Part shown: positions 1 to 64,000 of the stretch, one piece after another | Numbering within the stretch: position 1 is the stretch's first letter | How the letters are laid out: each line of letters starts with the position of its first letter | NCBI GenBank assembly: GCA_001775095.1 | Contig: MFCA01000029.1 | Coordinates: 153,173 to 217,172, forward strand | Origin: Candidatus Curtissbacteria bacterium RIFOXYA1_FULL_41_14 | Lineage (GTDB): Bacteria > Patescibacteriota > Microgenomatia > Curtissbacterales > GWA2-41-24 | Reading direction: 5' to 3' | Length of the DNA: 64,000 nucleotides | Translations under genes and position numbers: made by a program | Notes under the pieces: generated by a model | Databases searched by the model: none | What the model saw: only the letters and a program-made list of their open reading frames with translations | What the model was told of the DNA's origin: nothing

Positions 1-324
1 GAAATAAGTACCAATAACTATTAATACCCCAAATGTTGCCGTTGCGGTTCTTACAGCAAATACATTTAGTCCGAGTATTTTTACAAATAAAGCCGTGACA
101 TAAAATATTGCGGCATGCCTATAATCCTCGCCAACTCTGATGAAATCCGGTAAAAAATTACCAAACTCATCCCTCAGATTATTTGATAAAAAATAAGAAT
201 TAACACCTACTGTGACTTCATCAAAGAAAAAGCCCGCAGGTATTTGAGCAATTCTATAAAATCTTAAAAAGAAAGCTAAAAATACAATAGACAAAAAAAT
301 CAGGAAAGTTTGCTGAGTTTTCAT
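1..324 (-). CDS. Partial CDS (N-terminal ~108 aa, continues beyond window start) of another GT39/PMT-like membrane glycosyltransferase paralog
   Basis: Hand translation of minus strand from ATG at 324 is stop-free to position 1: MKTQQTFLIFLSIVFLAFFLRFYRIAQIPAGFFFDEVTVGVNSYFLSNNLRDEFGNFLP.... It shares the DE loop motif and TM pattern with the downstream paralogs. The ATGA start/stop overlap with 321..1925 matches the rest of the array. Confidence 0.5.
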   Translation of the reverse strand, partial: MKTQQTFLIFLSIVFLAFFLRFYRIAQIPAGFFFDEVTVGVNSYFLSNNLRDEFGNFLPDFIRVGEDYRHAAIFYVTALFVKILGLNVFAVRTATATFGVLIVIGTYF

Positions 325-1925
325 CTAGGGTGGCCGATTTTGATCGCCTCGGTACCATTTGGATAGTAAATCGTTTTAACTACTTCAAAGCCACCTGGAA
401 AATTTCCGACATCGGCAATGAAAAGTTCATTTGGATTTTCTGGTCTTTTAGCGTCAAAGTAATATTTGTCGAAATGGTATCTTGATCCTTCTTTCTGATA
501 AGTTTTAGGATCGTATTTTGTATTGAAAAGCCAAAAGACATAGGCTTGTTCTATGGAATGATCAATATTTATTTTTTCATATTGATTTTTAACCTTTTCT
601 GATTCAACAACAGCTTCCTTATAACCATATTGCCAAAAATCTGCTTTGTTAAATGGGTAGTGAGTAAAATAGTTGTGGATATAAAGGCCAACCGAAAGTA
701 TTATCCATCCAGTATAAGCACTAAGGAATATTTTTTTAAAGAAAAATTTGTTCGAAAAGATTTGAAAAAATGCATAGGCCGAAATAATCTCTAATGGAAT
801 TATCATAGGGAGAGACCGGTTGGCATGAGGATTTGGATGAGCAGGTATTGCGGCTAAAGGGCCAAGAAGAAGCCAAGCAAGAATGAAGGCCGATTCTTTA
901 TTTTTGTTTTTAACCAGAAAATAGATTCCAAATAAGAAAAGAGGTAGTTCGAAAAGATAAAGCATACCCATGCCTTCAATGTGATGTCTAAAATTGTCAT
1001 CACCTTTTGTAAATAAGAAGTTGAAATCAAAATGTGAAAGATAGTTACCAAACCACGTTTGGCCAATAACAAATCTCCTATTGTGGATATATTTCCCCAG
1101 TCTTAATCCTAAATCTTGGTCTTGTAAAATATATTTTATTGATTTTTCGGTATCTTCAAGTCTTGGTTTGCCTGTGGTAACTTCAAATCTTTGCAAGATA
1201 ACTTTAGGCGGAATCAATATTGCTAGCGGTAATCCAATCAGGATGGTGATGATAACAAAAACAGCTAGATATTTTTTAGAAACGGCCAGTATCTCTTTTC
1301 TATAAATAATGAAGGTTCCAGCAAAGAGTAGCGGGACGAATATTCTTTCAGAGTGATAGCTGTAAGCTGATATTCCAAGTAATATGGCACTTACAATTAG
1401 CCATTTTTTATCTTTAAGACTGTATAGAAAAGCGATGATTGATCCGACAGCAAAAAAAAGGCCGACAGTTGATTCGAAACCGATCCTTGAAACTTGCAGG
1501 TGCCAGGGAGAGATAGCCAACAGAAACATTGCGCAGAGCGCAATTGTTTGTGAATTTCCATTTACCATTTTCCATTTACTATTTTCAGTCTTATCAAAAA
1601 GTTTTTTGGCCAAAAAATATATTAATGGCACAGTGAGGAATCCGAAAAAAGCTGATGGAAGTCGAGCGGCAAAAGGGGTTAGTCCAAAAATTGCCACTGT
1701 GGGCACATCCAAATACATATAGAGAGGCGGTTTGTAGTCATCAAAGGAGCGATTGGTGATTGGTAAAAAGACTCCATATTCATCTCGGCCAGTTTTAAGA
1801 ATCGAGTAGGCATTGTAAGCATTACTGTTTTCGTCCCAATCGAGGCTTGGAGGAACAGTGCTTAATTTGTAAAACCTTAAAATAAAAGCTAAAACTAAAA
1901 TTGCCCAAAAGATTTTTTTTGTCAT
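321..1925 (-). CDS. GT-C fold membrane glycosyltransferase, GT39/PMT_2 (ArnT/PMT-like) family, paralog A1
   Basis: 534 aa. N-terminal TM, then the conserved loop 'DWDENSNAYNAYSILKTGRDEYGVFLP' (DE motif of PMT/ArnT-type polyprenol-phosphate-sugar dependent transferases), multiple TM helices and a soluble C-terminal domain. Four paralogs sit in tandem. Confidence 0.7.
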   Translation of the reverse strand: MTKKIFWAILVLAFILRFYKLSTVPPSLDWDENSNAYNAYSILKTGRDEYGVFLPITNRSFDDYKPPLYMYLDVPTVAIFGLTPFAARLPSAFFGFLTVPLIYFLAKKLFDKTENSKWKMVNGNSQTIALCAMFLLAISPWHLQVSRIGFESTVGLFFAVGSIIAFLYSLKDKKWLIVSAILLGISAYSYHSERIFVPLLFAGTFIIYRKEILAVSKKYLAVFVIITILIGLPLAILIPPKVILQRFEVTTGKPRLEDTEKSIKYILQDQDLGLRLGKYIHNRRFVIGQTWFGNYLSHFDFNFLFTKGDDNFRHHIEGMGMLYLFELPLFLFGIYFLVKNKNKESAFILAWLLLGPLAAIPAHPNPHANRSLPMIIPLEIISAYAFFQIFSNKFFFKKIFLSAYTGWIILSVGLYIHNYFTHYPFNKADFWQYGYKEAVVESEKVKNQYEKINIDHSIEQAYVFWLFNTKYDPKTYQKEGSRYHFDKYYFDAKRPENPNELFIADVGNFPGGFEVVKTIYYPNGTEAIKIGHPR

Positions 1926-3571
1926 GGTACTTTAACTTGGCTGACATCGTAAACTTCAAAAATTGTATCTCCTCTTAAATCGCTAATTACATGAATGGGT
2001 GCCTTTGGAAATTCAATCTCTTTTTGTCCAGTGACTATTAGGGTCTTTGTTGGCAGACGATCAATACCGGGGACTGACGACACAAAATCATATTTTCCGA
2101 TGCTATCAAAGACAACCCAATTATTTTCCTTATGCCTCGCGGCATTGGCTAAAAAGAAATTAGGGTCAACTTTTGCAAAATACAGATACTGCATATATTG
2201 ATGACCATAGTCGATTTTTCTTGAAATGACGAATTTATCGTACTCTTGTTCTTTTGAGGTAAGGTAGCTAAAAAGTTCTCTGTAGCCATATCTTTGATAA
2301 CGACTGGTAAAATATGGCTCCACCAGAAACAAATCAGATACAAATCCGATTGTAGAAACGATTACTATAATAGAAGCCAGAAGAATAAAGGCTTTTCTGG
2401 CAAAATTATTTCCTAGGTGAAGAAACGTTGCTACTAGTCCATAAGCTGCGATAATTTGGGGAACGGGCATGAAGAGGTTTATCCTGCCATAATTCCCAAT
2501 TCCCGCGATAGCTGCTCCCAATGGAAAGAAGACTATCCAGGGCAAAATAACTTTTAAACCGGGACTTTTGGCCTTAAAAAGAAAAATTAAACCAAGTATT
2601 GCCAATGGAAGCTCAAATAAATAAAGAACGCTCCGGGTCATAAAAGACTGAAATCCTGTTGGGGTTGCATTATTAAAATAAGTTTTGATCGATAAATTGC
2701 CGAAGTAGTTATTCAGATAAATCTTGGAAAATACGAGAACTTTATTGTAGCTAATTTGGCAAATGATATCGGGAAAACTCTTTCTGCATGCTCCTCTTTG
2801 TTCATTTATATCGTTATTAATTCCTACTCTGGCAATTCCAGCGACAAAACTTTCCTGTAAGAATCGAGATTGCCCTTTGAAGGTGAAAACGGTTGAAACA
2901 AGGGGTAAAAGCATAACAATACCAATGACTAGAGTTTTAACAATATAGAATTTAGGAAGCTTGAGGTTTGCACGATAGAAATATAAAAGGCTGGCAAGAA
3001 ATAAAGGGACAAAAGTCCAGGCAGATCGATAAATATAGAAAGAAAGCGCAAATCCTAAAAACGAAAAGAGGAAGAATTTTTTACTTCTTAAACCTACTAA
3101 GAAAAAATACGTTGAGATGGTTATAAAGAAAACTAACAAATCAGACTCAAAGGCATTTCTCGACGCCACTATGTGCCAAGGAGAAATTGCCAGAAAAAAA
3201 GCGGAAAAAAGTGCAATTCTTTTGTCAAAAAGTTCTTTGGAAAGTAAATAGCAAGCTATGACTGCCAAAACTCCAAACAAGGCAGATGGAAGCCGTGTTG
3301 CCAATTCATTGAGGCCAAAGAAAAATTGAGATACAGCTGTGAGGTAAAGATAAACTACAAGCTTCCAGTCTCCAAAACTCTCGAAAACCGGAAAGGGCAA
3401 AAATCTACCCCATTCATCCTTACCGGTTTTAAGAATAGAGTAAGCATTGTAGCCAAAAGCTGCTTCATCATCATTAAAGCCAATGGGAATGTTTGCAAGA
3501 TTTACAAAACGAAAGATAACTGCAATAACAATTATCGAAATTAAAGGCAGGTTATTTTTGAGATACTTCAT
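1922..3571 (-). CDS. GT39/PMT_2-like membrane glycosyltransferase, paralog A2
   Basis: 549 aa. 'FNDDEAAFGYNAYSILKTGKDEWGRFLPF' loop motif. 4-nt overlap with neighbours suggests translational coupling. Confidence 0.7.
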   Translation of the reverse strand: MKYLKNNLPLISIIVIAVIFRFVNLANIPIGFNDDEAAFGYNAYSILKTGKDEWGRFLPFPVFESFGDWKLVVYLYLTAVSQFFFGLNELATRLPSALFGVLAVIACYLLSKELFDKRIALFSAFFLAISPWHIVASRNAFESDLLVFFITISTYFFLVGLRSKKFFLFSFLGFALSFYIYRSAWTFVPLFLASLLYFYRANLKLPKFYIVKTLVIGIVMLLPLVSTVFTFKGQSRFLQESFVAGIARVGINNDINEQRGACRKSFPDIICQISYNKVLVFSKIYLNNYFGNLSIKTYFNNATPTGFQSFMTRSVLYLFELPLAILGLIFLFKAKSPGLKVILPWIVFFPLGAAIAGIGNYGRINLFMPVPQIIAAYGLVATFLHLGNNFARKAFILLASIIVIVSTIGFVSDLFLVEPYFTSRYQRYGYRELFSYLTSKEQEYDKFVISRKIDYGHQYMQYLYFAKVDPNFFLANAARHKENNWVVFDSIGKYDFVSSVPGIDRLPTKTLIVTGQKEIEFPKAPIHVISDLRGDTIFEVYDVSQVKVP

Positions 3572-5058
3572 TTAGAAACCACCTCATAAAACCTCATAAA
3601 ACTGTTACCTATCCCCTTTTGGTATTTGCCAATTAATTTAAGATGGGGATTACCTGGATCATCCGGAAGTTTCTGGTTTTCGTTGAAAATAAAAAATGTC
3701 TTTTTAACTTTGGCTGCGTCCAAGACTTGCTGTGGAATATCACTTACAGGCCAGAAACCATGTATCTCGATATTTTTTTCGCCGTAAAAGTAAATTAAAA
3801 GTGAATAAGGTAAAAGCCCAAAGGTACCTTCAGTCCCAACATAGACTGGCTGGCTTTTTGTTTCATGTTTTAGGATCGTCACAATTTCCTCTATACCATA
3901 ACCGGCTGGCCAGTCATTTAAATATTGACCAAGATCTGAATCGGCGATATTTGCCTTTGGAGGGTTTGTTAGCAATTTATACGAATTTATAGCTGGAAAA
4001 ATAAAAATGACTGCAAAAATCATCCACAAATATTTCGAGTAATTTTTCCACTTAATTAAATTTATGACACCAAAAGATACTAGGATAATGATATAAGGAA
4101 AATAAAAAAGCATAAAACGGGGGTATAGGACTTTATTAAAAATGCTTTCAGCCAGAAAGGGTGCCAAAACATAAACTGAAAGCAGAATAACTGGAAGATT
4201 TCGTTTAATTAAACCCCAGACAATAACCAAAATAGCAATTAAGGTCAGTGGCCAACCATTATATTGGACAAGCCATGAAATTAAGGCGTGAGGATTGCTG
4301 AGTAACTGGATAAATGGGTTATTTATAATTTCGCTCACGCTTCTAATAAATTCTGAGTTTTTGCGTGCAATCATGTAGAAAAGTGGGGATAGGCGCAAGG
4401 AGTTATAAATTACAAATGCCAATATTGCGGTAATTAAAGTCAAAAATAACCACCTTATAAATCTTTGAGACCTATTCTTTTTGCTAAAATCGAAAAGCAG
4501 TAAGGAGAATGGTAATAGATAAAGAAAGAAATTTGCGGATGATTTGGTAATCATACCAAGCCCAATGGCAAATCCGTTTAACAAGGCTGTATCAAGTTGT
4601 GGCGACTTTATCATTTTCGCGGAAAAGTAAACCGCCCAAATGCCTAACATGGTAAGCAATGAATCAAAAAGAGCCATCCGATCATAGAGAAGAGTGAAGG
4701 GCAAAATAATATAAAGCAAACAGGCCAGAATTGCTGTTTTTTTATCAAACAAGTATTTGGACAGGAAATAAATTCCGACTAGCGAGCCGAAACCGGCAAA
4801 AACTGAAACAAGTCTTGAGGCTACAAGTGGATCGGATATGAATTTCTGAAAAATCGCCGCAATCCAAATAAACAAAGGCTGTTTCCCATCCTCAAGAGAA
4901 CTAAATCTATTAGCAGGATCATGAAGTGCTACTTGAGCCCAATATGTATAAATAGCTTCATCAGTAAAAATTGGAATTATCTTTAGGTTTATTAGTCTGG
5001 TTATAAAATAGGTGCTAACCAAAACAAACCAAATTAAAAGCTGGAGTTTCGACTTCAT
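3568..5058 (-). CDS. GT-C membrane glycosyltransferase, ArnT/GT83-like variant of the GT39 family
   Basis: 496 aa. 'FTDEAIYTYWAQVALHDPANRF...DGKQPLFIW' resembles the ArnT DE...KPPL arrangement. 12 or more predicted TM segments. Confidence 0.55.
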   Translation of the reverse strand: MKSKLQLLIWFVLVSTYFITRLINLKIIPIFTDEAIYTYWAQVALHDPANRFSSLEDGKQPLFIWIAAIFQKFISDPLVASRLVSVFAGFGSLVGIYFLSKYLFDKKTAILACLLYIILPFTLLYDRMALFDSLLTMLGIWAVYFSAKMIKSPQLDTALLNGFAIGLGMITKSSANFFLYLLPFSLLLFDFSKKNRSQRFIRWLFLTLITAILAFVIYNSLRLSPLFYMIARKNSEFIRSVSEIINNPFIQLLSNPHALISWLVQYNGWPLTLIAILVIVWGLIKRNLPVILLSVYVLAPFLAESIFNKVLYPRFMLFYFPYIIILVSFGVINLIKWKNYSKYLWMIFAVIFIFPAINSYKLLTNPPKANIADSDLGQYLNDWPAGYGIEEIVTILKHETKSQPVYVGTEGTFGLLPYSLLIYFYGEKNIEIHGFWPVSDIPQQVLDAAKVKKTFFIFNENQKLPDDPGNPHLKLIGKYQKGIGNSFMRFYEVVSK

Positions 5059-6830
5059 AGAGTTTTCTCTCCAATATCAAAAACTGGTGATAGGGAAAGA
5101 TCATAAATAGTACGAAGTTTTTTGGCATCCTGGGGAAGTTGGCCTGATTGAACTACATACAAAGTCCTACCCACAACAGGAATTTGGCCGGGATTATCTG
5201 AGAATTTAAATTTATCAAAACCTTCAACATCGATGAAAAAGAACTGGTTTTTGGTGACTTGAGCACTTTGCCAATATTTTTTGGGGTCAAACTGCGTGTA
5301 CAAAAGGAAGTAAATATAAGGTCTCCCAAGAGCTTTGGTAACTATAATCTGGTCAACTTGATCATATAAAGGCTTGATATCCTGTACTGCTTGTTTATAA
5401 CCGTATTGCCAATCCCCCGAATAATTTATTGGCCAGTGGAGATAGTACATATGTAAATAGTACAGAAAGTTAAGAGTCAAAAGTCCCGCCGTCGCTAAAG
5501 CTATGGCGGACAAGAAAAAGGCAGGAGTAATTAGTAGTTTTTTATATCTGATCACTTGATAAAGACTATAGAGACCAATTGCAGAGAGTATCTGGTAAGT
5601 TGGCAGAATATGAATCATTCTTAGCGCATGAGGCGTTTCTCGTGCCGTCGCGGGTCCAAGAGGCGAAATAAGTAACCACCCAATAATTAAAAAGCGATAC
5701 TTTTGTTTAGTAGCAAACAAAAAGTAGATTCCTACAAGAATAAGCGCGAGATCTATATAATAAAGCTCTCCTGTATCTTGGACAGAGAGCCGCGGATTAA
5801 CATCACCTTTCGTAAAAAGAAAACGCGGATTGAACGCATCAAAATAATGAGTGAGATATTCATATGAATAGAAAAGGCGGCGATTATGAATAATATTTGA
5901 CCACCATGAAAAATTATCTTTTTGGCGATAATGAGTTGATTGATTTATAGGATCAAGATCTTTAAAAATTGTAACTTCATCGAATCGTAATCTGCCTTCG
6001 ATAGTTTGCGTGATAAAGACAAAAAGCGGCCAGAGCAGAAAGGCAGCAATCAAAGCTGTTGCCACGACAACTTTGGTTTGGGTAAGAATCTGTTTTCGAA
6101 ATTGGATCACCAGCACTATAAGTATGAAAGGAACAAACAAACGTTGCCCGGTAAAAGTATATATTCCGGCAAGAAATGAGAGCATCGATGGAAGAATCCA
6201 AATGGGGTGATCTTGGGCGAATTTTACAAAGAGGAAAATTCCTAAAACAGAGAAAAAGAGGCCTAGATTTGCTTCGAAAGCTCCCCGGGAAAACTGCAGG
6301 TGCCAAGGGGAGATTGCAAGGAAGAAAGCGGATAGAAGAGCAATAGCTTCTGGATTTCCAATTTCAAATTTCAAATTTCTAATTTCAAATGCAAGCAAGC
6401 CAGCTTGATTCACTCCCGGAGTGTGCCAGGGCTTAACTTTGCGCACTCCGGGAGTGTGCAAAGACTGCCACCCGCTACCATTCTCGAGAAGTTTTTTGGT
6501 TAGCGGATATGTCAGCAGGACAGTCAAGACCCCGAAAAATGCTGATGGAAACCTTATCGCAAATTCATTGAGGCCAAAGACGGCAATTGAGGGCACCGTT
6601 GCATAAATATATCCAGGAGGCTTGTAATCGCCAAAGGCCGCAAAATTTGTAAAAGGCAGAAATTTTCCATGTTCATCGCGAGCTGATTTTAAAATTGAAT
6701 AAGCGTTATAGCCAAGTGACGCTTCGTCCCAATAAAGAGAGGGTGGAACGGATGCAAGTTTATAAAATCTCAATACTGCGGCAATAAAAATGATAACAAC
6801 GAGTAAATAAAAATTTAAACTTCTTGGCAT
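5055..6830 (-). CDS. GT39/PMT_2-like membrane glycosyltransferase, paralog A4, carrying a ~45-aa repeat-derived loop insertion
   Basis: 591 aa. 'YWDEASLGYNAYSILKSARDEHGKFLPF'. Insertion 'GSGWQSLHTPGVRKVKPWHTPGVNQAGLLAFEIRNLKFEIGN' lies before the conserved 'EAIALLSAFFLAISPWH'. Confidence 0.7.
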   Translation of the reverse strand: MPRSLNFYLLVVIIFIAAVLRFYKLASVPPSLYWDEASLGYNAYSILKSARDEHGKFLPFTNFAAFGDYKPPGYIYATVPSIAVFGLNEFAIRFPSAFFGVLTVLLTYPLTKKLLENGSGWQSLHTPGVRKVKPWHTPGVNQAGLLAFEIRNLKFEIGNPEAIALLSAFFLAISPWHLQFSRGAFEANLGLFFSVLGIFLFVKFAQDHPIWILPSMLSFLAGIYTFTGQRLFVPFILIVLVIQFRKQILTQTKVVVATALIAAFLLWPLFVFITQTIEGRLRFDEVTIFKDLDPINQSTHYRQKDNFSWWSNIIHNRRLFYSYEYLTHYFDAFNPRFLFTKGDVNPRLSVQDTGELYYIDLALILVGIYFLFATKQKYRFLIIGWLLISPLGPATARETPHALRMIHILPTYQILSAIGLYSLYQVIRYKKLLITPAFFLSAIALATAGLLTLNFLYYLHMYYLHWPINYSGDWQYGYKQAVQDIKPLYDQVDQIIVTKALGRPYIYFLLYTQFDPKKYWQSAQVTKNQFFFIDVEGFDKFKFSDNPGQIPVVGRTLYVVQSGQLPQDAKKLRTIYDLSLSPVFDIGEKTL

Positions 6831-6867
6831 ATTGATCGAAAATACTAATTAATGATAACAAATTTAC

Positions 6868-7452
6868 TTAGTTAAAAAAGATTTCATCGCAAATTAATTT
6901 CATTTGCCAATCGAAAATAAAATAGCATAAGGATAAAAATGCCAAGAGGACAAAAACTATTTTTGCCAATTTTGTTTTTAAAAAAAAATCGATTCCCCAA
7001 AGAGAAAAGCTATACCAGAATATTGCTAAGAGAAAGAAAGAAATTTTAGAATTTAGCGTAGAAATTGCAATCAATGAGGTAGTCAAGATAACTGCGAAAT
7101 GGAATTTAGGTAAATATCTTCTCTTTTCAAATACTTTCAAAAAGGCAGCGGTTGCTAAAATTAAGCCCACCGGTCCTAAAATAACCATTAACAACTTGGG
7201 TTGAAAAGCGGAAGCAAAATTTTTAGAAAATTCAAAAATGCCAACAGTCGCTTTATTGTGGAAAAACCGGGAAATATTTCTATCCATACCGAAATCGGTA
7301 TTGACGTTTGACTCGACACTAACTTTTATAGAGAGAGGATTAAAGTAAAAACTTGAAAACTGTTTGCATCCAGTTGTCTGCCAAATTCTAAAACCAAAAA
7401 GGACAACTAAAATGATGATAAAAAATATCCTGAATTTATTTGAAGGTTTCAT
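6868..7452 (-). CDS. Small polytopic membrane protein, hypothetical
   Basis: 194 aa with about 5 hydrophobic segments. It sits between two GT39 paralogs in the same orientation. No recognisable motif. Confidence 0.4.
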   Translation of the reverse strand: MKPSNKFRIFFIIILVVLFGFRIWQTTGCKQFSSFYFNPLSIKVSVESNVNTDFGMDRNISRFFHNKATVGIFEFSKNFASAFQPKLLMVILGPVGLILATAAFLKVFEKRRYLPKFHFAVILTTSLIAISTLNSKISFFLLAIFWYSFSLWGIDFFLKTKLAKIVFVLLAFLSLCYFIFDWQMKLICDEIFFN

Positions 7453-9196
7453 TTAAATCCCACAAAGAATATATATGTCTGCCTGTCGAATCATTAGCTG
7501 CTGCTAACCATTTACCATCAACCTTCTCCCACGAGGGTGCAACATAAAGAATTCTTACCTGCCGCCTGTCGGCAGTCAGGATCTGATCATATATATTGAC
7601 ATCATCCGGAATAAAGACATATTTATCAAAATAATCCCTGTTTCCCCCAGAATTTATGAATTTCTCAGGATCATATTTCCCGTAAAAAAGCAGGTAAATA
7701 TAAGGAACCTGATTGATATTTGTTATATAGACTTTATCAAAATGATTCTGATATTTTTGCACTTGAGTCACCATTTCTCTATAACCATCTTGCCAGTCGG
7801 CAGCGAATTTTTTAGGATAATGCACGAATAAAAGGTGCAAGTATGTCAAAAATGTATAGAAAATAACAAAAGTTAATAGCACTTTAATTATCAATAATTT
7901 TTTGTTTGAAAAGATCCAGTATGCTCCAAGCGCTGAGAAAAAGGCTAGAGGTACAGACATCTGTAAAGTTCTATAAGCATGAGGCGTCGGGTTGACAATC
8001 ATTGCCGGAATTGGCGCTAAAATCAGCCAGGATAACATAATTTTAAGAGATTTTCCGCTCAGCTTTTTTAGAGCGAAAATGGAACAGACCAATAAAATCC
8101 CATCAAACAGATAAATCTGGCCCATGTCGACCTGTGAGTGTCTACCTATCTGATCGCCTTTATAAAAAAGGAAGACGGGAGAAAAGTGGTCGATGTAATT
8201 ATTAAATGCCAGATAAACATTGTATAGGGAAAAAGACCAGTATTTAGACAGAAAGCGTAAAGGTGGCTTAGAATTTTGATCATAAAAAATTCTGGCTGAC
8301 TCGTATGTATCTTGACTAAAGGCTGACTGAGAACTTGCCCTTGATTGACCTTCTGGTGAAAATGTAAAAATTATAATCGGTAAAGCCAATGTTAATGCTA
8401 AAAGTACAGGTAGTACGAATTTTGTGACTATTTTTTTGACAGCCTTAAAATGAATTAGGAGAAGTACGATCACGAACAGAGGTGTGAAAATGCGATAAGC
8501 ATGATAAAAATACATAGATAAAGTAAAGAGCAAGAAGGCCAAAGTTAAAGTTATGACTTGCTTTCTCTCGATTCCCTTAAGAAACAGATAGAGACCAAAC
8601 GTCAAGAAGAAAAGGCCTGTGGTTGATTCAAATCCACCTCTGGAAAATTGAATGTGCCAAGGGGAGATGGCCAAAAAGAAGGCGGACAAAAGAGCAATTG
8701 GTTCGCTTTTGACAACTGACCACTGACCCTTCGGTGGACTCAGGGTCATCTCTTCGACCCTAAGCCCTTTGGGTCTGAGCTCTTCGAGTCCGAGTCTCAG
8801 AGTCGAGGACCTCACGGTCGAAGACTCGTCGAATGGATGACCACTGACATTTGACTTTTCGAAAAGTTTTTTGGTCAAAAGATAAATTAATGGCACAGTG
8901 AGGAATCCGAAGAAAGCTGATGGAAAACGAACGGCAAATTCATTGAGGCCAAAAATCGCAATAGAAGGAACCAGCAGATAGTGATAACCTGGCAATTTCC
9001 AATCACCGAAACTTTCAAAGAATAGTGGCAGAGTTACTCCGTGATGGTCCTTGCCCGTCTTGAGAATCGAATAAGCGTCATAACCAAACACTGCTTCATC
9101 CCAATAAAGTCCGGGCGGATTTATCCCGAGTTGATAAAATCTAAGGATGAAGGCTAGCAAAATAATAAGTACAAGCAGAGTTTTTCTAAGGTTCAT
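7436..9196 (-). CDS. GT39/PMT_2-like membrane glycosyltransferase, paralog A5, with ~55-aa GC-rich loop insertion
   Basis: 586 aa. 'YWDEAVFGYDAYSILKTGKDHHGVTLPLF'. Insertion 'NVSGHPFDESSTVRSSTLRLGLEELRPKGLRVEEMTLSPPKGQWSVVKSEP' lies at the same loop position as in 5055..6830. Confidence 0.7.
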   Translation of the reverse strand: MNLRKTLLVLIILLAFILRFYQLGINPPGLYWDEAVFGYDAYSILKTGKDHHGVTLPLFFESFGDWKLPGYHYLLVPSIAIFGLNEFAVRFPSAFFGFLTVPLIYLLTKKLFEKSNVSGHPFDESSTVRSSTLRLGLEELRPKGLRVEEMTLSPPKGQWSVVKSEPIALLSAFFLAISPWHIQFSRGGFESTTGLFFLTFGLYLFLKGIERKQVITLTLAFLLFTLSMYFYHAYRIFTPLFVIVLLLIHFKAVKKIVTKFVLPVLLALTLALPIIIFTFSPEGQSRASSQSAFSQDTYESARIFYDQNSKPPLRFLSKYWSFSLYNVYLAFNNYIDHFSPVFLFYKGDQIGRHSQVDMGQIYLFDGILLVCSIFALKKLSGKSLKIMLSWLILAPIPAMIVNPTPHAYRTLQMSVPLAFFSALGAYWIFSNKKLLIIKVLLTFVIFYTFLTYLHLLFVHYPKKFAADWQDGYREMVTQVQKYQNHFDKVYITNINQVPYIYLLFYGKYDPEKFINSGGNRDYFDKYVFIPDDVNIYDQILTADRRQVRILYVAPSWEKVDGKWLAAANDSTGRHIYSLWDLNETFK

Positions 9197-9299
9197 TTTT
9201 AACGCCTTTTTACAATTGCCCTATTGCAAGAAGCAATACTAAAGGCGAGAAAGTGGAGGCATTTCACTACTTGCAAATTCTAGCATATAATAGGCCTTT

Positions 9300-10682
9300 A
9301 TGAAGTATTTTTGTCTTTGGCTAATTATATTTTTGATAGGCGGACAATCTGTGCTGGCCGTAAACGATCCTGGCGCAAACCCTAATAATAAGGTAGGAGT
9401 TGGAACTCTTTCACCGAACTCCGAAGTTGAGGAAATTGATTCCATGGTTAATGCCAACGGTGACTGGGGATGGGTGGTAATTTTAGTCAAAAAGAGTGAA
9501 ATGAATTTAGACAGATGGCAAGGCGTATTCCACTTACTTACTAAGCATCATCTGATTCCAATTGTTAGAATTGCCACCGAATTTGACCAGCAGGGTTTCT
9601 GGCAAAGGCCTGCTGATGAGGACGCAAAGGCCTGGGCTAATTTTTTATCATCTCTTTATTGGCCGACAAAAAACCGCTATGTCCTGGTTTATAATGAGGT
9701 AAATAGAGCTGAAGAATGGGGAGGAAAAGCGGATGCCGCAGATTATGCCAAAGAACTTGAAAAAACAATCAATGTTCTTAAGGAAAAAAGCGCTGATTTT
9801 TTCATTTTACCTTCCCCTCTAGATTTATCACTTAATACGCATAATGGGTCTCTTGATGCGTCAATTTTTTACAAAACGATGGAGTCAACCACGCCACAAA
9901 TATTTACAAGAATTGACGGGTGGTCTTCACATTCTTATCCAAACCCAAATTTTACTTCTAGTCCTTTTAGATCAGGACGCCTGAGCATTAAAGGTTACGA
10001 ATGGGAACTTTCACAAATCGAATCTTATATAAAGGGGAGAAATTTGCCGGTGTTTATTACTGAGACCGGATGGAAGAGAAAAATACAAAACGGAGAGGGA
10101 GTTAACGAAGACCTTATAAGACAATATTATAAGATTGCATTTGAGAAAGTCTGGAATGATAAAAGAGTAGTCGCAGTCACACCATTTATTTTTAATTACC
10201 CCGAGTCTCTATACTATCCATTTTCTTTCAAGACAAACGAGGAAGATTCCGCAAAAGAATATTTTGATTATTTTTTTGCGATCCGTGATTTACCAAAAGT
10301 AAAGGGAGAACCGCAAAGAGAAGATTTGGCAGCGGATATTCAAACTGATCTGCCGGGTATTATTATAAAAGATTCGACTAATAATACCGTTGTTACTTTT
10401 AAAAATACAGGCAATTATATTTGGAAAACAGATGATTCTCTAAGGGTTAATATTGACGCACAACCGGATATTCAGATTGAAGAAATTAAATGGGAAAAAG
10501 GTGAAATCTATCCGGGAGAGACTGCGGTAGGCAAATTAAAATTTGAAAGCAATTCAAAAGGCCCCTTATCTTTAGCTATTAGTATCAAGAATAATGATCA
10601 ATTATTGGCTCAAGAGACAGTAACTACCACAAGTGAAACCTATTTTTCTTTGATCGCAAGAGGGATCAAAAATCTATTTTAG
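9300..10682 (+). CDS. Secreted clan GH-A (GH5-like) glycoside hydrolase with C-terminal Ig/CARDB-like domain
   Basis: Signal peptide MKYFCLWLIIFLIGGQSVLA. 'VYNEVN' (acid/base NE on strand 4), 'HSY' and 'FITETGW' (nucleophile TE plus Trp) match the clan GH-A catalytic signature. Confidence 0.5.
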   Translation: MKYFCLWLIIFLIGGQSVLAVNDPGANPNNKVGVGTLSPNSEVEEIDSMVNANGDWGWVVILVKKSEMNLDRWQGVFHLLTKHHLIPIVRIATEFDQQGFWQRPADEDAKAWANFLSSLYWPTKNRYVLVYNEVNRAEEWGGKADAADYAKELEKTINVLKEKSADFFILPSPLDLSLNTHNGSLDASIFYKTMESTTPQIFTRIDGWSSHSYPNPNFTSSPFRSGRLSIKGYEWELSQIESYIKGRNLPVFITETGWKRKIQNGEGVNEDLIRQYYKIAFEKVWNDKRVVAVTPFIFNYPESLYYPFSFKTNEEDSAKEYFDYFFAIRDLPKVKGEPQREDLAADIQTDLPGIIIKDSTNNTVVTFKNTGNYIWKTDDSLRVNIDAQPDIQIEEIKWEKGEIYPGETAVGKLKFESNSKGPLSLAISIKNNDQLLAQETVTTTSETYFSLIARGIKNLF

Positions 10683-11749
10683 ATAGGATAAATTACTTCA
10701 CCTTGAGGATGGCCTTGAAATTTACCATTTTCAAAAACCGTTTGACCGCGTATAACGACTTTTTTAATCTCTCCCCTACCCGGCAGTCCCACAAAAGGGG
10801 TCCAGCCGCATTTAGTGAATAAACCTTTGTTTGTGATCTTAAATTTTTTACTTGGATCGACAATCACAAAGGTATTTGGCTGGACAGGAAGGTGAAAAAT
10901 GTTGCGAGGATTAACACTTGTCATCTGAATCAGCCGATCAAATGTCAACAAGCCCCTAGATACTGCTGTCAACATTAATGGCAAAGTTGTTTCCAGTCCT
11001 GGAACCCCAAATGGAGGCGATTTACTATACTTCTCCGCCAATGTGTGAGGAGCATGATCTGTTGAAATCATGTCGATGCTGTCAATATTGTCCCAAAGTT
11101 TTTTCTGAGTTGTCTTTGTCGGAAGTGGCGGTTTCATGATGCCGAGTGGACCGAGCTGCCTGACATCGCTTTTTGTTAAAAATAAGTGATGAGGGGTAAC
11201 TTCACAACTTATTTTGACTCCTTCAGATCTGGCTTTTCGGATTGAGTTAATTTGATGATTATCAGCAATATGACAAACATGGAGATTTTTTTTGTACTTT
11301 TTAGCAAGTTTAATTGCTACATCAACGGTTTCCCCTTCGGCATGAACCATAATCGGTAAATCACTTTGCCAGGATTTAAAAATCAAATCGCGATCCGCCA
11401 GTTTATCAATAAGTAAGGTTCCGGTTGTTTGATTCATATAGACTTTAAGGCCAAATACCTTTTTTGAAATTTGAAGGAAATACTTTGTAGAGTCAGCAGT
11501 TGCACCAAAATTAAATCCAAGATCGCACCAGATTCTTTCATTGGCGCGATTAAATTTGTCGTTAAGAGCTCCTGAAGATATTGTTGGGGGAATACTATTT
11601 GGCATATCAAGAATCTGGGTGTATCCTCCGGCAACAGCTGCTTTTGTTCCTGTCTCGAAATCTTCTTTCTGCATTCCGCCCGGTTCTTTCAAATGCACAT
11701 GAACATCTGCCATGCCTGGAAGTTCCAAAAGGTTATTCTTACGATTCAT
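10679..11749 (-). CDS. pyrC: Dihydroorotase (short type)
   Basis: 'DVHVHLKEPGG' metal-binding HxH and 'STDHAPH' motifs of dihydroorotase/cyclic amidohydrolases. 356 aa. Confidence 0.7.
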   Translation of the reverse strand: MNRKNNLLELPGMADVHVHLKEPGGMQKEDFETGTKAAVAGGYTQILDMPNSIPPTISSGALNDKFNRANERIWCDLGFNFGATADSTKYFLQISKKVFGLKVYMNQTTGTLLIDKLADRDLIFKSWQSDLPIMVHAEGETVDVAIKLAKKYKKNLHVCHIADNHQINSIRKARSEGVKISCEVTPHHLFLTKSDVRQLGPLGIMKPPLPTKTTQKKLWDNIDSIDMISTDHAPHTLAEKYSKSPPFGVPGLETTLPLMLTAVSRGLLTFDRLIQMTSVNPRNIFHLPVQPNTFVIVDPSKKFKITNKGLFTKCGWTPFVGLPGRGEIKKVVIRGQTVFENGKFQGHPQGEVIYPI

Positions 11750-11769
11750 TGAAAGTAATTATTCATCCT

Positions 11770-11845
11770 CTTGCGTCATCCCGCACTTGATGCGGGATCC
11801 AGATTTAATTGTATAGATTCCCGCTTTCGCGGGAATGACATGGAG
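11770..11845. repeat. Pair of GC hairpins of the 'GTCATCC...GGATGAC' palindrome family
   Basis: gtcatcccgcacttgatgcgggatc and gattcccgctttcgcgggaatgac have stems of 7-8 bp. A related copy gtcatcctgaacttgattcaggatc lies at 62597-62622. Confidence 0.6.
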
Positions 11846-11895
11846 GAAACTATTGATAAGATTTTAACACAGGAGAATTTAATGTATATAATAAG

Positions 11896-12465
11896 GTGGT
11901 GGTAGAAGCGAAGGCCATTAGGCGCAAAAAACTATTTCGAGACGGGACAGTAATATCAGTCAGTGTTCTAGCCGCTGTTATCCTCTATCAATCAAATTTT
12001 CTTATAGAATTTCTCAATTCTTTCTCCGGAATTTACTTTGTGATGGGTGCTTTTTTAGCCGGAATCCTTTTTGCATCAACATTTACTGTGGCTGTTGCAA
12101 GTTCAGTCTTTCTGCTTTTGACAAAAACTCACAATGCTTTCGCAATTGCCCTCATTGGCGGTTTGGGGGCGCTGGCAGGCGATACACTGATTTTTAAATT
12201 TTTAAGGGATGATTTGATTGCGGATTTTGAGTATTTAGAAAAACATTTTCCAAATAAATTGGCCAAGAGGATTATTCACTCTAAATTAATTTTCTGGTTT
12301 TTGCCAATCATCGCCGCTCTTGTGATTGCCTCACCATTTCCCGATGAGGTTGGTTTGCTTTTACTTGCCAGCATCAAGTTAAAATACCACCATTTTTCAA
12401 TCCTCTCATTCACTTTTAATACGATCGGGATATTAATTCTTTCTATTGTGGGAAAAGCAATTTAA
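11896..12465 (+). CDS. Small polytopic membrane protein, hypothetical
   Basis: 189 aa with about 5 TM segments. Confidence 0.45.
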   Translation: MVVEAKAIRRKKLFRDGTVISVSVLAAVILYQSNFLIEFLNSFSGIYFVMGAFLAGILFASTFTVAVASSVFLLLTKTHNAFAIALIGGLGALAGDTLIFKFLRDDLIADFEYLEKHFPNKLAKRIIHSKLIFWFLPIIAALVIASPFPDEVGLLLLASIKLKYHHFSILSFTFNTIGILILSIVGKAI

Positions 12466-12494
12466 GAGAAAAGTATTATAATAAATATCATTTC

Positions 12495-13715
12495 ATGGGG
12501 AAAATAAATCTTTCTTATCTTGCTCCACTTACAGTATTTATTTTCGCTGTATTTTCCGGCTTCATAATTCATCAGGCTACCTGGTTTAATGTTGATAAGC
12601 ATTTTTCACTGCTTGCCGAAAGTTTTCTTCATAACGATCTCTTTTTGAGTCCTAATAATTTACCAAATGGGGACTTCGTAGATTTCTTTGGAAAACAGTA
12701 TTTATTTTTCGGCCCCATTCCTTCAATTCTGCTTATGCCTTTTGTTTTTATTTGGGGAAAAAATTTTCCTCAAATAACTTTATCGATTACATCCCTTGTC
12801 ATAGTTTATCTGTCAATATTCTTATTATGCAGGAAATTGCAATTTACGAAAATTGATGCTTTTTGGCTTGCCAACTTTTTTGTTTTTGGGACAGTTTTAT
12901 ATTTTGTGGGACTGGTTAATATCTCTGCTTATGTTGTCCAGACTATCGGTACCGCCTTTGTTGTACTTGCGCTTTTGGAGTATTTTACAAAAAGGAGATG
13001 GTTCGTAATTGGCCTATTGATAGCTGCAGCCGGCGCTACACGAATTACATTATTTGGAATGACAGTTTTTTTCCTTTTCGAGATTATACGTTTGCGCCAG
13101 AAACTCCATTTAGGACGCAGTTTCATTTTTCTTTTAATTCCAATATTTTTTTCTGTAAGCATGTTAGGTCTTTATAATTTCCGTAGATTCCACTCCGTTT
13201 CTGATACAGGATATACAAGGAATGTTACAGTACTAGATAAAAACTATTTAAACAATCAAGAGGGATTCTTTAGTTTAAAGCATATACCCGCTAATTTATA
13301 TGTTCTTTTGTTGATGCCACCTGAACCTGTACTAAAAGATGGAGTTCAGTTTGTACTAAAGTTTCCTTATCTTAAAGTTAATCACCTTGGGATGGCAATT
13401 TTGTTTACTTCTCCTTTATTTCTTTATCTACTCAAAGCAAGAAAGGCTCCTTATACAATGCCAGCTATCATTGGCATCATCGTTCTTCTAATTCCTTCTT
13501 TAGTTTACTTTGGTATTGGTATAAGTCAATTTGGGTACAGATATAGTTTGGACTTTCTGCCCTTATTATTTTTACTCTTGGCTACCAGTTTCAAAAACGG
13601 ATTACCCGTTTTTGCAAAAATATTAATCACTTTTGGAATTATTTTTGACGTTTTCTATATGTCAAATATTTGGGGTACTTATCCACTGCTTTCATTTTTT
13701 GATTATTTGAGGTAG
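12495..13715 (+). CDS. Polytopic membrane protein, possible GT-C fold glycosyltransferase
   Basis: 406 aa with about 11 TM segments. Lies between the GT-C array and the GT2 genes. Confidence 0.45.
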   Translation: MGKINLSYLAPLTVFIFAVFSGFIIHQATWFNVDKHFSLLAESFLHNDLFLSPNNLPNGDFVDFFGKQYLFFGPIPSILLMPFVFIWGKNFPQITLSITSLVIVYLSIFLLCRKLQFTKIDAFWLANFFVFGTVLYFVGLVNISAYVVQTIGTAFVVLALLEYFTKRRWFVIGLLIAAAGATRITLFGMTVFFLFEIIRLRQKLHLGRSFIFLLIPIFFSVSMLGLYNFRRFHSVSDTGYTRNVTVLDKNYLNNQEGFFSLKHIPANLYVLLLMPPEPVLKDGVQFVLKFPYLKVNHLGMAILFTSPLFLYLLKARKAPYTMPAIIGIIVLLIPSLVYFGIGISQFGYRYSLDFLPLLFLLLATSFKNGLPVFAKILITFGIIFDVFYMSNIWGTYPLLSFFDYLR

Positions 13716-14494
13716 CTTGAGGTTTTCGTTCGAAATAGAACACTTTTTACTATTCCCAATTCGTGTAAAAGATAGATAAATACTGTCCAGAGAGTTAAAA
13801 GACCGTATTTGGTTGAACGTGTGAGATTGATTGATGATGCTTCGGGGAAATATTTGCAGGGAACTGGAATTTCGGAGATATTAAATCCGAAAGACAGGGT
13901 AGAGATCAAAATCTGCTGGTCAAAAATAAAATCATCAGAAAATTTGTGGTAAGGAATGTTTGCTAAAACTTGGCGTGAATACGCACGGAAGCCGGTGTGA
14001 TACTCGGAAAGATTCAATCCCATTGCCAGATTTTCGACCAATGTTAAAAATCGATTGGCAAAGTATTTCCATAAAGGCATACCACCTGCCAAAACTTGAC
14101 TGCGGGTTTGAATCCGTGAACCGAGCATTATATCCGCCCGGCTGTTAACAATCGGTTCGCATAATACTCCAACAAGTTTGGCATCATATTGGTAGTCCGG
14201 ATGAACCATAACAACAACGTCTGGCTTTCTTTTTAAAGCTTGATCATAACAGGTTTTTTGATTAGCGCCGTAACCTTTATTCCTTTTATGAATATAGACT
14301 GTGATACCAATTTTTTTCGCTTTCTGGACAGTCTCATCACTGGAGGCATCATCGACCAGAATTACTTCAGAAATTAAATCTTTGGGCAAATCATCAACAG
14401 TTTTTTTAATAGTCTTTTCGGCATTGTAAGCCGGCATAACGACAATTATTTTGGGACTTTTATTCGGATTCCAAAGGATATTATGGTTTTGCAA
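13703..14494 (-). CDS. GT2 family glycosyltransferase
   Basis: 'VVMPAYNAEKTIKKTVDDL...ILVDDASSDET' GT-A N-terminal signature. TTG start in the ORF track. Confidence 0.7.
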   Translation of the reverse strand: MQNHNILWNPNKSPKIIVVMPAYNAEKTIKKTVDDLPKDLISEVILVDDASSDETVQKAKKIGITVYIHKRNKGYGANQKTCYDQALKRKPDVVVMVHPDYQYDAKLVGVLCEPIVNSRADIMLGSRIQTRSQVLAGGMPLWKYFANRFLTLVENLAMGLNLSEYHTGFRAYSRQVLANIPYHKFSDDFIFDQQILISTLSFGFNISEIPVPCKYFPEASSINLTRSTKYGLLTLWTVFIYLLHELGIVKSVLFRTKTSSYLK

Positions 14495-15401
14495 ATTTGT
14501 TTAGAACCTCCCTGTCGGACAATTGACAATTGACAATTGACAGCTGACAACTGACAACTAAGCTGGGAATCTGGGATAAAGCCCAGAGGAAGCCGATGAA
14601 GAAGGCCAAATCAAGAGTAGCTAGCGCTTTGACGAGATGATAAGGGAACCACGCTAGATGCTGGATAAGCCAAAGCAGGTCAGAAATATTTTTCCAGACA
14701 AAGAGAAATTGGTTTTTGTAGGAAACAGTTCTGATATAAAAATCCGATTTTGATTTTTTAATTGTGCCTTCCTGATGAAAGTGGTTTACTTTGGAATTTG
14801 GCTCAAATAGACACAAATACCCTTTTTTCCAAGCTTTGAATGAAAGATCGATGTCTTCCCAATAGAATGGAGCAAATATTTCATCAAACCCGCCGAGCTC
14901 TAAAAACTTTTCTTTGTCAAAAAGTCCGGACCCCCCAGAAACCCAGAGAGTCTCGCCAGATTCTGCCACCAGTGCAAAGTGTTCAAGGAAACCCTTTTTG
15001 AAGACTCCGCCTCCCCTTCCTCTTACCACAATTTTCCCTTTCTCGTGACTGTAATCTGCAAGACCAATGGCAAAAACTTTATCGTGAGCGAAGAGAGAAA
15101 GAGCTGGTTTCAAAAAGTCCGCTCGCGGCGCAACATCGGAATTTAGAAGTAGAACCAAATTGCCATCGGCTGCTTTTATTCCCGCATTCGCGGCATAAGC
15201 GAATCCCTTATTTTTAGGAAGTTGAATTAATTTTATCTTTTTAAAATTTTTATTGATAAAATTCACCGAATCATCTGCAGAAGCATCGTCAACGACAATT
15301 ATTTGACAATTGGGGCAATGTTTTATGACACTTGGCAAATTTTTTGCCAACAAATCACAACCATTGAAATTTGGAATAATTACTGATATTTTTTGTGCCA
15401 T
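14481..15401 (-). CDS. GT2 family glycosyltransferase with heptamer-repeat-encoded C-terminal tail
   Basis: 'ISVIIPNFNGCDLL...IIVVDDASADDS'. The C-terminal 'VVSCQLSIVNCQLSD' is encoded by the (ACAATTG)n repeat at 14518-14559. Confidence 0.7.
   Translation of the reverse strand: MAQKISVIIPNFNGCDLLAKNLPSVIKHCPNCQIIVVDDASADDSVNFINKNFKKIKLIQLPKNKGFAYAANAGIKAADGNLVLLLNSDVAPRADFLKPALSLFAHDKVFAIGLADYSHEKGKIVVRGRGGGVFKKGFLEHFALVAESGETLWVSGGSGLFDKEKFLELGGFDEIFAPFYWEDIDLSFKAWKKGYLCLFEPNSKVNHFHQEGTIKKSKSDFYIRTVSYKNQFLFVWKNISDLLWLIQHLAWFPYHLVKALATLDLAFFIGFLWALSQIPSLVVSCQLSIVNCQLSDREVLNKFAKP
14518..14559. repeat. Heptanucleotide tandem repeat (ACAATTG/ACAGCTG/ACAACTG) x6 inside the 3' end of a GT2 gene
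   Basis: gacaattgacaattgacaattgacagctgacaactgacaac. Confidence 0.8.
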
Positions 15402-17860
15402 AAATAAAGTGAAAAAAATATTGTTATAATAATGCCTACTATCGAAAGATAAAGACCATTATAGAATGATTGTGGCCTGAATTTAAATTCGGCTTCATGC
15501 TCTCCTCTGGGTATTAGAACGGACTGAAACATGTAGTTTATTCTTTTAATCTCATCTTTTTGGCCATCGATATAAACCTGCCAGCCGGGATAAAAAACGT
15601 TAGAGATAACAAGAGGGGCTTCGTCATCTGTTTTTGTTCTGAGTGTTAGCGACTGATCAGAGTACTTTATAAAGTTAACTGAGGCTTCGATTCTTTGCTT
15701 TGGGAATCCAAAATCCGACGAGACTGCAGTTGATCTAATATCAAAATGAGGGTCTAAAAGTTGTTCTAACTCTTGGTTTTGATCCCCAACTCTAATCACT
15801 TCTTTCACGAAAAACGCACGGGGTAGAGCATTGTCATTTCTAAAAATTTTAGTCTCCCCTTCTTGGAAGACTTTTTCAAAACCGGGCTCGGAAAGTTCGT
15901 CAAAAGTTGCTATGTAGCGCACATTCAGAAAATCGGCAATTTTTGAGAAGTACTTTTGGGGTGTTACTATTCTGTTAAAAGATCCGGCTTGGGTTACTTT
16001 TTGAGATTCCCAGGCAGTTACCAGCATTGCGTAATCTTTAAGATAAAGTGGATCATAACCATTAACAGCTTCAATCTGATAAACACTCGGTGTATTGCCA
16101 TTAAAGATTCTTCTGTCGGTGGTCATTATTCTAAAAGGTTTTTCCTGACTTGATAAGTATTTTGTAGTCTGTGTTTGAGGAAAAATCCAGGAAAGTTTTG
16201 AAAAAGGAGTGAACTTATAGCCGAATCTGAACAGTTCAAATAGCGTTAAGGCAAAAATCGCCAAAAGTAAAATAGTTTTTGGAATTTTGGCGATTTTTAA
16301 AATTATAAGTGCAAGCATTGAGAAAGAGATTAGTATTGGAAATATTAAATTTCTCAGGGCAACTTTAAATGAGTCAATATTTCCAGTAATAGGGAAAACA
16401 TCTTTAAAGATTAATGTGTAGGCTGCAAGAACAAATAGAACTGATAGAATTAAAACTGCCGGGATAATATGTTTCTTTTCGCGTTTCTTTTCGATAAAGT
16501 AATTTACTCCATAAGCGGACAAAACCGAAAGCGAGAATATAAAAAGAAATAGGATTCTTGAGGGTTGCATTGAAGAAATTAGAGGGAAATTAAAGATGTA
16601 GGGAATTTTTGAAATTGGATTTGCGATCGCAAAAACCAAGGAAAAAATTGCCAAAAATATAAAATAGATCGCCCTTTTTTCTCTTGACAAAAGTGCGAAG
16701 ATTACAAAAGCAAGAGGAACGATGCCGACAAAGCTGACGAATTCAGCCCAGTTCCAGATTCCCCAATAATTATAAGTTGCGGGATTACCAAAAAAATCCG
16801 GAGCCACAAGTTGAATCAAATTCTGAACTGGCAGAAACCAGTCAGTTCTTCCCGTAAAATACCCTTGATCAATTTCTCTTGCAGACAATCTGACAAACTC
16901 TAATGCCGGTAAAAGCTGAACCGCAGATATTAGAATACCTAAGGCCAATCCGCAAACTATAATCGTTAAGATTTCCAGCTTTTTTGATTGAAAAGTTTGA
17001 AAAATGACATAGAAGAACGTTGCGATAAACACGTAAAAGGCGGTCTGCCAATGACCTGACAGGATAGTTTGAGAGGCTGCAACTACTAAAACAATAAACC
17101 ACAGCGGGGATTGCCGAGTGAATAACTTATATTCGCTCGCAGAATGCCCTGTACTCTTGGTCCACGGATGAATGCTGGAGCGAATAGATACTTTCGAGGT
17201 ATATTCTGCTCGCTCATGTAAACTTTTAGGACAATATCGAGAGCTTTCAGCTCTCGAAAGTTTATTGACCGCAAGAAGAATTAAGGGAAGCCACATGGCA
17301 CAAGTAACGATAGTTCCCCAGGTCATCCAAGCAATAAAAAATCCGGTGAAGGGTAAAACAAGGGCTCCAAACATAGAGGCCATAATTGAAAGTTGCAGGC
17401 CTGTCTTGCCGGCAGGCAGGCTTCTCAAAAACAGGAACATAAAAAGTCCCGTTAATATCACAGGTAAAATTATTGCCAGCGTCCAAGCTATGTTAAACGG
17501 AAAGATGAAAAAGAGAAAATTAAATAACTGAAATGGCGATGACTGAATATTTGCTAAAAGTGGCTGACCCGAGAAACTATAAGGATTCCATAGAGGCAAA
17601 TTTCCTTCCTTTATATCATTCACTGCCAAATATCGCCATGGATATGTTTGCAAGACTGGATCAGTAATCAGAGGATTTTTAACCGGAAATTTACCCGCAT
17701 TGAAACCATCATATGTTTGGTCCCTCCAGGGATGATAGAGTCCCAAAAGGTCATCGGCACCAATTGGAACTTTTCCCATTAATAAATTTGGCAGGAAAAA
17801 AAGAAATACTATGATACAAATAACTATTGCACCAAAAGTATTAGAAGATAATTTTTTCAT
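15380..17860 (-). CDS. YfhO-like large polytopic membrane protein (putative GT-C glycosyltransferase), paralog Y1
   Basis: 826 aa. N-terminal 'LWNPYSFSGQPLLANIQSSPF' block shared with 37097..39529. Size and topology match YfhO-family proteins. This is family assignment by resemblance only. Confidence 0.5.
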   Translation of the reverse strand: MKKLSSNTFGAIVICIIVFLFFLPNLLMGKVPIGADDLLGLYHPWRDQTYDGFNAGKFPVKNPLITDPVLQTYPWRYLAVNDIKEGNLPLWNPYSFSGQPLLANIQSSPFQLFNFLFFIFPFNIAWTLAIILPVILTGLFMFLFLRSLPAGKTGLQLSIMASMFGALVLPFTGFFIAWMTWGTIVTCAMWLPLILLAVNKLSRAESSRYCPKSLHERAEYTSKVSIRSSIHPWTKSTGHSASEYKLFTRQSPLWFIVLVVAASQTILSGHWQTAFYVFIATFFYVIFQTFQSKKLEILTIIVCGLALGILISAVQLLPALEFVRLSAREIDQGYFTGRTDWFLPVQNLIQLVAPDFFGNPATYNYWGIWNWAEFVSFVGIVPLAFVIFALLSREKRAIYFIFLAIFSLVFAIANPISKIPYIFNFPLISSMQPSRILFLFIFSLSVLSAYGVNYFIEKKREKKHIIPAVLILSVLFVLAAYTLIFKDVFPITGNIDSFKVALRNLIFPILISFSMLALIILKIAKIPKTILLLAIFALTLFELFRFGYKFTPFSKLSWIFPQTQTTKYLSSQEKPFRIMTTDRRIFNGNTPSVYQIEAVNGYDPLYLKDYAMLVTAWESQKVTQAGSFNRIVTPQKYFSKIADFLNVRYIATFDELSEPGFEKVFQEGETKIFRNDNALPRAFFVKEVIRVGDQNQELEQLLDPHFDIRSTAVSSDFGFPKQRIEASVNFIKYSDQSLTLRTKTDDEAPLVISNVFYPGWQVYIDGQKDEIKRINYMFQSVLIPRGEHEAEFKFRPQSFYNGLYLSIVGIIITIFFSLYLWHKKYQ

Positions 17861-18890
17861 ATTCCCTGAAAAAAACCTCTTGGCTAAATCTTCGACTATT
17901 CTTTATTGCCGCTTGAGAAAGTTTTAAAAATTGTTCTGGGCTGTTAATAAGATTTATAGTTGTTTCGTAAAGCTGGGTTTTCGTAGACCAGAGCAGTCCA
18001 TTCTTACCGTCTTCTACTATTTCTTTTTGTCCTCCTTTATCTATGACGATGGGAACGGCACCTGCAGCTTGTGCTTCGACCGTTGAAATACCAAAATGTT
18101 CCATTTTTTGAGGTGCTTTTATCTCGTCTTCTCCAAAACCGGTCGCATGCCAATAAATGGAAGCAGCAGAGTATAGCTTTCTCAATTTATCTATTTGCAA
18201 ATTTTCGAAAATTCTAATGCCATATCCTCTGGTTGTTTTTTTTAACCCTCTCACATACTTATAATCTTCTTTTTTGGATTGTCCCACTAAGATCAGTCGC
18301 CAAGCAGGCGCTTTTTTGTAAACCTCTTTGAAGACCTCAATTAAAACTTCCTGTTTTTTGGGGTGAAGTTGGTTCCTACTAAATCTACCTACTGAAAGTA
18401 TTATCTTCTCTTTTTTACCGGGCTTTATATTTTCGATATCTACCGGAGGATAGATGACCTTTGAATCTATTCCAAAACTTTTATCTATATAATTTTTTGT
18501 GAAATTTGAATTGGTAACCACCCAATTAAAACGTGAGAGTTTTAATTTTGTTGTAAAAGAGGCAGATGGAAAATTGAACGGAACCTGGAAATGAAGAATG
18601 TTTTTTGAAGCCATGGTTAAGGGGACACTCCCGTCTGACAGAATAAAAATACAATTGTAGCCAAATGTAGTAAAAGCTTTTTGAAATAAGTTTGATTTAA
18701 ATATATCATTTACAAATCTTGTCTTGGTTAGATCAATTTTTAAAAAACGTGCAAGGGGTGGTTTGATGGCAGAGTCATCCCAAAAAATATCAACTAAATG
18801 ATCTTTTGACAGATAGGAGGCAAGAGCCAACATATATCTTTCTCCCCCGCCGAAAGTATCAAGATATGGACTGTAAAAACCAAATTTCAT
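17841..18890 (-). CDS. GT4 (GT-B fold) glycosyltransferase
   Basis: C-terminal 'EHFGISTVEAQAAGAVPIV...G..E.V' E-x7-E donor-binding motif. Confidence 0.65.
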   Translation of the reverse strand: MKFGFYSPYLDTFGGGERYMLALASYLSKDHLVDIFWDDSAIKPPLARFLKIDLTKTRFVNDIFKSNLFQKAFTTFGYNCIFILSDGSVPLTMASKNILHFQVPFNFPSASFTTKLKLSRFNWVVTNSNFTKNYIDKSFGIDSKVIYPPVDIENIKPGKKEKIILSVGRFSRNQLHPKKQEVLIEVFKEVYKKAPAWRLILVGQSKKEDYKYVRGLKKTTRGYGIRIFENLQIDKLRKLYSAASIYWHATGFGEDEIKAPQKMEHFGISTVEAQAAGAVPIVIDKGGQKEIVEDGKNGLLWSTKTQLYETTINLINSPEQFLKLSQAAIKNSRRFSQEVFFREYEKIIF

Positions 18891-19642
18891 TAGGATACCT
18901 TTTCGATAATTAAATAAGCTCTGTTTACTGTATCGGCAAATTTACGATTTGATAAAAAAGCATAAAGAATTGGATTAGACAAAAAATTAATAAGGAGCTT
19001 TGTAAAATATACTATCTGGCGAATAAATTTAATTTGAGGGTCAAACATATAAAAATAAAATAAATATTTATTTATGTAAATATTTCCTGAATAGACAATT
19101 TGAGTTTTTTTCAGATTAGTTAATTTCTTAATTTCTTTTGGTCTCGGCAAATGATACTTGATATGTTCCTCCAGATATTGTACATTTTTGCCTTTTTTCT
19201 TAAGCCATCTAATAATTTTCTTTTCTTGCAAATTGTGCATTTTTGTGCCTATCGGGAAAGATAAAATTATTTTTTTCGCAGCAACGCTGGTTAGTCTTGC
19301 AATAAATTTCTTTCTTTCGGCAGTCGGTAGGTGTTCCAGAACATCGATTGAACAAACGATATCAAATGAATTTTTATCAAACGGCAGATAATCTTCAGAA
19401 ATAATAACATCACCGCTTTTTAAATTCGCTACTGTTACTTTGACTCCACTTAAGAACTGAGATAGATGTCCAAGCTCCCCGCCAATATCTACCACAGTTT
19501 GACCTGTTTCGATGAAACTTGCTACTTTTTTGTGTCTCTCGTATACATCATAGGGCAAAAAAAATCTACTCATCATGAGTTTGCAACTCCCATAAATAAG
19601 TAAGAACCATTGCTTTGTGATATGCCTGATAGATGGACTCAA
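18890..19642 (-). CDS. Class I SAM-dependent methyltransferase (true start probably near 19576)
   Basis: 'VVDIGGELGHLSQFL' glycine-rich motif I and 'CSIDVLEHLP' motif. Confidence 0.6.
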   Translation of the reverse strand: MSPSIRHITKQWFLLIYGSCKLMMSRFFLPYDVYERHKKVASFIETGQTVVDIGGELGHLSQFLSGVKVTVANLKSGDVIISEDYLPFDKNSFDIVCSIDVLEHLPTAERKKFIARLTSVAAKKIILSFPIGTKMHNLQEKKIIRWLKKKGKNVQYLEEHIKYHLPRPKEIKKLTNLKKTQIVYSGNIYINKYLFYFYMFDPQIKFIRQIVYFTKLLINFLSNPILYAFLSNRKFADTVNRAYLIIEKVS

Positions 19643-20315
19643 TTAAACCAACCGTACCGTCCAAGAAACCTTTCTTGACAAAGTAACGGTTAATAAATTC
19701 GAAAAGCATTCCTTTAACAACTTTCAAAATCGTCACTTGTGGATGTTTATCCTTGAGGGAAAGTTCTGCTTCGATTTTTGCCCATTTGATACTTTTATTG
19801 AGCATTTTAGACATGCTTTGAGCTGTAAAATGTGAAAGAGGCATTTTAAAATAACCGAAGTTACCCGTAATTTGCGGGCTTTCATGGACTTTTCCGTACC
19901 ATTTTACGAGATTTGTGCCCCTAAATAACCTAGGGACATAATCTGGCCAGAATCCTGTGTGCCTTAGCCATTTTCCTAATATAATGTTTTTTCTTGGAAA
20001 ATAGTAAGCAGCATATTTATCCTCATAAATTGCAGTTTTAATCTCTTTAACTAAAGTCTCGTTTAGCCTTTCATCAGCATCAACATAAAGCAGCCAATCC
20101 CCTTTTGCCATTTTTGCTAAAGTGTTTCGATTTTTATCAAAACCTTCCTCTTTGGTCTCAAAAATATCCTTTGTATATTTCCTGGCAATCCCGACAGTTT
20201 TGTCGCGGGAGTTTTGATCTAAGACTATAATCTGGTCAGCAAAACTGAGCTGTTTTAGGCAGTCATCAATCATTTCTTCTTCATCTTTTGTGAGGATAAG
20301 CGCTGAAATCTTCAT
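19566..20315 (-). CDS. GT2 family glycosyltransferase
   Basis: 'ISALILTKDEEEMIDDCLKQLSFADQIIVLDQNSRDKT'. Confidence 0.7.
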   Translation of the reverse strand: MKISALILTKDEEEMIDDCLKQLSFADQIIVLDQNSRDKTVGIARKYTKDIFETKEEGFDKNRNTLAKMAKGDWLLYVDADERLNETLVKEIKTAIYEDKYAAYYFPRKNIILGKWLRHTGFWPDYVPRLFRGTNLVKWYGKVHESPQITGNFGYFKMPLSHFTAQSMSKMLNKSIKWAKIEAELSLKDKHPQVTILKVVKGMLFEFINRYFVKKGFLDGTVGLIESIYQAYHKAMVLTYLWELQTHDE

Positions 20316-21214
20316 TTTGAAAAACTGCCTTTGCCAAAGTTAAAAGTCGCAAAATCAACAAGCGCCTTCCGTTTGGCTGGTATATTTATTTGACTTAATG
20401 TTTGCTTGAGTACTGCAAGTTTAGTTCTTAAATTGGCGTATTTAAAAGCAAAAATCAGCCGATTGCGAGTGATAAAATAGTCTTGAAGTACAGAACCGGA
20501 TCCTCCGGCAGATCCTGCATTTTTGTGCCAAATAATTGCTTTTGGTTCAAAAAGTATTTTAAAGCCTGCTTTTAGTGTCCTAACACAAAAATCCATGTCC
20601 TCAAGATATAAAAAGTATTTTTCATCGAAAAAACCTATTTTTTCAAAAACTTCCTTTTTGACTAACATACAGGCACCCGTGGCTAAATCGACTTCTTTTC
20701 TTTTAGAAAATTGGCCGCGATCCACATCGTCAACGCCTATGTGTTTACCGATAATATCTCCCCAATCAATCTTGCCGCCTGCGTACCAGATTACTTTACC
20801 GCGCTGACTTTTAGTATATCGCGATTTGTGGAATTCAAAGCCGGGAGCAAAATAAATTTTTGGTGAAATAATATCGCCATATTGAGAGGACTTTACCAAA
20901 TTCAAGAGAAAAGATTTATCGACTATCGTATCATTGTTTAAAACTAAAACGGCATCTGCATTTTGCCCAAGGGCCTTTTTGATTCCAATATTATTTCCAC
21001 CTGCATAGCCAAGATTTTGGTGATTTTCTATAAAATCAATGTCCTTGATTTTCGAAAGTGCCTCAGAAGATCCGTCATCTGAGTTATTATCAACAACAAT
21101 AACTTCCATTTTGGTTCCATCTTTATCGCACTTCTTTAGGGAATCCAGACACGCAAGGGTATTTTCAAGACCTTTATAATTTAAAATGATAGCTTCTATT
21201 TTTAATTTACCCAT
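20312..21214 (-). CDS. GT2 family glycosyltransferase
   Basis: 'EAIILNYKGLENTLACLDSL...VIVVDNNSDDGS'. Confidence 0.7.
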   Translation of the reverse strand: MGKLKIEAIILNYKGLENTLACLDSLKKCDKDGTKMEVIVVDNNSDDGSSEALSKIKDIDFIENHQNLGYAGGNNIGIKKALGQNADAVLVLNNDTIVDKSFLLNLVKSSQYGDIISPKIYFAPGFEFHKSRYTKSQRGKVIWYAGGKIDWGDIIGKHIGVDDVDRGQFSKRKEVDLATGACMLVKKEVFEKIGFFDEKYFLYLEDMDFCVRTLKAGFKILFEPKAIIWHKNAGSAGGSGSVLQDYFITRNRLIFAFKYANLRTKLAVLKQTLSQINIPAKRKALVDFATFNFGKGSFSK

Positions 21215-24018
21215 GGTTGCCGACTTTCAATTAGGCTGGAAGGAGATAAGAATTTTGAAAATGACTGAAATTCAAAACTAAATATACCCGGAGTATAACC
21301 TTTAAAGCCAATCAATTTTGAGTCAGGAACTGACAAACCAAAAGTTGGTGTAGAATCTATTCTCGAATATTTAAAAATTTTTAAAAGAGATTTAATAGGG
21401 AACATTATTTTATTATAGTAAGTTAGTAGCGTTAATTTATTCATGTTTAAGTCGTGGTCTTGAAGTGAAGATTTGGCTACATCTTTCCCGTCAATTGTAA
21501 TGCCATTCGTATTGATTTGCACTTCCCTATTATCAAACTTCAAAGTTATACGATCAAATTTTTCTTTAAATTCAATTTTTCTTGTCGAACCTAGACTAAT
21601 TTGATTCCAAAACATCAAATTATCAATAACTGCTGGAATTTTTCTATCAAGATACGTGTTCTTATCAGCATAAAGATAATCTCTAAGTGGCGTATTGGAG
21701 TAATAACGCAAATCTTTTAAGATATAATTTGATCCTTCTTTAAAAATTGCTGCTCTAAATTTTGGAGACATATACCAAAAGCTGTCATCTTTAAATATAA
21801 AGTGGGACGGAGAAATGCCCGGATATTTACTTTGATACCAATCTGCAAAACCACCCATTGTGACATCTTTAATGATATTTTGCTCTTTAAGAAATTGAGT
21901 TTTGACAAGTTGTTTATCAAATTCTTCTTTAAATCTGACAGCCTCCTGACCAGCTTCAAGGCCGATTGTTATTTGAACAAAATCATTTCTTTGATTTCCT
22001 AAATATATGGAGAGTAAATTTTCAAAATAGGAAAAATTAAACCCATTGCTAATGTAGTCATTTGCTTGAAAACTCTGCCTCGAATCTTTAATTTCTTTGC
22101 CATAACCTGAGATCGGGTCTCTTTGTGCCCATTGGATATTGACAACTGGAATTTTATTCGACTGATTTGACGCTGGTTCAAGGGCATTAAATTTTGCAGG
22201 ATAAAAAGGCATCCCCCAATATTTTCCCCAGATAGAGGCTGCATCGGTATCGTATTGGTCAGCTACCGTCAATGCAGATCTGACACCGAATTTGACAAGG
22301 TAGGCTTGGGAGTTAGCATCAATATACCAGGCTCCAACTGACTGAGGTAACTTTTTAAAAATTGTTTTAAATTTTGAAAAGTAAGTTTTTATTAATTTTT
22401 GGCGATCATTGGGGGTGTACCCAGATAAGAATACTTTATCCGGACGATAATAATCCCCATCAGCAAACTTATATGAAACTTTTGCATCTGTTGCCCATTT
22501 CTCACTAACTTCTAAAAAAGCGCCTATTTCCTGATTTTTATTCAATGATTTAAAAATATCAATTAGTTCATTATCTGACAAATTATCATATTGTAAAAGC
22601 CAAGTTGCTGAAAGATTTTTATCCTCAATTGCCTTTATTTGACTTGAAAGAGCATTCGTAGATCCATCAATCCAAAGCTTTCGATCTCTGACTGGATTAA
22701 CGATAGTTATAAAATTTTCCTTTTGTTGGAGTGCTTCTTCTTTTTTGGAAAGTTTAACCAGTCGCATGTCACTTTTTATTTCCCAAACTTTGGAAATGAC
22801 AGATGGCTGAAAACTGGCAATTTCAAAAAGGGTATTTTCCTGGACTACTCTGGCTGGATCACGAGTAATCACATAAAGACTGTCAACTTTATTATAATTC
22901 TCAACGTCTTGGGGCTTTTTACCAAAGATTTCTACCAAATACCGATAAGGCATTGCGCGGGAGTCACCATCAAGGTTAGATGCAATGTTAAAAGAATCAC
23001 CATTAACATCATTGGTAATTAGTTTGGAAATTTTTATCAACTCAACGATTGTTAAATCTTCTGGCATACGAAACCCATGATTTGGTTTGGGAGGGTATAT
23101 TGCAAGAGAAGTCACTAGTAGAAATAGAAACAAGAATAAAATAACTTTCAAATTAATTCTATTTCTTAATAAGTAGGTGAGAAAAATAAATAAAAATAAA
23201 GAAAAAGTTAAAAAGTAATGCGGCATATATATATTACTACTTTCGCTTAATGCACCGAGATTTTGTGAAAATAAAACGAGAGTCCTAAAGTTATAAAAAT
23301 TATGTCTTAGTTCGAATAGAATTATAGGAAAGAAACCTAAAATAAAACCAGTAATGAAGATGGCTCCAAAATAATACTTACGCTCTTGGGTTAGAAGGTA
23401 GAATATTAAAATCCCTATTGCGATGAGTATAAATTGATAATGAAACTGAGTCAGTAGGCCTGTATAAAGCGCTATCGAAAAAAAATACCAAGCTTTTCGT
23501 CTAACTCTAAATATCCCCATCAAAAAAATCAGGCCCGTTAATAGGACAAACTCGTACGTGGAATTCCATAGAAATCTCGTGTAATTTATGTAAAATGGCA
23601 GTAAACTATAAAGTGTGACTATAACAATGGCAGCGGATTTATTAACTAAAAATTTAACTCCAAAATATAAAGGGATGGTCATTACGGCTGCAAATAACAT
23701 AAATATGTAGGATGCAGTTATTGGATTAAAGTTGCCAAGAGTTAGAAATATTAGATGAAAATAATAAATCGCTGGCCCTTGAAAAATTTCTCTTCCTTCA
23801 AAACTTAGAGAGGAAGGTGGTCCGATTAATGTTGGCGATTTTTCTCTAAATATTTCTTGGCTTTTTATAGAGAAAACAGCTTGGTCTGTAGAAAAGGTTA
23901 AGTAAAGAGGAAAATGAATATTTCTTATGAGAATGAACAGGGAAACAAAAAATATAAGTATTACTATTTCTTTGCGCATAATTCTTTTAACAATCGGTCT
24001 GAAAATGTGGTTACACAC
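21202..24018 (-). CDS. Large membrane protein: family-B GT-C-like TM domain fused to ~600-aa extracytoplasmic domain
   Basis: 938 aa. N-terminal 'FSTDQAVFSIKSQEIF...PTLIGPPSS...GPAIYYF' matches the DQG...LIGP...GP motif of ORFs 39529, 42237, 46454 and 47762. The C-terminal half has no TM. Confidence 0.5.
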   Translation of the reverse strand: MCNHIFRPIVKRIMRKEIVILIFFVSLFILIRNIHFPLYLTFSTDQAVFSIKSQEIFREKSPTLIGPPSSLSFEGREIFQGPAIYYFHLIFLTLGNFNPITASYIFMLFAAVMTIPLYFGVKFLVNKSAAIVIVTLYSLLPFYINYTRFLWNSTYEFVLLTGLIFLMGIFRVRRKAWYFFSIALYTGLLTQFHYQFILIAIGILIFYLLTQERKYYFGAIFITGFILGFFPIILFELRHNFYNFRTLVLFSQNLGALSESSNIYMPHYFLTFSLFLFIFLTYLLRNRINLKVILFLFLFLLVTSLAIYPPKPNHGFRMPEDLTIVELIKISKLITNDVNGDSFNIASNLDGDSRAMPYRYLVEIFGKKPQDVENYNKVDSLYVITRDPARVVQENTLFEIASFQPSVISKVWEIKSDMRLVKLSKKEEALQQKENFITIVNPVRDRKLWIDGSTNALSSQIKAIEDKNLSATWLLQYDNLSDNELIDIFKSLNKNQEIGAFLEVSEKWATDAKVSYKFADGDYYRPDKVFLSGYTPNDRQKLIKTYFSKFKTIFKKLPQSVGAWYIDANSQAYLVKFGVRSALTVADQYDTDAASIWGKYWGMPFYPAKFNALEPASNQSNKIPVVNIQWAQRDPISGYGKEIKDSRQSFQANDYISNGFNFSYFENLLSIYLGNQRNDFVQITIGLEAGQEAVRFKEEFDKQLVKTQFLKEQNIIKDVTMGGFADWYQSKYPGISPSHFIFKDDSFWYMSPKFRAAIFKEGSNYILKDLRYYSNTPLRDYLYADKNTYLDRKIPAVIDNLMFWNQISLGSTRKIEFKEKFDRITLKFDNREVQINTNGITIDGKDVAKSSLQDHDLNMNKLTLLTYYNKIMFPIKSLLKIFKYSRIDSTPTFGLSVPDSKLIGFKGYTPGIFSFEFQSFSKFLSPSSLIESRQPWVN

Positions 24019-24093
24019 TATGAAATTATATCAGGGGATAGTTGAGTGTGGAAAATTGACAGATCGTGGAGTTATCTAATACACTAGTTACAC

Positions 24094-24693
24094 TTGATGA
24101 AAAATCTGGCGATTGCAACCGTAGGACTCATAATCGTCATTGTTCTTGTATTTTTGTTCTCGTCAAAACAGAAGGGTGTTAATGAGGAAAATTCACCATC
24201 GCCAATTCCATCAGAAACACCTACATTAAACAGCATGGCAAACTTACCATTCTCTGTTCTTACAAAAGAGGAGATTGAAAGTAAAAAAGTGAGAATTAGT
24301 ACCGCGAAAGGTGATATCGTCTTTGAACTCTTTGGAGATGCTCCTATTGCATCATCAAACTTCATTTATCTAACGGAGGGGAAATTTTATGACGGCTTGA
24401 CTTTTCATCGACGAGAAGAGGGGTTCGTCATCCAAGGTGGAGATCCTAAAGGCAATGGAACAGGTGATCCAGGATATAAATTTTCGGACGAGCCAGTCAT
24501 CCGCGATTACACCCGCGGAATTGTAGCTATGGCCAACTCGGGTCCTAACACTAACGGCAGCCAATTTTTCATAATGCTTGCTGATACATCTTTACCTAAA
24601 CAATACACAATTTTCGGAAATGTAACTAGTGGTATGGAAGTAGTCGACCAAATACAAGTCGGGGACGTGATGGAAAAAGTGACAATTGAGTAG
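24094..24693 (+). CDS. Membrane-anchored cyclophilin-type peptidyl-prolyl cis-trans isomerase
   Basis: N-terminal TM plus 'FHRREEGFVIQGGDP', 'MANSGPNTNGSQFFI' cyclophilin signatures. Confidence 0.8.
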   Translation: MMKNLAIATVGLIIVIVLVFLFSSKQKGVNEENSPSPIPSETPTLNSMANLPFSVLTKEEIESKKVRISTAKGDIVFELFGDAPIASSNFIYLTEGKFYDGLTFHRREEGFVIQGGDPKGNGTGDPGYKFSDEPVIRDYTRGIVAMANSGPNTNGSQFFIMLADTSLPKQYTIFGNVTSGMEVVDQIQVGDVMEKVTIE

Positions 24694-24694
24694 T

Positions 24695-25615
24695 TTAGCC
24701 TAATTTTCTTCGAATTTTATAGTAGAGTTCTCTGGCAGGATTTTCGATAATTAATGTCTGAAATATCCAATATCTGATATCTTTGGCCGTTTTTGAAAAT
24801 TCCTGGATAACTTCAGAGAGGAAATTGTCAGGCGTTAAGTCCTTAAATTTTTCTTTTCTTTCCCAGACTTTGGCAAAAAAAACAAATGCATAGAAGGCTT
24901 GAAATATGGAAAGAACCAGTCCATGTAAGCCGTCCTTATAACCTTTTTCAAAGAAAAAAGTTTTAGCAAAATCTGCAACTGGCCAGCGAATAGAATCGTA
25001 CCAATTGATAGATTTACCGGATTTAATAAAATTTTCCGTCTCCGACTCCGTATAAGTCGTGTCTAACTTTTTAATAAATTGAGAGACAGTTTGATAATTA
25101 TAATGAACCATCGGGTTCCTGAGTTTACCTACTTCTCCTCTAACTTCCAGTTTTTCATGGACATGTTTTTGGGGAAATTTACCCATCCCCCTTCTAAAGA
25201 GTCTCAAGTTATAATCGGGCCACCAAATGGAGTGCTCTATCCATTTACCGAAAATTATATTTTTCCTGGGGATCTCATATCCCGCCTTCGCTGAAGCTTC
25301 GGCGGGCAAGCCTGAAATTACTTTCCGTATCTCTTCAGTGAGTTTTGGGGTAATTCTTTCATCAGCGTCAAGTGAAAGAATCCAGTCACTAGTTGCCTTC
25401 CCAAAACCAAAATTTTTATTTTTATTTAGCATGACGGGATCATTGGGACGAATAAATATTTTATCGGTATATTTTTTGGCTATTTCAACAGTTTTATCAG
25501 AGGAAGTATTGTCAACAAAAATAATTTCGTCAGTTAAACTTTTAATCGACTTGAGGCAATCTTCGATTGTTCTTTCTTCGTTGTAAGCGGAGATAACGGC
25601 ACTAATTTTTTTCAT
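24695..25615 (-). CDS. GT2 family glycosyltransferase
   Basis: 'ISAVISAYNEERTIEDCLKSIKSLTDEIIFVDNTSSDKT'. Confidence 0.7.
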   Translation of the reverse strand: MKKISAVISAYNEERTIEDCLKSIKSLTDEIIFVDNTSSDKTVEIAKKYTDKIFIRPNDPVMLNKNKNFGFGKATSDWILSLDADERITPKLTEEIRKVISGLPAEASAKAGYEIPRKNIIFGKWIEHSIWWPDYNLRLFRRGMGKFPQKHVHEKLEVRGEVGKLRNPMVHYNYQTVSQFIKKLDTTYTESETENFIKSGKSINWYDSIRWPVADFAKTFFFEKGYKDGLHGLVLSIFQAFYAFVFFAKVWERKEKFKDLTPDNFLSEVIQEFSKTAKDIRYWIFQTLIIENPARELYYKIRRKLG

Positions 25616-27096
25616 CTTGAAAACAAAGATCTAATAATAATTATTGCATCTTCGGTGAGGTGTCTTTTGAAAACGGCAAATGAAAGCGCAAAATATATTA
25701 TAGCACCAATAATAATTGTCAAAATCAAACCGAAAATATCCTTTACCAGAACATTAACGGTAATTTTAACTAATAAAAACATAAGGGCAGAAATTGCAAA
25801 TGGTCCGAATATGTTTTTGCCCACCGACACCGGTATTTCCTTTTTAACAAAATAGATAATGGCAATGGAGGTAGCAGCAACTATTGCTGAGGCAAGGCCA
25901 ACTCCGATATATCCAAATTTTACAACTAACGGGTAAGTCAGCACCCATGTTGCTACTGTCCAAAAGACCATAAATTTTAAAACGATCTTGGGTCTGTTAA
26001 TTGCGAATAAACTGTTTGTAAATGTGGTTGATACTGCCGAGAAAATGCTATTGACAGCAAAAAAATAAAGCAAAGGCAATGCTGGCTCCCATTTGTTGTA
26101 TTTTGGAATAACCTCAAGCAGTTTTGGAGCTATTGCTGCCATGCCAAAAACTGAAGGGTAAACGAAATAAGTTACAAAAAACAGAGATTTCTCAACGGCC
26201 TTGCTCAGTTCATTAGTGTGAGATTGGAGCCGGGAGTATGCTGGAAATGTGACTTTATTGACATTGTCCATAAAAAAGCGCAGCGGTATAAATGCCCATT
26301 TTTGGGCCCAGCCGATGTAGCCGACTTGGGCGAAAGGCAAAATTTTCCCGAGAAATGCCGTTAGAAGATCGTCTTTTAAAAGAGCAAGGACACTATTTGC
26401 CTGAAAGGGTATACCAAAGGAAGTTAATCTTTTGGCATTTTTCAAACTTATGCCTATTGCCGGACGCCAGGGTGAAAGAATATATATTAGAACTAGGCCA
26501 ACTATTCCTCTTGCTAGAACAGCCCATGTAAATGCTGCAATGCCGAATTTTAAATATGCTAAAACAACTGCTACAGTATAAAAGACAATATTCTCGGCAA
26601 TTTGCGGAATAACTAAAAGCGTAAAGTTTAGTTTCCTCTCAAGGAGGATAGAAGGAATTGTTTTTAGAGAGGATAAAACCAAGGAAAAGATGAGTACTCT
26701 AAGAAGTAATAACCCTTGGTAATCAAGTTTATAAAAAGCGGCAATTTTCGCGGAGATCATTAAGCCAATTACAACCAAGGAGAAAATAATAAGTTGCTGA
26801 ATTGTAAATGTTGAAACTAAATCATCTCGAGATGGTTCTTCTTTCTTTTGAATTAAGGCAGCAGCGAGCCCAACATCCGAAAAATAGATGAAGAGATTAA
26901 TAATTGCTGAAACGACAAAGAAAATCCCAAAAATTTCCGGTGCAAGAAGTATTGTCAGGATGAAAGTTGCCAAGAAAGTAAACGCCTGAACAAAAAAAGT
27001 CCTTAAAGTAAACGTAACAACTCCGGCAATCGCCTTCTTTTTAATCAGTTCAATATCAAGTAAGGAATCCGTCTCTGTCATCGAATATTTCTCCAT
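25612..27096 (-). CDS. Wzx-like polysaccharide/oligosaccharide flippase (MOP superfamily)
   Basis: 494 aa with about 12-14 TM segments. Typical size and position within a glycan cluster. No soluble domain. Confidence 0.55.
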   Translation of the reverse strand: MEKYSMTETDSLLDIELIKKKAIAGVVTFTLRTFFVQAFTFLATFILTILLAPEIFGIFFVVSAIINLFIYFSDVGLAAALIQKKEEPSRDDLVSTFTIQQLIIFSLVVIGLMISAKIAAFYKLDYQGLLLLRVLIFSLVLSSLKTIPSILLERKLNFTLLVIPQIAENIVFYTVAVVLAYLKFGIAAFTWAVLARGIVGLVLIYILSPWRPAIGISLKNAKRLTSFGIPFQANSVLALLKDDLLTAFLGKILPFAQVGYIGWAQKWAFIPLRFFMDNVNKVTFPAYSRLQSHTNELSKAVEKSLFFVTYFVYPSVFGMAAIAPKLLEVIPKYNKWEPALPLLYFFAVNSIFSAVSTTFTNSLFAINRPKIVLKFMVFWTVATWVLTYPLVVKFGYIGVGLASAIVAATSIAIIYFVKKEIPVSVGKNIFGPFAISALMFLLVKITVNVLVKDIFGLILTIIIGAIIYFALSFAVFKRHLTEDAIIIIRSLFSR

Positions 27097-28811
27097 CTTA
27101 GCCGAAGGATATATATAATTATCATAGTAATTATTGTACCAATTGTTATTGTGTTTGCTTGCGTCCGAACAGGAGTGTTGGTAAATACTACCTCAATCTG
27201 ATGAGATCCTTCGGGAACATCTATCGTTATCAATTTATAAGGATTGTTGTCCTGAATTATTGTCTTTTGACCATCAATCTTGGCTTGCCAACCGGGAAAA
27301 TTGAATACGTTTACTCTGACTGGGGATGTTTTTTGAGCATTTGACGTGAACTGGATCTTAGAAGGACTGCCTTTGAGATTTTCTATCTTAGTTGTTCCTT
27401 GAATTAATCGAACTTTTTCTCTAGGAATTTGGCATGTCCCGATCCTTAAAAGGTTAGTATCGTTTGGACTTTTATAAAGGGGCAGACCGACAGGAACGTA
27501 CTCGAAAGACGACCTGGAAACATCCCAATTAATAATCTTTTTTGACGTTGCGATCTCATCTGTTAAATCCGGACGATATGTCTGGGGTTTAAAAAGTTTA
27601 AAGTTTGTGACGACAAGAAGGGTTATTAGAATTAAAGAGGCTATCAGTCTTAATATAGGTAGTTTTAAAAGATAGATGAAGGCACCAGCCAGAATTGATG
27701 AAAAAAGAGATGTGAATATTAAGAAGCGCCATGGGAATTGGAGATAACCAAGAGGGGTGACTAAATCCCAAATTAGTTTGGAGTAACTGGTGGTCATGAA
27801 AGCACTAAAGACAAACAAGAAAAAATTGAAAATTGAAAATTGAAAATTGAAAATTTCTTTTCGAGTATAGGACTTTAATTTGTTTCTAACTAAATAAATT
27901 ATGGCAAAAAATAAAGACATTACGGACAAGACTATGTGGAGCTTGCCGATTTTAAAGGAAATTCCATCAGCAAGCCCAGCGGCTGACCCGCCAAAACCCC
28001 AAGGCCAATTCCAAAGCTGCTGTGGAAAAACGAAATGAATATTGTAATTGGCAAGATTCACCAAAAGTAATTGGTCAACAATTGTAAATTTTTTCTCTAA
28101 AATTGCCGGGGCCCAGAAAAACGCCGACAGTCCTAAAGCCAAAACAGTAGACAGTAGACAGTGGGCAGTGGACAGAATTTTTGTATTCGATTTCCATATT
28201 AAAAATAATAAATAGAAAGGTAGGATGAGCATAAATGGTAGAAAGATAAGATTATGAGTGATCATTAAAAGTGCCAGAAATACAGCTGATAGATAGATAT
28301 AAATTGTTTTGTTCGTTTTAACTAATTTATAAAATGACCAAAGAATTACCGGGAGCCAAACGAAAGAAAAAGATTCTGCCAGTGCTCCTCTGATGTAAAC
28401 GTCTATAGCTCTATAAGGAACCAGTATGTAAAAAAACGCGCTGACAATTCCGGCATATCTGCCCCAAAACTCTTTTACCAAAATATACATCGCTAAACCC
28501 GAAGCAAATATTGAGGTAAAAAAAACAAGCTTTATTGAATCTATGAAACTAAAACCTATTAAATGGAATAATTCTCCAACCATATAAACTAGAGGCGGAT
28601 AAAATACAAATAAGGGATAACCAAAACCAAATCCCAGTTCGTCAACCCAACGAGGCGGAAATTGACCGGCTTTTAGGGCCTGATCAAAAAGAAGAAGACG
28701 GGCAATCTGCTGATCATCGTGGATTATAAAAAGTCCGGGTTTAAGAAGAGGTAATGACACCAGGATACTGAAGAAAAGAATTAGTAATATAGGAATCAAG
28801 CCTTTTTTCAT
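27078..28811 (-). CDS. Polytopic membrane protein family C (putative GT-C), paralog C1. Contains two internal heptamer repeat tracts.
   Basis: 577 aa. 'HDDQQIARLLLFDQALKAGQFPPRWVDELGFGFGYPLFVFYPPL...GFSFIDSIKL' is shared with 35496..37100. Confidence 0.5.
   Translation of the reverse strand: MKKGLIPILLILFFSILVSLPLLKPGLFIIHDDQQIARLLLFDQALKAGQFPPRWVDELGFGFGYPLFVFYPPLVYMVGELFHLIGFSFIDSIKLVFFTSIFASGLAMYILVKEFWGRYAGIVSAFFYILVPYRAIDVYIRGALAESFSFVWLPVILWSFYKLVKTNKTIYIYLSAVFLALLMITHNLIFLPFMLILPFYLLFLIWKSNTKILSTAHCLLSTVLALGLSAFFWAPAILEKKFTIVDQLLLVNLANYNIHFVFPQQLWNWPWGFGGSAAGLADGISFKIGKLHIVLSVMSLFFAIIYLVRNKLKSYTRKEIFNFQFSIFNFFLFVFSAFMTTSYSKLIWDLVTPLGYLQFPWRFLIFTSLFSSILAGAFIYLLKLPILRLIASLILITLLVVTNFKLFKPQTYRPDLTDEIATSKKIINWDVSRSSFEYVPVGLPLYKSPNDTNLLRIGTCQIPREKVRLIQGTTKIENLKGSPSKIQFTSNAQKTSPVRVNVFNFPGWQAKIDGQKTIIQDNNPYKLITIDVPEGSHQIEVVFTNTPVRTQANTITIGTIITMIIIYILRLRWRNIR
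27822..27856. repeat. (AAAATTG)x4.7 heptanucleotide tandem repeat inside CDS 27078..28811
   Basis: aaaattgaaaattgaaaattgaaaattgaaaattt encoding FNFQFSIFNFF. Confidence 0.85.
28145..28176. repeat. (CAGTRGR)x4.5 heptanucleotide tandem repeat inside CDS 27078..28811
   Basis: cagtagacagtagacagtgggcagtggacaga. Confidence 0.8.
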
Positions 28812-30197
28812 TTATCTGTAAATTGTTCGAACCTCATCATTATTATATATAACTTTGAGTGCATTTTGGTCCATGAGTGATTGCTTAACTTGATCGTTTG
28901 AACCTGTGATGACTACAATCTTCGAATCCGGTAAGTTTGGGTATTCATTTAAAACTTTCTCGATGTATTTTTTAGATATAGCCTGTTCTCCTGATATCCA
29001 ATGGGTTTTTCTTGTAAATGAAATCGTCGTTAGTGATGCGAAAAACCACCCCCCTACAAGGCAGATTATAGCTAATCTGCTGACATTCGTAACATTGGTT
29101 AAGACCTGAGTTAAAACATATGCAATAAAAACAAAAAAACCGATGGAGGAAATTGTCAAATAATATGGGAAGCTGTGTTGAGGCAAGAAGATCACAGGCA
29201 AAAGGCCTAAGACTAAAAGAATAAGTGCTCCAAAAAGTTTTTTGAATAGTTTCTGCTTAAATGTTTTAGTAAGAAGGTAATTCGCGGAAAATAAAAAAAC
29301 TGATAATGAAAATAGAAGTGGCAGAAAATATGGTTTAAAGGGTTCAAGAAATGTGGGGTCTTTTGAAAATGAAAATTGTGAGGCTTGAACTTGATACTTA
29401 AAAACTTCTGGCACATTCACAAGCCAAGCCCCATACCAAAAAATATTATTGATGACTTTTAAATCAATTATCGGGACATATTCTCCTGTGGCGGGAATTG
29501 GAACTATTATAAATCTAACTAAAATGTATAAAAAATCAATTAACAATATCGGAAAGATAAAAGTCAAACCCTTAAGAATTTTAACAATATTCTGTTTTCC
29601 GTAAAACAACTCAAATAACAATATAAATACCGGAAAAGCCAACGCAAATTCGGAAGATGTTATCGCAATGCAAAAGAAAAAGATAGTCATGGCTAATATT
29701 AGCTTACTTTTTAGTCTTTTAAATAAATAAAATGAAATAAGTGCCAGCAAGAAAAAAGTTGAGCCGATGACATTCCAGGTTAAAGATAGCCAGCTTAATG
29801 TCATGAAATGAAAAGCGGCAGTCGAGTATAAAAAAGCTGCTATGATTGCGGCTAATTTATTTTTAAAAAGAATAAAAGATAAATAACCAATGAGAAAACT
29901 ATTGATAAGATGAAAAAATATGGATATTAAATGAAATCCAAAAGGATTGAGTCCAAATAAATTTTTGCCGATAAAGAAAAACAAAAACATGCCGATTGGG
30001 CGCCAGTATATAATATCTGTTCTGAATTTAAACAAATTAATTAAATCACCAGTTGTAACATTGCTGACTTCATTTAACACAAACCAATCGTCCTGGAAAA
30101 AATAATAATTTAGGCTGGATCTAAACAAAAAAAATGAAATGAAAAAAATTAGCCCCGTTGTTAAAAAAAGATAATTTTTTTGGAAAAATTTAATCAC
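28812..30197 (-). CDS. Polytopic membrane protein family D, paralog D1
   Basis: 461 aa. 'YYFFQDDWFVLNEV...IIYWRPIGMFLFF' is shared with 30194..31609. Confidence 0.5.
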   Translation of the reverse strand: MIKFFQKNYLFLTTGLIFFISFFLFRSSLNYYFFQDDWFVLNEVSNVTTGDLINLFKFRTDIIYWRPIGMFLFFFIGKNLFGLNPFGFHLISIFFHLINSFLIGYLSFILFKNKLAAIIAAFLYSTAAFHFMTLSWLSLTWNVIGSTFFLLALISFYLFKRLKSKLILAMTIFFFCIAITSSEFALAFPVFILLFELFYGKQNIVKILKGLTFIFPILLIDFLYILVRFIIVPIPATGEYVPIIDLKVINNIFWYGAWLVNVPEVFKYQVQASQFSFSKDPTFLEPFKPYFLPLLFSLSVFLFSANYLLTKTFKQKLFKKLFGALILLVLGLLPVIFLPQHSFPYYLTISSIGFFVFIAYVLTQVLTNVTNVSRLAIICLVGGWFFASLTTISFTRKTHWISGEQAISKKYIEKVLNEYPNLPDSKIVVITGSNDQVKQSLMDQNALKVIYNNDEVRTIYR

Positions 30198-31609
30198 TTT
30201 TCAATCCTTGGTCTTATTTCAATAACCGGCATACCTTCTGGTAATTTGGGATCATCTTTGAAAGTTGCAAAAATGCTTTTAAGAGTAGGTTCGTTGTAAA
30301 TTACTTTAATTGCATCTTGATCACCTAAAGATTGACGAATATTCTCTTTTTTTGTGTAAAAACCTTTGTCCGCTTCCTTAAAAAGAAAAATAGAATTAGG
30401 CTGTGGATCTGGTGCCACTTTTTTGGCATAAGCAGTGTAGGCTTTAGATATTGCCTGTTCGTTGACTATCCAATGTGTTCGTCTCGTGAATTGTAAATTT
30501 GCCCAACTTGAAAAAACCCATAGGATCACAAAAGCCACCCACCAGATTCTGTTGGAATCTCTGAAGATTATAGAAATAATGTATAGTACTCCTAAGCCTG
30601 CGAATGACAGATAAACAGAATATGAATGACTAGGAAGGGCAATAACCGGCAGGAGACCTAAAATTATCCATGAAAAACCGAATATAAATAATCGTAATTT
30701 TTTTCTAGAATGGGAAAGAATTTGTTGAATTAATAAAACTATTATTAGGATAACTGGTAAGGAAATTTTCCAAAATTGTATTAGAACTTTTATTGACTGA
30801 ACTGGTCGGCTTTGATCAATCAAATCTTTAAAGCTCTCGGGAAAATTTAAAGCCCACCCTAAATACCAAATCAAATTGTCAAATATTAAATGATTTATAG
30901 TTATCTGATACTGGTGCTTTGCCGGTATGGGGAAAATGAAGAATCTGACAATAAGATAGATAGCGATAATGGCCAAATATGGCCTAAGTTCTTTTAAGTA
31001 ATTTTTATTTTTAATTAAATAACCCCAGCCGAATATTATTAAAGGTAAAACTAATGCTAACTCAGATGATGCCAATGCAAGAAAAAAAGCTGCGAAGCTG
31101 ATTGATAAAAGGTGCTTTTTAGTATTTTGTGTATATTTGATGAAGTATATAAAAGATATTACCTGGAAAAATGGACTGATGATATAAGATGAGGTGGAAA
31201 GCCAGCTCAAGCTCATAAAATGTATTGGCCAAACCGCATAGAGAGATGGGGCTATAAGTGCAATTTTTCGATCTCCAACTAATAGTACAAACAGTTGATA
31301 AACACACAAGATCAGCAGGAAAAATATTCCAAAGACGATAAGATGATATCCAAAGGGATTTAATCCAAAAAATATTTTATTAAAGGCGAAAAAAATCGGC
31401 ACGGAAAGAGGGCGCCAGTAAATAACATCTGTATGGAAAGAAAAAAATGATTTTAAGTCACCTGTTCTAACCCAATTTAAAACAGACCAGTCATCCTGAA
31501 AAAAATAATAATTGAGGCTTGGGTAATATAAAAAAAGACTCGCGGTAAAAATAATCAAGAAGGAAATAATCCAAATTAAATTATTCTTCGAGTGATTGAT
31601 GAGTGTCAT
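30194..31609 (-). CDS. Polytopic membrane protein family D, paralog D2
   Basis: 471 aa. 'NYYFFQDDWSVLNWV...VIYWRPLSVPIFF'. Tandem with D1 and a 4-nt overlap. Confidence 0.5.
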   Translation of the reverse strand: MTLINHSKNNLIWIISFLIIFTASLFLYYPSLNYYFFQDDWSVLNWVRTGDLKSFFSFHTDVIYWRPLSVPIFFAFNKIFFGLNPFGYHLIVFGIFFLLILCVYQLFVLLVGDRKIALIAPSLYAVWPIHFMSLSWLSTSSYIISPFFQVISFIYFIKYTQNTKKHLLSISFAAFFLALASSELALVLPLIIFGWGYLIKNKNYLKELRPYLAIIAIYLIVRFFIFPIPAKHQYQITINHLIFDNLIWYLGWALNFPESFKDLIDQSRPVQSIKVLIQFWKISLPVILIIVLLIQQILSHSRKKLRLFIFGFSWIILGLLPVIALPSHSYSVYLSFAGLGVLYIISIIFRDSNRIWWVAFVILWVFSSWANLQFTRRTHWIVNEQAISKAYTAYAKKVAPDPQPNSIFLFKEADKGFYTKKENIRQSLGDQDAIKVIYNEPTLKSIFATFKDDPKLPEGMPVIEIRPRIEK

Positions 31610-32316
31610 TTATTAGGTAGACCTTTAAGCCTTTTCACTATTGCCCAAAGATACCATTTGAGATATTTGGGCAACCATTTGGCTAGGTAAAACCTGGACT
31701 CTTTCGCAAGATATGTCCAGGTTGTAGGAACTTCACCAACCTTATAGCCGCCAAAGTGAGCTTTGACTGTGAGCTCTATAGCCAGCTCAAATCCCCCATC
31801 TGATTCAACCTCCATGTTTAGTAAAAATTTTCTCGAATAAAGACGGAATGAATTGGTTGCATCATGAGTCGGGAGTCCAACAACATAATGGAGGCTTATT
31901 CCGGCAACACGGGACAAAATTTGCTTAATGAGTGGTCCGCCTATCTGGTGTCCGCCTTTCATATATCTTGAAGCTGCCACAACATCAAAACCTTTTTCAA
32001 ACTTTGCCATCATTTCATTTAGAACTTTTGGGTCATCCGTAAGATCTGCCATCATTACACAGACTGCATCTCCTTGAGCCTTTTTAAGACCCGTTTTGAG
32101 TGCATTCAATGCTCCCCTGCCGTAAATATTTTTGACGAGTTTGATGCTGGGGTATTTTTTTTGAAAGTTTTTGACGGGAGTAATGGTAGTATCATCATCC
32201 ATGTCATAAACTATCAGCAGTTCGTGGGGAATTTTAACTGTCGATTCAACCTGTTTTAGAGTTTCGCCAATGATATCGCCTTCGTTATAGACAGGCATCA
32301 CAATTGAAAGCTGCAT
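31606..32316 (-). CDS. Polyprenol-phosphate mannose/glucose synthase (Dpm1/GtrB-like GT2)
   Basis: 236 aa soluble GT2. 'LSIVMPVYNEGDII...VCVMMADLTDDPKVLNEMMAKFEKGFDVVAASRY' is typical of dolichol/polyprenol-phosphate mannosyltransferases. Confidence 0.65.
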   Translation of the reverse strand: MQLSIVMPVYNEGDIIGETLKQVESTVKIPHELLIVYDMDDDTTITPVKNFQKKYPSIKLVKNIYGRGALNALKTGLKKAQGDAVCVMMADLTDDPKVLNEMMAKFEKGFDVVAASRYMKGGHQIGGPLIKQILSRVAGISLHYVVGLPTHDATNSFRLYSRKFLLNMEVESDGGFELAIELTVKAHFGGYKVGEVPTTWTYLAKESRFYLAKWLPKYLKWYLWAIVKRLKGLPNK

Positions 32317-32353
32317 GGATAGATTGTAATGGAGAAAAACTAGCTAGTCAAAA

Positions 32354-32986
32354 TTAAGGTTTACAACCCCACTGGTACCAAGGGGGGTTTCCTACTTCAA
32401 GGTCGCGAAGATAGGTTTTGTAGGCAACTTGTGCATTAATCACCGGATCTGACCAGAGACTAAAGTCTACTCCGAATTCATGGAACCAATCCTCACCAAG
32501 TTGAAATAAGCCGTACCAAGGGCCTTTAGGATTTATTTTATCCGGCTGGTTAGTACTTTCACAGAATACAACCGATGCCGCTTGTCCCTGCAATTCTGCC
32601 GGCCAACCTGCGCTAGTTAGCCAGTTAAAAACAATACCGGGTGGATGCTGTGTTTCTGCTGACAAAGCCTGAACAGGTAGATTTTCCTCAGTCGGAGTTG
32701 ATTTTATAGGAATGGGAGTAGCCCTGGTAATAAGTTGCAGGTCAATTTTAATAGGGCCTTGGGTGAGTTGTGGGATTGAAAAAGATCCGGAAAGAGCTTT
32801 TATTTCTCTAGCTGTTAATACTCTGTGGGCTTTACTTGCTGAATCTTGATTTTGATTGCTTGTATTCTGATTCTCGGTGTATACTGCTGCTGAAGCAGCA
32901 AGAACCATAACGGCCAACGGCCGCCAAAGGTTAGTTGCTTTGAATTTTTCCGCGCCCGGCGCGCGTTTTTTGGTTTCAGGTCCCAC
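32354..32986 (-). CDS. Secreted lytic transglycosylase (SLT domain). GTG start assumed. The start may instead be the internal ATG near 32908.
   Basis: 'VVFCESTNQPDKINPKGPWYGLFQL' matches the SLT E-S...NP...GLMQ motif. The N-terminus has a basic n-region plus a hydrophobic stretch. Confidence 0.55.
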   Translation of the reverse strand: MGPETKKRAPGAEKFKATNLWRPLAVMVLAASAAVYTENQNTSNQNQDSASKAHRVLTAREIKALSGSFSIPQLTQGPIKIDLQLITRATPIPIKSTPTEENLPVQALSAETQHPPGIVFNWLTSAGWPAELQGQAASVVFCESTNQPDKINPKGPWYGLFQLGEDWFHEFGVDFSLWSDPVINAQVAYKTYLRDLEVGNPPWYQWGCKP

Positions 32987-33030
32987 TGATTCCTTTCTGT
33001 GTACCGGGCGCGTTTTTTATGGGAAAGAAT

Positions 33031-33060
33031 CAAAAAACCTCTCCAGAAACTTGGAGAGGC
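33031..33060 (-). terminator. Intrinsic terminator (minus strand) about 190 nt downstream of the dehydrogenase gene
   Basis: Minus-strand RNA ggccucuccaaguuucuggagagguuuuuug: 8-bp GC-containing stem plus U6. Confidence 0.55.
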
Positions 33061-33247
33061 CGAGTGAAGATTTGAAACTTCCTTGCACCCGGCGTGCACC
33101 TTGTGCTTCGGGTTGCGGATGCTTAAATCTTGCGGTGGAAGTACCGCGCTTGCCCTTCGACTATGCTGAAGGACAGTTCTAGCATCACTGTATTTCGTTT
33201 TTAAAACTTTTTAATACTAACAAAAATCTCCTTAAAATGCAATTCTT

Positions 33248-34582
33248 TTAGAGGTCGCGCCATTTGGTTTCGAAGATTTCGCCGAGGCCTTCTGAGGACT
33301 TGCTTTGTGTCAAATGATTTTCCAGTGATTTGATTGTAAAAATAATCTTGTTAGTTTTGAATACATTCCAAACATCACAGATTATGCAGTTTGTAGAAAC
33401 GAGTTTTTTTACTTTTGCGATATCTAATTTTTTGTAATAAGAGTGGTTCGTTGCCAAAAATATAAAATCAGCATCTTTTAAAGTCTCATTCAAATCATTT
33501 TGATATCCCGACACGTAGGGATCATGAAGACAAACCTTTGCTCTTTCCCTTTCTAGTGCCTTTTTAACCTTGAAAGCCAGAGACTCTCTAATATCATCTA
33601 TTTCCGCTTTAAAAGCTAAACCTAAAATTACTGCCTTTTTACCCTCTAGCTTTCGTCGGTTTTTGATCTTTCCTATCAGAAAGAGAGGAATCGATTCATT
33701 GATTTTCCAGCTTGTTGTGATCAGGTCAGCAAAAGGGACATCACCTACCAAAAAGAAACCGTCTTTAAAAAGACATGGCCCACCTGTTAATCCGGGAAGC
33801 GCTAATCCTCCTCTTTTATAATTTTTATTAACTAAATCAACAATTTTGTAAATGTCCCGATTATGATTACCGGCCAAAATCATGAATTCATTAGCAATCG
33901 CAAAATTAATATATCTGTACATATTTGTAAAAAGTTTGGCAAGTTCGGCCGAGACATCGTCGGTTTTATTTACTTTTATTCCCAGGCTTTCAAAAAAATC
34001 GCAGGCTTTCTGGGTGCTGGCCCTGTCCACGCCGCCAACAATTTGGGGTATTTCGGCAAGTTCGGTTAAAGATCTTCCTTCTGCGATTCTTTCCGGACAG
34101 AAAGCCAGGAAAAAATTAATGCCAACTTTGAGTTTGCCCAGATCATTAAGGTAAGATTTGACATAACTTGTTGTGCCCGGTGAAACTGTTGATCTTAATA
34201 TCAAAAGTTGACCGGCTGAAAAGTGGTGACGGGCCGTCTCGAGGGCTTTGTCTATTTGGACCAGAGAAGGATTCATGTTTTCATCAACCGGAGTTCCAAG
34301 AGTTAAAATTATTACCTTGGACTTCGCAATATGAGCAAAATCTGTGGAGAAAAAAAGATTCTTGTTTACATGCTTCTTTAGGAGAGAATCAGCTCCTTCT
34401 TCCACAAAGGGCATATTCCCGTGCGACATTAAGCTAATCCTTTCTTCGTTAACGTCCAGGCCGATAACTTGATGTCCTCTGTCTGCCAGAAAAATCGCCA
34501 GAGGCAGACCGACTCGGCCGACGCCGACGACTGCGACGGTTACTTTTCTAATTTTCCTTGGGCTCTTTGTGCTTTTAGCCAA
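33248..34582 (-). CDS. Nucleotide-sugar 6-dehydrogenase (UDP-GlcNAc/UDP-ManNAc dehydrogenase family)
   Basis: 'VAVVGVGRVGLPLAIFLADRGHQVIGLDVNEERI' Rossmann motif, 'GGPCLFKD' catalytic Cys, 'GLAFKAEIDDIRES'. Confidence 0.75.
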   Translation of the reverse strand: MAKSTKSPRKIRKVTVAVVGVGRVGLPLAIFLADRGHQVIGLDVNEERISLMSHGNMPFVEEGADSLLKKHVNKNLFFSTDFAHIAKSKVIILTLGTPVDENMNPSLVQIDKALETARHHFSAGQLLILRSTVSPGTTSYVKSYLNDLGKLKVGINFFLAFCPERIAEGRSLTELAEIPQIVGGVDRASTQKACDFFESLGIKVNKTDDVSAELAKLFTNMYRYINFAIANEFMILAGNHNRDIYKIVDLVNKNYKRGGLALPGLTGGPCLFKDGFFLVGDVPFADLITTSWKINESIPLFLIGKIKNRRKLEGKKAVILGLAFKAEIDDIRESLAFKVKKALERERAKVCLHDPYVSGYQNDLNETLKDADFIFLATNHSYYKKLDIAKVKKLVSTNCIICDVWNVFKTNKIIFTIKSLENHLTQSKSSEGLGEIFETKWRDL

Positions 34583-35517
34583 TTTATAACCTCCTTTAAT
34601 CCTTCTTCAAATTTTACTTGCGGCTCCCAATCTAGAAGTTTTTTTGCTTTTTGGACGTCCGGGACCCTTCTTTTGATATCAAATTTAAATCCTCTTACAA
34701 AATTAACCTTAAATGGCTTTGTAATTTCCATTACTTTCCAGATTTTCGCAGCCAAGTCGATCATTTTTATTTCCTTGTCCGTTCCAATATTGAAATCTTC
34801 ATTCTCCCCTTTCGGATTGAGAGAGGTAGTAATAATTCCCCGGGCAATATCGGAAACATGAGTAAAACAGCGGGTTTGTTGCCCATCACCCAACATGTCC
34901 AGCGGGTATTGATCTGATAATATTTTTCTTATAAGATCCGGAATAACATGGGCATAGCCAACTTCTCTTTCGGGAAACTCGTTTACTCCGTATGCATTAA
35001 ATGGTCTGCAGATAGAAAACGGTAATTTATATTGATCATAGAATGAACGACAATACCATTCACCCGTTAGCTTGGAAAACCCATAAGAAGAAATTGGTGG
35101 AGGAATTTTTTCCACATCTCCCTCTTTCGAGGGAAAATGATCCGCAGACTCAAAAACCATTGAGGATGAAATATAGACCATTCTTTTGATATTGGCGGCA
35201 ACCGCCGCTTCAAAAGTACTTGAGTAAATTTTATTGTTTTCGGAAAGAATTGTTGCAGGGTATTTATGGAAATAACCAATACCGCCGATTTTGGCCGCGG
35301 TGTTAATGCAAATATCAATTTGCGCAAATGCCTTTTTTGTCTTTTGAAGGTCAGTGAGGTCAATCTTGATAAACTCTGCTCTCGGATCGACTTGAGCGTC
35401 TTTTTTTGAAAGATTATCGGCAACACGAACAGAGTATCCTTGATCTATAAGTTGACGGACAATTTCGGATCCGATAAATCCGGCTCCGCCAGTGATTAAG
35501 AATTTTGCTTTCGCCAT
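34540..35517 (-). CDS. NAD-dependent sugar epimerase/dehydratase (extended SDR)
   Basis: 'FLITGGAGFIGSEIVRQL' plus 'YGFSKLTGE' YxxxK. Confidence 0.7.
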   Translation of the reverse strand: MAKAKFLITGGAGFIGSEIVRQLIDQGYSVRVADNLSKKDAQVDPRAEFIKIDLTDLQKTKKAFAQIDICINTAAKIGGIGYFHKYPATILSENNKIYSSTFEAAVAANIKRMVYISSSMVFESADHFPSKEGDVEKIPPPISSYGFSKLTGEWYCRSFYDQYKLPFSICRPFNAYGVNEFPEREVGYAHVIPDLIRKILSDQYPLDMLGDGQQTRCFTHVSDIARGIITTSLNPKGENEDFNIGTDKEIKMIDLAAKIWKVMEITKPFKVNFVRGFKFDIKRRVPDVQKAKKLLDWEPQVKFEEGLKEVINWLKAQRAQGKLEK

Positions 35518-37100
35518 TGAAAATAGAAAAAAATGCCAGTTGCGATTAAAGCTATCAATGAAATGATTTCGCTGCCTAAGTGAACCGGCGATCTTTTGTA
35601 TTTGATTATAGCTGTGTGTTCACCGACAGGCAAGTCAAAATTTATCAAACCAAGGGAATTTTGATAATTAATAGGGACTTGACTGTTATCGATTGTTACT
35701 TTCCACCCGGGAAAATAGACTGTATTAACTCTAATCTTTGATTCTGATGAGGCAAGTATTGATGCTTGATAGAAAGAAGGTTTTACGATAACTTGCTCAA
35801 TTTTTGCGTCACCTTCAATAACTTCAATTTTTTGATTTGCCCGGTTTGCCGGTTTTTCCTGCGCCCAAACTGGCAAATATTCGTCTCGTACAGCTGTCGA
35901 GTCTTCGTTGGTTGAATAAAACCCCTCTCCCCTGTTAACAAAAGCCGAGGGCTTGGTATAGACAATCGTTGAAATAATACTTGCGGAAATAATCAGCAAA
36001 GAAAGTACAGTCTTTTTCCCCTTTGCGCAAGTTATGACATAAGCTGCCAAAAAGGCTGATATAAAAACTATTAAGGAAAGCAGTCTCCATGGAAATTGAA
36101 TAACGTCAATAAAAGGTAAATTTTGCCAGATAAACAATGAGGATTTTGTCATTAAGAAAAAAATAAGCAAAGAGATAACAAGAGAGATATCGACAGTTAA
36201 ATTATTAGTCTTTATTTTCCGGCGTAAATATAGAGCTGATAAAAAAATCGCCAACGTAACAATCCCAAATTGGACGGAAAGTCCAGACGAATCGTTTGGA
36301 TTTGGGCCATAACCCCAAGAAGGCACTACTAAATTCAATGGAGCGACTAGATGATCAGCAATATTTGAAACGTCAATCTGGGAAAGACGAACAAATCTTA
36401 AATCATATAGTGCCGGCAACCAAAAAAAGGTAGAAATTAGTATTCCGAGTATAAAAGAGCCGACTACCTTGATCCTTTCTCTCTTTTTAAAGACGAGAGA
36501 AATAATCATGAAAAGAGGTAGAAATAAAATCGCAATTACATTATGGGAAAGAATTAAGCTAGCAGTGGAAATGGAAAGAAGCGGCAGAAAGAGCTTACTG
36601 CCATTAGCAATCTTAAAAATGCAGCCGGCCACCAACGGAATAATGGCAAATGCCAGACTTTCTCCTAAAGAACCTCTGACATATAAATCAACGAATCTGT
36701 AAGGGACAAACAGATAAACAATTGCACCCGCAAGACTGGCTCTTGCGCTAAAAACTTGCAAAAGCGCCCAGTACATTGCCAGCGACGAAGTTACTGTAGA
36801 AACAACAAAAATGATTTTAATACTGTCAACAAAACTAAAACCTAAAACTTTGGGGATTTCGGCAAGATAAAACGGTAACGGATAAAGAAAATTTAAAACA
36901 GGATAGCCGTAATTATTATTAAGCCGATCGACAAATCTAACAGGAAATTGACCACTTGTTAATGCTTGATGGAAAGCGGAAAAACGAATGACCATCCATT
37001 CGCCATCGTGACTTTCAAAGTAGCCTTTTTTAAAAAATGGCCAGAGGCAAATTAGCGAAAGAATTATTATTATTACCAGCGGAAACCATTTTTTCATCAA
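35496..37100 (-). CDS. Polytopic membrane protein family C, paralog C2
   Basis: 534 aa. 'HDGEWMVIRFSAFHQALTSGQFPVRFVDRLNNNYGYPVLNFLYPL...GFSFVDSIKI'. Confidence 0.5.
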   Translation of the reverse strand: MMKKWFPLVIIIILSLICLWPFFKKGYFESHDGEWMVIRFSAFHQALTSGQFPVRFVDRLNNNYGYPVLNFLYPLPFYLAEIPKVLGFSFVDSIKIIFVVSTVTSSLAMYWALLQVFSARASLAGAIVYLFVPYRFVDLYVRGSLGESLAFAIIPLVAGCIFKIANGSKLFLPLLSISTASLILSHNVIAILFLPLFMIISLVFKKRERIKVVGSFILGILISTFFWLPALYDLRFVRLSQIDVSNIADHLVAPLNLVVPSWGYGPNPNDSSGLSVQFGIVTLAIFLSALYLRRKIKTNNLTVDISLVISLLIFFLMTKSSLFIWQNLPFIDVIQFPWRLLSLIVFISAFLAAYVITCAKGKKTVLSLLIISASIISTIVYTKPSAFVNRGEGFYSTNEDSTAVRDEYLPVWAQEKPANRANQKIEVIEGDAKIEQVIVKPSFYQASILASSESKIRVNTVYFPGWKVTIDNSQVPINYQNSLGLINFDLPVGEHTAIIKYKRSPVHLGSEIISLIALIATGIFFYFQWRKQNS

Positions 37101-39529
37101 AACACTTTTTTTCTTATTGTGTAAGCTGTCATGATTATTAGAATAATAATTGATAAGGCGCTAAGCCCGGCACCAAGAATGAAAGATTTCGGCTGGTATT
37201 TAAACTCAACCTGATGATGGTTTTGCGGGACCGCAACGCTTCTAAAAGCATAGTGAGTACGCATAAGTTCTGACTTTTGTCCGTCAATATACACATTCCA
37301 GTCTTGGTCATATGTGTCTGAGATGAAAAGCAAAGAATTATAATCCAGATTAGTAGCGATAGATATCTCATTGGGTTCGTAGTTTATTATTTTTGGTTGA
37401 ACAATAGGCAAATTTTCTTTTTCAATTTTTATTGGGGGTTCTTGTTCTAAGATTAGAGTTTCCAAGTTAAAGCTTGGATCATAGATTTTTTGAATTATCT
37501 CCTGGTCGTTTTTGGCAATGAGGTAATTTGTAGTAAGAAATATTCTTGGCAGAACAGGTCTTCTTTCATAGACTTGAAACTTCTCTTCTTGCCATACCCC
37601 CGTGACATTATCATTTGGAAAATGTTCATAGTGCCAATCGCTATCAGTCTTTGGATTATCTTCTTTGTCCAATAGATATTTAACACCCAAAAGATCAAAA
37701 ATTCTTTTTCTGTAACCGTTTTCTTCGTTGGGGACAACACCGTCAGACCTTAAGTACGAAGACGGAACGCTGCCGTTAAAACTTGAGGCAAGAAGTTCGG
37801 CATATCTTTTGTTTCTCAAAGTGTCATAGCCCTCAATACCATATACCTGGTAATGGGTTGGGAAATTAAAGTCGATATGAGTTGTTCCTGCTCCGTAAAA
37901 TCTATATAAACCGCTATTGTCTCTTAACCAGTCGAAAAGCATATGGTCGGGGAAAATAAACTGCTTCGGGGCAACCGGCAAAAATTTATTAGTATAGTAG
38001 ATTCCGCCAACAAGCATTACCATAAACATGCTGGATACAAGAAAGATTTTCAACATGTTATTTGATAATTTAATTTTTGTTACTATGATTTGAATCATAG
38101 TAACAATTAAGGGTATTGAAACAAACATCAAAGTCGGTAGGATAAGATTTCTGCGGGTTACTGAAAGATTAGTCTGCCAAATTTCTTGAGGCTTTAGGAA
38201 AAACTTTCCTAAGATCGCAAAAAGCCAAAGCAACGCATAAATAACTCCAAGCAGCATGAGGAATTTTGAAATTTTTTTCAGATAAGTTTTGTTTTGGAAA
38301 TTTTTAACAAAATCTTCAAATCCGAAAGCGGCTAGAATGACCAGTAGAAAAATTGAAATTGAAATAAATCTTGAGGGCGTGGTTGCATCCAAAAGCGGAA
38401 TCTTTAAGGTTTTAATAAGATATGTTATCGGTCCGTGAACTGCGACTAGTATAAAAAAAGCCGATGTGAAAGCAGCAAACTTTGTAAAAGAAACCTTCCA
38501 TAATTTAACAATTGCCCAAAGAGCAAAAACCAAGGGAATAACCCCAAAATAAGGGGTAAAGTCTCCATAACTTTGACTCCAAAAATTATTGTTGGCGGGA
38601 TGACCAAAAAAATCGCTGGCAAAAAAGGTTATTAAGTTTTTAAAAGGTATGATGGATCTCTCAAATACTTCTTTGGAAAAAGGTAGCGAGATTGGTGAAT
38701 TTTTGTAAAACCCGTAAGTTGGGACCAATTGGATAGCACCGAGTAAAAGTGATGTTAGCACAGATATTATATAAATAAATAAATTTGCAAAAACTCTTTT
38801 ATTGGCGGATTTAAAAAGCCAATAAATAAATGTGGCCAGGTATAGATAAATTGCTGTTTGGGGATGACCAGCAAGAGTCGATAATGTAAGGGACAAAATA
38901 AGGATTAAAACATAACGCCATTTACCCGCCGGCTGCTCCCCTTCAAAGTAATTGTTGATCGCCCAAAATGATAGGGGCAGCCAGATGTAACTGTGGGCAA
39001 TATTGACATTTTCCATCCATGTAACAAGATAACTGGAAAACATAAAAGCAGTTGAGCCAAATAGTGAAGCGACCGAAGAAAGCCTAAAACTCCTTAAAGC
39101 CAGATACATAAAAATTCCTCCTAACAGCGGCTGGATTACGACAAGAAGGATCCAGGTATTTTGGGTACTGGTTAAAAAATATAAAAGGTTAAGGGGGAAA
39201 AAGACGCTAGACTGGAAATTCGCAAGAAGCGGTTGTCCGGAAAACGTATATGGATTCCAAAGCGGAAATTGGCCGTTTTTAAATTGTGAGATAGCAAATT
39301 CTTTCCAAAGATAAATCTGACGAATTGCATCCGCGTTCAATAGCTCTTTATGAGTAGTCCAAGGGTTATAACCTTCCCAACCGCCTGAATACCAAGGGAA
39401 ATAAAAAGAAACTAATAAATCGGCCGGAATCGGATATAGCCCTTTAAGAAAAATCTTAAAAAAAATAAAGAGGGTAAAGATACAAATTACGGCAAGGGGT
39501 AAAAAAAATGAAAATTCCTTCTTTTTCAT
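37097..39529 (-). CDS. YfhO-like large polytopic membrane protein, paralog Y2
   Basis: 810 aa. 'LWNPYTFSGQPLLANFQSSVFFPLN' block is shared with 15380..17860. Confidence 0.5.
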   Translation of the reverse strand: MKKKEFSFFLPLAVICIFTLFIFFKIFLKGLYPIPADLLVSFYFPWYSGGWEGYNPWTTHKELLNADAIRQIYLWKEFAISQFKNGQFPLWNPYTFSGQPLLANFQSSVFFPLNLLYFLTSTQNTWILLVVIQPLLGGIFMYLALRSFRLSSVASLFGSTAFMFSSYLVTWMENVNIAHSYIWLPLSFWAINNYFEGEQPAGKWRYVLILILSLTLSTLAGHPQTAIYLYLATFIYWLFKSANKRVFANLFIYIISVLTSLLLGAIQLVPTYGFYKNSPISLPFSKEVFERSIIPFKNLITFFASDFFGHPANNNFWSQSYGDFTPYFGVIPLVFALWAIVKLWKVSFTKFAAFTSAFFILVAVHGPITYLIKTLKIPLLDATTPSRFISISIFLLVILAAFGFEDFVKNFQNKTYLKKISKFLMLLGVIYALLWLFAILGKFFLKPQEIWQTNLSVTRRNLILPTLMFVSIPLIVTMIQIIVTKIKLSNNMLKIFLVSSMFMVMLVGGIYYTNKFLPVAPKQFIFPDHMLFDWLRDNSGLYRFYGAGTTHIDFNFPTHYQVYGIEGYDTLRNKRYAELLASSFNGSVPSSYLRSDGVVPNEENGYRKRIFDLLGVKYLLDKEDNPKTDSDWHYEHFPNDNVTGVWQEEKFQVYERRPVLPRIFLTTNYLIAKNDQEIIQKIYDPSFNLETLILEQEPPIKIEKENLPIVQPKIINYEPNEISIATNLDYNSLLFISDTYDQDWNVYIDGQKSELMRTHYAFRSVAVPQNHHQVEFKYQPKSFILGAGLSALSIIILIIMTAYTIRKKVF

Positions 39530-41034
39530 TAATTTGTGAATTGATGTTTTTCGACTACAAGGTCACCGGGGAATTCTTTTCTCGTCAGAACCACTGTTTT
39601 ATCTCTTGTTTTATCACCATACCAGCCGCCTTTATGGTATTTTTTGGAGGATTCTTCACGAATGACAAGGTACATAATATTCTGGTTTTTCTTTGGATTT
39701 TCCAACAATCCACGCCTATTGTACCAGTAAACTAGATAGTCAAAAGGGTAGTCAAAAATCGCGGGACTATATGCGTAGAAAGTGTAATTTTGGGGATTTT
39801 GTGAAGCAATATAATCCATGACCATTTTTTGATTTCGGTATGTACCTCCATCACCTAACCAACTAATTTTAAAAGGTGATATAAGCCCGCTGTTAAAATT
39901 TAATACAACCAATATCAGTATTAAAATGCTTATGGGTATTTTCAATTCTTTTATTGAGTAAGCATATAAAAAAATTTTCGAGAGGATAACTATAAATAAA
40001 ATAGGCAATCCTATTAAGTAATAGTTCCAAACTATGTCTTTGAAGATAGTAAAGAATACTAAGGAAAAAGCTAAAATTACTAATAAATATCTCAGGAAAA
40101 AATCGTTTTTCAACAGGTGCCAACTTCTCTTATCCCTTGAGATAATGAGAATTAAGACACCTATCGCAATTATTAAGGCTAAAGCGAATATTTTATTATT
40201 TTTCGTAAATGCCTGAGAAAAGATTTCCCAATAAAGATCCAGCCGATTATATAATCTATTAATTATTGGTACCTCTTGCCCATAATTTATAGGGTGAATT
40301 ATGTATGAGGCAATAGATTTTGAGATTAAGAAGTTATGTTTAATATCAAATATAATTCTCGGCGAAAGTATAGCTGCCATGCCTAAAAATGTTAATAAAA
40401 AGTGTTTCTTGTAAAAAATCTTCCTAAAAAGTAATAGCGATATTAGTACATTCAGAGACAACATCAACCCAAAAGGGAGTTCTGAATCCATAATCAAAAA
40501 TGCAATAATGCCCATAAAGAAAAATAGACTGTAGGAGGGCTTATTTGAAATTCGAAGTATAACGTAAAAGAAGGCTATGAGTAAAACAGGTGTCAAGGAG
40601 GTATTCCAGATTAGAGTTGGTCCAAGCATCCACGACGATGACATGGATGCGATGAGTGCTAAGGAGAATGCCAGAATTGATGATCCAGTGACTTTTCTTA
40701 ACAAGAAGAATAAAAAAATAACAGTCAGCACCGCCAGGAGTCCGAAAAAATTTGCGACTCCTTGAGGGTTACCTTTAGAAAAAAATAATATAGGTGATAG
40801 AAAATAATACCACCATGGACCATAAAAGATACCTTGAAGTCCACTGGTAGGACCAATTAAGGTTGGCTGATGTTCAAAAACTATCTGGGCTACCTTTAAC
40901 AGATCTCTTCCCTGATCATATGTGAACGCAAAAAAGCCCTGAGCGGTGATCGGTATTTTAAGAAGTAAATTAACAAGCGTAAGGATTAATAGTCCAATAT
41001 AATCAATCCTTGATAATTTTAGTGTTTCCTCCAT
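39529..41034 (-). CDS. Polytopic membrane protein family B (GT-C-like), paralog B2
   Basis: 'FAFTYDQGRDLLKVAQIVFEHQPTLIGPTSGLQGIFYGPWWYYF'. Confidence 0.5.
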   Translation of the reverse strand: MEETLKLSRIDYIGLLILTLVNLLLKIPITAQGFFAFTYDQGRDLLKVAQIVFEHQPTLIGPTSGLQGIFYGPWWYYFLSPILFFSKGNPQGVANFFGLLAVLTVIFLFFLLRKVTGSSILAFSLALIASMSSSWMLGPTLIWNTSLTPVLLIAFFYVILRISNKPSYSLFFFMGIIAFLIMDSELPFGLMLSLNVLISLLLFRKIFYKKHFLLTFLGMAAILSPRIIFDIKHNFLISKSIASYIIHPINYGQEVPIINRLYNRLDLYWEIFSQAFTKNNKIFALALIIAIGVLILIISRDKRSWHLLKNDFFLRYLLVILAFSLVFFTIFKDIVWNYYLIGLPILFIVILSKIFLYAYSIKELKIPISILILILVVLNFNSGLISPFKISWLGDGGTYRNQKMVMDYIASQNPQNYTFYAYSPAIFDYPFDYLVYWYNRRGLLENPKKNQNIMYLVIREESSKKYHKGGWYGDKTRDKTVVLTRKEFPGDLVVEKHQFTN

Positions 41035-42230
41035 TTTGTTACGCCTCTATCGAAAAATATTACAATGAATAATGTCAGGATAAGGGGAGCAACTGTTACC
41101 GCCTGCATGAAATTAATTGTATTGGGATGCGACCAATCGCCATAAAAAAGATATGGAAGATAGCGTAAGCTGGCCCCGACAGACAAGGTAATTGATATCA
41201 TAACAAGATTTAATCTTGGTAGAAGGGCAACAAATGGTAAAGTCCAGAATAAGTACCATGGTTGAAATTGGACTTGAGTGGCTCCGGCTGAGACAAAAGG
41301 GACGGTAATTCGAAATGAGGAAAATAAATACGTAAAGATTGCCATTGTTAGCAAATTTGCCAATACGAAGGAGTTAATTTTTTTCATTTTTCCGATACTG
41401 GCAAACAACAGCCAAGGTAAATTTAGGATCGGGATGTACTTAATCAAAACCCCTGCAAAAAGAATTGCCAATGACCAAAGGTTCTTACCGATGGCAAAGA
41501 AATATAATGATCCGAGCATAAAAGTTGCCAGAACCACATCGTTATGAGCGTTGGCCACGCCTTCTATCAGAAAAAGTGGGTTGAAAGTATAAAAAGCAGT
41601 CCCAAAAGTTGCCATCTTAATATTAATTCTTTTCAAAATTTTCCAAATTAAGTATGCATTGATTAAATGGAAAGAAGCGATAAAAATTTTAAATGTTAAG
41701 AAATTCAGAGTAAATTTTCCTAAGCCTAAGAACGCTGGAATGATTGACATACCAAGCCATAATGGTCCATATGGCGACAAGCGGTGCACCCAGCGCATAA
41801 ATCTTAACCAGTCATCATTTGGAAAATCCAGTGGTCTATAAGTGTAGGGACTTGCATGATAGTTGAGAATTATCTTAGCGTCAAAAAGATAATTAAAAAG
41901 ATCAGACGATAAAAAGGGGTAAGCCAAGATTAGTACTGACGTGTTGGCAATGGTTGATAATCTTAAATATCGTAAGCCAATTTTATTTCTGTAAAACAAC
42001 CACAAGTTAATAATGAAAAACGAAAAAGTAGTAATTATCAAAATCAAATAAATCAGAGTTGCTTGTGGCCGATGATAGTACCCCAGTTGTTGCATCAACC
42101 TGATAAATGAGAGCAGTTGAGGATTTTGAGATAGGGTCAGATTAAGGTCAACATAAGCATATGAAAACACTGTCAAGAAGCCATAAAGGGTAACATTAAT
42201 GCCGAGAAGAATCTTTTCGAGTTTTGACAC
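41019..42230 (-). CDS. Polytopic membrane protein, hypothetical (possible GT-C)
   Basis: 403 aa with about 10 TM segments. Confidence 0.45.
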   Translation of the reverse strand: MSKLEKILLGINVTLYGFLTVFSYAYVDLNLTLSQNPQLLSFIRLMQQLGYYHRPQATLIYLILIITTFSFFIINLWLFYRNKIGLRYLRLSTIANTSVLILAYPFLSSDLFNYLFDAKIILNYHASPYTYRPLDFPNDDWLRFMRWVHRLSPYGPLWLGMSIIPAFLGLGKFTLNFLTFKIFIASFHLINAYLIWKILKRINIKMATFGTAFYTFNPLFLIEGVANAHNDVVLATFMLGSLYFFAIGKNLWSLAILFAGVLIKYIPILNLPWLLFASIGKMKKINSFVLANLLTMAIFTYLFSSFRITVPFVSAGATQVQFQPWYLFWTLPFVALLPRLNLVMISITLSVGASLRYLPYLFYGDWSHPNTINFMQAVTVAPLILTLFIVIFFDRGVTKWRKH

Positions 42231-42236
42231 TTGCCA

Positions 42237-43619
42237 TTATTTTACAGAAACAACTTCGATAAAGCTAATAGTTTTGATTTCAACTTGTTTATCAGGAAAA
42301 GCTTTCTGATATTTTAATTTTAAAAAATACTCCGGTATATTATTTTCCAGGATGTATAGATTTTTTCCGCCTTCCCGGGGCTCTTTTTTTGATAATTTAA
42401 AAAGTGTTGGATAGCCGGTATTAAGTGAGATGGGTAAGTTATTGTAAAGATTATATGTCTGATTGTTGGTGTCGTTAATTATCAACTCGACAACCTTTTT
42501 TTTAGTTTCATAATTAACCCATGAGCTATAATTTATGGCTCTGCTAACGTTAGTGAATAGAAAAATTACTGCAAATGTTAAAAAAATCCAAAAGAATTTC
42601 CTTGCCGAAATGGAAACAAGCAAGATCATAGGTAATAAAACCTGTTGAAAATAATAATTCGGTACCCACCCTTTATAGAAAACAAAGCCCACAAAAGTAA
42701 AAATAATCCAAAATGGCAAAAATAGAAATAAACGGTTTTTTGACTTTAAGACTAGATAAATTCCAGAACCTATTAGGACAAGCGTTATTAGCGAAAAAAT
42801 TAATGAACTTGATTGGAAGAGATAAAAGGAAAAAAACGGAGTTAAGACATCTCTGAATAAAAACATGGATCTGAAGAGATAATCTTCGCTAGTAATATTT
42901 TGGTGAATAAAGTTAAGAAAGTTATTCAAAAGGATATTGTCATGACGGAAATTGAAAACAACCAGAGGTAAATAACTGGCCAAAAATGCCAGCGCAGCAG
43001 CGATAAAGACAAGCACGCTTCTTTTTGGTCTAATTAAGGCAAACAGGAAAAATGCTAAGGCTGAAAAAATAAAGACCGGATTAAAATTGACTACAGCAAT
43101 ACCAGCGATAAAGGCTCCAAAGACAATATATTTGTTTTCACCTAAAAAATATTTATAAAAGCAAAACAAAAGACCAGTAGAGGCTAGAAACAGGAAATAG
43201 TTGCTGTTGACACCTCCTTCAAATGAAATTTGGGCAAAAGAAACAGCATAAATTAAGCAAGTAATTGTTGCTGTTTTAGTATCAAAAATTTTTTGGGCAA
43301 TAAAATAAAGAACGGCTATGGTTATGACACCAATGATGAGGTAAAAATAAGGAACGCAATCAGGTGAAAGTTGGCAAATTCCGTATGGAATAAATTGTAT
43401 CCAGTTATGTAAGGGCCCCAAAAAAAATCCTTCAAATGATAACTCTTGTCCGACAAGTGTTATTTTATGGTACGTAAAAAAATCAAAGGCAGCCTCGGCT
43501 GGTACTTGTTGGTCGAAATCAAATGGGAAAATTTCTTCTATTTTGTAAAGTCTTAAAAATAAAGCGGCAATAAGAATAAGGGCGAGAACGAAATAACGTA
43601 TTTTGAATTTCGGAGGCAT
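42237..43619 (-). CDS. Polytopic membrane protein family B, paralog B3
   Basis: 'FDFDQQVPAEAAFDFFTYHKITLVGQELSFEGFFLGPLHNW'. Confidence 0.5.
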   Translation of the reverse strand: MPPKFKIRYFVLALILIAALFLRLYKIEEIFPFDFDQQVPAEAAFDFFTYHKITLVGQELSFEGFFLGPLHNWIQFIPYGICQLSPDCVPYFYLIIGVITIAVLYFIAQKIFDTKTATITCLIYAVSFAQISFEGGVNSNYFLFLASTGLLFCFYKYFLGENKYIVFGAFIAGIAVVNFNPVFIFSALAFFLFALIRPKRSVLVFIAAALAFLASYLPLVVFNFRHDNILLNNFLNFIHQNITSEDYLFRSMFLFRDVLTPFFSFYLFQSSSLIFSLITLVLIGSGIYLVLKSKNRLFLFLPFWIIFTFVGFVFYKGWVPNYYFQQVLLPMILLVSISARKFFWIFLTFAVIFLFTNVSRAINYSSWVNYETKKKVVELIINDTNNQTYNLYNNLPISLNTGYPTLFKLSKKEPREGGKNLYILENNIPEYFLKLKYQKAFPDKQVEIKTISFIEVVSVK

Positions 43620-44275
43620 TAGTCTTTTTGAGCAACTATTAATGATTGTTTCCCGAATATTAAATGTAAGGGTGTCAGCTTTAAGTAGAATCGTACAAGT
43701 ATGGGGATCTTGGGTAAATTGCCTTTTGTAGAATAAGGTAAAAATTTGCTCTTTTTCTCAATAATTCTGAAACCCTTTAACTCTAAAAGCTCAATCATAC
43801 TTTTATCGGAAAGCGGTAGTTGATGGTCTAAAAAATCCCAATATGCGGATCCCACGTACCTAATATTTGGCATTAAAATTATTAATCTTCCTCTTTTTTT
43901 TAATACCTTCCTAATTTCATCGACAGTAATTACCAGTTCTTCCTTGGTTGGAAGATGCTCAAAAAAATTGCTGGCAAAGACTACATCTAATTTATCTTTA
44001 ATTTTTTGGGCGAGATTAACACTTTTGCAGGCTACGACTTGCACATCACTTGCCGCGTATTTACGGGATTCCGGGTTAACATCGATAGCAATTTTATTTT
44101 GGGCTTTGATGTTATTTATAAATTCACAAAAGCCTGCGCCAAGATCACAAATTGTATCGGTGGTTTTTATGTATTTTTGGAAGAAATCCTGGCAAAGAAC
44201 TTTCCAGATTTCATTGCGAATTTTGATGTCTTTTTCGAAACGAAGTCTATAAAGCCTTGCAGTGGTATATTCCAT
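43619..44275 (-). CDS. Class I SAM-dependent methyltransferase
   Basis: 'ICDLGAGFCEFINNI' motif I, 'VVFASNFFEHLP'. Confidence 0.6.
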   Translation of the reverse strand: MEYTTARLYRLRFEKDIKIRNEIWKVLCQDFFQKYIKTTDTICDLGAGFCEFINNIKAQNKIAIDVNPESRKYAASDVQVVACKSVNLAQKIKDKLDVVFASNFFEHLPTKEELVITVDEIRKVLKKRGRLIILMPNIRYVGSAYWDFLDHQLPLSDKSMIELLELKGFRIIEKKSKFLPYSTKGNLPKIPILVRFYLKLTPLHLIFGKQSLIVAQKD

Positions 44276-45031
44276 TTAGCGATAAACGCCACGAAGGTCG
44301 TTTAGACGGACTTTAACTACGTCACGAAACATTCTCAAGGAATCTTTAATGGGATTAACTCGAGAAGTGGCAACGTGATGCCAGATAATCGGTACTTCTT
44401 TAATTTTGTAGCCTGATTTTTGGGCAAGAAATAACAGTTCAACATCAAATGCGGTGACTAAAGCGCCTTTAACCTTTTTACCTTTTGCATAAACTTTTAG
44501 TTTTTCAAAAAGCTTTTTGGCAACATCGGCCTTGAAACATTTAAAGCCGGCTTGCGTATCCCAAATTCCCCGAACCGCAATCGTCTGGACAACAAGATTA
44601 AATACTAAGCCCATTAAGTGGCGGTGAAATGGTTCTTTTTCTCTTTTGGCACCAGGGATTTGTCTGGAACCAATTACCACATCATAATCGGGGAAAAATG
44701 GAAGTAGTTTTTCAATTTCAGAAAGGGGCGTAGCTTGATCAAAATCAGTAAACAAGATCAATTCCCCTTTTGCTTCCCGGACTCCGGTCTTGACTGTTTC
44801 TGCTTTTCCCTGGTGCGGATTCTTAATAACGCGGATATTTTCGAATTTTTTTGCAAATTCACCGGCTAACTTGGCGGTTTGATCATCCGAACCGTCATCA
44901 ATAATTAAGGCCTCGTATGAATAATCTTGTTTTTCTAAATATTTCGGAACCTCATCCAAAATTCCTTTTTTAAAATTCGGCTCCTCGTTGTAGGCCGGGA
45001 TAATAACAGAAAGGTAAGGCTTTGTGGACAC
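44276..45031 (-). CDS. GT2 polyprenol-phosphate glycosyltransferase (dolichyl-phosphate beta-glucosyltransferase-like)
   Basis: 'LSVIIPAYNEEPNFKKGILDEV...ALIIDDGSDDQTAKLA', 251 aa soluble. Confidence 0.65.
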   Translation of the reverse strand: MSTKPYLSVIIPAYNEEPNFKKGILDEVPKYLEKQDYSYEALIIDDGSDDQTAKLAGEFAKKFENIRVIKNPHQGKAETVKTGVREAKGELILFTDFDQATPLSEIEKLLPFFPDYDVVIGSRQIPGAKREKEPFHRHLMGLVFNLVVQTIAVRGIWDTQAGFKCFKADVAKKLFEKLKVYAKGKKVKGALVTAFDVELLFLAQKSGYKIKEVPIIWHHVATSRVNPIKDSLRMFRDVVKVRLNDLRGVYR

Positions 45032-45070
45032 CTTAATTATTATGCTTGTTAAGACTTGTCCTTGTCAAAG

Positions 45071-45493
45071 CCCCGTTAGAGACTTTGTGAGAAAAAGAAT
45101 TTTAGCCTGTTCTTTAGATATCTTCTTCCCATGCCTGACTTAAGATACTTCTCCCTTGCCCTAGCATCTTCCCTATTTAAACCAACTTCAAAGTAAATTA
45201 TTTTCCAAGGTATTCCATGTTTAGTTGATCTATTCTTACCAGAATTATGCTGTAAAATTCTTTTTCTCAAGTTATTTGTCGATCCGATATACCAGTGACC
45301 ATTCTTTTTACTAACTAACAAGTATACGTACCACATCCCGTTAGAAGTTGACCTCAAGGATTAAGGCTCCTTATTAAGGAGCTTGAGATAATTTTTTATT
45401 GCAATCTAGATTGTATCTCAAAACAACGAAAATTTCTTCGAGATTTTCGTTAACAGACTTTTAACGGGACACATAAATTAGTCTCTAACGGGG
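45071..45493. mobile_element. Candidate GIY-YIG cassette delimited by 14-bp perfect inverted repeats (ccccgttagagact / agtctctaacgggg)
   Basis: IR-L is at 45071-45084 and overlaps the GIY-YIG stop. IR-R is at 45480-45493 and overlaps the pyrB stop and its last 4 codons. A 14-mer inverted match within 430 bp is very unlikely by chance. Confidence 0.45.
45076..45357 (-). CDS. Stand-alone GIY-YIG nuclease-domain protein (UPF0213/YhbQ-like)
   Basis: 'WYVYLLVSKKNGHWYIGSTNNLRKRILQHNSG' GIY-YIG signature. 93 aa. Confidence 0.7.
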   Translation of the reverse strand: MRSTSNGMWYVYLLVSKKNGHWYIGSTNNLRKRILQHNSGKNRSTKHGIPWKIIYFEVGLNREDARAREKYLKSGMGRRYLKNRLKFFFSQSL

Positions 45494-46395
45494 TCAAAGA
45501 GATAAAGAAGGAGTGCCATTCTGACATAAAGGCCATTTTGTGCTTCTTCAAAATAAATCGCACGCGGGTCTTTGTCGACATCTTTAGTAATTTCATTGAT
45601 TCTTGGTAATGCATGCATAATAACTGCATTTTTTTTCATCAGTTTTAAAGAATTTTTGTCAATGACATATACCCCAAAATATTTTTTATAATCCGATTTT
45701 GTCAATCTTTCTTTTTGTATTCTAGTCTGATAAATTACATCTGCTTCCCTTAGTCCATCTACTAATTTATCTGTCTCAGTAAATTCATTACCGGATTTCT
45801 TAAGTCTTTCTCTTAATTCTGGGAATATTCTCAGTTTATCGGGCGAGACAAAAATGAATTTAACCCTTGGATAAAGCGTCAACAAATACGATAGTGAGTG
45901 GACTGACCTATAAGTTGCCAGATCACCAACCATAGCTACGGTAAAATCAGGATTTTTAAACTTTGAAAAGATTGTGTAAAGATCAAGTAGTGCCTGAGTA
46001 GGATGTTCATGACTGCCATCTCCCGCATTGATAACCGGGACTTTTGAATATGAAGCGGCAATTTCCGAGGCTCCGGATACAAAATGTCTCAAAACTACTA
46101 CATCACAAAAAGAATTAACGACACGAATCGTGTCTTCAAGAGTTTCCCCTTTTATTGCCGAGGAGAACTCTGCCGCGTTATCTGTGGCAACTACAGATCC
46201 GCCAAGTCGAAGCATGGCTGATTCAAAAGAAAGCCTGGTCCTGGTTGATGGCTCATAAAAGAGAGTTGCCATAATTTTCCCTCTCAAGGCATTTTTGGGG
46301 TATTTTTTAGCTTTGATTTTATCAACAATGGAAAAAAGATTTGAGAGGGTATTTTTATCGAATTGTTTGGCAGAAATTATGTGCCTGAGTTTCAT
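45478..46395 (-). CDS. pyrB: Aspartate carbamoyltransferase catalytic subunit
   Basis: 'STRTRLSFESAMLRLGG' carbamoyl-phosphate binding motif, 'HPTQALLDLYT' and 'HALP' motifs. Confidence 0.85.
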   Translation of the reverse strand: MKLRHIISAKQFDKNTLSNLFSIVDKIKAKKYPKNALRGKIMATLFYEPSTRTRLSFESAMLRLGGSVVATDNAAEFSSAIKGETLEDTIRVVNSFCDVVVLRHFVSGASEIAASYSKVPVINAGDGSHEHPTQALLDLYTIFSKFKNPDFTVAMVGDLATYRSVHSLSYLLTLYPRVKFIFVSPDKLRIFPELRERLKKSGNEFTETDKLVDGLREADVIYQTRIQKERLTKSDYKKYFGVYVIDKNSLKLMKKNAVIMHALPRINEITKDVDKDPRAIYFEEAQNGLYVRMALLLYLFDPVRD

Positions 46396-46453
46396 CGGAG
46401 AAAATTATACACCAGTCGTTGTCATAATTTAAGACCCCTGCTTAGTTTATATC

Positions 46454-47761
46454 CTATTGTCTGGTGAATCTATAAAACCAAATCCTGTCGCCTAAATCGA
46501 TTGAGTAATCATACTTGCGGTTGCCAATTGAGGAAACTTCCCATTGGGGCAGATCGAAACCGCTTTTTGTTTCTCCCCAATCAACTAAATAAAGAGTATC
46601 TGCAAACGGGTAACCATCATAACCCAATGGTATATCACCACACTGCCTTACCCACCAACGCAATTCAAATCCTCTAAGGTCACCAATGGCGGTAGCAACT
46701 TCAAAATTTCTCTTTTGTTTATCATCACAGATAATTCCGGCCACATATTTCTGTTTGGTAACCGTCCAACCCGGTTGCATAGTGATCCCATATTTAGGTA
46801 AAGGGAAATTGTAAAGTAATAAAACTATAGTAATTGCCCCAATTAACAGTAGTCTAAAAAGAAATTTTATTCTGCGGGTGGTAAAGAAGAAGATTAATGC
46901 TATAAGCCAAAACATTACCGCTAAGAATCCAAAAGAAAAGTAATATGTGAGCCAGAGGTCTGAATTTGGATTGACACCGTTAGCAATGAAAGTCTTAAAG
47001 TTGTAAAAATTGTGTCTTAGGTCAAATATCAAATAAGGTAAATCACCAATAGTAGCACCAATCAGGAAAAATATTAAATGAAAAATATTAAAGATTCTTC
47101 TGATAAATCCCACAAACCATATGAAACCAATTAAGATAAACCAAGCTAAAATTGAGAAATGGAAACTGAAAGCTATTCCTGTAAAAATACCCGTCAAAAA
47201 CCAATATTTATTTTCCTTTTTGCTTAAAGCCTTCCAGAGAAAATAAACCAAGAATACGGAAACCAGGGGAAGAAAATTTGGATTGATAATCATTTTATTA
47301 AACTGGACCAAATAAGGATGAGTGGCAAATATTCCATAGACTAAAACCCCTGCCAGCCAATCTAATTTTCTACCTATCCACACAAAAAGAATTAATGAGC
47401 TTAAAAACCAGTAAAACAACATAAATTTTGTTATAGCAATAACATTCCAGCTGAAAATTACCCCAAGTACGCCAAGAATATAGTAATAATAAGGTCCAAT
47501 AAAATATCCCTTACCCTCGACAACGCGAGTCCCGACAATTGGGCCAATTAATCTCGGTTTTTTCAGAGCAACCATCTCCTGGACTTCTTGCATGTGCTCA
47601 CCCTGGTCAAGACTAAAAACCATAGTATTTTCGAAATTATAAAGTCTTAAAATCCAAAAGATTGAAGTAAATATGCAAAACAAAATTGCTATTGCAAACC
47701 CTTTAGGGGTTTTCAACTGGCTGATTAACTTTTTGACTTTTAAGTTTCTATTTTTTTTCAT
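46454..47761 (-). CDS. Polytopic membrane protein family B, paralog B4
   Basis: 'FSLDQGEHMQEVQEMVALKKPRLIGPIVG...GYFIGPYYYY'. Confidence 0.5.
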   Translation of the reverse strand: MKKNRNLKVKKLISQLKTPKGFAIAILFCIFTSIFWILRLYNFENTMVFSLDQGEHMQEVQEMVALKKPRLIGPIVGTRVVEGKGYFIGPYYYYILGVLGVIFSWNVIAITKFMLFYWFLSSLILFVWIGRKLDWLAGVLVYGIFATHPYLVQFNKMIINPNFLPLVSVFLVYFLWKALSKKENKYWFLTGIFTGIAFSFHFSILAWFILIGFIWFVGFIRRIFNIFHLIFFLIGATIGDLPYLIFDLRHNFYNFKTFIANGVNPNSDLWLTYYFSFGFLAVMFWLIALIFFFTTRRIKFLFRLLLIGAITIVLLLYNFPLPKYGITMQPGWTVTKQKYVAGIICDDKQKRNFEVATAIGDLRGFELRWWVRQCGDIPLGYDGYPFADTLYLVDWGETKSGFDLPQWEVSSIGNRKYDYSIDLGDRIWFYRFTRQ

Positions 47762-49273
47762 TTAACTACCCTTAATCGCCGGCTTACCGGCAGGGTTGGG
47801 GGCCCCGGACCAGTGTGTAAGTTTAAAAACTTTGATGCCGATATTGGGCAATTCCCATTCCCCTGCTATTTCTCCTCTGCCAAAGCCGGCTATTTCCCAA
47901 ATTGGATTTCCAAGCGGCGCACATTGCTGTGATTCGCAAACAACCAGCAATTGATTGGTAATCATTGTTTCAAGATCAACTGGTCTGTATCCTTTAAATT
48001 CCAGAAAATACCGATAGGCATGATCACTATTATGTTCTGAGATTAGAGCGAAATTAAACTGCTCTTCATTCGATTTTTGGATGATAAAATCGGCAACTGT
48101 TTCTGTTTGGTTGATAAGGCGATTCGGAGGTGTCTTGTAAAAACCGTTAACTGAAAAATAGATTAGTGCCAAAATAGTTACAATAACAACGGATAATCTG
48201 TAGAAAAGATTGTACCAGAAAGTGGAAAAAACAAGTCCAGCTAGCAAAAATGGCGCGGGAAACAAAAATCCGAAATAATAATCATGGACTTGCCCTTTAT
48301 AAAAACGCAGTCCTGCAAGACCGCCTAAAAACCAAATAACGGCTATTGAGAAAATTAATCTCTTTTCATAGTTTTTCCAGTGTTTGACAAGTCCGAATAA
48401 TCCGCTAAAGGTTAAAATCCAAAAAGCCAACCTGGTAATAATTGTTCCTTTAAGTCCGGTTATCCATTCTAAAAAGATATTGCCGCCATTGGATATCAAC
48501 CATGAATAACTTTTTGTCTGGTAACCGACTGTTGATCCGCGGGTTACAAATTCAAGTATCGTTTTAAAGTTTGGAAACCCGTGACGAATTTCAAATATCA
48601 AAAATGGGGAAAAGGTGATAATTGAACCGAGCAAGTAAATCAGAAATATCACCGGCCACCTTTTGAAATTGGAACTCGTAATAACAATAAGGCCAAAAAT
48701 CGCGATTAAGATTGTTGCCAGATAGTGGAGTTGAATGGCAATACCAAAAGATGCACCAGCTGCCAGAAAATACAGAATCTTCTTTCGAGTAACTCCTAAA
48801 TAAATTAAATAAATCATCAGAAGCGAGAAAAAGGGTAATGGATTCGGATTCCATGATGATCTTGAATATCTAACAACCAATGGTGCGATAGCATAAAGCG
48901 AACTTGCTAAAATCGCCGGCCAAAATCCTGCTGTCTCCTTTAAAAATTTATAGAGAAGAAGGACAGTTAAGACGCCAAAAATCGCAATCATATATGAGGG
49001 GCCAACTGGATCAAAGCGCCAAGCCCACAAAAACGGGGCTGCCATCCAGTAATAGATTGGTCCGAGATAAAAACCGCCAACCGATGCTGTCGGACCAAGA
49101 AAAGGCAGGTGGCCTTGGGTAAAAATCTCGCGCATGACTATCATGTCCCGGCCTTCATCACCAAGAAAAACAACATAATCGCCAATTTGCCAAAAACGGA
49201 AGAAGGTTGCAACGAGGATGAGTAAAATAAGTAAAGTTAGTTGAATTGGTTTGGGAAAATTAAATAGAGTCAT
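47762..49273 (-). CDS. Polytopic membrane protein family B, paralog B5
   Basis: 'FLGDEGRDMIVMREIFTQGHLPFLGPTASVGGFYLGPIYYW'. Confidence 0.5.
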   Translation of the reverse strand: MTLFNFPKPIQLTLLILLILVATFFRFWQIGDYVVFLGDEGRDMIVMREIFTQGHLPFLGPTASVGGFYLGPIYYWMAAPFLWAWRFDPVGPSYMIAIFGVLTVLLLYKFLKETAGFWPAILASSLYAIAPLVVRYSRSSWNPNPLPFFSLLMIYLIYLGVTRKKILYFLAAGASFGIAIQLHYLATILIAIFGLIVITSSNFKRWPVIFLIYLLGSIITFSPFLIFEIRHGFPNFKTILEFVTRGSTVGYQTKSYSWLISNGGNIFLEWITGLKGTIITRLAFWILTFSGLFGLVKHWKNYEKRLIFSIAVIWFLGGLAGLRFYKGQVHDYYFGFLFPAPFLLAGLVFSTFWYNLFYRLSVVIVTILALIYFSVNGFYKTPPNRLINQTETVADFIIQKSNEEQFNFALISEHNSDHAYRYFLEFKGYRPVDLETMITNQLLVVCESQQCAPLGNPIWEIAGFGRGEIAGEWELPNIGIKVFKLTHWSGAPNPAGKPAIKGS

Positions 49274-49280
49274 CTTTAGT

Positions 49281-49366
49281 AAATTTCTAATTTCTAATTC
49301 CTAATTTCTAAATAATTCCCAAATCCCAATCTCCAAATTGTTTAGGTCAATTAGTAATTAGGGCAA
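49281..49366. repeat. Intergenic heptamer/decamer repeat block: (TAATTTC)x4 then AATTAGGTCA-like units
   Basis: aaatttctaatttctaattcctaatttctaaa...ggtcaattagtaattagggcaattaggtcaatt. Confidence 0.75.
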
Positions 49367-50566
49367 TTAGGTCAATTTTGAAGGTGGGGCTTTCCAAATC
49401 CAAAGAATATTAGCCAAATAATTAAAGACGAGACCTACTAGTACTCCAGTCGCTAAACCGATTTGTTCATGAAGATGTAAAACTCTGACAAATATCAAGA
49501 TGCTGGCAAGTTGAATGACCGGACTTATGATAGAAGTTAGATTAAATTTCAAAAATCTGAGAAGCACAAATCCCTTATGTGAACGTTCTTTAAATGTCCA
49601 GTTTTCGTGGAAAATAAAATTAAAAACAATCGAAAGTTCAATGGAAATAAGCGATGCGACGAATAGTCGATCCAGTATTAAGAAAAATAATTTTGGGGCC
49701 CCAGTTTCCGGGATCATCGATAAGAGAGGTTTTGCAAAAACCGTTAGGGCATAAATTTGACCGCGATTTAAAAGGCCAAGTGCAATTGCATTCAAAAAAT
49801 AACTAACGGCTCCGACAGTCAAAAATTTAATTAACATTTTGGATTTTTGAAGGCGAGCTTTTATGCCAAACTTAATAACATCAATGGTGTAGGCAATGAT
49901 TTTCGCTTTAGAATAACCTTTTTTGCGGTCCACAAAGGTTATGGGCACTTCTTTGATTTTGGCCCCGGAGGTCATAGCAGCATACAAAAAAGCAGGCTGA
50001 ATAATGTATGTTTTTGCGCGCCAGGGAATTTTGTTGATATCAATCTTTTCAAAAAGTTTTTTTGTAAAAACTCGATAGGAATTAGTGTATTCTGACAAAC
50101 GAAACGTTCCCCAACTTAGTTTGCAATAAAGCGATGACCCTTTGGTAAAAAGTCTCCGATGCCATCCCAGTAAATTTTTTCCGCCTTTAGTCAGTCTTGA
50201 CCCATTTACCAGATCGTATCCATCATTAATAAACCCAACCATTTTTGGCAGGGTCGAAGGATCATGCGAAAGATCACCATCCATCTGGGCTAAAATATCT
50301 GCTTTAAGTCTACCAATTGCAAAACGATGGCCTTTGATTATACCTACGCCAAGTCCTCTTTGTTTTACATCGAGGTAATGAACTTTGGGATTTGTTCTCG
50401 TGATCCTCTTGACGATCTGGTCAGTACCATCAGGAGAATGGCTATCAGCAACTAATACGTGAAGATCGATTTGCGGCATAAATTTTGCCTGGGAGAGAAT
50501 CTTGGTAATTAGTTCTTCAATATTATCTTTTTCGTTGTACGTGGGAATATTAACGACAAGTCTCAT
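49367..50566 (-). CDS. GT2 polyprenol-phosphate sugar synthase fused to C-terminal GtrA-like 4-TM domain
   Basis: N-terminal 'VVNIPTYNEKDNIEELITKI...VLVADSHSPDGT' GT2 domain plus a C-terminal about 120 aa with 4 TM segments. Confidence 0.65.
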   Translation of the reverse strand: MRLVVNIPTYNEKDNIEELITKILSQAKFMPQIDLHVLVADSHSPDGTDQIVKRITRTNPKVHYLDVKQRGLGVGIIKGHRFAIGRLKADILAQMDGDLSHDPSTLPKMVGFINDGYDLVNGSRLTKGGKNLLGWHRRLFTKGSSLYCKLSWGTFRLSEYTNSYRVFTKKLFEKIDINKIPWRAKTYIIQPAFLYAAMTSGAKIKEVPITFVDRKKGYSKAKIIAYTIDVIKFGIKARLQKSKMLIKFLTVGAVSYFLNAIALGLLNRGQIYALTVFAKPLLSMIPETGAPKLFFLILDRLFVASLISIELSIVFNFIFHENWTFKERSHKGFVLLRFLKFNLTSIISPVIQLASILIFVRVLHLHEQIGLATGVLVGLVFNYLANILWIWKAPPSKLT

Positions 50567-51540
50567 ATGGTATTTTTCTTAAGTAGTTCGATATCCGCCT
50601 TAACCATCATCTCCACTAGTTGAGGAAAAGAAACTGTCGGCTTCCAGTTGAGAATTTTGGCGGCACGGGTGGCATCACCGACTAGAAAATCAACCTCAGC
50701 CGGACGAAACAGGTCCTTAGAAACCTTGACATGTTTTTCCCAATTCTTGATGCCGATAACCCCGAATGCTTCTGTTACAAATTCTGCCACGGAATGATTT
50801 TCACCCGTGGCAATAACAAAGTCGCTCGGTTTATTCTGCTGCAACATCATCCACATGGCCTTGACGTAATCACCGGCAAAACCCCAGTCGCGCTTAGCAT
50901 CCAGGTTGCCGAGTGAAATATGATCGGCTTGTCTGAGATGTATTCTAGCAATACCGTGGGAAATTTTGCGGGTAACAAATTCCAGTCCCCGTCTTGGCGA
51001 CTCGTGGTTGAAAAGAATACCGGAAATTGTAAAAAGTCCATATGACTCACGGTAATTGATAGTTATCCAATGGCCGTAAACTTTGGCAACGCCATAGGGG
51101 CTTCTGGGATGAAAAGGCGTTTTTTCGTTTTGAGGAGACTGTTCTACTTTACCAAACATTTCAGATGAGGAGGCCTGATAAAATTTAGCGTCCGGTTTTA
51201 CCTGTCTTATGGCCTCAAGCATCCGAGTAACCCCCAGAGCGGTAAATTCCCCGGTCAGAACAGGTTGAGACCAGGAAGTAGCCACAAAACTTTGGGCTGC
51301 CAAATTATAAACCTCATCTGGTTTTGAATGACTGACAGCATAAGTTAGGGATTGTTGATCCAAAAGATCGCCGGGGATTAACTCGATTTGGTCTTCAATA
51401 TGTTTGATGCGTTCGTAATTGGGAGTAGAAGTTCTTCTGGTTAAGCCAAAGACTTTGTAACCTTTGGACAGAAGAAATTCAGCAAGATAAGAACCATCTT
51501 GGCCAGTAATACCAGTAATTAAAGCGCGCTTTTGGGCCAT
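50563..51540 (-). CDS. gmd: GDP-mannose 4,6-dehydratase
   Basis: 'KRALITGITGQDGSYLAEFLLSKGYKVFGLTRRTS' and 'SPYGVAKVYGHWIT' match the canonical Gmd N-terminus and YxxxK. Confidence 0.85.
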   Translation of the reverse strand: MAQKRALITGITGQDGSYLAEFLLSKGYKVFGLTRRTSTPNYERIKHIEDQIELIPGDLLDQQSLTYAVSHSKPDEVYNLAAQSFVATSWSQPVLTGEFTALGVTRMLEAIRQVKPDAKFYQASSSEMFGKVEQSPQNEKTPFHPRSPYGVAKVYGHWITINYRESYGLFTISGILFNHESPRRGLEFVTRKISHGIARIHLRQADHISLGNLDAKRDWGFAGDYVKAMWMMLQQNKPSDFVIATGENHSVAEFVTEAFGVIGIKNWEKHVKVSKDLFRPAEVDFLVGDATRAAKILNWKPTVSFPQLVEMMVKADIELLKKNTI

Positions 51541-51544
51541 TGAT

Positions 51545-51650
51545 TAAATTCGAAATTCAAATATCGAAATCCAAAACAATTTCTAAATTCTAAATTCAAA
51601 TGATCAAAAACTTTTTTTTGAATTTTGAAAATTTGAAAATTTGAATTTGT
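51545..51650. repeat. Palindromic heptamer array: (AAATTCN)n arm facing a (GAAAATT)n arm
   Basis: aaattcgaaattcaaat...aatttctaaattctaaattcaaatgatcaaaaacttttttttgaattttgaaaatttgaaaatttgaatttg. Confidence 0.7.
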
Positions 51651-52628
51651 TTAGTGTTTCGTGCTTCGTGCTTCGAATTTTAATTTACTTCTTTCGTATT
51701 CAATTGTATCAGAAAGCGTTTTCAAAAGGGGTATTCTGGGTTGCCAACCGGTTTGTTTTTTAAACTTGTCAAAATTGCAGTAGATTTTTTCAATCTCAAC
51801 CGGGCGCAGTAAACTTGGATCTTTTTCGATTTTGATTTTGGCCGAGGAGAGTGAAAGTAACATGTCAAGTATCTTACGGATCTGAATCGATTTTCCACAA
51901 CCAATGTTGTAAACTTCACCGGGTATACCACTGTCAAGTGCTAAAAGATAGGCACGGACCATATCTCTTACGTCAGTGAAATCACGAAACGAGTTAAGAT
52001 TGCCTACTTTCATTGTCCCTTTACCTTGTTTCTCTAAAGAGACGATTCGTGAAGCAAATGCTGATACTACAAAATTAACAGACTGTCTGGGACCGATATG
52101 ATTGAAGGGTCTCACGCGTACTATATGAAGCTTATGATGCAGGAAAAATTGTAAACCCAGCATATCCTGAGCGACTTTCGAAACTGCATATGGAGAATTT
52201 GGCTTTAGGGGCGTATTTTCATCTGCCGGTAAATACTTTTCATCAATCTGGCCGTATTCGTCTGCCGAGCCGATAACCAGAATTTTTGCTTTTGATCTTA
52301 TTTTAACTAACGATTCTAAAAGATTGATTTGGCAGAAAATATTATTCTGTAGAGTTTCTTTGGGGTTTTTGAAGCTATCGGCCGGAGATGAAAAAGCGGC
52401 TAAATGAAAAACGTAATCTGGATTTATAAGTCTAACTTCTTTTTCTACTGCCTTTGTATTTTGTAAATCGCAGGCAACTACTTTTATTTGAGCTTTGATT
52501 TGCTTTAGATTACCTGTTGGATGACTTGAAAGAAAAAAACCGCAAACTGAAATTTTTTGAGAAAGTAACAATTCTGCCAGGTGACTGCCGGCAAACCCAG
52601 CAATACCGGTAATTAGGGCTTTTTTCAT
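51651..52628 (-). CDS. rmd: GDP-4-dehydro-6-deoxy-D-mannose reductase (Rmd-like)
   Basis: 'ALITGIAGFAGSHLAELL', 'SPYAVSKVAQD', 'RPFNHIGPRQ', 'YNIGCGKS' closely follow Rmd signatures. Adjacent to gmd. The 3' end carries a (GTGCTTC)x3 repeat at 51655-51676. Confidence 0.7.
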   Translation of the reverse strand: MKKALITGIAGFAGSHLAELLLSQKISVCGFFLSSHPTGNLKQIKAQIKVVACDLQNTKAVEKEVRLINPDYVFHLAAFSSPADSFKNPKETLQNNIFCQINLLESLVKIRSKAKILVIGSADEYGQIDEKYLPADENTPLKPNSPYAVSKVAQDMLGLQFFLHHKLHIVRVRPFNHIGPRQSVNFVVSAFASRIVSLEKQGKGTMKVGNLNSFRDFTDVRDMVRAYLLALDSGIPGEVYNIGCGKSIQIRKILDMLLSLSSAKIKIEKDPSLLRPVEIEKIYCNFDKFKKQTGWQPRIPLLKTLSDTIEYERSKLKFEARSTKH

Positions 52629-52717
52629 GGTTCGAATTCCTCACCATGACACTGAGCGAAAGTCGAATATGTCATGGTTCGAATTCCTCACCATGACACT
52701 GAGCGAAAGTCGAATGT
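52626..52717. repeat. Perfect-ish 46-bp tandem duplication (x2) between ugd and rmd
   Basis: catggttcgaattcctcaccatgacactgagcgaaagtcgaatrtgt x2 with one mismatch. Each unit contains an 8-bp inverted repeat (gtcatggt...accatgac). Confidence 0.85.
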
Positions 52718-52718
52718 G

Positions 52719-54020
52719 TCATCGGCCAATACCAAAGTAAGAAAATCCGCTTTCTTTTACTTTTTCGCGGTCAAACATATTGCGGCCATCGATAATAATT
52801 GGCCGCCTTAAGAGTTTTTTAGCACGCGCTAAATCTATTTGGGAAAACTGGGGCCATTCGGTAACAACTACCATCACATCCTTGTCTTTGATTGCGCTAT
52901 AAACATCTTTGGCATATTCAATTTTTGGCAGTATCCTTTTAGCGTTTTCCATCGCCTGAGGATCGTAAGCAGTAACCTGGGCGCCTAGATCTAAAAGATG
53001 ATTGATAATTTTGACAGATGGTGCATCACGCATATCATCAGTATTGGGTTTAAAAGCCAAACCCAATACTGCAACCTTCACTTGGGAAAGATTACCAATA
53101 TCGCCTTTTAGTCCTAAGGCCTTTTTAACTTTATTAATAAATGATTCGATTTGTCCTTCATTAATATCATCAACAGCCTTTAAAAGCTGAAAATCATAGT
53201 CAAAATGCCGAGAAGTAGCGATAAAGGCCAAAACGTCCTTGGGTAAGCAAGAACCGCCATACCCAACACCGGGGTAAAGAAAAGAACGACCAATCCGTTT
53301 GTCTGCCCCTACTCCTTCCAAGACTTTCTCAACGTCGGCACCGGTTTTTTCGCACAGAGTAGCAATTGCGTTGGCAAAAGAGACCTTAGTAGCAAGAAGG
53401 GAGTTTGAGGCATATTTAATAAGCTGGGCGCTTCTGATATCACAAATGATTCGCTGGCCGGAAATGGGTGCATGCAACTGTAGCAGAATTTTTTGCCCCT
53501 TTTTGCTTGCCGTGCCAATAACTATTCTATCGGGGTGAAGCGTATCCTCAATGGCTGTTCCTTCCCTTAAAAATTCAGGATTAGCTGCGAATTCGAATTT
53601 AACTTTGGCATACTTTTTGACAGTGTCTTCCAGATCATCCTCAAATCCAATCGGGATGGTGCTCTTTATAGCAATCAGTGTATACCCTTTGAGATTTTTG
53701 GCTGTCTGCTCAACGGCTGCAAATAAATAAGAGAGGTCTGCTTCGCCATCACTTTTCGGGGGAGTACCGACGCAAATAAAAACTACTTGAGAATTTGGAA
53801 CAGATTCTCTATAGCTCGTTGTAAAAAACAATCTTTTATTTTTAATATTTCTGTCGATGTATTCTGCCAAAGACGGTTCATAAAAGGGAATTTGGCCTTT
53901 CTTGAGCATCTTGACTTTTTGAGGAACCACATCAACGCAGAAAACTTTATTGCCAAGTTGGGAAAAAACTGCTGCAGTAACTAAACCTACATAACCGGCA
54001 CCGACAATTGTTAAAGTCAT
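52719..54020 (-). CDS. ugd: UDP-glucose 6-dehydrogenase
   Basis: 'MTLTIVGAGYVGLVTAAVFSQLGNKVFCVDV', 'GGSCLPKD' catalytic Cys, 'GLAFKPNTDDMRDAPS'. Confidence 0.8.
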   Translation of the reverse strand: MTLTIVGAGYVGLVTAAVFSQLGNKVFCVDVVPQKVKMLKKGQIPFYEPSLAEYIDRNIKNKRLFFTTSYRESVPNSQVVFICVGTPPKSDGEADLSYLFAAVEQTAKNLKGYTLIAIKSTIPIGFEDDLEDTVKKYAKVKFEFAANPEFLREGTAIEDTLHPDRIVIGTASKKGQKILLQLHAPISGQRIICDIRSAQLIKYASNSLLATKVSFANAIATLCEKTGADVEKVLEGVGADKRIGRSFLYPGVGYGGSCLPKDVLAFIATSRHFDYDFQLLKAVDDINEGQIESFINKVKKALGLKGDIGNLSQVKVAVLGLAFKPNTDDMRDAPSVKIINHLLDLGAQVTAYDPQAMENAKRILPKIEYAKDVYSAIKDKDVMVVVTEWPQFSQIDLARAKKLLRRPIIIDGRNMFDREKVKESGFSYFGIGR

Positions 54021-54179
54021 AGGTTAAAGTTGCGAAATTTAAATATCAAAACTCAAGATACTTGTATTAGTATAATTAGTATGAATTAGTATATTAGCAT
54101 CGATACCAATATACGAATGGATACTAATCATACAAATCGTTTCTACAAAAGTTAATCTATTTTAGCTAAATATTAACTT

Positions 54180-55085
54180 CTAAATCAATTTGCCACTCGA
54201 TTGCTCATAGATGGTCTTTATCCCCTGCTTCCAATCGGTTGGAGTAAATCCGATTTTGGCAATCTTCTCAACAATCATTCCACCCTTTATCGGCCGGGGA
54301 GTAACGTTTTCTTCCTTCAACAATTCTGCAAGTTTAGCTTTGTCAATATCCGGATTTTTACCGGTAAAAGTCAAAATCAGATATTTCGCAAAATCATAGG
54401 GATTAGTCGGACCGGGACTACACAAATGAAAAACGCCTTTCAAGTCCTTTCTGATAAGCATTGATACTGCAGGTGCCAAATCATCAATAAAAGTTGGTGT
54501 AATAATTTGGTCGGTAAACATCGGGTAAAGCGAACCTTCTTTATATTTTCTAAGTATGCTTTTGGCAAAATCTTCTTTTTGGGGAAAATTTGCTCTATAG
54601 GGATAAGATATGCGAAGGATAATAAATTCGCTAAGACCCTGGACGATTTTCTCTCCTTCTATTTTTGTGATTCCATACCAGGAAACTTTATCAAGATCAG
54701 GGCCAATCGGATCATCTTCACTGTATGGGCTGCTTTTGCCATCAAAAACAAAATCTGTTGAGATGAAAATTAATTTTCTATTATTGGACTTGCAAGCGTC
54801 GACAATATTTTTGACTCCCCTGACGTTGATATTCCAGCAAGTACCATTTTTGTCTCCTCTTTGCTTTTCGGCCCCATCAACATCAGTGAAAGCCGAAAAT
54901 AAAATAAGCCAGGCAAAATCATTTTGAAAAAAATTATCGACTGACTCTTTGTCTGTGATATCGATTTTGGGATCGGTAGAAAAATCCGCGCTTAAAAGGT
55001 CAAAGTCCCTACCCGCCAGTTCGCAGAATCGTGACCCGACCATTGACGAACAGCCAACAACAGCAAGTTTAGTTTTAGTATTCAC
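54180..55085 (-). CDS. rmlD: dTDP-4-dehydrorhamnose reductase
   Basis: 'LAVVGCSSMVGSRF', 'ISTDFVFDG', 'YGITKIEGE' match RmlD motifs. Confidence 0.8.
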   Translation of the reverse strand: MNTKTKLAVVGCSSMVGSRFCELAGRDFDLLSADFSTDPKIDITDKESVDNFFQNDFAWLILFSAFTDVDGAEKQRGDKNGTCWNINVRGVKNIVDACKSNNRKLIFISTDFVFDGKSSPYSEDDPIGPDLDKVSWYGITKIEGEKIVQGLSEFIILRISYPYRANFPQKEDFAKSILRKYKEGSLYPMFTDQIITPTFIDDLAPAVSMLIRKDLKGVFHLCSPGPTNPYDFAKYLILTFTGKNPDIDKAKLAELLKEENVTPRPIKGGMIVEKIAKIGFTPTDWKQGIKTIYEQSSGKLI

Positions 55086-55098
55086 TTTATAGTCTTAG

Positions 55099-55160
55099 CC
55101 CACCCCTGGGGTGAGCGTAGTTTTTCCTGGAGCACACCCCAGGGATGTTGCTGGACACCT
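55099..55160. repeat. 57-bp REP doublet: CACCCCTGGGGTG and its inverted partner
   Basis: ccacccctggggtgagcgtagtttttcctggagcacaccccagggatgttgctgg. Near-identical to 61340-61397. Confidence 0.8.
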
Positions 55161-55201
55161 CGTTTCGCAGGTGAAGCGGGCATGAATGATATAGAGTAAG
55201 G

Positions 55202-55723
55202 CTATTTCGATAAAAAATCTTCACGAACCTTTTGCCACTTGAGAATGTCGTTTTGCACCCTGCCTTCATCTTCTGGATTGTAAAGTTGGGTTGGAAAATT
55301 GAGAAGATATCCGGGCTCTTTGGAAACTACCATAAAGCCGTGATAAGTTTCCCGGGGTATGACAACCATAAACATTTCCTCATCTTTTTCCGGTCCCATC
55401 AAAAAAAGATTTAGGTTATCTTTGGTCCTTGATTTTTCCCGGGGGTCATAAACCGCGACGACGATTCTTCCTTTAGCGCAAATGAAACGGTCTTCCTGAT
55501 ATTTGTGGACATGCCATTTGTCTTCATCGCGAGCGATCCCGGAGGGCGTAACTGAAAAGTATTGCATGGCGAATGGCATCTCTTGACCAAATACATCTTG
55601 CCAGTCAGTTCGCAAAGTTTCGACTAAGGTGCCAGTGGGATCCTTGTGAATTATTAATTTTCGCAAAACCACTCCATCGATTAGATTATTTTGATTGGAA
55701 AAAATAAGGTAAGGATAATTCAT
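55202..55723 (-). CDS. rmlC: dTDP-4-dehydrorhamnose 3,5-epimerase (divergent RmlC cupin)
   Basis: Collinear with E. coli RmlC: 'YFSVTPSGIARDEDKWHVHKYQ' aligns with 'SFSYKGVLRGLHYQ', and 'TYHGFMVVSKEPGYLLNFPTQLYNPEDEGRV' with 'FAHGFVVLSEYAEFLYKTTNYYHPESERGI'. Sits between rmlB and rmlD. Confidence 0.6.
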   Translation of the reverse strand: MNYPYLIFSNQNNLIDGVVLRKLIIHKDPTGTLVETLRTDWQDVFGQEMPFAMQYFSVTPSGIARDEDKWHVHKYQEDRFICAKGRIVVAVYDPREKSRTKDNLNLFLMGPEKDEEMFMVVIPRETYHGFMVVSKEPGYLLNFPTQLYNPEDEGRVQNDILKWQKVREDFLSK

Positions 55724-55729
55724 ATTTTT

Positions 55730-55869
55730 GAAAATTTACAATTTACAATTTTTAATTTTTATTGAATTTTCAATAATTTAATTTTCAAAATTGATAAGAA
55801 AATATTTTAGAAAAATATTTTGAAACATTTAGATTTCATTTCAAATTGAAAATTTCAAATTTCAAATTA
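55730..55869. repeat. AT-rich spacer built from AATTTAC/AATTTCA heptamers and their inverse
   Basis: gaaaatttacaatttacaattttt...tcaaattgaaaatttcaaatttcaaatt. Confidence 0.7.
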
Positions 55870-56880
55870 TTATCTTGTGACATATTGCCTTTTATAATAA
55901 TCTTCAAATTTCTTGTCTTTCAACTTTTGCCACCAATCTTTATTGCCCTGGTACCATTTGACGGTTTCCTCAAGGGCCTGGTCAAAGTCGTATTTTGGCT
56001 GCCAGCCTAGGTCCTTCTTTATTTTAGTCGCATCGATTGCATAACGTCTATCATGGCCGGGTCTGTCTTTAACATATTCGATTTTTTCTTCCCCAAAGCC
56101 TAAAGTTTTGAGGATTTTTTTGATGATTAAAATATTGGGAATATCGTTATCAACCCCGATGCAATATGTTTCCCCTATCTTACCTTTTTCAAGCACCAGA
56201 TCAATTGCACGGCAATGATCTTCGACATACAGCCAATCCCGCACGTAAAGGCCGTCTCCGTAAACAGGAATCTTTTTGCCTTCCAAAAGATTGGTGATAG
56301 CAAGGGAAATCAATTTTTCCGGAAATTGATAGGGGCCAAAGTTGTTAGAGCAGTTAGTAATGGTAATCGGAAGAGAAAAAGTGTGAAAGTAAGCTCGAAC
56401 CAAATGATCGGAGGCTGCTTTTGAAGCGGCATACGGACTATTAGGGCTGTATTTTGTCTCCTCATTGAATCTGTCTTTCGAGTCGAGAGTAAGCGCTCCA
56501 AAAACCTCGTCGGTTGACACGTGATGAAATTTCCTGACCTTGTTTTTCAAAGCAGCGTCCAAAAGTATTTGGGTGCCGACAACATTGGTGGTGATAAAGG
56601 GCGCGGGATCAAGGATTGATCTGTCAACATGCGACTCGGCAGCAAAATTGACAACAATATCAATACCAGCCATTGCTTCTTTGACCGATACCGGATCGGA
56701 AATGTCGCCTTTTATGAAATTGTAATTGGAATTTTTCTCGAGGTCCTTTAAACTTTCTAGATTACCAGCATAAGTCAGTTTGTCAAAATTTGTTACTTTA
56801 TCTTGAGGATGATTTTTAAGCCAATAATGGATGAAATTCGAACCAATAAAACCAGCTCCGCCCGTTACTAATATCTTCAT
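55870..56880 (-). CDS. rmlB: dTDP-glucose 4,6-dehydratase
   Basis: 'MKILVTGGAGFIGSNFIHYWLKNHPQDKVTNFDKLTYAGNLESL', 'SPYAASKAASDHLV'. Confidence 0.85.
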   Translation of the reverse strand: MKILVTGGAGFIGSNFIHYWLKNHPQDKVTNFDKLTYAGNLESLKDLEKNSNYNFIKGDISDPVSVKEAMAGIDIVVNFAAESHVDRSILDPAPFITTNVVGTQILLDAALKNKVRKFHHVSTDEVFGALTLDSKDRFNEETKYSPNSPYAASKAASDHLVRAYFHTFSLPITITNCSNNFGPYQFPEKLISLAITNLLEGKKIPVYGDGLYVRDWLYVEDHCRAIDLVLEKGKIGETYCIGVDNDIPNILIIKKILKTLGFGEEKIEYVKDRPGHDRRYAIDATKIKKDLGWQPKYDFDQALEETVKWYQGNKDWWQKLKDKKFEDYYKRQYVTR

Positions 56881-57608
56881 TATTCTTTCTTGATTTCCTT
56901 GGCAACCAAAACATTGGCGCGTAGAAGTTCATCAAAAGAAGTCCCGGCATCGACCCACCAGCTCGTAAGAATTTTGCAGATCATAGTTCCTTCTTCTACA
57001 TATTTATTATTTAAATCGGTTACTTCCAATTCGCCGCGGGTGGAAGGATTTTGCTTTTTGATAAAGTCAAAGACCCGGCCGTCATACATGTAAATTCCGG
57101 TTTGACCAATATCGCTTTTGGGCTTTTGGGGTTTTTCTTCAATAGAAACTACTTTGCCGTCTTTAACTTCAATTACCCCATATTGTTTGCTTTCGGTTGC
57201 CATATGTTTACCGTAAACAACTGCACCTTTTGCAATCTTTTCAAACTCATCAACATCTGGCTTTAGAGATTGGGTGAAGATATTGTCTCCCAAAATAACC
57301 AAAATTTTGTCATTATCCGAAAAATCGCAGGCTAAATTAATGGCTTGGGCAATTCCGCCTGCTTCTTCCTGGATCTCGTAGGAAAGCCGGAGGTTAAAAT
57401 CTTTGCCGCTTTTAAGAAGATTTATGAAAGAGCCGCTGTGGCTTGGGCCGGTAATAACCAAGACATCTTTGATGCCGGCTCTGGCCATGGCCTCAAGGGG
57501 ATAAAAAATCATTGGCTTATCGTAGATGGGAAGAAGATGCTTATTGGTTACCCAAGTTAAGGGCCTGAGGCGCGTAGCATTACCGCCGGCCAGAATAACG
57601 CCTTTCAT
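56880..57608 (-). CDS. rmlA: Glucose-1-phosphate thymidylyltransferase (short form)
   Basis: 'MKGVILAGGNATRLRPLTWVTNKHLLPIYDKPMIFYPLEAMARAGIKDVLVI' is near-collinear with the E. coli RmlA N-terminus. Confidence 0.8.
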   Translation of the reverse strand: MKGVILAGGNATRLRPLTWVTNKHLLPIYDKPMIFYPLEAMARAGIKDVLVITGPSHSGSFINLLKSGKDFNLRLSYEIQEEAGGIAQAINLACDFSDNDKILVILGDNIFTQSLKPDVDEFEKIAKGAVVYGKHMATESKQYGVIEVKDGKVVSIEEKPQKPKSDIGQTGIYMYDGRVFDFIKKQNPSTRGELEVTDLNNKYVEEGTMICKILTSWWVDAGTSFDELLRANVLVAKEIKKE

Positions 57609-57653
57609 ATAGAGTAATTATATCTTTTGTGCTCCTTTTTTTCTAACTGAAGA

Positions 57654-58407
57654 CACCCCTGGGGTGGATTTATATTGGCACATCAGGTAAAATAGGTCAG
57701 TTACTATGCCTCGAAGAAATCTTGTCCTGGCAAAGGATGAAATTTATCACATATTCAATCGATCCATTGCTCGAGAAAACATCTTCTCTAATAAGATTAA
57801 TCTTAAAAAGGCGTTGGAAATTCTTCATTTTTATCGTTTTCCTCAGCAGCTGAGGCTTTCTAAATTTAAGACTTTGACTGAAATCCAAAAAAAAGATTAC
57901 CTTCTGGCATTGAAAGATAAGTCACCTCTTGTTGAGATATATAGTTTTGCTTTAATGCCAAATCACTATCATTTATTGTTAAAACAACTTCAGGATAATG
58001 GCATTGTTCGATTTATTGCAAACTTCCAAAACAGTTTTGCTAAAGTATTCAATCTTAAAAATGAACGAGATGGGGCAGTTTTTCAAAATTCCTTTAAGGC
58101 AAAAAGGGTTGAAACCGATGAACAATTTATCCATATTTCGCGCTATATACATTTGAATCCAGTAACTGCTTACCTGATTAACTTTAACCAGTTGGCAAAT
58201 TATCCCTGGACATCTTTCCCAATATATGTAAATGAGGATAAAAATTCATTTGTAGCTGTTAATTTTCTCCTACACTTATTTGGATCTAAAGACAAATACG
58301 CTGATTTTGTTGCAGATCAGGTAAGCTATCAGCGGGAATTAGCTTCGATTAAAGATTTGATTATCGATTAAATCCTGGTGTGTCAATATAGAGTCACCCC
58401 TGGGGTG
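57654..58407 (+). mobile_element. RAYT/IS200-like Y1 transposase gene bracketed by two same-orientation REP palindromes (CACCCCTGGGGTG)
   Basis: REPs at 57654-57666 and 58395-58407. CDS 57706..58371. Confidence 0.6.
57706..58371 (+). CDS. REP-associated tyrosine transposase / IS200-IS605 TnpA-like (HUH Y1) protein
   Basis: 'LMPNHYHLLLKQ' HUH motif. 'SRYIHLNPVTAYLI' has the catalytic Tyr in a Y-x2-NP context. It is the only plus-strand gene in a ~24-kb minus-strand block. Confidence 0.65.
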   Translation: MPRRNLVLAKDEIYHIFNRSIARENIFSNKINLKKALEILHFYRFPQQLRLSKFKTLTEIQKKDYLLALKDKSPLVEIYSFALMPNHYHLLLKQLQDNGIVRFIANFQNSFAKVFNLKNERDGAVFQNSFKAKRVETDEQFIHISRYIHLNPVTAYLINFNQLANYPWTSFPIYVNEDKNSFVAVNFLLHLFGSKDKYADFVADQVSYQRELASIKDLIID

Positions 58408-58421
58408 TGTTAGTAAGGTGA

Positions 58422-60752
58422 TTGACATGTACAGGGAAGATAGTGTTTGCTGGAAATAGGTTGATTTTTAAAGTAATTTTAACAGTCCTAATAGCCCTTT
58501 CTATCACATTAACCAAACCGACAGATTCTCTTGGCATAGATTACAATTTAACAGGACAATGGGCTTGGTCAGACAGAACCTCAGGAGGCAATTATTTTTA
58601 CGGAACGGCAGAGATAAGGCATGACGGGACTACGTTAACCCTTACATGGATATGGCATGACCAATTCCAATCTGAATGGACAGGAGGAGGATTTACTCAA
58701 AACGAAACTTTTTTCCTTGATGGCACTTATAACAACGGTCAACTCACTGCTCACTGGGATGGGGTTATTTTACAAAATGGTAACCGGTTAGAAGGAACAT
58801 GGGCTCAATTCGACAGCGCAGGGAATCCTGGCGGCAACGGAACTTTTACTGCTCAAAAATCGGGCCCTTTACCAAGTGCAACACCATTACCGACCCCAAG
58901 TCCATCGCCTTCCCCAAGCCCCAGCCCCAGTCCTACCCCTACCCCATTTTTGGATTTGCCGTGGGATTATGAGGGGGAGAAGTTGAGCTTTAACGATGCG
59001 GCTTTGGCGATCAATTCATACTTTGATCATACTTATCCATTGCTCAGCTTAAGCTTATCTGAGCCAGATGTTAATAAAAACCAAATAACTACCTTCGAAA
59101 ATGAAAATAGTACTTCGAAAAGCTATTCTAGCCATGACGGATATGATTATGGTAGAAGTGCAGGAGCAACTATTGGCGATCCAGTCTTAGCAGCAGCAGG
59201 CGGTTGCGCTTCGTATTTAAAAACCGGAGCAGGCGGTAACACAATCAGAATTGATCATGGCAATCATTATCAGACAAGATACTTGCACTTACAGGACGAT
59301 GGTTTAATCACCAAATCAACCGCTTGCGTAAATGTTATTCAGGGCCAGCAAATCGGCAAAATAGGATCAACCGGTAATTCAACAGGAGCCCATATTCACT
59401 TCATGGTTGTAGAGGACAAAAATGGAGACGGAGATTTTGATGATAATATCCCGGACGGCGTAACCGACCCCTTTGGTTGGCAAAGCGATGCAACCGATCC
59501 GTGGCCGGATTATTCATGGAAATACGAAGGCGAAGAAAAAGATCGGACAGGCAATGCCAGTTTCTATCTCTGGACAACGGCAATTGCCAACCTTTCTGAC
59601 CAGTTAACTTCAAACGGCGGATTCTTTGAACTTGAGCGCTACAGGTTAAATTTTCCTCAAGACGCAACTGGCCAAGATCTAAACCTGGAAATTCAAGCAG
59701 AACCAAATGCCAAGCCTTCAAATTTGCTTCATTCTATTGGTTCTACAATAAAAGTCACAGCCAAAGACTTATCCGGTAACATTGTTGACAGTTTTGCGGA
59801 TTTCTTCACAGTGACAATTGATTTTAACCCCTTTGACATAAGCAGTTATGACCCGAACTCGCTTGCTATTTACTCAAGCGAAGATGGTGTCAATTGGACA
59901 AAAGAGGAAACGACTGTCGATCTAAACGAAAAGACTGCATCCGCGCAGCTTAATCATTTAAGCTATTTTGCACTCATGGCCCAAAGGCTGGATACTACTG
60001 CTCCAATTACAACTGCTGTTTTGGTTGGTAATCAGGGAGAAACTAATTGGTTTCGATCTGACGTTCAATTAACTCTCGACGCTGCGGATAATCCGGGCGG
60101 TTTAGGAATCGATTACACCATGTACAAAATCAATGATCAAGACTGGCAACAATATACGCCATCTCTCACATTTAATACCGAGGGCAGTTATGAAATCGAA
60201 TTTTACTCGGTCGACAATGATGAAAATATCGAGGATGTAAAAAGTATTACTTTTGACATTGACAAAACTGTCCCCGAAGCAAAAGTATTTATTGATCAAA
60301 ACTTAAATGACCTGGTAGTTATTGGGGTTGACCAAAACCAGACTATAGTTACGAGAGCCAGCAACCATGAAACAAAGAAAAGAGACGACGCAATTTACAC
60401 GATCGCGGACCAGGCCGACAACACCCTGAAACTTGATGTACGAGACCGCGACAGGTTAAAGCGGGATAGATTTGAAATATTCTCGTTGACTTATAATCAG
60501 GATCTTGAAGTTACCACCTCTGATAATCATTACAACGTGTTTTACCAAGGTAGGAAAGACAAACTCAATGTCAAAGAGCAAAATTTTGAAATCGACGGAG
60601 AAGTAAGGATAAGAATTAAATATGACAGGAAAAAAGACCAAAGCACTATTATCACTAAAGAGGCCGGTATGGAAAAAGTTAAAGAGATAAAAAGCGGGTT
60701 AATTCTATTGTTGCTTAATACTAATAGTGGTAATCTGGAATATGGATACTAA
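58422..60752 (+). CDS. Secreted multidomain M23 (LytM-type) peptidase with (PS)n/(PT)n linker
   Basis: Signal anchor. 'PSPSPSPSPSPSPTPTP'. 'HDGYDYG...IDHGNHYQTRYLHL...GSTGNSTGAHIHFMV' has the HxxxD and HxH M23 motifs. About 450 aa extra C-terminal. Confidence 0.7.
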   Translation: MTCTGKIVFAGNRLIFKVILTVLIALSITLTKPTDSLGIDYNLTGQWAWSDRTSGGNYFYGTAEIRHDGTTLTLTWIWHDQFQSEWTGGGFTQNETFFLDGTYNNGQLTAHWDGVILQNGNRLEGTWAQFDSAGNPGGNGTFTAQKSGPLPSATPLPTPSPSPSPSPSPSPTPTPFLDLPWDYEGEKLSFNDAALAINSYFDHTYPLLSLSLSEPDVNKNQITTFENENSTSKSYSSHDGYDYGRSAGATIGDPVLAAAGGCASYLKTGAGGNTIRIDHGNHYQTRYLHLQDDGLITKSTACVNVIQGQQIGKIGSTGNSTGAHIHFMVVEDKNGDGDFDDNIPDGVTDPFGWQSDATDPWPDYSWKYEGEEKDRTGNASFYLWTTAIANLSDQLTSNGGFFELERYRLNFPQDATGQDLNLEIQAEPNAKPSNLLHSIGSTIKVTAKDLSGNIVDSFADFFTVTIDFNPFDISSYDPNSLAIYSSEDGVNWTKEETTVDLNEKTASAQLNHLSYFALMAQRLDTTAPITTAVLVGNQGETNWFRSDVQLTLDAADNPGGLGIDYTMYKINDQDWQQYTPSLTFNTEGSYEIEFYSVDNDENIEDVKSITFDIDKTVPEAKVFIDQNLNDLVVIGVDQNQTIVTRASNHETKKRDDAIYTIADQADNTLKLDVRDRDRLKRDRFEIFSLTYNQDLEVTTSDNHYNVFYQGRKDKLNVKEQNFEIDGEVRIRIKYDRKKDQSTIITKEAGMEKVKEIKSGLILLLLNTNSGNLEYGY

Positions 60753-61286
60753 ATGACTAAAATTCTCCTGTCGGTCTTAATCATTACTGCTGTTTTAGTA
60801 GGCGGTTATTTTGGCTATAAACAAATTAGCCAGACGCCAGAAGGAAAAACAACACCTGCCAGTACAATAACGCCCGTAACCAGCCCAGGGAATCAAGAAC
60901 TAAAAACTTTCAAATCAAAAAATATTCAATTCGCTGTTCAAGTTCCTAAAAATTTTGAAGTCCAAGAAAAAATTGCCTATGTCGATTTAATATCTAGTGT
61001 GGGAAGGATAAATTTAAGCAGGAATGCAACAAATTTTGATTCGATCAAAGATTACTTAAATGATTTTGATTCTAAAAGAGAAGTAGAGGTGAGTAATGAA
61101 GTAATTATAAATATCGGTGCTTATGATTCTATAAAAAGAATTGAGAATTTTAATATAGGCCCTATTGATGAACAAAACTTATATTTTATCTATGTAGATA
61201 ATTGGGTCTATTCAATCTCTACATCTACCCAATCCCTTTACCCTGTCCTTGACCAAATTGCCCAGTCCTTCCGCTACATACCATAA
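60753..61286 (+). CDS. Membrane-anchored or secreted small protein, hypothetical
   Basis: 177 aa. N-terminal TM 'ILLSVLIITAVLVGGYFGY'. Confidence 0.4.
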   Translation: MTKILLSVLIITAVLVGGYFGYKQISQTPEGKTTPASTITPVTSPGNQELKTFKSKNIQFAVQVPKNFEVQEKIAYVDLISSVGRINLSRNATNFDSIKDYLNDFDSKREVEVSNEVIINIGAYDSIKRIENFNIGPIDEQNLYFIYVDNWVYSISTSTQSLYPVLDQIAQSFRYIP

Positions 61287-61339
61287 AGAACCAGAATTGG
61301 AATTAGGTTCTTTATATTAAACGATTTACAGCCTTATGG

Positions 61340-61397
61340 CTCACCCCTGGGGTGAGCATAGTTTTTGCTGAAGCGCACCCCAGGGGTGTTGCTGGGT
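61340..61397. repeat. 57-bp REP doublet, second copy
   Basis: ctcacccctggggtgagcatagtttttgctgaagcgcaccccaggggtgttgctgg. Confidence 0.8.
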
Positions 61398-61409
61398 AGA
61401 AAATTTTTG

Positions 61410-62561
61410 TTATATTTCGCAAGAAATTTCGGTTTCGGCGTCGCAGGTATCTCTACCTAGATTACCATTAGCTTTGTCTGTGTCTTGTCCTCCTAAAAGA
61501 GTATCATTACCATTCCCGCCACTCATCTGATCATTTCCCTCATTCCCCTCTATGTAATCATTGCCGTTTGAGGCGTCAAATTTATCGTTGCCCAAGCCGC
61601 CGATCATATAATCATCACCGTTAGAACCGTCAAAAACGTCATTGCCATCTTCTCCAAACATCCTGTCATTGCCGTTTGAACCATCAAGTTTATCGTCACC
61701 GGAGCCAGCAATTAATAGATCGTTACCGTTTGAACCATCGAGTTTGTCATTACCTTCATTACCAAAAACTACGTCATTGCCATTTGAAGCATACAGCTTG
61801 TCATTACCCGGTCCGCCGATAATGCAATCATTTCCGTTTGAGCCGTTTATTTTGTCGTTGCCTTCAAAGCCGAAGATTAGATCATTGCCGTTGGTGCCGT
61901 GGAGATTGTCATTGTTTTCTGTGCCGAAAATCGGATTGCCGGAAAATCTTATATTTTGACATTCGTCTGGTACATGAATTGCAATGCCGATCACAAGATC
62001 GAAAACGACACTTGCACCCTGAAAATCATTATTGGCGGATGCGTTGAAAGTTACTTTGAATGTGTAGGTTGTTGTTTGCGATGGACCAAGAGTAGAAAGA
62101 GGAATTCCGTCCGGACCGGCGCTGTCTGCGAAAAATTGGGAAAGGGTGCTGGAATAAAGAATCGTGGCGCCTTCTGTGATAACGATATCAAGGACTGTTG
62201 AAAGATCACCGGTTTCTGAGGTTTTAACCCCGCGAACCCCAACCGGTCTTGCGGTTGAGGCGTTGTTAATAACGTCTACTGATCTTTCTTCGGTTTGGCC
62301 GGGCATCATGTTGGTAACCACAAAAATCGGATCACCGTCGGTCACCCCCCAGTTAACGTTCAGATCGCCGATTGCCCTAACCGTGCTGTCACTTTGTAAG
62401 AAATTTGGAGAGGCGAGATTAAATGCTAAGGCAGCAACTATGCCTATTACAAAAATCTTTACTATTCTAAATTTGATTTTGGTTTTCATAATTTGTTCTT
62501 TCCCGAGGTCCAACCTCCGGGAGGTCGGACCTCCCCAAAACCTATCTATCCCGATATGCAA
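61410..62561 (-). CDS. Secreted protein with TasA/camelysin-like N-terminal domain and ~15 RTX-type Ca-binding nonapeptide repeats (likely start at 62489)
   Basis: Repeats 'GTNGNDLIFGFEGNDKINGSNGNDCIIGGPGNDKLYASNGNDVVFGNEGNDKLDGSNGNDLL...' follow GGxGxDxux. The upstream domain ends 'NNDFQGASVVFDLVIGIA', resembling the TasA 'NKYQGNS..FSFEA' block. Confidence 0.65.
   Translation of the reverse strand: MHIGIDRFWGGPTSRRLDLGKEQIMKTKIKFRIVKIFVIGIVAALAFNLASPNFLQSDSTVRAIGDLNVNWGVTDGDPIFVVTNMMPGQTEERSVDVINNASTARPVGVRGVKTSETGDLSTVLDIVITEGATILYSSTLSQFFADSAGPDGIPLSTLGPSQTTTYTFKVTFNASANNDFQGASVVFDLVIGIAIHVPDECQNIRFSGNPIFGTENNDNLHGTNGNDLIFGFEGNDKINGSNGNDCIIGGPGNDKLYASNGNDVVFGNEGNDKLDGSNGNDLLIAGSGDDKLDGSNGNDRMFGEDGNDVFDGSNGDDYMIGGLGNDKFDASNGNDYIEGNEGNDQMSGGNGNDTLLGGQDTDKANGNLGRDTCDAETEISCEI
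62505..62532. promoter_or_regulatory. 28-nt near-perfect palindrome in the 5' leader of the RTX-repeat gene
   Basis: gaggtccaacctccgggaggtcggacctc gives a stem of about 12 bp, 16 nt upstream of ATG 62489. It contains two GGAGG motifs. Confidence 0.4.
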
Positions 62562-62596
62562 ACCTATTTCACTTCCGAAGTGTAATAGCTTGGCAC

Positions 62597-62622
62597 TTCG
62601 GGTTTCCCGTCATCCTGAACTT
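62597..62622. repeat. GTCATCC...GGATGAC-family hairpin downstream of the LTD gene
   Basis: gtcatcctgaacttgattcaggatcc. Confidence 0.6.
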
Positions 62623-62653
62623 GATTCAGGATCCAGAAATGTAATTGTTGTTC

Positions 62654-63931
62654 TCATGGCGAGCAAAAGTTGTTATTTGTTGTACCTTTTGTCGCTGTCG
62701 CGCAATTCAGGAAATTACCTGATCCGTCTGTTTCTCTACCTATTGATTGACCAACTGTAACCGATCCGTAAGTATGCGAATCGATCACTGTATTTGAAAG
62801 GTCTTTTAAGTAGAAGGTATCCCCATCATTGTTTAAATAAGCATCATTTATATCCAGGGTAGCAAAAGAATTAGGAGAGATAGTTCCTAGTCCTGTAAGG
62901 CTTTTTGTTGTAGCGGTGAGATCTTGAATATACCAACCTGTTAAATCAACAGGGATGGATCCAGCATTGTAGATTTCTACCCACTCCGGATTTCCATTTG
63001 CAACAAATTCATTGATAACAACTCCTTGGGCACTTGGTGACGCACTTGGCGTTGGCGTAGGTGCCGGGGATGACCCCGGACTTGCGCTTGGTGTCGGACT
63101 CGGTGTTGGTGATGGGTTGGGGCTAGTCCTAACACATAGAGTAATTGCATCAACAGCATCAAGATCGTAACCGTCGGCATCACTAGCGTGAATTGCCGGA
63201 TCTGTAGTATCTGTTATACGAATATAATTAATCTGTGAAGGTACTCCCGAGGTGTTAGAAAGATCGATCAAGATTACTCCGTTTACACCTGATTGACTAG
63301 TTATTTCATCATCCAGAAGTATCCAAGTGTCATTATCAACGCCCACCTCAACCATAGCTTTTTCTAAAGGATAACTATTGCGGCTATTAGTAATTTCGTG
63401 GAATGACAGATCTGGTCCTTCTCCGTTTAGGACAGGGCTGGAAAAATGCAAAACAATGTTGCCTCCGAAACCTAAACTAAAAAATCCTGATGCAGGATTT
63501 CCTACACCATCTGGTGAATCTAGCGCATCATTGGGATCACTTCTTTCTGATAATACCGGTGTGCCATTTTTACGCAGACCTTGACTGGAACTTATGACAG
63601 TGGATGCCCAGAAAGTGCCTGTTTGCGGCTCGCAAAAACTTTCTGCTGCCTGGAAGATGTTGCCGGTTGAGGTTTCTGTATCGGAAAAATAGGCAAAGGC
63701 ATTGTTCATAACCATTACGCTCATAAAAACCGGAATGATAACTTTAAGGCCGGCGAAGTTTTCCTTGGGAGCGGGAACCTGCACAAGCCGGTTTTGCCTT
63801 TTAATTTCCTTATAGATATTGACCATTTCCAAAATAATAACCAGAAGGGCCGGGAAAATTACCAGAAGGGGAAAGCCGATGTTGCTTTTGGCGAAGGCGA
63901 AAAGCTTGCCAAAATGGGGTAATCGGAACAT
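62654..63931 (-). CDS. Secreted lamin-tail-domain (LTD) protein with SipW-cognate-type signal and P/S/T linker
   Basis: 'NNAFAYFSDTETSTG' matches the SipW-cognate signal motif. 'PNPSPTPSPTPSASPGSSPAPTPTPSASPS' linker. C-terminal 'VVINEFVANGNPEWVEIYNAGSIPVDLTGWYIQD' is the LTD signature. Confidence 0.65.
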   Translation of the reverse strand: MFRLPHFGKLFAFAKSNIGFPLLVIFPALLVIILEMVNIYKEIKRQNRLVQVPAPKENFAGLKVIIPVFMSVMVMNNAFAYFSDTETSTGNIFQAAESFCEPQTGTFWASTVISSSQGLRKNGTPVLSERSDPNDALDSPDGVGNPASGFFSLGFGGNIVLHFSSPVLNGEGPDLSFHEITNSRNSYPLEKAMVEVGVDNDTWILLDDEITSQSGVNGVILIDLSNTSGVPSQINYIRITDTTDPAIHASDADGYDLDAVDAITLCVRTSPNPSPTPSPTPSASPGSSPAPTPTPSASPSAQGVVINEFVANGNPEWVEIYNAGSIPVDLTGWYIQDLTATTKSLTGLGTISPNSFATLDINDAYLNNDGDTFYLKDLSNTVIDSHTYGSVTVGQSIGRETDGSGNFLNCATATKGTTNNNFCSP

Positions 63932-64000
63932 GCTTTTGCCGACAACGTTTTCCTCGGCAACCAGATTTTCATCCGCAGAATCGTTAGCGTCGCCCTTTGT

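What the first reader, a model, noticed from the sequence alone, without database searches (positions are those of the whole stretch)
6350..6490. Repeat-derived in-frame insertion in a GT39 paralog loop (copy 1): heptamer repeats plus two REP-like palindromes translated as HTPGV repeats
Relative to paralog 321..1925 (loop 'DKTENSKWKMVNGNSQTIALCAMFLLAISPWH'), ORF 5055..6830 carries about 45 extra residues immediately before the conserved 'EAIALLSAFFLAISPWH'. The inserted DNA contains (AATTTCA)x5 at 6355-6392, the same heptamer family found in intergenic spacers. It also contains two near-identical palindromes, cactcccggagtg (6412-6424) and cactccgggagtg (6445-6457). Their architecture (CAC-YCC-N-GGR-GTG) mirrors the RAYT-associated REP cacccctggggtg. 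The segment is GC-rich against an AT-rich gene. It looks like a non-coding repeat/REP-type element exapted into coding sequence at a tolerant loop.
Basis: seen in the sequence. Interest (0 to 1): 0.65.

Follow-up and report, generated by a model that had tools for sequence, protein, structure and literature searches.

The report
Palindrome-and-heptamer repeat insert in glycosyltransferase loop
A membrane glycosyltransferase gene of a Curtissbacteria (CPR) bacterium carries a 129-base in-frame insert made of two kinds of normally intergenic repeat DNA, which looks like tolerated selfish DNA in a floppy loop, as in Rickettsia, rather than a new function.

Summary
ORF 5055..6830(-) is a GT39/GT-C glycosyltransferase of Candidatus Curtissbacteria. 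It carries a 129-nt, 43-codon insert at 6351-6479, between TM2 and TM3. Ninety of 112 close homologs have only about 4 residues there.

The insert has two parts:
- **A 46-bp doublet of 13-bp palindromes** (6411-6456). The two are exact reverse complements, 33 nt apart.
- **Five heptamers** (6353-6387).

The same doublet is intergenic in another Curtissbacteria genome. Its palindromes flank RAYT-like transposase genes in two metagenomic contigs. It occurs in at least 113 metagenomic contigs. In low-GC contigs, 15 of 33 copies lie in-frame inside real genes such as UvrD, transketolase, ArgRS and UppS. One copy sits in the same loop of a Beckwithbacteria GT39 gene, in a different reading frame.

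Heptamer arrays are a genome-wide feature: 8 in the window against 0 expected. The two heptamer units whose TGA would be in-frame are exactly the two that are mutated, so selection keeps the ORF open.

Positional orthologs carry unrelated hairpin inserts at the same loop. AlphaFold2 gives pLDDT of about 50 there.

No copy-number polymorphism, promoter, terminator or Rfam match was found.

Verdict: a lineage-specific, tolerated, Rickettsia-RPE-like insertion. It is a new member of a known kind, and the loop is a notable hotspot.

The parts
5055..6830 (-). Host gene: a 591-aa GT39 / GT-C-fold (ArnT/PMT-like) membrane glycosyltransferase. It is one of four homologous GT39 paralogs at 321-9196; a fifth, more distant PMT_2 gene lies at 3568..5058.
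   Evidence: Pfam PMT and PMT_2 hits. 100% identical to OGE13668.1 of Candidatus Curtissbacteria RIFOXYB12_FULL_40_6. AF2 mean pLDDT is 89.8. Foldseek matches STT3, AglB, PglB and ArnT 5EZM.
6351..6479 (-). The in-frame insert: 129 nt, 43 codons (GSGWQSLHTPGVRKVKPWHTPGVNQAGLLAFEIRNLKFEIGNP). It lies between 'KKLLEN' at the end of TM2 and 'EAIALLSAFFLAISPWH' at the start of TM3.
   Evidence: Ninety of 112 anchored homologs have a 42-aa RFPSA..SPWH segment, against 85 aa here. The insert is open only in the gene frame and in one antisense frame. pLDDT is 48-57.
6411..6456 (.). 46-bp REPIN-like doublet. It consists of palindrome CACTCCCGGAGTG (6411-6423), a 20-nt spacer tgccagggcttaactttgcg, and palindrome CACTCCGGGAGTG (6444-6456). 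On the gene strand it is translated as HTPGV...HTPGV.
   Evidence: the two palindromes pair as a 13-bp stem. The same doublet, with modal 33-nt spacing and similar spacers, occurs in at least 113 metagenomic contigs. It is also in L022 (intergenic) and L058.
6353..6387 (-). Heptamer microsatellite of five units on the gene strand: TGAAATT, AGAAATT, TGAAATT, TGAAATT, GGAAATC. TRF places it at 6354-6390 as ATTTCAA x5.3.
   Evidence: Units 2 and 5 start at codon position 1, and they are exactly the two in which the T of TGA is replaced. Units 1, 3 and 4 are out of frame and keep TGA.
6391..6410 (-). Linker (NQAGLLA). In the predicted RNA fold it pairs with 6457-6479 as an outer stem around the doublet.
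   Evidence: RNA fold of -50 kcal/mol, z = -2.9.
6457..6479 (-). N-terminal flank of the insert (GSGWQSL). It contains GGGTGGCAGTC (6463-6473, gene strand), which also starts the unrelated inserts of ortholog P0013 and of the L116 9224 paralog.
   Evidence: DNA alignment and loop DNA listing.
57706..58371 (+). Context: a RAYT-like Y1 transposase ORF flanked by the resident REP CACCCCTGGGGTG (57654, 58395). Intergenic REP doublets lie at 55101-55147 and 61342-61388.
   Evidence: Pfam Y1_Tnp, E = 2.2e-8. Palindrome positions and context.
55838..55868 (.). Context: an intergenic array of the same heptamer (ATTTCAA/AATTTCA). It has the same orientation relative to the flanking minus-strand genes as the array in the insert.
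8696..8875 (-). Context: the same loop of paralog 7436..9196. It carries an unrelated GC-rich hairpin core inside a GTCAGTG heptamer array. The core is bounded by an 11-nt direct repeat, TGACCACTGAC (8717, 8838).
   Evidence: RNA fold z = -4.1. The matching empty site 'EKSNVSGQLSVVKSE' is in L116 11317-11382.
1554..1586 (-). Context: the same loop of paralog 321..1925 holds a heptamer array (ATTTACC, translated as KWKMVNGN).

Best explanation
The segment is a lineage-specific, in-frame insertion of two kinds of normally non-coding repeat DNA. It lies in the short loop that links TM2 and TM3 of a GT-C-fold (GT39) glycosyltransferase. By inference, this is the first cytoplasmic loop.

**Part 1: the palindrome doublet.** This is a 46-bp doublet of 13-bp palindromes in inverted orientation. 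Structurally it is a REPIN-like element of a REP family that elsewhere flanks RAYT (Y1/IS200-like) transposase genes. It most likely arrived by the transposition or recombination process that spreads such doublets. That step is inferred.

**Part 2: the heptamer array.** This is an AT-rich heptamer microsatellite of the type that fills intergenic spacers in this genome. It most likely arose by slippage. That step is also inferred.

**Why the gene still works.**
- The insert length is a multiple of three.
- The palindromes contain no stop codon in any frame.
- The two heptamer units whose TGA fell in frame have lost the T.
- The loop is distant from the periplasmic active site and is predicted to be disordered.

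The extra 43 residues are therefore translated and simply looped out. No benefit needs to be assumed. This is selfish or neutral DNA filtered by purifying selection, as with Rickettsia palindromic elements.

The loop is a recurrent sink for such DNA. Paralogs and orthologs carry other heptamer arrays and unrelated hairpin elements at the same codon position.
For: **Shown directly**
- Baseline loop. Ninety of 112 homologs have the minimal loop 'KKLFENE-IALL'. The insert is confined to the >=90%-identity cluster and is identical in the five cluster members that were read and span the loop.
- Orthologs. The positional orthologs L115-L118 have the same gene neighbours. Each carries a different hairpin-forming insert at the same site.
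- Doublet family, intergenic and RAYT-linked copies. The exact palindromes with a 21-nt spacer are intergenic in Curtissbacteria L022. Its palindromes flank RAYT homologs in L188 and L222.
- Doublet family, abundance. It occurs in at least 113 metagenomic contigs, with modal spacing of 33 nt as here.
- In-frame copies. Fifteen of 33 non-redundant low-GC copies are internal to ORFs of at least 200 aa. Pfam domains span the insert in UvrD, MgsA, ArgRS, GT1 and UppS.
- DNA-level conservation. The same doublet sits in the same loop of a Beckwithbacteria GT39 gene but in another reading frame (HSRS..HSGG against HTPGV..HTPGV). The nearest homologs of that gene lack it. Conservation is therefore at the DNA level, and the two events are independent.
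- Heptamers. Eight period-7 arrays occur in the window against 0 expected. There are 44 in 286 kb of low-GC loci, against 1-9 for periods 5, 6, 8 and 9.
- Stop avoidance. The in-frame TGA units are exactly the mutated ones.
- Structure. pLDDT is 48-57 across residues 121-150, within a model of mean 89.8. The fold is GT-C.
- Hotspot. This loop is the only indel block longer than 10 residues, apart from the directly adjacent 21-column block.
- Filled and empty sites. For the neighbouring paralog, window 8696-8875 is the filled site and L116 11317-11382 is the empty site.

**Established knowledge**
- In-frame palindromic elements are known in Rickettsia (PMC10969869, citing Ogata 2000).
- GT-C enzymes have N-in topology, with the catalytic D/E in the first external loop.
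Against: - No empty site exists for this particular gene. The nearest relatives are only about 70% identical, so the insertion boundaries and any target duplication cannot be defined.
- The window holds only these two copies of CACTCCSGGAGTG.
- The window's RAYT is flanked by a different palindrome, CACCCCTGGGGTG. A local source and an active mobilising enzyme for this variant are therefore not demonstrated.
- Translation of the insert is inferred from the open frame, not observed.
- Orthologs and paralogs have repeatedly acquired different inserts at exactly this loop. That could mean more than passive tolerance, such as a DNA-level target or a benefit of a long variable loop.
- The taxonomy of the low-GC metagenomic contigs was not established.
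Confidence: 0.7

Rival explanations
1. Targeted hotspot. The loop-coding DNA is a preferred integration or slippage site, so inserts accumulate here through mechanism rather than through tolerance alone. The K-K-L-F-E codons form short palindromes such as CTTTTCGAAAAG and TTCTCGAGAA.
For: - Three of four homologous paralogs in the window carry inserts at this exact position. So do about 20 of 112 close homologs, all four positional orthologs examined, and a Beckwithbacteria homolog.
- No other position in the protein has indels longer than 10 aa.
- Perfect 10-12-bp palindromes lie directly upstream of the inserts at 6482-6491 and 8857-8868 (read).
Against: - The inserted sequences belong to at least five unrelated classes. 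One integration mechanism is unlikely to produce that.
- In metagenomes, the same doublet sits in-frame in many unrelated genes. None of the characterised in-ORF low-GC copies is in a GT39 loop.
- The palindromic flank follows trivially from Lys/Phe/Glu/Leu codon complementarity.
- These genomes carry several GT39 paralogs each (five PMT_2-type genes in this window, seven in L116), which multiplies the opportunities.
Confidence: 0.13
2. Phase-variation switch. The heptamer tract (unit length not divisible by 3) changes copy number by slipped-strand mispairing. This switches individual GT39 paralogs on and off and varies surface glycans, as heptanucleotide repeats do in E. coli K1 neuO.
For: - Non-triplet tandem repeats lie in the 5' third of several envelope-glycosylation genes in one cluster. 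These are the loops of three GT39 paralogs, two arrays in ORF 27078..28811, and one in the GT2 ORF 14481..15401.
- The array at 27822-27855 is 100% perfect.
- A close strain variant, P0142, has a different array at that place.
Against: - The array is short and interrupted, with two of five units altered.
- The cluster members read that span the loop carry an identical insert; the commonest full-length member alone is on 61 contigs.
- L232 and L233 have the same copy number as the window. The split gene in L232 is caused by a nonsense point mutation 30 nt upstream, not by slippage.
- The frameshifted member P0123 breaks elsewhere, around residue 440.
Confidence: 0.06
3. Functional exaptation. 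The extended loop peptide, or the mRNA hairpin it encodes, now serves a purpose. Examples would be a cytoplasmic interaction surface, a translational pause aiding membrane insertion, or mRNA stabilisation.
For: - The insert folds better than shuffles: -50 kcal/mol, z = -2.9.
- The ORF has been kept open by specific substitutions.
- The insert is invariant across the cluster.
Against: - Orthologous inserts share neither sequence nor peptide.
- The same doublet is read in different frames in different genes.
- pLDDT is about 50.
- No promoter-like or terminator-like site falls in the insert, and there is no Rfam match. The best hit has E = 0.19 and 17.9 bits against an 80-bit threshold.
- Invariance within a >=90% cluster carries little information.
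Confidence: 0.08
4. The segment is not an insertion. It is an ancestral long loop lost in other lineages, or an assembly artefact.
For: No empty site is available for this gene at high identity.
Against: - The minimal loop is the overwhelming state across 5,235 homologs sampled at the top 120.
- The DNA consists of two recognisable repeat families that are also found intergenically.
- The same protein sequence is recovered from dozens of independent contigs and assemblies.
Confidence: 0.02

Closest known systems
[quoted passage not shown] 2000, as summarised in PMC10969869)
   Same: - Short palindromic, hairpin-forming repeat DNA inserted in-frame into unrelated, conserved genes.
- Stop-free and translated as extra loop residues, without destroying the host protein.
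- Here the doublet family sits in UvrD, MgsA, transketolase, ArgRS, UppS, GT1 and GT39.
   Different: - The organisms differ: CPR/Microgenomates rather than Rickettsia.
- The element is much shorter (46 bp against about 100-150 bp).
- There is no conserved encoded peptide, because different frames are used.
- The structure is a REP doublet linked to RAYT-type transposases, not an RPE family.
- This insert is a composite with a heptamer microsatellite.
REP / REPIN elements mobilised by RAYT (Y1, IS200-like) transposases (Bertels & Rainey 2011, PMC3116915; PMC3337134)
   Same: - Two short palindromes in inverted orientation, separated by a short spacer, able to form one long hairpin.
- The identical palindromes flank RAYT homologs in L188 and L222.
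- The window has its own RAYT with REP-flanked ends and intergenic doublets of the same geometry.
   Different: - Classical REPs and REPINs are by definition extragenic. Here the copy is inside an ORF, as are about half of the low-GC copies sampled.
- The insert's palindrome (CACTCC-S-GGAGTG) is not the one flanking the window's RAYT (CACCCC-W-GGGGTG).
- Copy number in the source genome is unknown.
Intragenic heptanucleotide VNTR of E. coli K1 neuO and the 7-bp repeats of Haemophilus hmw. These are phase-variable contingency loci (papers listed: PMC13001214, PMC8262952, PMC2651432; what they say about the repeats is from my own knowledge, as I did not read them)
   Same: Tandem 7-nt units inside, or next to, genes that modify surface glycans. 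The frame is kept only for certain copy numbers.
   Different: The tract here is degenerate, with stop-removing substitutions. It shows no copy-number variation in any sampled contig.
ArnT / PMT / PglB-type GT-C glycosyltransferases (CAZy GT39/GT83; PDB 5EZM, 3RCE)
   Same: The host protein has PMT and PMT_2 Pfam hits, a D-E motif after TM1, and a GT-C fold.
   Different: No solved structure is detectable by sequence alone. The substrate is unknown. The TM2-TM3 loop is 43 residues longer than in its own family.

Membership tests
REP / REPIN (RAYT-associated repetitive extragenic palindromes) | Short palindrome able to form a hairpin, with two copies in inverted orientation and a short spacer (the REPIN geometry) | tested here: met
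   The 13-bp palindromes at 6411 and 6444 are exact reverse complements, 33 nt apart. The inverted repeat is 16 nt at 94%. They pair in the minimum-free-energy fold.
REP / REPIN (RAYT-associated repetitive extragenic palindromes) | Many copies per genome, predominantly extragenic | tested here: inconclusive
   Only 2 copies occur in this 64-kb window, both inside the ORF, and the whole source genome is not available. An intergenic copy exists in sister genome L022. At least 113 metagenomic contigs hold the doublet, but 15-21 of 33 low-GC copies are intragenic.
REP / REPIN (RAYT-associated repetitive extragenic palindromes) | A RAYT (Y1 transposase) gene flanked by the same palindrome | tested here: inconclusive
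   The window's Y1_Tnp ORF 57706..58371 is flanked by CACCCCTGGGGTG, a different variant. RAYT homologs flanked by CACTCCSGGAGTG occur only in the high-GC contigs L188 and L222.
Rickettsia palindromic elements (RPE) | Palindromic repeat inserted in-frame in protein-coding genes, stop-free, with copies in unrelated genes | tested here: met
   This is met for behaviour only.
Rickettsia palindromic elements (RPE) | Sequence homology to RPE-1..10, and a conserved encoded peptide | tested here: not met
   The doublet is read in different frames in different hosts (HTPGV, HSRS/HSGS), so there is no conserved peptide. Homology to RPE sequences was not tested and is not expected. The insert works like an RPE but is not a member of that family.
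Phase-variable simple-sequence-repeat contingency locus | Tandem repeat with a unit not divisible by 3, inside the ORF | tested here: met
   Period 7, 5.3 copies, 6354-6390.
Phase-variable simple-sequence-repeat contingency locus | Copy-number polymorphism between strains or reads, producing on and off alleles | tested here: not met
   The insert is identical in every cluster member read that spans the loop. The other in-ORF array is identical in L232 and L233. Read-level data are not available.
MITE (miniature inverted-repeat transposable element) | Terminal inverted repeats plus a target-site duplication at the insert boundaries | tested here: inconclusive
   No direct repeat abuts the 6351/6479 boundaries. 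Only an 8-nt AGCGGATA pair lies about 20 nt outside them, which is probably chance. The outer stem relies on G-U pairs. By contrast, the neighbouring paralog's insert has an 11-nt flanking direct repeat and 15-nt inverted repeats.
GT39 / GT-C glycosyltransferase (host protein) | PMT/PMT_2 domain, acidic motif in the first external loop, multi-TM GT-C fold | tested here: met
   Pfam PF02366 and PF13231. Invariant D35 and E36. Foldseek matches STT3, AglB, PglB and ArnT with probability 1.00.
Known structured RNA (Rfam) | Match to a covariance model at the gathering score | tested here: not met
   No hit at gathering score in the window. In 6250-6600 the best hit has E = 0.19 and 17.9 bits against an 80-bit threshold.

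The most novel reading that the evidence does not exclude
CPR (Microgenomates) genomes may host a REPIN-like 46-bp palindrome doublet family, plus further hairpin elements and heptamer microsatellites. A large fraction of their copies would reside in-frame inside conserved housekeeping and envelope genes. That would be a phylum-scale analogue of the Rickettsia 'selfish DNA in coding genes' phenomenon, and I found no description of it for CPR. The TM2-TM3 loop of the multi-copy GT39 glycosyltransferases would act as a preferred, possibly targeted, landing pad. It would turn over so fast that every orthologous lineage carries a different insert.
Probability: 0.3. Interest if true: 0.65.

Novelty: new member of a known kind. 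Interest (0 to 1): 0.42.

Why it matters
The insert is a clean example of how non-coding repeat DNA becomes protein sequence in a streamlined genome with very little intergenic space. The stop-free palindromes, the 3n length and the two stop-removing substitutions show purifying selection fitting junk DNA into an essential-looking membrane enzyme.

There are practical consequences for annotation:
- Peptides such as HTPGV..HTPGV, HSRS..HSGS, NFQFSIFNFQ or SNVSGQLSVV in CPR proteins are translated repeats, not domains.
- They can mislead homology searches, clustering and structure prediction.

The sampling here suggests that about half of such doublets in low-GC contigs are intragenic. If that generalises, REP-type elements in CPR behave unlike the classical 'extragenic' definition. 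They could then serve as strain-level markers and as a source of loop-length variation in envelope enzymes.

Tried and rejected
1. **16-mer genome scan.** Scanning genome contigs with the 16-mer CACTCCSGGAGTGTGC gave mostly chance hits in unrelated high-GC genomes. Only L022 and L058 were informative.
2. **Phase variation.** I looked for length variants in the 90% clusters and fetched DNA for the short members.
   - P0123 is frameshifted elsewhere.
   - P0124 starts well downstream of the insert; I did not fetch its contig.
   - P0138 (L232) results from a nonsense point mutation.
   - L233 and L234 contain scaffold gaps.
   - No heptamer copy-number change was found.
3. **Composite mobile unit.** I tested whether the heptamer array and the doublet travel together. 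No heptamer array lies within 150 nt of a doublet in the other low-GC loci.
4. **Regulatory element or structured RNA.** There is no promoter-like or terminator-like site in the insert and no Rfam family.
5. **Sequence search of the PDB.** No hit. The fold search was needed instead.
6. **Common origin with the P0013 / L116-9224 insert.** Only the first 13-14 nt (AGCGGGTGGCAGT) and a weak stretch are shared. This is too little to claim homology.
7. **Literature on CPR.** Searches for in-frame REP or MITE insertions, or for heptamer repeats, in CPR/Patescibacteria found nothing relevant.
8. **Target-site duplication.** No convincing duplication is present at the insert boundaries.
Full report
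**1. The observation**

ORF 5055..6830 on the minus strand encodes a 591-aa protein. It has Pfam PMT and PMT_2 hits. It is 100% identical to OGE13668.1 of Candidatus Curtissbacteria bacterium RIFOXYB12_FULL_40_6, a Microgenomates/CPR bacterium.

- CACTCCCGGAGTG lies at 6411-6423 and CACTCCGGGAGTG at 6444-6456. These are the only two matches in the window, against 0.00 expected.
- A period-7 array lies at 6354-6390, with 5.3 copies at 90% matches.

The two palindromes are exact reverse complements, 33 nt start-to-start. They form a 16-nt, 94% complementary inverted repeat. The GC-rich half (6395-6479) is 0.60 GC and the heptamer half is 0.23. The rest of the gene is 0.39.

**2. It is an insertion, and it is lineage-specific**

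Among the 120 best homologs, 112 could be anchored on RFPSA...SPWH. In 90 of them that segment is 42 aa, with a loop of about four residues ('KKLFENE-IALL'). In the window protein it is 85 aa. The insert is therefore 43 codons, at 6351-6479.

The five members of the >=90%-identity cluster that were read and span the loop carry the identical insert; the commonest full-length member alone is on 61 contigs. The next homologs, at 69-71% identity, have no insert or a different one.

Its 'KWKMVNGN' is a heptamer array at 1554-1586.

**3. The palindrome doublet belongs to a REP/REPIN-like family**

The window contains a Y1_Tnp (RAYT-like) ORF at 57706..58371, flanked by CACCCCTGGGGTG at 57654 and 58395. 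Intergenic doublets of that palindrome lie at 55101 and 61342, with 34-nt spacing. The insert's doublet has the same geometry. It differs by a compensatory C/G to T/A pair and by the central base.

A scan of representative genomes with a 16-mer gave mostly chance hits, with two exceptions:
- In Curtissbacteria RIFCSPLOWO2_01_FULL_38_11b (L022), the exact pair CACTCCCGGAGTG-21 nt-CACTCCGGGAGTG lies in an intergenic spacer about 30 nt downstream of a stop codon.
- In Beckwithbacteria GW2011_GWC1_49_16 (L058), a near-identical doublet lies inside a 535-aa GT39 homolog, at the same TM2-TM3 loop ('VRELF-HSRSVPQAQHHSGGV-LAALLFALNPW'). There the palindrome is read in a different frame (HSRS/HSGG rather than HTPGV). 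The nearest homologs, at 60-61% identity, have the minimal loop. The two GT39 insertions are therefore independent, and what is conserved is DNA, not peptide.

After removing redundancy:
- 33 copies are in low-GC (<0.52) contigs.
- The modal spacing is 33 nt (14 of 33), as in the window.
- Several spacers resemble the window's, for example agccagggaaaaacttcgcg against tgccagggcttaactttgcg.
- 15 of the 33 are internal to ORFs of at least 200 aa, 6 lie near an ORF end, and 12 look intergenic.

Pfam confirms the hosts are real genes. They include UvrD helicase, MgsA/RarA, transketolase, ArgRS, a GT1 glycosyltransferase, UppS, a P-type ATPase, a Mur ligase, Fic and YfhO. In five of them (UvrD, MgsA, ArgRS, GT1 and UppS) a domain match spans the insert.

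RAYT homologs flanked by exactly this palindrome occur in the high-GC contigs L188 and L222.

**4. The heptamer array**

Period-7 arrays are a specific property of this genome. There are 8 in the window against 0.0 in Markov simulations, and none of period 5 or 8-12. They are also common in the other low-GC loci: 44 in 286 kb, against 1-9 for periods 5, 6, 8 and 9.

Most lie in intergenic spacers (49282, 51546-51675, 55733-55868). One spacer holds the same unit in the same orientation as the insert.

Several are in-frame inside envelope genes:
- the loops of three GT39 paralogs;
- two arrays in ORF 27078..28811;
- one near the C-terminus of the GT2 ORF 14481..15401.

On the gene strand the five units are TGAAATT, AGAAATT, TGAAATT, TGAAATT and GGAAATC. 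Units 2 and 5 begin at codon position 1. They are exactly the units in which the T of TGA has been replaced. The three out-of-frame units keep TGA. This is the signature of a non-coding repeat kept open by selection on the reading frame.

Heptamer arrays are not found next to the doublet in other low-GC loci. The two parts of the insert are therefore separate repeat classes.

**5. The loop is a hotspot and is structurally permissive**

The positional orthologs L115-L118 share the window's gene order, with an upstream ORF of 145-207 aa and a roughly 500-aa PMT_2 gene downstream. Each has a different hairpin-forming insert at the same loop:
- P0003 and P0005 have inverted arms of 9-bp GTAC repeats.
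- P0053 has a roughly 130-bp element with GCTTTGGGT...ACCCAAAGC ends.
- P0013 has an element shared with the L116 9224 paralog.

Paralog 7436..9196 has a GC-rich core inside a GTCAGTG heptamer array. The core is bounded by an 11-nt direct repeat, and its RNA fold has z = -4.1. L116 11317-11382 ('EKSNVSGQLSVVKSE') is the matching empty site.

In a 59-sequence alignment, this loop is the only block with indels longer than 10 residues. It appears as two directly adjacent rare-column blocks at query positions 118-161.

AlphaFold2 gives a mean pLDDT of 89.8. The 10-residue blocks covering residues 121-150 score only 48-57, between helices 89-116 and 160-172. Foldseek places the model in the GT-C fold, matching STT3, AglB, PglB and ArnT 5EZM.

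The loop is most likely the first cytoplasmic loop, away from the active site. This is inferred from three things: the established N-in topology of that fold, the invariant D35-E36 in the first external loop, and the Lys-Lys at the end of TM2. It was not tested directly.

**6. Rivals**

- *Phase variation.* This is attractive because of the non-triplet repeats in glycan genes, but no copy-number variant was found. The split gene in L232 results from a nonsense point mutation, and P0123 is frameshifted elsewhere.
- *Regulatory or RNA element.* The insert has no promoter-like or terminator-like site and no Rfam match. It does fold better than shuffles, with z = -2.9, as expected for a palindrome doublet.
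- *Targeted integration.* This is not excluded. The diversity of inserted sequences argues for tolerance plus many paralogous targets. So does the wide range of host genes for the doublet.

**7. Comparison with known systems**

The insert behaves like the Rickettsia palindromic elements (in-frame, stop-free, in unrelated genes). It is built like a REPIN. It is not a member of the RPE families.

Its membership in an active REPIN/RAYT system in this genome is unproven, for two reasons:
- The local RAYT is flanked by a different palindrome.
- Genome-wide copy number is unknown.

I found no paper describing in-frame REP-type insertions or heptamer microsatellites in CPR bacteria.

**8. Verdict**

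The insert is a new member of a known kind: tolerated selfish or repeat DNA translated within a permissive loop. Interest is moderate. The single insert is ordinary, but two aspects may merit a systematic survey:
- the recurrent turnover at this loop;
- the high intragenic fraction of the doublet family in low-GC contigs.

Noticed in passing
window 8696-8875 (ORF 7436..9196, minus strand): The same loop of this paralog carries a different, roughly 110-nt GC-rich hairpin core (RNA fold z = -4.1). It sits inside a GTCAGTG heptamer array and is bounded by an 11-nt direct repeat, TGACCACTGAC (8717, 8838), with 15-nt inverted repeats. L116 11317-11382 looks like the empty site. A related hairpin (GACCCTTCG...CTCAGGGTC) is intergenic in L022 at about 7133-7157.
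   Followed up: partly
L234 about 2400-2500: A strain variant of the 7436..9196 insert diverges in its right half and contains a scaffold gap. The gene is called as two ORFs there. The cause could be strain-level variation or an assembly problem within the repeat.
   Followed up: partly
window 27822-27855 and 28144-28175 (ORF 27078..28811, minus strand): Two in-frame heptamer arrays lie in another large membrane protein: AAAATTG x4.9 (100% perfect, translated 'EIFNFQFSIFNFF') and ACAGTAG x4.6. A >=90%-identity variant, P0142, has a different array ('KFTVHSSQFTV') at the first site. In L232 the gene is split by a nonsense point mutation.
   Followed up: partly
window 14518-14561 (C-terminal end of GT2 ORF 14481..15401): A heptamer array, GACAATT x6.3, is translated as 'VVSCQLSIVNCQLS' in the last 30 codons. 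The ORF may have been extended through a former spacer.
   Followed up: no
window 57654-58407, 55101-55147, 61342-61388: A RAYT-like Y1 transposase ORF (57706..58371) is flanked by CACCCCTGGGGTG. Two intergenic doublets of about 47 bp (with similar flanks) use the same palindrome. This looks like a small resident REPIN/RAYT system in a CPR genome.
   Followed up: partly
L121-L231 (metagenome contigs): The CACTCCSGGAGTG doublet occurs in-frame inside housekeeping genes of low-GC contigs, including UvrD, MgsA, transketolase, ArgRS, UppS, a P-type ATPase, a Mur ligase, GT1, Fic and YfhO. The UppS copy (L175) encodes HSRSVPQAQHHSGSV. The Beckwithbacteria GT39 copy differs at one residue (HSRSVPQAQHHSGGV). 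The doublet is also abundant in high-GC (0.6-0.7) contigs.
   Followed up: partly
L116 6331-6456 and L117 6331-6465: The orthologous loops hold an insert built from four or so 9-bp GTAC-containing repeats, followed by their inverted complement ('KYHKYEKYERYEK...TSRTSGTSRTFSTS'). This is a hairpin made of tandem repeats.
   Followed up: no
window 32987-33247: A GC-rich, strongly folding intergenic stretch of about 200 nt lies between two minus-strand genes. It has no Rfam match at gathering score and contains a cccttcgac...gaagg motif like the hairpin elements.
   Followed up: no
window 52625-52722: A near-perfect tandem duplication of a 47-bp unit (2.1 copies, 98% matches, TRF score 189) spans the short gap between ORFs 51651..52628 and 52719..54020.
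   Followed up: no
window 17095-17260 (ORF 15380..17860, minus strand): A polar stretch ('SRAESSRYCPKSLHERAEYTSKVSIRSSIHPWTKSTGHSASEYK') interrupts an otherwise hydrophobic membrane protein. The DNA has a 19-nt, 74% inverted repeat. It may be another in-frame hairpin insert.
   Followed up: no
window 49274-49366, 51541-51675, 55724-55869: The intergenic spacers are almost entirely made of AT-rich heptamer arrays with differing units (AATTTCT, AAATTCG, AATTTAC, ATTTCAA). The origin and role of this period-7 bias are unexplained.
   Followed up: partly

What the first reader, a model, noticed from the sequence alone, without database searches (positions are those of the whole stretch)
8700..8850. 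Second in-frame loop insertion (copy 2) flanked by 11-bp direct repeats tgaccactgac, with a target-site-duplication-like footprint
ORF 7436..9196 has about 55 extra residues (NVSGHPFDESSTVRSSTLRLGLEELRPKGLRVEEMTLSPPKGQWSVVKSEP) at exactly the same loop position as the insertion in 5055..6830, but with unrelated sequence. The inserted DNA is conspicuously GC-rich and self-complementary (gagtccgagtctcagagtcgagg). It is bracketed by perfect 11-bp direct repeats at 8717-8727 and 8838-8848. Two independent insertions at the same permissive loop in neighbouring paralogs suggest that small mobile or repeat elements repeatedly target, or are tolerated at, this site.
Basis: seen in the sequence. Interest (0 to 1): 0.6.

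Follow-up and report, generated by a model that had tools for sequence, protein, structure and literature searches.

The report
Dispersed hairpin repeat inside glycosyltransferase gene
A 114-bp GC-rich, hairpin-forming repeat element that also occurs in other ultra-small (CPR) bacteria has landed in frame inside a 7-bp tandem-repeat tract of a membrane glycosyltransferase gene, where it is read as a floppy 38-residue surface loop; the "11-bp target duplication" is mostly just the periodicity of that tract.

Summary
The insert is real, and so are the two exact 11-bp repeats. The target-site-duplication reading does not hold.

- **Source and gene.** The window is from Candidatus Curtissbacteria (CPR/Microgenomates). 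ORF 7436..9196(-) is a GT-C/GT39 glycosyltransferase.
- **Size of the insertion.** Against empty-site relatives (L001, L002, P0082) the net gain is exactly 114 bp, or 38 aa.
- **Target.** The insertion lies in unit 3 of a five-unit heptamer array, (TGACNNN)5. That array already encoded an 11-aa loop extension.
- **The 11-bp repeats.** They are 121 bp apart. Deleting one repeat plus the insert frameshifts the gene, with a stop at codon 157. Deleting 114 bp restores a 548-aa ORF. Only TGAC (4-5 bp) is duplicated beyond the array's own periodicity.
- **Not unique DNA.** A 23-mer from the insert matches exactly in Daviesbacteria, Levyibacteriota and other Patescibacteria MAGs and in metagenome contigs.
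  - L012 holds a full-length relative with the same two junctions, again in a TTGTCA-type heptamer array, but intergenic.
  - L007 holds a copy in frame, in the opposite orientation, inside DNA polymerase III delta'.
- **Protein effect.** The inserted residues model as coil with pLDDT below 50 in an otherwise confident GT-C fold.

Verdict: this is a mosaic palindromic repeat resembling RPE, MITE and REP elements. It looks like a new variant of a known kind. What mobilises it is unknown.

The parts
7436..9196 (-). Host gene: GT-C fold / GT39 (PMT_2) membrane glycosyltransferase, 586 aa, identical to P0001 of Candidatus Curtissbacteria GW2011_GWA1_40
   Evidence: Pfam PF13231, 31.3 bits against a cut-off of 26.1. 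The AF2 model has mean pLDDT 86.9 and pTM 0.87. Foldseek matches STT3/AglB/ArnT/PglB/Pmt at E 6e-8 to 1e-3.
8728..8837 (-). Body of the inserted element (110 bp, 57% GC). With one flanking TGAC it makes the 114-bp / 38-codon net insertion. It is translated as GHPFDESSTVRSSTLRLGLEELRPKGLRVEEMTLSPPK(GQW).
   Evidence: Absent from L001, L002 and P0082. It is 95.7% identical over 70 nt and 94% over 34 nt to the intergenic element in L012, and 100% over 51 nt to L009. Residues 116-160 are coil, with sub-50 pLDDT segments at 116-132, 136-138 and 152-160.
8780..8810 (-). Invariant 31-nt core, GTCCTCGACTCTGAGACTCGGACTCGAAGAG. It is an imperfect palindrome (hairpin TCGA-C-TCTGA/GAC/TCGGA-C-TCGA) and carries three GACTC sites.
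   Evidence: Exact 23-mer matches in 9 outside loci. The identity extends to 31 nt in most copies. Hairpin. Single copy in the window even with 3 mismatches allowed.
8736..8767 (-). 12-bp stem hairpin near the element's 3' (sense) end: GGGCTTAGGGTC / GACCCTGAGTCC, with two G-U pairs on the sense RNA strand
   Evidence: Inverted repeat I3; minimum-free-energy structures.
8724..8727 (.). TGAC tetranucleotide abutting one end of the element. It is either the target, a 4-bp duplication, or microhomology.
   Evidence: Same junction in the window and L012: TGAC|CCTTCG...GGATGAC|(CAC or AAT).
8838..8841 (.). Second TGAC at the other junction. It is also part of a 15-nt inverted repeat (GGTCATCCATTCGAC on the sense strand) with an internal arm, so it may belong to the element.
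   Evidence: Inverted repeat I2, arms 8744-8758 / 8828-8842, 87% complementary.
8710..8727 (-). Downstream (sense) half of the split heptamer array, TGACAAC TGACCAC TGAC|.
   Evidence: TRF period 7; direct repeat D1; comparison with the 5-unit empty array TAACAAC TGATAAC TGAATAC TGACATT TGACTTT in L001.
8838..8858 (-). Upstream (sense) half of the split heptamer array, (TGAC)CAC TGACATT TGACTTT.

Best explanation
The segment is one copy of a non-coding, non-autonomous, GC-rich mosaic palindromic repeat family. The family is dispersed among Microgenomates (CPR) genomes and is built around an invariant 31-nt hairpin core.

In this Curtissbacteria lineage a 114-bp copy integrated next to a TGAC. 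The site is the third unit of a pre-existing five-unit heptamer array (TGACNNN on the + strand, NNNGTCA on the sense strand). That array already encoded an 11-residue extension of a loop of a GT39 glycosyltransferase, inferred to lie on the extracytoplasmic side.

The gene stays intact because 114 is 38 codons and the GC-rich element has no stop codon in that frame. The element is simply translated as a disordered loop.

The 11-bp 'direct repeats' are the two halves of the split array plus the shared TGAC.

- **Shown:** the insertion relative to empty sites, family membership, the shared junctions, the in-frame status, and the predicted disorder.
- **Inferred:** that the element is mobile (copy-and-insert) rather than merely recombined, that heptamer arrays act as preferred landing sites, that the peptide has no function of its own, and which side of the membrane the loop faces.
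- **Unknown:** the mobilising enzyme.
For: **Empty sites**
- L001 and L002 DNA, and the P0082 protein, differ from the window by a single 38-aa / 114-bp gap. The residues around the gap are largely or wholly identical: 2 differences in about 37 aa before it and 34 identical aa after it.
- Deleting 114 bp gives a 548-aa intact ORF with loop EKSNVSGQWSVVKSEP. This is the same length as EKSNVKCQLSVVKSEP in P0082.

**Family**
- The 23-mer has exact hits in 5 genome loci and 4 metagenome loci. About 0.02 chance hits are expected in 596 Gb (my estimate).
- The alignment shows an invariant core with mosaic flanks and tandem core duplications in L006 and L008.
- L012 has both termini and both junctions of the window copy, inside a (TTGTCAN)5 array between a NifU-like gene and an ORF I read by eye as a ferredoxin (not scanned).

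**Second intragenic copy**
- The L007 copy lies in frame and antisense inside HolB (PF13177). Its orthologs are 25-30 aa shorter.

**No selected peptide**
- The peptide is found in no other protein among 1.84 billion representatives.
- A six-frame search of 5.8 billion proteins also found only this gene.

**Tolerated loop**
- Residues 116-160 are coil with sub-50 pLDDT segments at 116-132, 136-138 and 152-160, between helices 86-117 and 164-176. The rest of the model is confident.

**Hot spot**
- Orthologs L015 and L018 have other hairpins flanked by other heptamer arrays at the same loop. L016 and L017 have long inverted-repeat inserts there.
Against: - Only two full-length copies (window, L012) define the ends, so the target, any duplication and the terminal repeats rest on n = 2.
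- Copy number in this genome looks low: one copy in about 74 kb examined.
- No transposase or RAYT-like gene was looked for or seen.
- Terminal inverted repeats are imperfect: 7-8 bp at the tips, 13/15 for a subterminal pair.
- The outside loci were found by an exact 23-mer, so 'invariance' of the core is partly a selection effect.
- Most other copies (L007-L011, L013, L014) are not in obvious heptamer arrays, so the landing-pad idea applies only to the full-length subtype.
- One scaffold (L003) shows a different right half with an N gap. This is unexplained.
Confidence: 0.7

Rival explanations
1. There is no transposition. The element spreads between dispersed heptamer arrays by homologous or microhomology-mediated recombination (gene conversion), using the TTGTCA/TGAC repeats on both sides as homology arms. 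The flanking 'repeats' are those arms.
For: - Both full-length copies lie inside TTGTCA-type arrays.
- Similar empty arrays occur elsewhere in the same genome, at window 14518-14557 and L019 18264-18295.
- The junction overlap is only 4-5 nt and lies inside a repeat.
Against: - The arrays flanking the two copies differ in unit sequence (GTCAGTG versus GTCAATT/CCTTTGT), leaving little homology beyond GTCA.
- Other family copies sit outside arrays.
- The near-identical core in different candidate phyla needs horizontal spread in any case.
Confidence: 0.15
2. The loop sequence was generated locally, by slippage, fold-back synthesis or template switching in the heptamer array. It is not related to DNA elsewhere.
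For: - No second copy in the window.
- The first pattern scans found nothing.
- Inserts at this loop in orthologs are all different.
Against: Exact 23-51-nt matches and 94-96% full-length similarity at unrelated loci in other genomes.
Confidence: 0.02
3. The insert is a selected functional addition: a new surface-loop peptide of the glycosyltransferase, or a structured mRNA element such as a translational pause or regulatory hairpin.
For: - The frame is kept open.
- The sense-strand fold has z = -3.4, and the 12-bp stem uses G-U pairs that exist only on the sense RNA.
- The loop is inferred to face the outside, near the conserved SPWH/SR..FE region (inference).
Against: - No homologous peptide anywhere.
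- pLDDT below 50.
- The HolB copy is read on the other strand and gives a different peptide.
- No Rfam family matches at E <= 10.
- The alignment gives no covariation, because the paired core is invariant.
- Three of six frames are nearly or fully open simply because the element is GC-rich.
Confidence: 0.07
4. Classical cut-and-paste MITE insertion with an 11-bp target-site duplication.
For: Perfect 11-bp direct repeats bracket the GC-rich DNA.
Against: - The spacing of 121 bp is out of frame. Precise removal gives a stop at codon 157.
- Empty sites have five heptamer units, not four.
- The L012 copy shares only GTCA at its junctions.
Confidence: 0.03
5. Assembly or scaffolding artefact (chimeric GC-rich reads joined at a repeat).
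For: One scaffold (L003) has an N gap and divergent sequence inside the insert.
Against: Identical sequence in independent NCBI, JGI, ENA and Logan assemblies: 67 contigs, with L004 and L019 showing 0 mismatches over the gene.
Confidence: 0.01

Closest known systems
Rickettsia palindromic elements (RPE; Ogata et al. 2000, as summarised in PMC10969869)
   Same: - Palindromic repeats of about 100-150 bp.
- Inserted in frame into unrelated, still-functional protein genes of a reduced-genome bacterium.
- The extra peptide sits in a tolerated surface region.
- Copies also occur between genes.
   Different: - No sequence relation was tested or is expected, and the phylum is different.
- RPEs encode a conserved peptide per family. 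Here the two intragenic copies are read on opposite strands.
- Copy number here appears low.
- RPEs are not reported to associate with 7-bp tandem arrays, to my knowledge.
Cyanobacterial small dispersed repeats (SDR) embedded in heptameric tandem repeats (STRR). Elhai et al. 2008, Genome Res 18:1484, cited in PMC5861425; details are from my memory because the paper is not held.
   Same: - Hairpin-forming small repeats found inside tandem heptamer arrays.
- Nested or mosaic arrangements.
- Presence/absence differences between relatives.
- No known transposase.
   Different: - SDRs are 21-27 nt, against about 110-135 nt here with a 31-nt core.
- Cyanobacteria rather than CPR.
- SDRs are not known for in-frame insertion in conserved enzymes.
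REP / BIME / REPIN elements mobilised by RAYT (HUH) transposases (PMC3116915, PMC3337134, PMC3733652)
   Same: - A short imperfect palindrome (31-nt core) as the basic module.
- Modules combined and tandemly duplicated into mosaics.
- Mostly intergenic copies.
   Different: - No GTAG or CGTC tag next to the palindrome.
- No RAYT seen.
- No high copy number shown.
- This copy is intragenic.
MITEs (PMC10969869)
   Same: About 110-135 bp, non-coding, AT/GC contrast with the host, imperfect terminal inverted repeats, and a possible short (4-bp) duplication.
   Different: No parent IS identified. The terminal repeats are weak. The duplication cannot be separated from the periodicity of the array.

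Membership tests
Rickettsia palindromic element-like (in-frame intragenic palindromic repeat) | Repeat of about 100-150 bp with strong dyad symmetry | tested here: met
   110-114 bp. Sense-strand fold z = -3.4. Three inverted-repeat pairs.
Rickettsia palindromic element-like (in-frame intragenic palindromic repeat) | Inserted in frame in otherwise conserved genes, absent from orthologs | tested here: met
   GT39 here. A second copy lies in HolB of a Levyibacteriota MAG.
Rickettsia palindromic element-like (in-frame intragenic palindromic repeat) | Tens of copies per genome; family-specific conserved peptide | tested here: not met
   One copy in about 74 kb of this genome. At least 3 cores in one Levyibacteriota MAG. 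The two intragenic copies give different peptides. No peptide homologs found.
MITE | Terminal inverted repeats | tested here: inconclusive
   CCTTCGA/TCGAAGG tips of 7-8 bp and a 13/15 subterminal pair. Only two full-length copies.
MITE | Fixed-length target-site duplication | tested here: inconclusive
   The 11-bp duplication is rejected. TGAC (4 bp) is shared at both junctions in both copies, but it lies in a repeat and in an inverted-repeat arm.
MITE | Related autonomous IS with matching ends | not tested
   No scan for transposases was made, and the collection scans were exhausted.
REP/REPIN-RAYT | 20-40-nt imperfect palindrome with GTAG/CGTC tag, hundreds of extragenic copies, cognate RAYT gene | tested here: not met
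   The palindrome is present. There is no GTAG/CGTC tag in the core (read from the sequence), this copy is intragenic, and copy number is low. RAYT was not searched for.
Cyanobacterial SDR-in-STRR | Small hairpin repeat embedded in tandem heptamers | tested here: met
   The window copy and the L012 copy are both inside period-7 arrays. Size (21-27 nt) and taxon do not match, so this is an analogy and not membership.
Phase-variable simple-sequence contingency locus | Repeat-number polymorphism that switches the reading frame | tested here: inconclusive
   The 7-bp units could frameshift, but all assemblies of this allele have the same array. Only the L003 scaffold has a split gene, and it contains an N gap.
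GT-C / GT39 glycosyltransferase (host gene) | PMT_2 domain, multi-TM GT-C fold, D-E motif in the first outer loop | tested here: met
   PF13231 above its cut-off. Foldseek hits to STT3/ArnT/PglB/Pmt. D33 and E34 are invariant.

The most novel reading that the evidence does not exclude
Microgenomates (CPR) genomes may carry a previously undescribed, horizontally spreading two-part repeat system. One part is the period-7 tandem arrays, which would act as landing pads or be the accumulated footprints. The other part is a set of modular GC-rich hairpin elements built around an invariant 31-nt, GANTC-rich core, which integrate next to TGAC. Together these would repeatedly remodel exposed loops of envelope glycosyltransferases and even of replication proteins such as HolB. 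That would make the system a CPR counterpart of the cyanobacterial STRR/SDR system and of Rickettsia RPEs, possibly driven by a single-strand (HUH-type) transposase.
Probability: 0.25. Interest if true: 0.7.

Novelty: new variant of a known kind. Interest (0 to 1): 0.52.

Why it matters
**Why it matters**
- CPR/Patescibacteria genomes are small and are usually described as poor in repeats.
- A cross-lineage hairpin repeat family that can sit in frame inside conserved enzymes would be a source of protein-loop novelty in these organisms.
- It would also be a source of annotation noise: inflated ORFs, weakened Pfam hits, and false N-termini that start inside heptamer arrays.
- The invariant core and its preference for 7-bp arrays offer a handle on an unknown mobilisation mechanism.
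- The same features give a parallel to the long-unexplained cyanobacterial heptamer repeats.

**Limits**
- The single locus itself is an ordinary tolerated insertion.
- No function is implied for the glycosyltransferase.

Tried and rejected
- **Other copies in the window.** BLASTN-short of the insert and of five other inserts against the window found no second copy. An nhmmer family profile over the window plus 115 kb of loci found nothing new.
- **First pattern scans.** The first scans used the 12-bp-stem hairpin and a 25-mer. They found nothing, not even the source genome. This shows that those collections lack this genome and that negatives there are weak.
- **Six-frame peptide search.** A search of 5.8 billion proteins and HMMER against 1.84 billion representatives returned only the same gene, plus two junk tandem-repeat ORFs. 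Matches shorter than about 25 aa would be missed. The 12-aa match in HolB was missed, for example.
- **Rfam.** No hits at gathering threshold over the whole window. At E <= 10 on 8650-8900 there were only noise hits. No tRNA or tmRNA.
- **Viral, phage and plasmid collections.** No match.
- **RNAalifold on 8 copies.** The core hairpin is invariant, so it gives no covariation evidence for or against an RNA structure.
- **Ribosomal bypass or hop between the 11-mers.** Rejected, because landing at the second repeat would be out of frame (sequence reasoning).
- **GANTC clustering.** The element has 5 sites and is the densest cluster in the window, but the genome is neither depleted nor enriched in GANTC. 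No conclusion was drawn.
- **Elhai 2008.** The paper could not be read.
- **PDB by sequence.** No hit.
Full report
**What the window is**

ORF 7436..9196(-) is 100% identical to a protein of Candidatus Curtissbacteria bacterium GW2011_GWA1_40 (CPR/Microgenomates). That protein is seen on 67 contigs from NCBI, JGI, ENA and Logan.

It carries PF13231 (PMT_2) above the curated cut-off. Its AlphaFold model has mean pLDDT 86.9 and pTM 0.87. The model matches GT-C glycosyltransferases (STT3, AglB, ArnT, PglB, Pmt).

It is one of five tandem GT39 paralogs in a glycosylation island.

**Checking the observation**

- TGACCACTGAC occurs exactly twice in 64 kb, at 8717-8727 and 8838-8848.
- The 110 bp between the repeats are 57% GC, against 37.6% for the rest of the gene.
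- The region folds better than shuffles: z = -3.4 on the sense strand and -2.5 on the other.
- It holds three inverted-repeat pairs, including a 12-bp stem.
- The paralog alignment confirms extra residues at the same loop as in 5055..6830. A short extra stretch is also present in 321..1925.
- The same sequence is present without a mismatch in independent assemblies L004 and L019. It is therefore not an artefact.

**What the empty site looks like**

- Syntenic relatives L001 and L002 (about 65% aa identity) have EKSNVSIQLSVVKSES and EKSDVSNQLSVVKSES at this position.
- A closer relative, P0082, is 79% identical outside the gap. It has EKSNVKCQLSVVKSEP, and the only gap in the pairwise alignment is 38 residues.
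- At the DNA level the empty site is a five-unit heptamer array: TAACAAC TGATAAC TGAATAC TGACATT TGACTTT on the window's + strand orientation.
- The window reads TGACAAC TGACCAC TGAC[114 bp]CAC TGACATT TGACTTT.
- The loop expansion therefore has two layers. The older layer is an array-encoded 11-12 aa. The younger layer is a lineage-specific 114-bp / 38-aa insertion.

**The 11-bp repeat**

- The two 11-mers are 121 bp apart, and 121 is not a multiple of 3.
- Removing one repeat plus the insert gives a frameshift and a stop at codon 157.
- Removing 114 bp gives an intact 548-aa ORF whose loop has the same length as the empty sites.
- Seven of the 11 nt are the period of the array. The flanks in fact align over 24 nt at 75% identity.
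- What remains is a TGAC (GGTCA on the sense strand) at both junctions.
- That TGAC could be a 4-bp duplication, the target of an element that inserts 3' of TGAC, or microhomology.
- It is also part of a 15-nt inverted repeat with an internal arm (I2), so it may belong to the element itself.

**The insert is a member of a dispersed family**

- Early scans with the hairpin near the sense 3' end found nothing. They did not even find the source genome, so those collections are incomplete for this organism.
- A 23-mer from the middle (CTCGACTCTGAGACTCGGACTCG) then gave exact matches in 5 loci of GTDB genomes.
  - These come from a Levyibacteriota MAG (two contigs, one with a tandem pair), a Daviesbacteria MAG and a Patescibacteria MAG.
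  - A fifth contig is labelled Gammaproteobacteria but is almost identical to the Daviesbacteria one.
- The same 23-mer matched in 4 JGI metagenome contigs.
- I estimate about 0.02 chance hits for a 23-mer in 596 Gb.
- Aligned, the copies share an invariant 31-nt core, GTCCTCGACTCTGAGACTCGGACTCGAAGAG, which is an imperfect palindrome. The flanking modules are variable and themselves hairpin-forming. The core is tandemly duplicated in L006 and L008.
- L012 comes from the same JGI sample as L004. It holds a full-length relative that is 95.7% identical over 70 nt and 94% over 34 nt at the two ends, with a different middle module.
- L012 has the same junctions as the window, TGAC|CCTTCG...GGGATGAC|AAT. 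It lies inside a (TTGTCAN)5 array in the spacer between a NifU-like gene and an ORF I read by eye as a ferredoxin.
- L007 holds a copy in frame, on the opposite strand, inside DNA polymerase III delta' (PF13177). Its orthologs are 215-230 aa against 247-250 aa, and that loop is itself variable.
- Two metagenome contigs with the core have 47-50% GC, so the core may reach beyond CPR.

**What it does to the protein**

- Residues 116-160 are coil with segments of pLDDT below 50. They lie between helix 86-117 and helix 164-176, and the remainder of the model is confident.
- By helix parity from the N-terminus and the position of the invariant D33-E34 loop, I infer that the loop faces the outside. 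This is inference only.
- The peptide has no homolog in 1.84 billion representative proteins or in a six-frame search of 5.8 billion.
- Three of the element's six frames are open or nearly so because it is GC-rich. This makes in-frame tolerance easy.

**The loop is a hot spot**

- Of 37 sampled orthologs (sampling enriched for long ones), 24 have a 13-residue loop. The other 13 have unrelated expansions of 20-63 residues.
- At the DNA level, L015 has a CCCCGC...GCGGGG hairpin flanked by TCACTCA heptamers.
- L018 has an insert flanked by CAGNTAC heptamers.
- L005 has ATTTTCA heptamers.
- L016 and L017 have long inverted-repeat inserts.
- In the window, the same loop of paralog 5055..6830 carries (TTGAAAT)5 plus a double palindrome. 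Paralog 321..1925 carries (GGTAAAT)4.6.
- Period-7 arrays account for 10 of the 13 TRF rows with three or more copies in the window.
- Against the syntenic L002, the window has several further GC-rich in-frame inserts.

**Mechanism**

- The best-supported reading is a non-autonomous mosaic palindromic element. It integrated at TGAC in a heptamer array and is translated as a passenger loop.
- Mobility is inferred from four observations:
  - presence or absence at orthologous sites;
  - copies at unrelated loci;
  - shared junctions;
  - near-identity across lineages.
- No enzyme was identified.
- Recombination between arrays is the main rival.
- Local de novo origin, an 11-bp duplication, a selected peptide or RNA element, and an assembly artefact are each contradicted or unsupported by the evidence above.

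**Comparison and novelty**

- The behaviour matches Rickettsia palindromic elements (in-frame, tolerated; PMC10969869).
- The context matches cyanobacterial small dispersed repeats inside heptamer arrays (Elhai 2008, from memory; cited in PMC5861425).
- The modular palindromes resemble REP/BIME/REPIN elements (PMC3116915, PMC3733652).
- It fails or cannot be tested on defining features of each family: copy number, a family-specific peptide, the GTAG/CGTC tag, an associated RAYT or IS, and size.
- It has no Rfam, phage or plasmid match.
- Literature searches found no description of such elements in CPR/Patescibacteria.
- I rate it a new variant of a known kind, of moderate interest.

Noticed in passing
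window 52625-52722: Intergenic 47-bp unit repeated 2.1 times at 98% identity. It contains GGTTCGAATTCC, which looks like a tRNA T-arm, yet ARAGORN finds no tRNA anywhere in the 64 kb.
   Followed up: no
window 1554-1586, 6354-6390, 14518-14557, 27822-27855, 28144-28175, 49282-49311, 51546-51675, 55733-55868; L019 18264-18295: Period-7 tandem arrays dominate the tandem repeats of this genome, both in coding regions and between genes. All the coding ones here lie in envelope glycosyltransferase-type genes. Many annotated N-termini of orthologs (NFKFQIS...) start inside such arrays.
   Followed up: partly
window 17375-17443, 17105-17287, 7544-7615, 5424-5537: Other in-frame inserts relative to the syntenic L002.
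- LPAGKTG, 71% GC, in the YfhO-like gene.
- A 45-aa insert in the same gene.
- A CTGCCG..CGGCAG hairpin that gives QILTADRRQV near the C-terminus of the GT39 gene.
- An SAIALATAGL module that also appears at a different site in orthologs P0004, P0008, P0011, P0032 and P0053.
   Followed up: partly
L003 2900-3020 (ENA ANAN16-1 SAMN03842440 scaffold_39467): This scaffold has the same flanks as the window, but the element diverges after GCTCAGACC. It runs into the family-typical CCGAATCGGTTC module, then GGGATGA...N10...TCATCCC, and the gene is split into 174 + 429 aa. It could be a nested insertion, a strain variant or a scaffolding error.
   Followed up: partly
L007 2766-3518 and orthologs P0130-P0195: DNA polymerase III delta' of Levyibacteria and relatives has its own hypervariable loop. 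It is filled with different GC-rich-looking peptides, such as HPERSRVRRGEVEG and SFWGAPLSGATPESP..RDSGQARMT. This suggests several hairpin-repeat families that insert in frame in CPR proteins.
   Followed up: no
window 8724-8837: The element carries five GANTC sites (3 GAGTC, 2 GACTC on the + strand) and five TCGA sites. It is the densest GANTC cluster in the window. The genome as a whole is not depleted in GANTC.
   Followed up: partly
window 8855-8866: A perfect 12-bp palindrome, CTTTTCGAAAAG, lies directly next to the heptamer array and encodes the conserved LFEK. Paralog 5055..6830 has TTCTCGAGAA at the same place.
   Followed up: no
L011, L013: The invariant core also occurs in contigs of 47-50% GC. 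One (L013) lies between ribosomal protein genes L16 and L29 (my reading of the ORFs, not scanned). The other (L011) is on the same contig as, about 1.2 kb from, an OmpA-family gene. The core may therefore not be confined to CPR.
   Followed up: no
L004 (P0126) versus P0082 and P0019: P0126 combines an N-terminus like P0082 (the empty-site lineage) with the window-type insert and C-terminus. This indicates either recombination between related Curtissbacteria or a chimeric assembly.
   Followed up: no

Follow-up and report, generated by a model that had tools for sequence, protein, structure and literature searches.

Heptanucleotide tandem arrays at recurrent positions in surface-glycosylation genes of Candidatus Curtissbacteria: candidate frameshift sites

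The window analysed here, 64,000 nt in length, is a glycosylation island of Candidatus Curtissbacteria, an uncultured groundwater bacterium of the CPR from the Rifle aquifer. The island extends over more than 74 kb and holds at least ten GT-C paralogs; its leftward extension carries further glycosylation genes and a single weak array, and no record was found for the right-end protein. Rifle aquifer runs that carry the organism include SRR3989339, SRR2177986 and SRR1658467 and the ANAN16-1 samples SAMN03842436, SAMN03842443 and SAMN03202999. Tandem heptanucleotide arrays are found in genes of one functional class, the modification of the envelope or surface, which comprises GT-C (PglB/ArnT/PMT-like) and GT2 glycosyltransferases and NDP-sugar enzymes. 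Rfam and tRNA scans detected no known RNA genes in the window.

The focal gene lies on the minus strand (27078..28811) and encodes a protein of 577 aa. Its match to Pfam PF10131 (PTPS_related/YfhO-like) reaches 23.3 bits, which is under the family cut-off. The AlphaFold2 model (pLDDT 86.8, pTM 0.89) finds its top Foldseek matches in the PDB among PglB, STT3, EmbC, ArnT, AftD, DPY19 and Pmt4. Judging from this model, the protein is a GT-C-fold membrane glycosyltransferase. A search at E<=1e-30 yielded 763 homologs, the majority from Curtissbacteria.

This gene carries two heptamer arrays. Arrays were called by TRF and by direct reading of the sequence; units are given for the coding strand, with the forward-strand TRF unit alongside. 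The array at site 2 (27822..27855, minus strand) consists of 4.9 copies of AATTTTC on the coding strand (forward AAAATTG) with 100% matches, and translates to IFNFQFSIFNF at the beginning of helix 317-340. At site 1 (28144..28175, minus strand), 4.6 copies of CTGTCTA (forward ACAGTAG; 88% matches) translate to LSTAHCLLSTV, the beginning of helix 211-228. Both arrays are thus predicted by the AlphaFold2 model to encode the opening turns of two membrane helices. Their self-structure does not exceed that of shuffled sequences (z = +0.96 and +1.33), and a hairpin or cruciform account of the focal arrays was therefore rejected; only arrays of the TTGTCAA type fold.

Further coding arrays lie on the same strand. 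The longest, 5.7 copies of AGTTGTC/AATTGTC (14518..14557; forward GACAATT, 90% matches), is located near the 3' end of the GT2 gene 14481..15401, 37 nt ahead of its own stop and 23 nt ahead of the TTG start of the next GT2. It encodes VVSCQLSIVNCQL, followed by the conserved tail SDREVLNKFAKP, an architecture kept in frame in 120 orthologs, and has a weak hairpin potential (z = -1.8). In the PMT-family gene 5055..6830, 5.3 copies of TTGAAAT (6354..6390; forward ATTTCAA, 90% matches) occupy the TM3-TM4 loop directly ahead of IALLSAFFLAISPWH, and no variant was present among 9 cluster members or 61 contigs. The homologous loop of the PMT_2 gene 321..1925 carries 4.6 copies of GGTAAAT (about 1554..1586; forward ATTTACC), which can alternatively be read as a 14-mer in 2.3 copies. 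This array makes up the entire loop insert relative to the paralogs 1922..3571 and 3568..5058 and is unchanged in two related loci (L105 and L106). A weak array of 2.7 GTGGTCA units (8710..8728; forward TGACCAC) sits in the homologous loop of a third PMT-like gene, the PMT_2 gene 7436..9196. Finally, 3.1 copies of GAAGCAC (51654..51675; forward GTGCTTC) form the final codons of 51651..52628, a gene of the NDP-sugar dehydratase/reductase family (GDP-mannose-dehydratase family). Arrays thereby occupy a corresponding loop or helix-start position in three different glycosyltransferase families.

Intergenic DNA contains heptamer arrays as well. The GDP-mannose 4,6-dehydratase gene 50563..51540 (minus strand) is preceded by a cluster of period-7/8 arrays that form an inverted pair (51546..51645); the cluster starts 5 nt from the start codon, on its upstream side. 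Another array, 4.3 copies of AATTTCT (49282..49311), precedes the start codon of the PMT_2 gene 47762..49273 (minus strand) by 8 nt. A longer run at 55733..55868 (AATTTAC in 2.7 copies, AATTTTT, and ATTTCAA in 4.4 copies) fills the stretch between the stop of 55870..56880 (minus strand) and a point 9 nt before the start of 55202..55723 (minus strand). Among relatives, intergenic heptamer arrays adjoin the ATG in two loci (L010 and L015), and in Bacteroides loci an inverted pair of (AATTGAC) and (CAATTGT) arrays ends 3 nt ahead of the ATG of a YfhO-like gene.

Chance does not account for the arrays, and their enrichment is specific to period 7. At a TRF score of at least 40, the window holds seven period-7 arrays; 100 shuffles under a third-order Markov model predict 0.02 such arrays and never gave more than one. 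None of the other repeat periods stands out. Perfect arrays of at least three units number two in the window and none in 200 shuffles. Across 776 kb of related loci, period 7 leads with 79 arrays, the next in rank being period 14 (35 arrays). Altogether 77 of 89 arrays sit within ORFs of at least 90 aa (15 of 27 once the focal gene is left out), and the predominantly intergenic placement that marks heptanucleotide LSSR/STRR repeats does not apply to them. Coding arrays from the window and the 776 kb of relatives are short, with a median of 4.6 units and none longer than 5.7. The window alone contains at least ten different heptamer units, none of them dominant. A cyanobacterial origin or a HIP1/STRR context was rejected, as GCGATCGC occurs once (0.3 expected) and the homologs belong to Curtissbacteria. 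An earlier note on this DNA had reported five 7-nt arrays in coding regions; TRF and direct reading recovered all five, with its coordinates correct to 1-2 nt and each array inside the named host gene, an intact minus-strand ORF. The two arrays in the PMT_2 genes at 1554-1586 and 8710-8728 and the three intergenic ones at 49282-49311, 51546-51645 and 55733-55868 had been overlooked.

The position of the focal arrays recurs throughout the gene family, while their sequence does not. About 50 of 85 orthologs compared at the DNA level (44-94% aa identity) carry a heptamer array of about five units at the same two codon positions, and the arrays in the 85 loci fall at query residues 211-215 and 314-326. 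Within this set, 44 loci have a heptamer array at site 2, built from 21 different rotation-normalised units, and 30 have a heptamer or 14-mer array at site 1. Codon-aligned DNA of five orthologs (L001-L005) illustrates the common site and the differing unit. In the protein alignment the array peptides are three-frame translations of heptamers, e.g. LSIVNCQLSIV, LSTVNCQLSTV, LPVTSYQLPVT, FTVHSSQFTV and IFNFQFSIFNF. The tract length is nearly invariant across the family, at five units or at two after an in-frame loss of three, and at site 2 several orthologs lack exactly 7 aa, which equals such a three-unit difference. No in-frame allele of eight units was seen among the orthologs and related loci. 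All 85 DNA orthologs are in frame. In six lineages (L003, P0087, P0093, P0096, P0097 and P0120) the segment length is kept and the periodicity is lost. These alignments show that the arrays have kept their codon positions throughout the gene family while their unit sequence changed. They appear to undergo concerted evolution in which the unit is replaced in all copies together at a constant site, which would imply ongoing unit turnover. Between proteins of more than 97% identity, the array peptides are identical or almost identical (site 1, 100%; site 2, 95%), which argues that the tracts are not hypermutable over short time scales. The ideas that the two arrays within a gene homogenise each other, or that a genome has its own preferred unit, were rejected, since the mean distance of site-1 to site-2 units within genes (2.5) is close to that between genomes (2.7; permutation p = 0.18).

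Several orthologs also carry GC-rich hairpin inserts, which keep the reading frame and are translated at permissive sites of proteins that are conserved elsewhere. The arrays do not represent target-site duplications or footprints of these inserts, as the insert flanks are not direct repeats. The related loci examined contain no additional copies of the inserts. A 170-nt divergent patch in one locus (L023), which hints at import by recombination, has no close match that could identify a donor among the loci examined.

Alleles that differ by one unit do occur. For the tracts studied, a change of ±1 unit was computed to end the ORF within 5-25 codons, in agreement with the earlier statement that adding or removing one unit changes the reading frame; seven is not a multiple of three. 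The GT2 tail array of contig L103, which belongs to the species of the window, has one AGTTGTC unit fewer in a stretch of 2377 nt otherwise identical to the window, which turns the tail into IVNCPTGRF* and removes the conserved C-terminal motif. In a sister species, the site-2 array (TTGTCAA) has 4.6 units on seven contigs with an intact gene of 582 aa (L053/L055) and 3.6 units on two contigs where the gene is split into 337+243 aa (L107/L108); the missing unit is the sole difference in 1742 nt. The shorter allele is represented in ERZ4903055 and ERZ27254752, the longer one in JGI Ga0209542 and C687J35174. On the evidence of these assembled contigs, natural populations contain one-unit-loss alleles, among them a split-gene allele at the orthologous site. 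OFF-type alleles amount to about 1% of the family members seen. Two further homologs (P0318 and P0371) are candidate site-1 frameshifts, identified from protein sequence only.

The focal arrays themselves show no variation within the species at the level of assembled contigs. The intact protein is on record for 60 contigs, and in consensus assemblies the copy number is the same on 60 or more conspecific contigs and in all of 11 protein variants, with L020, L021, L022 and L110 identical to the window through both arrays, and none of the four predicted ±1-unit products was present in a collection of 15 billion proteins. The earlier note had named identical counts across strains, together with a lack of copy-number heterogeneity in deep read data, as the outcome that would count against switching. 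At the level of consensus assemblies, identical counts are what the focal arrays display on all conspecific contigs examined; for the GT2 tail array, L103 has one unit fewer. The only null allele of the focal gene in the species of the window is a nonsense point mutation (AAA>TAA in L020) and not a product of slippage. The truncated 239-aa cluster members were hence rejected as slippage OFF alleles, the other two being explained by a scaffold gap (L021) and a contig end (L022). Likewise, the length variants P0135, P0145, P0146, P0148, P0154, P0155 and P0162 in the clusters of the array-bearing proteins stem from contig ends, divergent alleles or frameshifts elsewhere, and not from the arrays. 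In two contigs, synteny is lost exactly where an array ends. L109 and L110 are more likely assembly chimeras than rearrangement alleles: G+C after the junction is 0.41 compared with 0.32, and L110 carries an LptE-like gene there at 2.4x coverage.

On balance, we think it probable that the tracts are heptanucleotide microsatellites made by slippage and able to toggle the reading frame, i.e. ON/OFF sites in surface-glycan genes. Replication slippage would create the heptamer tracts and keep them homogeneous. They would be tolerated where nearly any sequence of hydrophobic or small residues fits, such as the first turns of helices, the PMT-like TM3-TM4 loop or the linker that leads to a C-terminal motif. 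A one-unit loss or gain would then shift the frame and truncate the enzyme, making each tract a reversible ON/OFF frameshift site. Unit changes presumably arise by slipped-strand mispairing and may be reversible, and OFF subpopulations could be ecologically important, e.g. in the escape from phage or host recognition. The slipped-strand mechanism is supported; adaptive high-frequency switching goes beyond what the evidence carries. In the population of the window all mid-gene tracts are fixed at the ON length, and switching there, if any, is of low frequency. Of the slipped-strand phase variation proposed by the earlier note, the real tracts in envelope-glycosylation genes and the one-unit-loss alleles of L103 and L107/L108 hold up; the invariance of the focal arrays, the absence of their predicted OFF products from the protein collection, the 85 of 85 orthologs in frame and the shortness of the tracts speak against the rest. 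A wider reading, which we regard as doubtful, is that second-order selection has kept the two helix-start tracts of the GT-C gene across the Curtissbacteria/Microgenomates radiation, and the PMT-like and GT2 tracts likewise, with the unit drifting and the frameshift-ready structure of five units preserved, as an ancient family-wide contingency system. If true, this would make simple-sequence phase variation known in CPR bacteria for the first time and would provide these episymbionts with stochastic variation of their surface glycans, e.g. against phage or for host attachment.

A serious competitor, though in our judgement on the less probable side, is that the arrays are a non-adaptive by-product without switch function: slippage with a heptamer bias seeds and homogenises arrays at tolerant sites, and frameshift alleles are deleterious mutants or decaying paralogs purged by purifying selection. 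The strict frame conservation of mid-gene arrays, in 85 orthologs and at least 60 conspecific contigs, agrees with this, as do tract lengths of 5.7 units at most, the presence of arrays in intergenic DNA and the lack of hypervariability among close relatives. The six lineages with a segment of unchanged length and vanished periodicity show that arrays decay by point mutation without consequence, and with at least ten GT-C paralogs in the island the loss of one may be nearly neutral. What such a by-product leaves harder to explain is the endurance of perfect arrays at two sites down to 44% aa identity with the unit replaced in every copy, as the homogenising rate must then exceed the input of point mutations. 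Under frame constraint, moreover, unit replacement is easiest if lineages pass through OFF states. An OFF allele on two of nine sister-species contigs is a high share for a simply deleterious mutant, and arrays have taken the corresponding loop or helix-start position in three different glycosyltransferase families.

Selection could also act on the nucleic acid or on the peptide. Arrays might serve as cis-acting signals, either as sites for a heptamer-reading protein (e.g. RNA binders of the cold-shock/S1 type, as proposed for TAACTGA repeats) or as regulatory hairpins, with their frameshift potential incidental. Here one would point to the intergenic arrays 5-9 nt upstream of the starts at 49273, 51540 and 55723, to those adjoining the ATG in L010 and L015, and to the Bacteroides inverted pair 3 nt ahead of an ATG; this start-proximal pattern agrees with the description from Beggiatoaceae, Cyanobacteria and Bacteroidetes (PMC4679880), and (TTGTCAA)n folds well (z = -5.1). 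Yet start-codon proximity is weak evidence because intergenic regions in this genome are very short, units vary between orthologs (21 at one site) and between arrays of one genome so that no single binding motif is conserved, the focal arrays are no more structured than shuffles, and Rfam returns no match. We therefore consider a cis-acting role improbable. Least credible of all is selection at the protein level, in which a duplicated peptide of seven residues at the helix start is conserved and the 7-nt period merely follows. The second half of the site-2 peptide (QLSxVFF...) is indeed part of a conserved helix, but a 21-nt peptide duplication gives no 7-nt periodicity, and all three frames of one heptamer are read in turn here. 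Moreover, non-coding DNA carries similar arrays, the peptides are wholly different between orthologs that retain the DNA period, and synonymous positions inside the arrays are not free to vary.

CPR/Patescibacteria make up a large and mostly uncultured share of bacterial diversity. If the tracts switch glycosyltransferases, they would offer a simple and testable source of cell-surface heterogeneity in host-attached, phage-exposed organisms. Apart from function, they are an unusually clear natural case of a microsatellite that stayed fixed at one codon position for very long while its unit sequence turned over, which bears on the old and unexplained excess of 7-nt repeats in prokaryotes. As sites where metagenome assemblies differ or break, the tracts are also relevant to the quality of annotation and binning.

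Several known repeat systems invite comparison. Rickettsia palindromic elements are dispersed palindromes of 100-150 nt and reportedly represent in-frame selfish insertions in protein-coding genes (Ogata et al. 2000). The present loci resemble them in that small repeats, and GC-rich hairpins in several orthologs, are translated in frame at permissive sites; unlike these elements, the arrays consist of 7-mers in tandem that arise in situ. In many prokaryotes, no class of long simple-sequence repeats is more abundant than the heptanucleotides, which have been tied to polymerase slippage (Mrazek 2007, as represented in PMC4679880 and PMC4692102). Insofar as these two papers convey that work, the arrays share with such LSSRs, including the cyanobacterial STRR and the Xanthomonas/Nostoc GGGNATC repeats, an over-represented period of 7, many different units, differences in length and sequence between related genomes at one locus, and a proposed origin by slippage. 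As represented there, LSSRs lie mainly between genes, and many are long, reaching tens of units, whereas the arrays here lie mostly within ORFs, in frame and at about five units, and are orthologous across deep divergence, which differs from the LSSRs so described. The TAACTGA direct repeats of Beggiatoaceae, Cyanobacteria and some Bacteroidetes (MacGregor 2015, PMC4679880) have their parallel in the intergenic arrays that precede the starts at 51540, 49273 and 55723 by 5, 8 and 9 nt, and not in the focal coding arrays. On its reverse strand TAACTGA reads LSVISYQ, and a single base separates it from the units most common here, (TTGTCAG)n with LSVVSCQ and (TTGTCAA)n with LSIVNCQ. That system, however, has one dominant unit genome-wide and is nearly all non-coding, whereas no unit dominates here and the best-conserved arrays are coding.

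Functional parallels to the preferred reading, frameshift-capable microsatellites, are simple-sequence contingency loci. In Haemophilus influenzae, heptanucleotide cases comprise the hmw1A/2A promoters, an AATTTTG tract inside hmw1a and AACAACC tracts, and in Haemophilus, phase variation is ascribed to heptanucleotide tracts of about 6-38 units (PMC2651432). At about five units, the arrays described here do not reach the length typical of established high-rate slippage, and their host is an uncultured CPR bacterium and not a host-adapted pathogen. They further depart from contingency loci in that OFF alleles are rare, with none for the focal tracts, that their length is almost constant, that they lie mid-gene at helix starts and not N-terminally, and that their position is conserved through a whole protein family, which is unusual for such loci. 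What they have in common with them is a unit that is not a multiple of three, a location inside or just upstream of surface-structure genes of LOS-, capsule- and glycosyltransferase-like classes, and a frameshift upon a one-unit change. A further likely parallel is the presence of both ON and OFF alleles in the sister species, a related natural population.

The five 7-nt arrays that the earlier note had listed are real, as judged from Tandem Repeats Finder and direct reading, and they lie within intact minus-strand ORFs. Two of them, (ACAGTAG)x4.6 at 28144-28175 (site 1) and the perfect (AAAATTG)x4.9 at 27822-27855 (site 2), fall into the focal gene 27078..28811, which encodes a membrane glycosyltransferase. 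The remaining ones are (GACAATT)x5.7 at 14518-14557, near the 3' end of the GT2 gene 14481..15401, (GTGCTTC)x3.1 at 51654-51675 and (ATTTCAA)x5.3 at 6354-6390. Two additional coding arrays (1554-1584 and 8710-8728) and three intergenic clusters (49282-49311, 51546-51645 and 55733-55868, the second being an inverted pair of arrays) were absent from that list. At a Tandem Repeats Finder score of at least 40, the window contains seven period-7 arrays, whereas 100 third-order Markov shuffles predict 0.02; none of the other periods shows a comparable departure from expectation at this score. Two perfect arrays of at least three units were found in the window, compared to none in 200 shuffles. The intergenic clusters, as well as arrays in the fetched loci L010 (19778-19802) and L015 (1293-1340 and 5232-5253), are located 0-9 nt upstream of start codons.

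The window has a G+C content of 35-44% and its proteins have identical counterparts in Candidatus Curtissbacteria MAGs of the Rifle aquifer (KKR58766 and others). Nearly all of its genes are glycosylation genes, among them ten or more membrane enzymes of GT-C type (PMT, PMT_2, YfhO, PTPS_related), GT2 and GT4 transferases, a flippase, a GDP-mannose dehydratase and related NDP-sugar enzymes. tRNA and Rfam scans of the window gave no matches, and it contains a single HIP1 site. The island extends at least 10 kb past the left window edge; window 1-57600 and positions 11605-21605 of contig L106 together make up more than 74 kb of a small CPR genome and contain ten or more GT-C paralogs, almost all of which share one strand and overlap at their stops and starts. 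A 47-nt tandem duplication at 52625-52722 (2.1 copies, 98% identical) copies the GAGGAA Shine-Dalgarno-like box and ATG region of 51651..52628 (-), its first copy overlapping the real start codon. The right end of the window (58422-63931) lies outside the glycan island and encodes three likely secreted or surface proteins, one with an M23 peptidase domain (776 aa), one with RTX (HemolysinCabind) repeats (383 aa) and one with a lamin-tail domain (425 aa).

The focal 577-aa protein yielded a confident AlphaFold2 model (pLDDT 86.8, pTM 0.89), and since its best PDB matches are PglB, STT3, EmbC, ArnT, AftD, DPY19 and Pmt4, it has a GT-C fold. Both arrays encode the first turns of helices (residues 211-228 and 317-340), each directly preceded by a short Lys/Arg-rich loop.

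We collected 85 loci orthologous to the focal gene, 5 from genomes and 80 from metagenomes. At two shared positions (query residues 211-215 and 314-326), about 50 of them carry a period-7 array, or one of period 14 consisting of two heptamers, employing units such as TTGTCAA, TTGTCAG, CTGTCAA, TTCACAG, TTACCAG, TTACCAT, CTACTAC, ACTATTC, AACTTTC and AATTTTC. Rotation-normalising leaves 21 distinct units for site 2 and 19 for site 1. Despite this diversity, many arrays are 100% homogeneous, and codon-aligned DNA shows lineage-specific base changes in every unit of the respective array. Peptides in an alignment of 127 proteins (LSIVNCQLSIV, LSTVNCQLSTV, LSVVSCQLSVV, LPVTSYQLPVT, FTVHSSQFTV, LPFTIYHLPFT, IFNFQFSIFNF) each correspond to a single heptamer translated in all three frames. 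Because the units form a network with steps of one or two bases around (C/T)TGTCA(A/G), their sequences fit a single ancestral array that underwent concerted evolution. The array segments are only 64-78% identical where the proteins are 90% identical elsewhere, and 100% (site 1) or 95% (site 2) identical between proteins more than 97% alike. Some lineages, e.g. ortholog L003, have lost the periodicity but kept the length, and several orthologs are shorter by exactly 7 aa, i.e. three units. None of the orthologs has an 8-unit array, and the site-1 and site-2 units of one gene are no more alike than chance (p = 0.18).

Similar arrays occur in other gene families. Three PMT-like paralogs of the window (321..1925, 5055..6830 and 7436..9196) each contain an array with a heptamer unit of its own, in every case placed in the TM3-TM4 loop right before the motif IALLSAFFLAISPWH; in two further PMT-like paralogs this loop is minimal and lacks an array. 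In 120 orthologs of the GT2 14481..15401, a heptamer-derived peptide of constant length (e.g. NYQLPTTNYQL, NWKFEIGNWKL, NSQLSNLNSQL, NFSLFTFHFSL) stands before the conserved C-terminal motif SDREVLxKFxKP, which is in frame throughout. AATTTTC, a unit of the window, also forms arrays in unrelated genes of other Patescibacteria (L008, L086). In Bacteroides faecis, xylanisolvens and thetaiotaomicron (L011-L014; e.g. L011 7675-7787), (AATTGAC)x4.4, a GC-rich stem and (CAATTGT)x4.9 lie between a stop codon and an 849-aa YfhO-like gene, ending 3 nt ahead of its ATG. This structure is identical across several Bacteroides species, and its heptamer is the commonest unit of the CPR arrays.

Several orthologs contain GC-rich hairpin inserts inside or beside their arrays, translated in frame. 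GC-rich palindromic inserts are found at L001 10955-10985, L085 ~4956, L090 ~390 and site 2 of L030, L042, L051 and L044, and in the window at 6411-6423 and 6444-6456; the DNA examined contained no further copies. The two window palindromes, CACTCC(C/G)GGAGTG, adjoin the array in 5055..6830, and those of orthologs read CCCGCC-GAAGCTTTAGCGAAG-GCGGG or are ~70-nt versions. These in-frame inserts resemble Rickettsia palindromic elements. At the island edge, a 221-aa plus-strand ORF (57706..58371) carries an IS200-like Y1 transposase domain (PF01797, E = 2e-8) and, given the GC-rich palindromes inside nearby genes, may encode a REP-associated (RAYT-like) transposase.

A comparison of copy number between strains, as proposed in the earlier note, revealed no variation of the focal arrays on any conspecific contig examined, and the intact protein is encoded on 60 contigs. 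L020, L021, L022 and L110 do not differ from the window through these arrays, and the four predicted ±1-unit products are absent from ~15 billion proteins. Truncated cluster members of 239 aa were ruled out as slippage alleles, since they go back to a nonsense point mutation in L020, a scaffold gap in L021 and the end of the contig in L022. In L020, an otherwise identical groundwater contig, an AAA>TAA change at ~2918 (window ~27880) lies 30 nt ahead of the site-2 array and leaves two ORFs of 310 and 239 aa; this null allele thus arose by point mutation and not by slippage.

Unit loss was verified in two cases. Over 2377 nt, the Rifle scaffold L103 differs from the window solely by the absence of one AGTTGTC unit from the GT2 tail array, which turns the tail into ...IVNCPTGRF* and removes the conserved SDREVLNKFAKP motif. 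With the N-terminal 316 residues as query, we recovered the sister-species protein P0305. Its contigs L107 and L108, which come from two assemblies, match L053/L055 over 1742 nt apart from the loss of exactly one TTGTCAA unit at site 2 (3.6 vs 4.6 units). In these two contigs the gene is broken into ORFs of 337 and 243 aa, and it is intact in seven contigs of this species (P0106, P0107). P0318 and P0371 look, from their protein sequences, like candidate site-1 frameshifts. Both verified losses concern TTGTCAA-type units, the only arrays with significant hairpin potential (z = -5.1 and -1.8; focal arrays, z = +0.96 and +1.33). Hairpin-stabilised slipped intermediates fit this pattern in a small sample of two cases.

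Contigs of a different kind come from JGI sample 3300025164. L023 carries (TTCACAG)x4.6 in a patch of ~170 nt centred on site 2 (1447-1620; focal gene ~nt 870-1045), flanked on either side by sequence 100% identical to the window; we found no donor for the patch. L104 (2330-2380) shows the same type of replacement at the GT2 tail with an AACTATC-like unit. Away from the patches both match the window at 97-100% identity; this localised mosaicism could stem from recombination between co-occurring lineages or from the assembly itself. Up to the last base of an array, L109 (~3538) and L110 (~2294) match an ortholog or the window at 100% identity and are unrelated to it thereafter, G+C in L110 rising from 0.32 to 0.41 before an LptE-like gene. 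Judging from G+C and gene content, they are probably assembly chimeras seeded by repeats, the alternative being rearrangement.

The tracts are heptanucleotide microsatellites, and their homogeneity across deep divergence requires ongoing unit turnover. The slipped-strand ON/OFF mechanism that the earlier note had suggested is mechanistically sound and supported by real alleles, because the loss of one unit is documented and any ±1-unit change causes a frameshift that ends the enzyme within 5-25 codons. A classic high-frequency contingency locus at the focal arrays is not supported: these arrays are fixed, 85 of 85 orthologs are ON, OFF alleles make up ~1% of family members seen, and the tracts are shorter than the ~6-38 units of Haemophilus heptanucleotide tracts credited with phase variation (PMC2651432).

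The main rival explanation regards the arrays as non-adaptive products of a general prokaryotic bias towards 7-nt slippage, tolerated at permissive positions; passages of PMC4679880 and PMC4692102 cite Mrazek 2007 for this bias. The contigs examined would be compatible with this explanation and with low-frequency adaptive switching alike. Selection on the encoded peptide is contradicted as a source of the periodicity, since the period is 7 nt rather than 21 nt. The coding arrays are unlikely to act as a cis-acting signal, given that they conserve neither sequence nor structure. Such a signal may apply to the intergenic arrays of the window, which are located 5-9 nt upstream of start codons as in TAACTGA repeats (PMC4679880).

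Our search of a literature collection found no description of heptanucleotide tracts in CPR bacteria, of microsatellites that keep their codon position across a protein family while the unit turns over, or of a near-constant 5-unit length. Among known systems, the arrays come closest to SSR contingency loci and to the heptanucleotide LSSR/STRR class, with mixed agreement. The intergenic bias of the latter is not seen here. SSR contingency loci share the unit size and the gene class, and their tracts in Haemophilus are longer (PMC2651432). ON and OFF alleles were both seen in one relative, against 85 of 85 orthologous loci in the ON state. The intergenic arrays close upstream of start codons resemble in their placement the TAACTGA repeats of Beggiatoaceae, Cyanobacteria and Bacteroidetes (PMC4679880).
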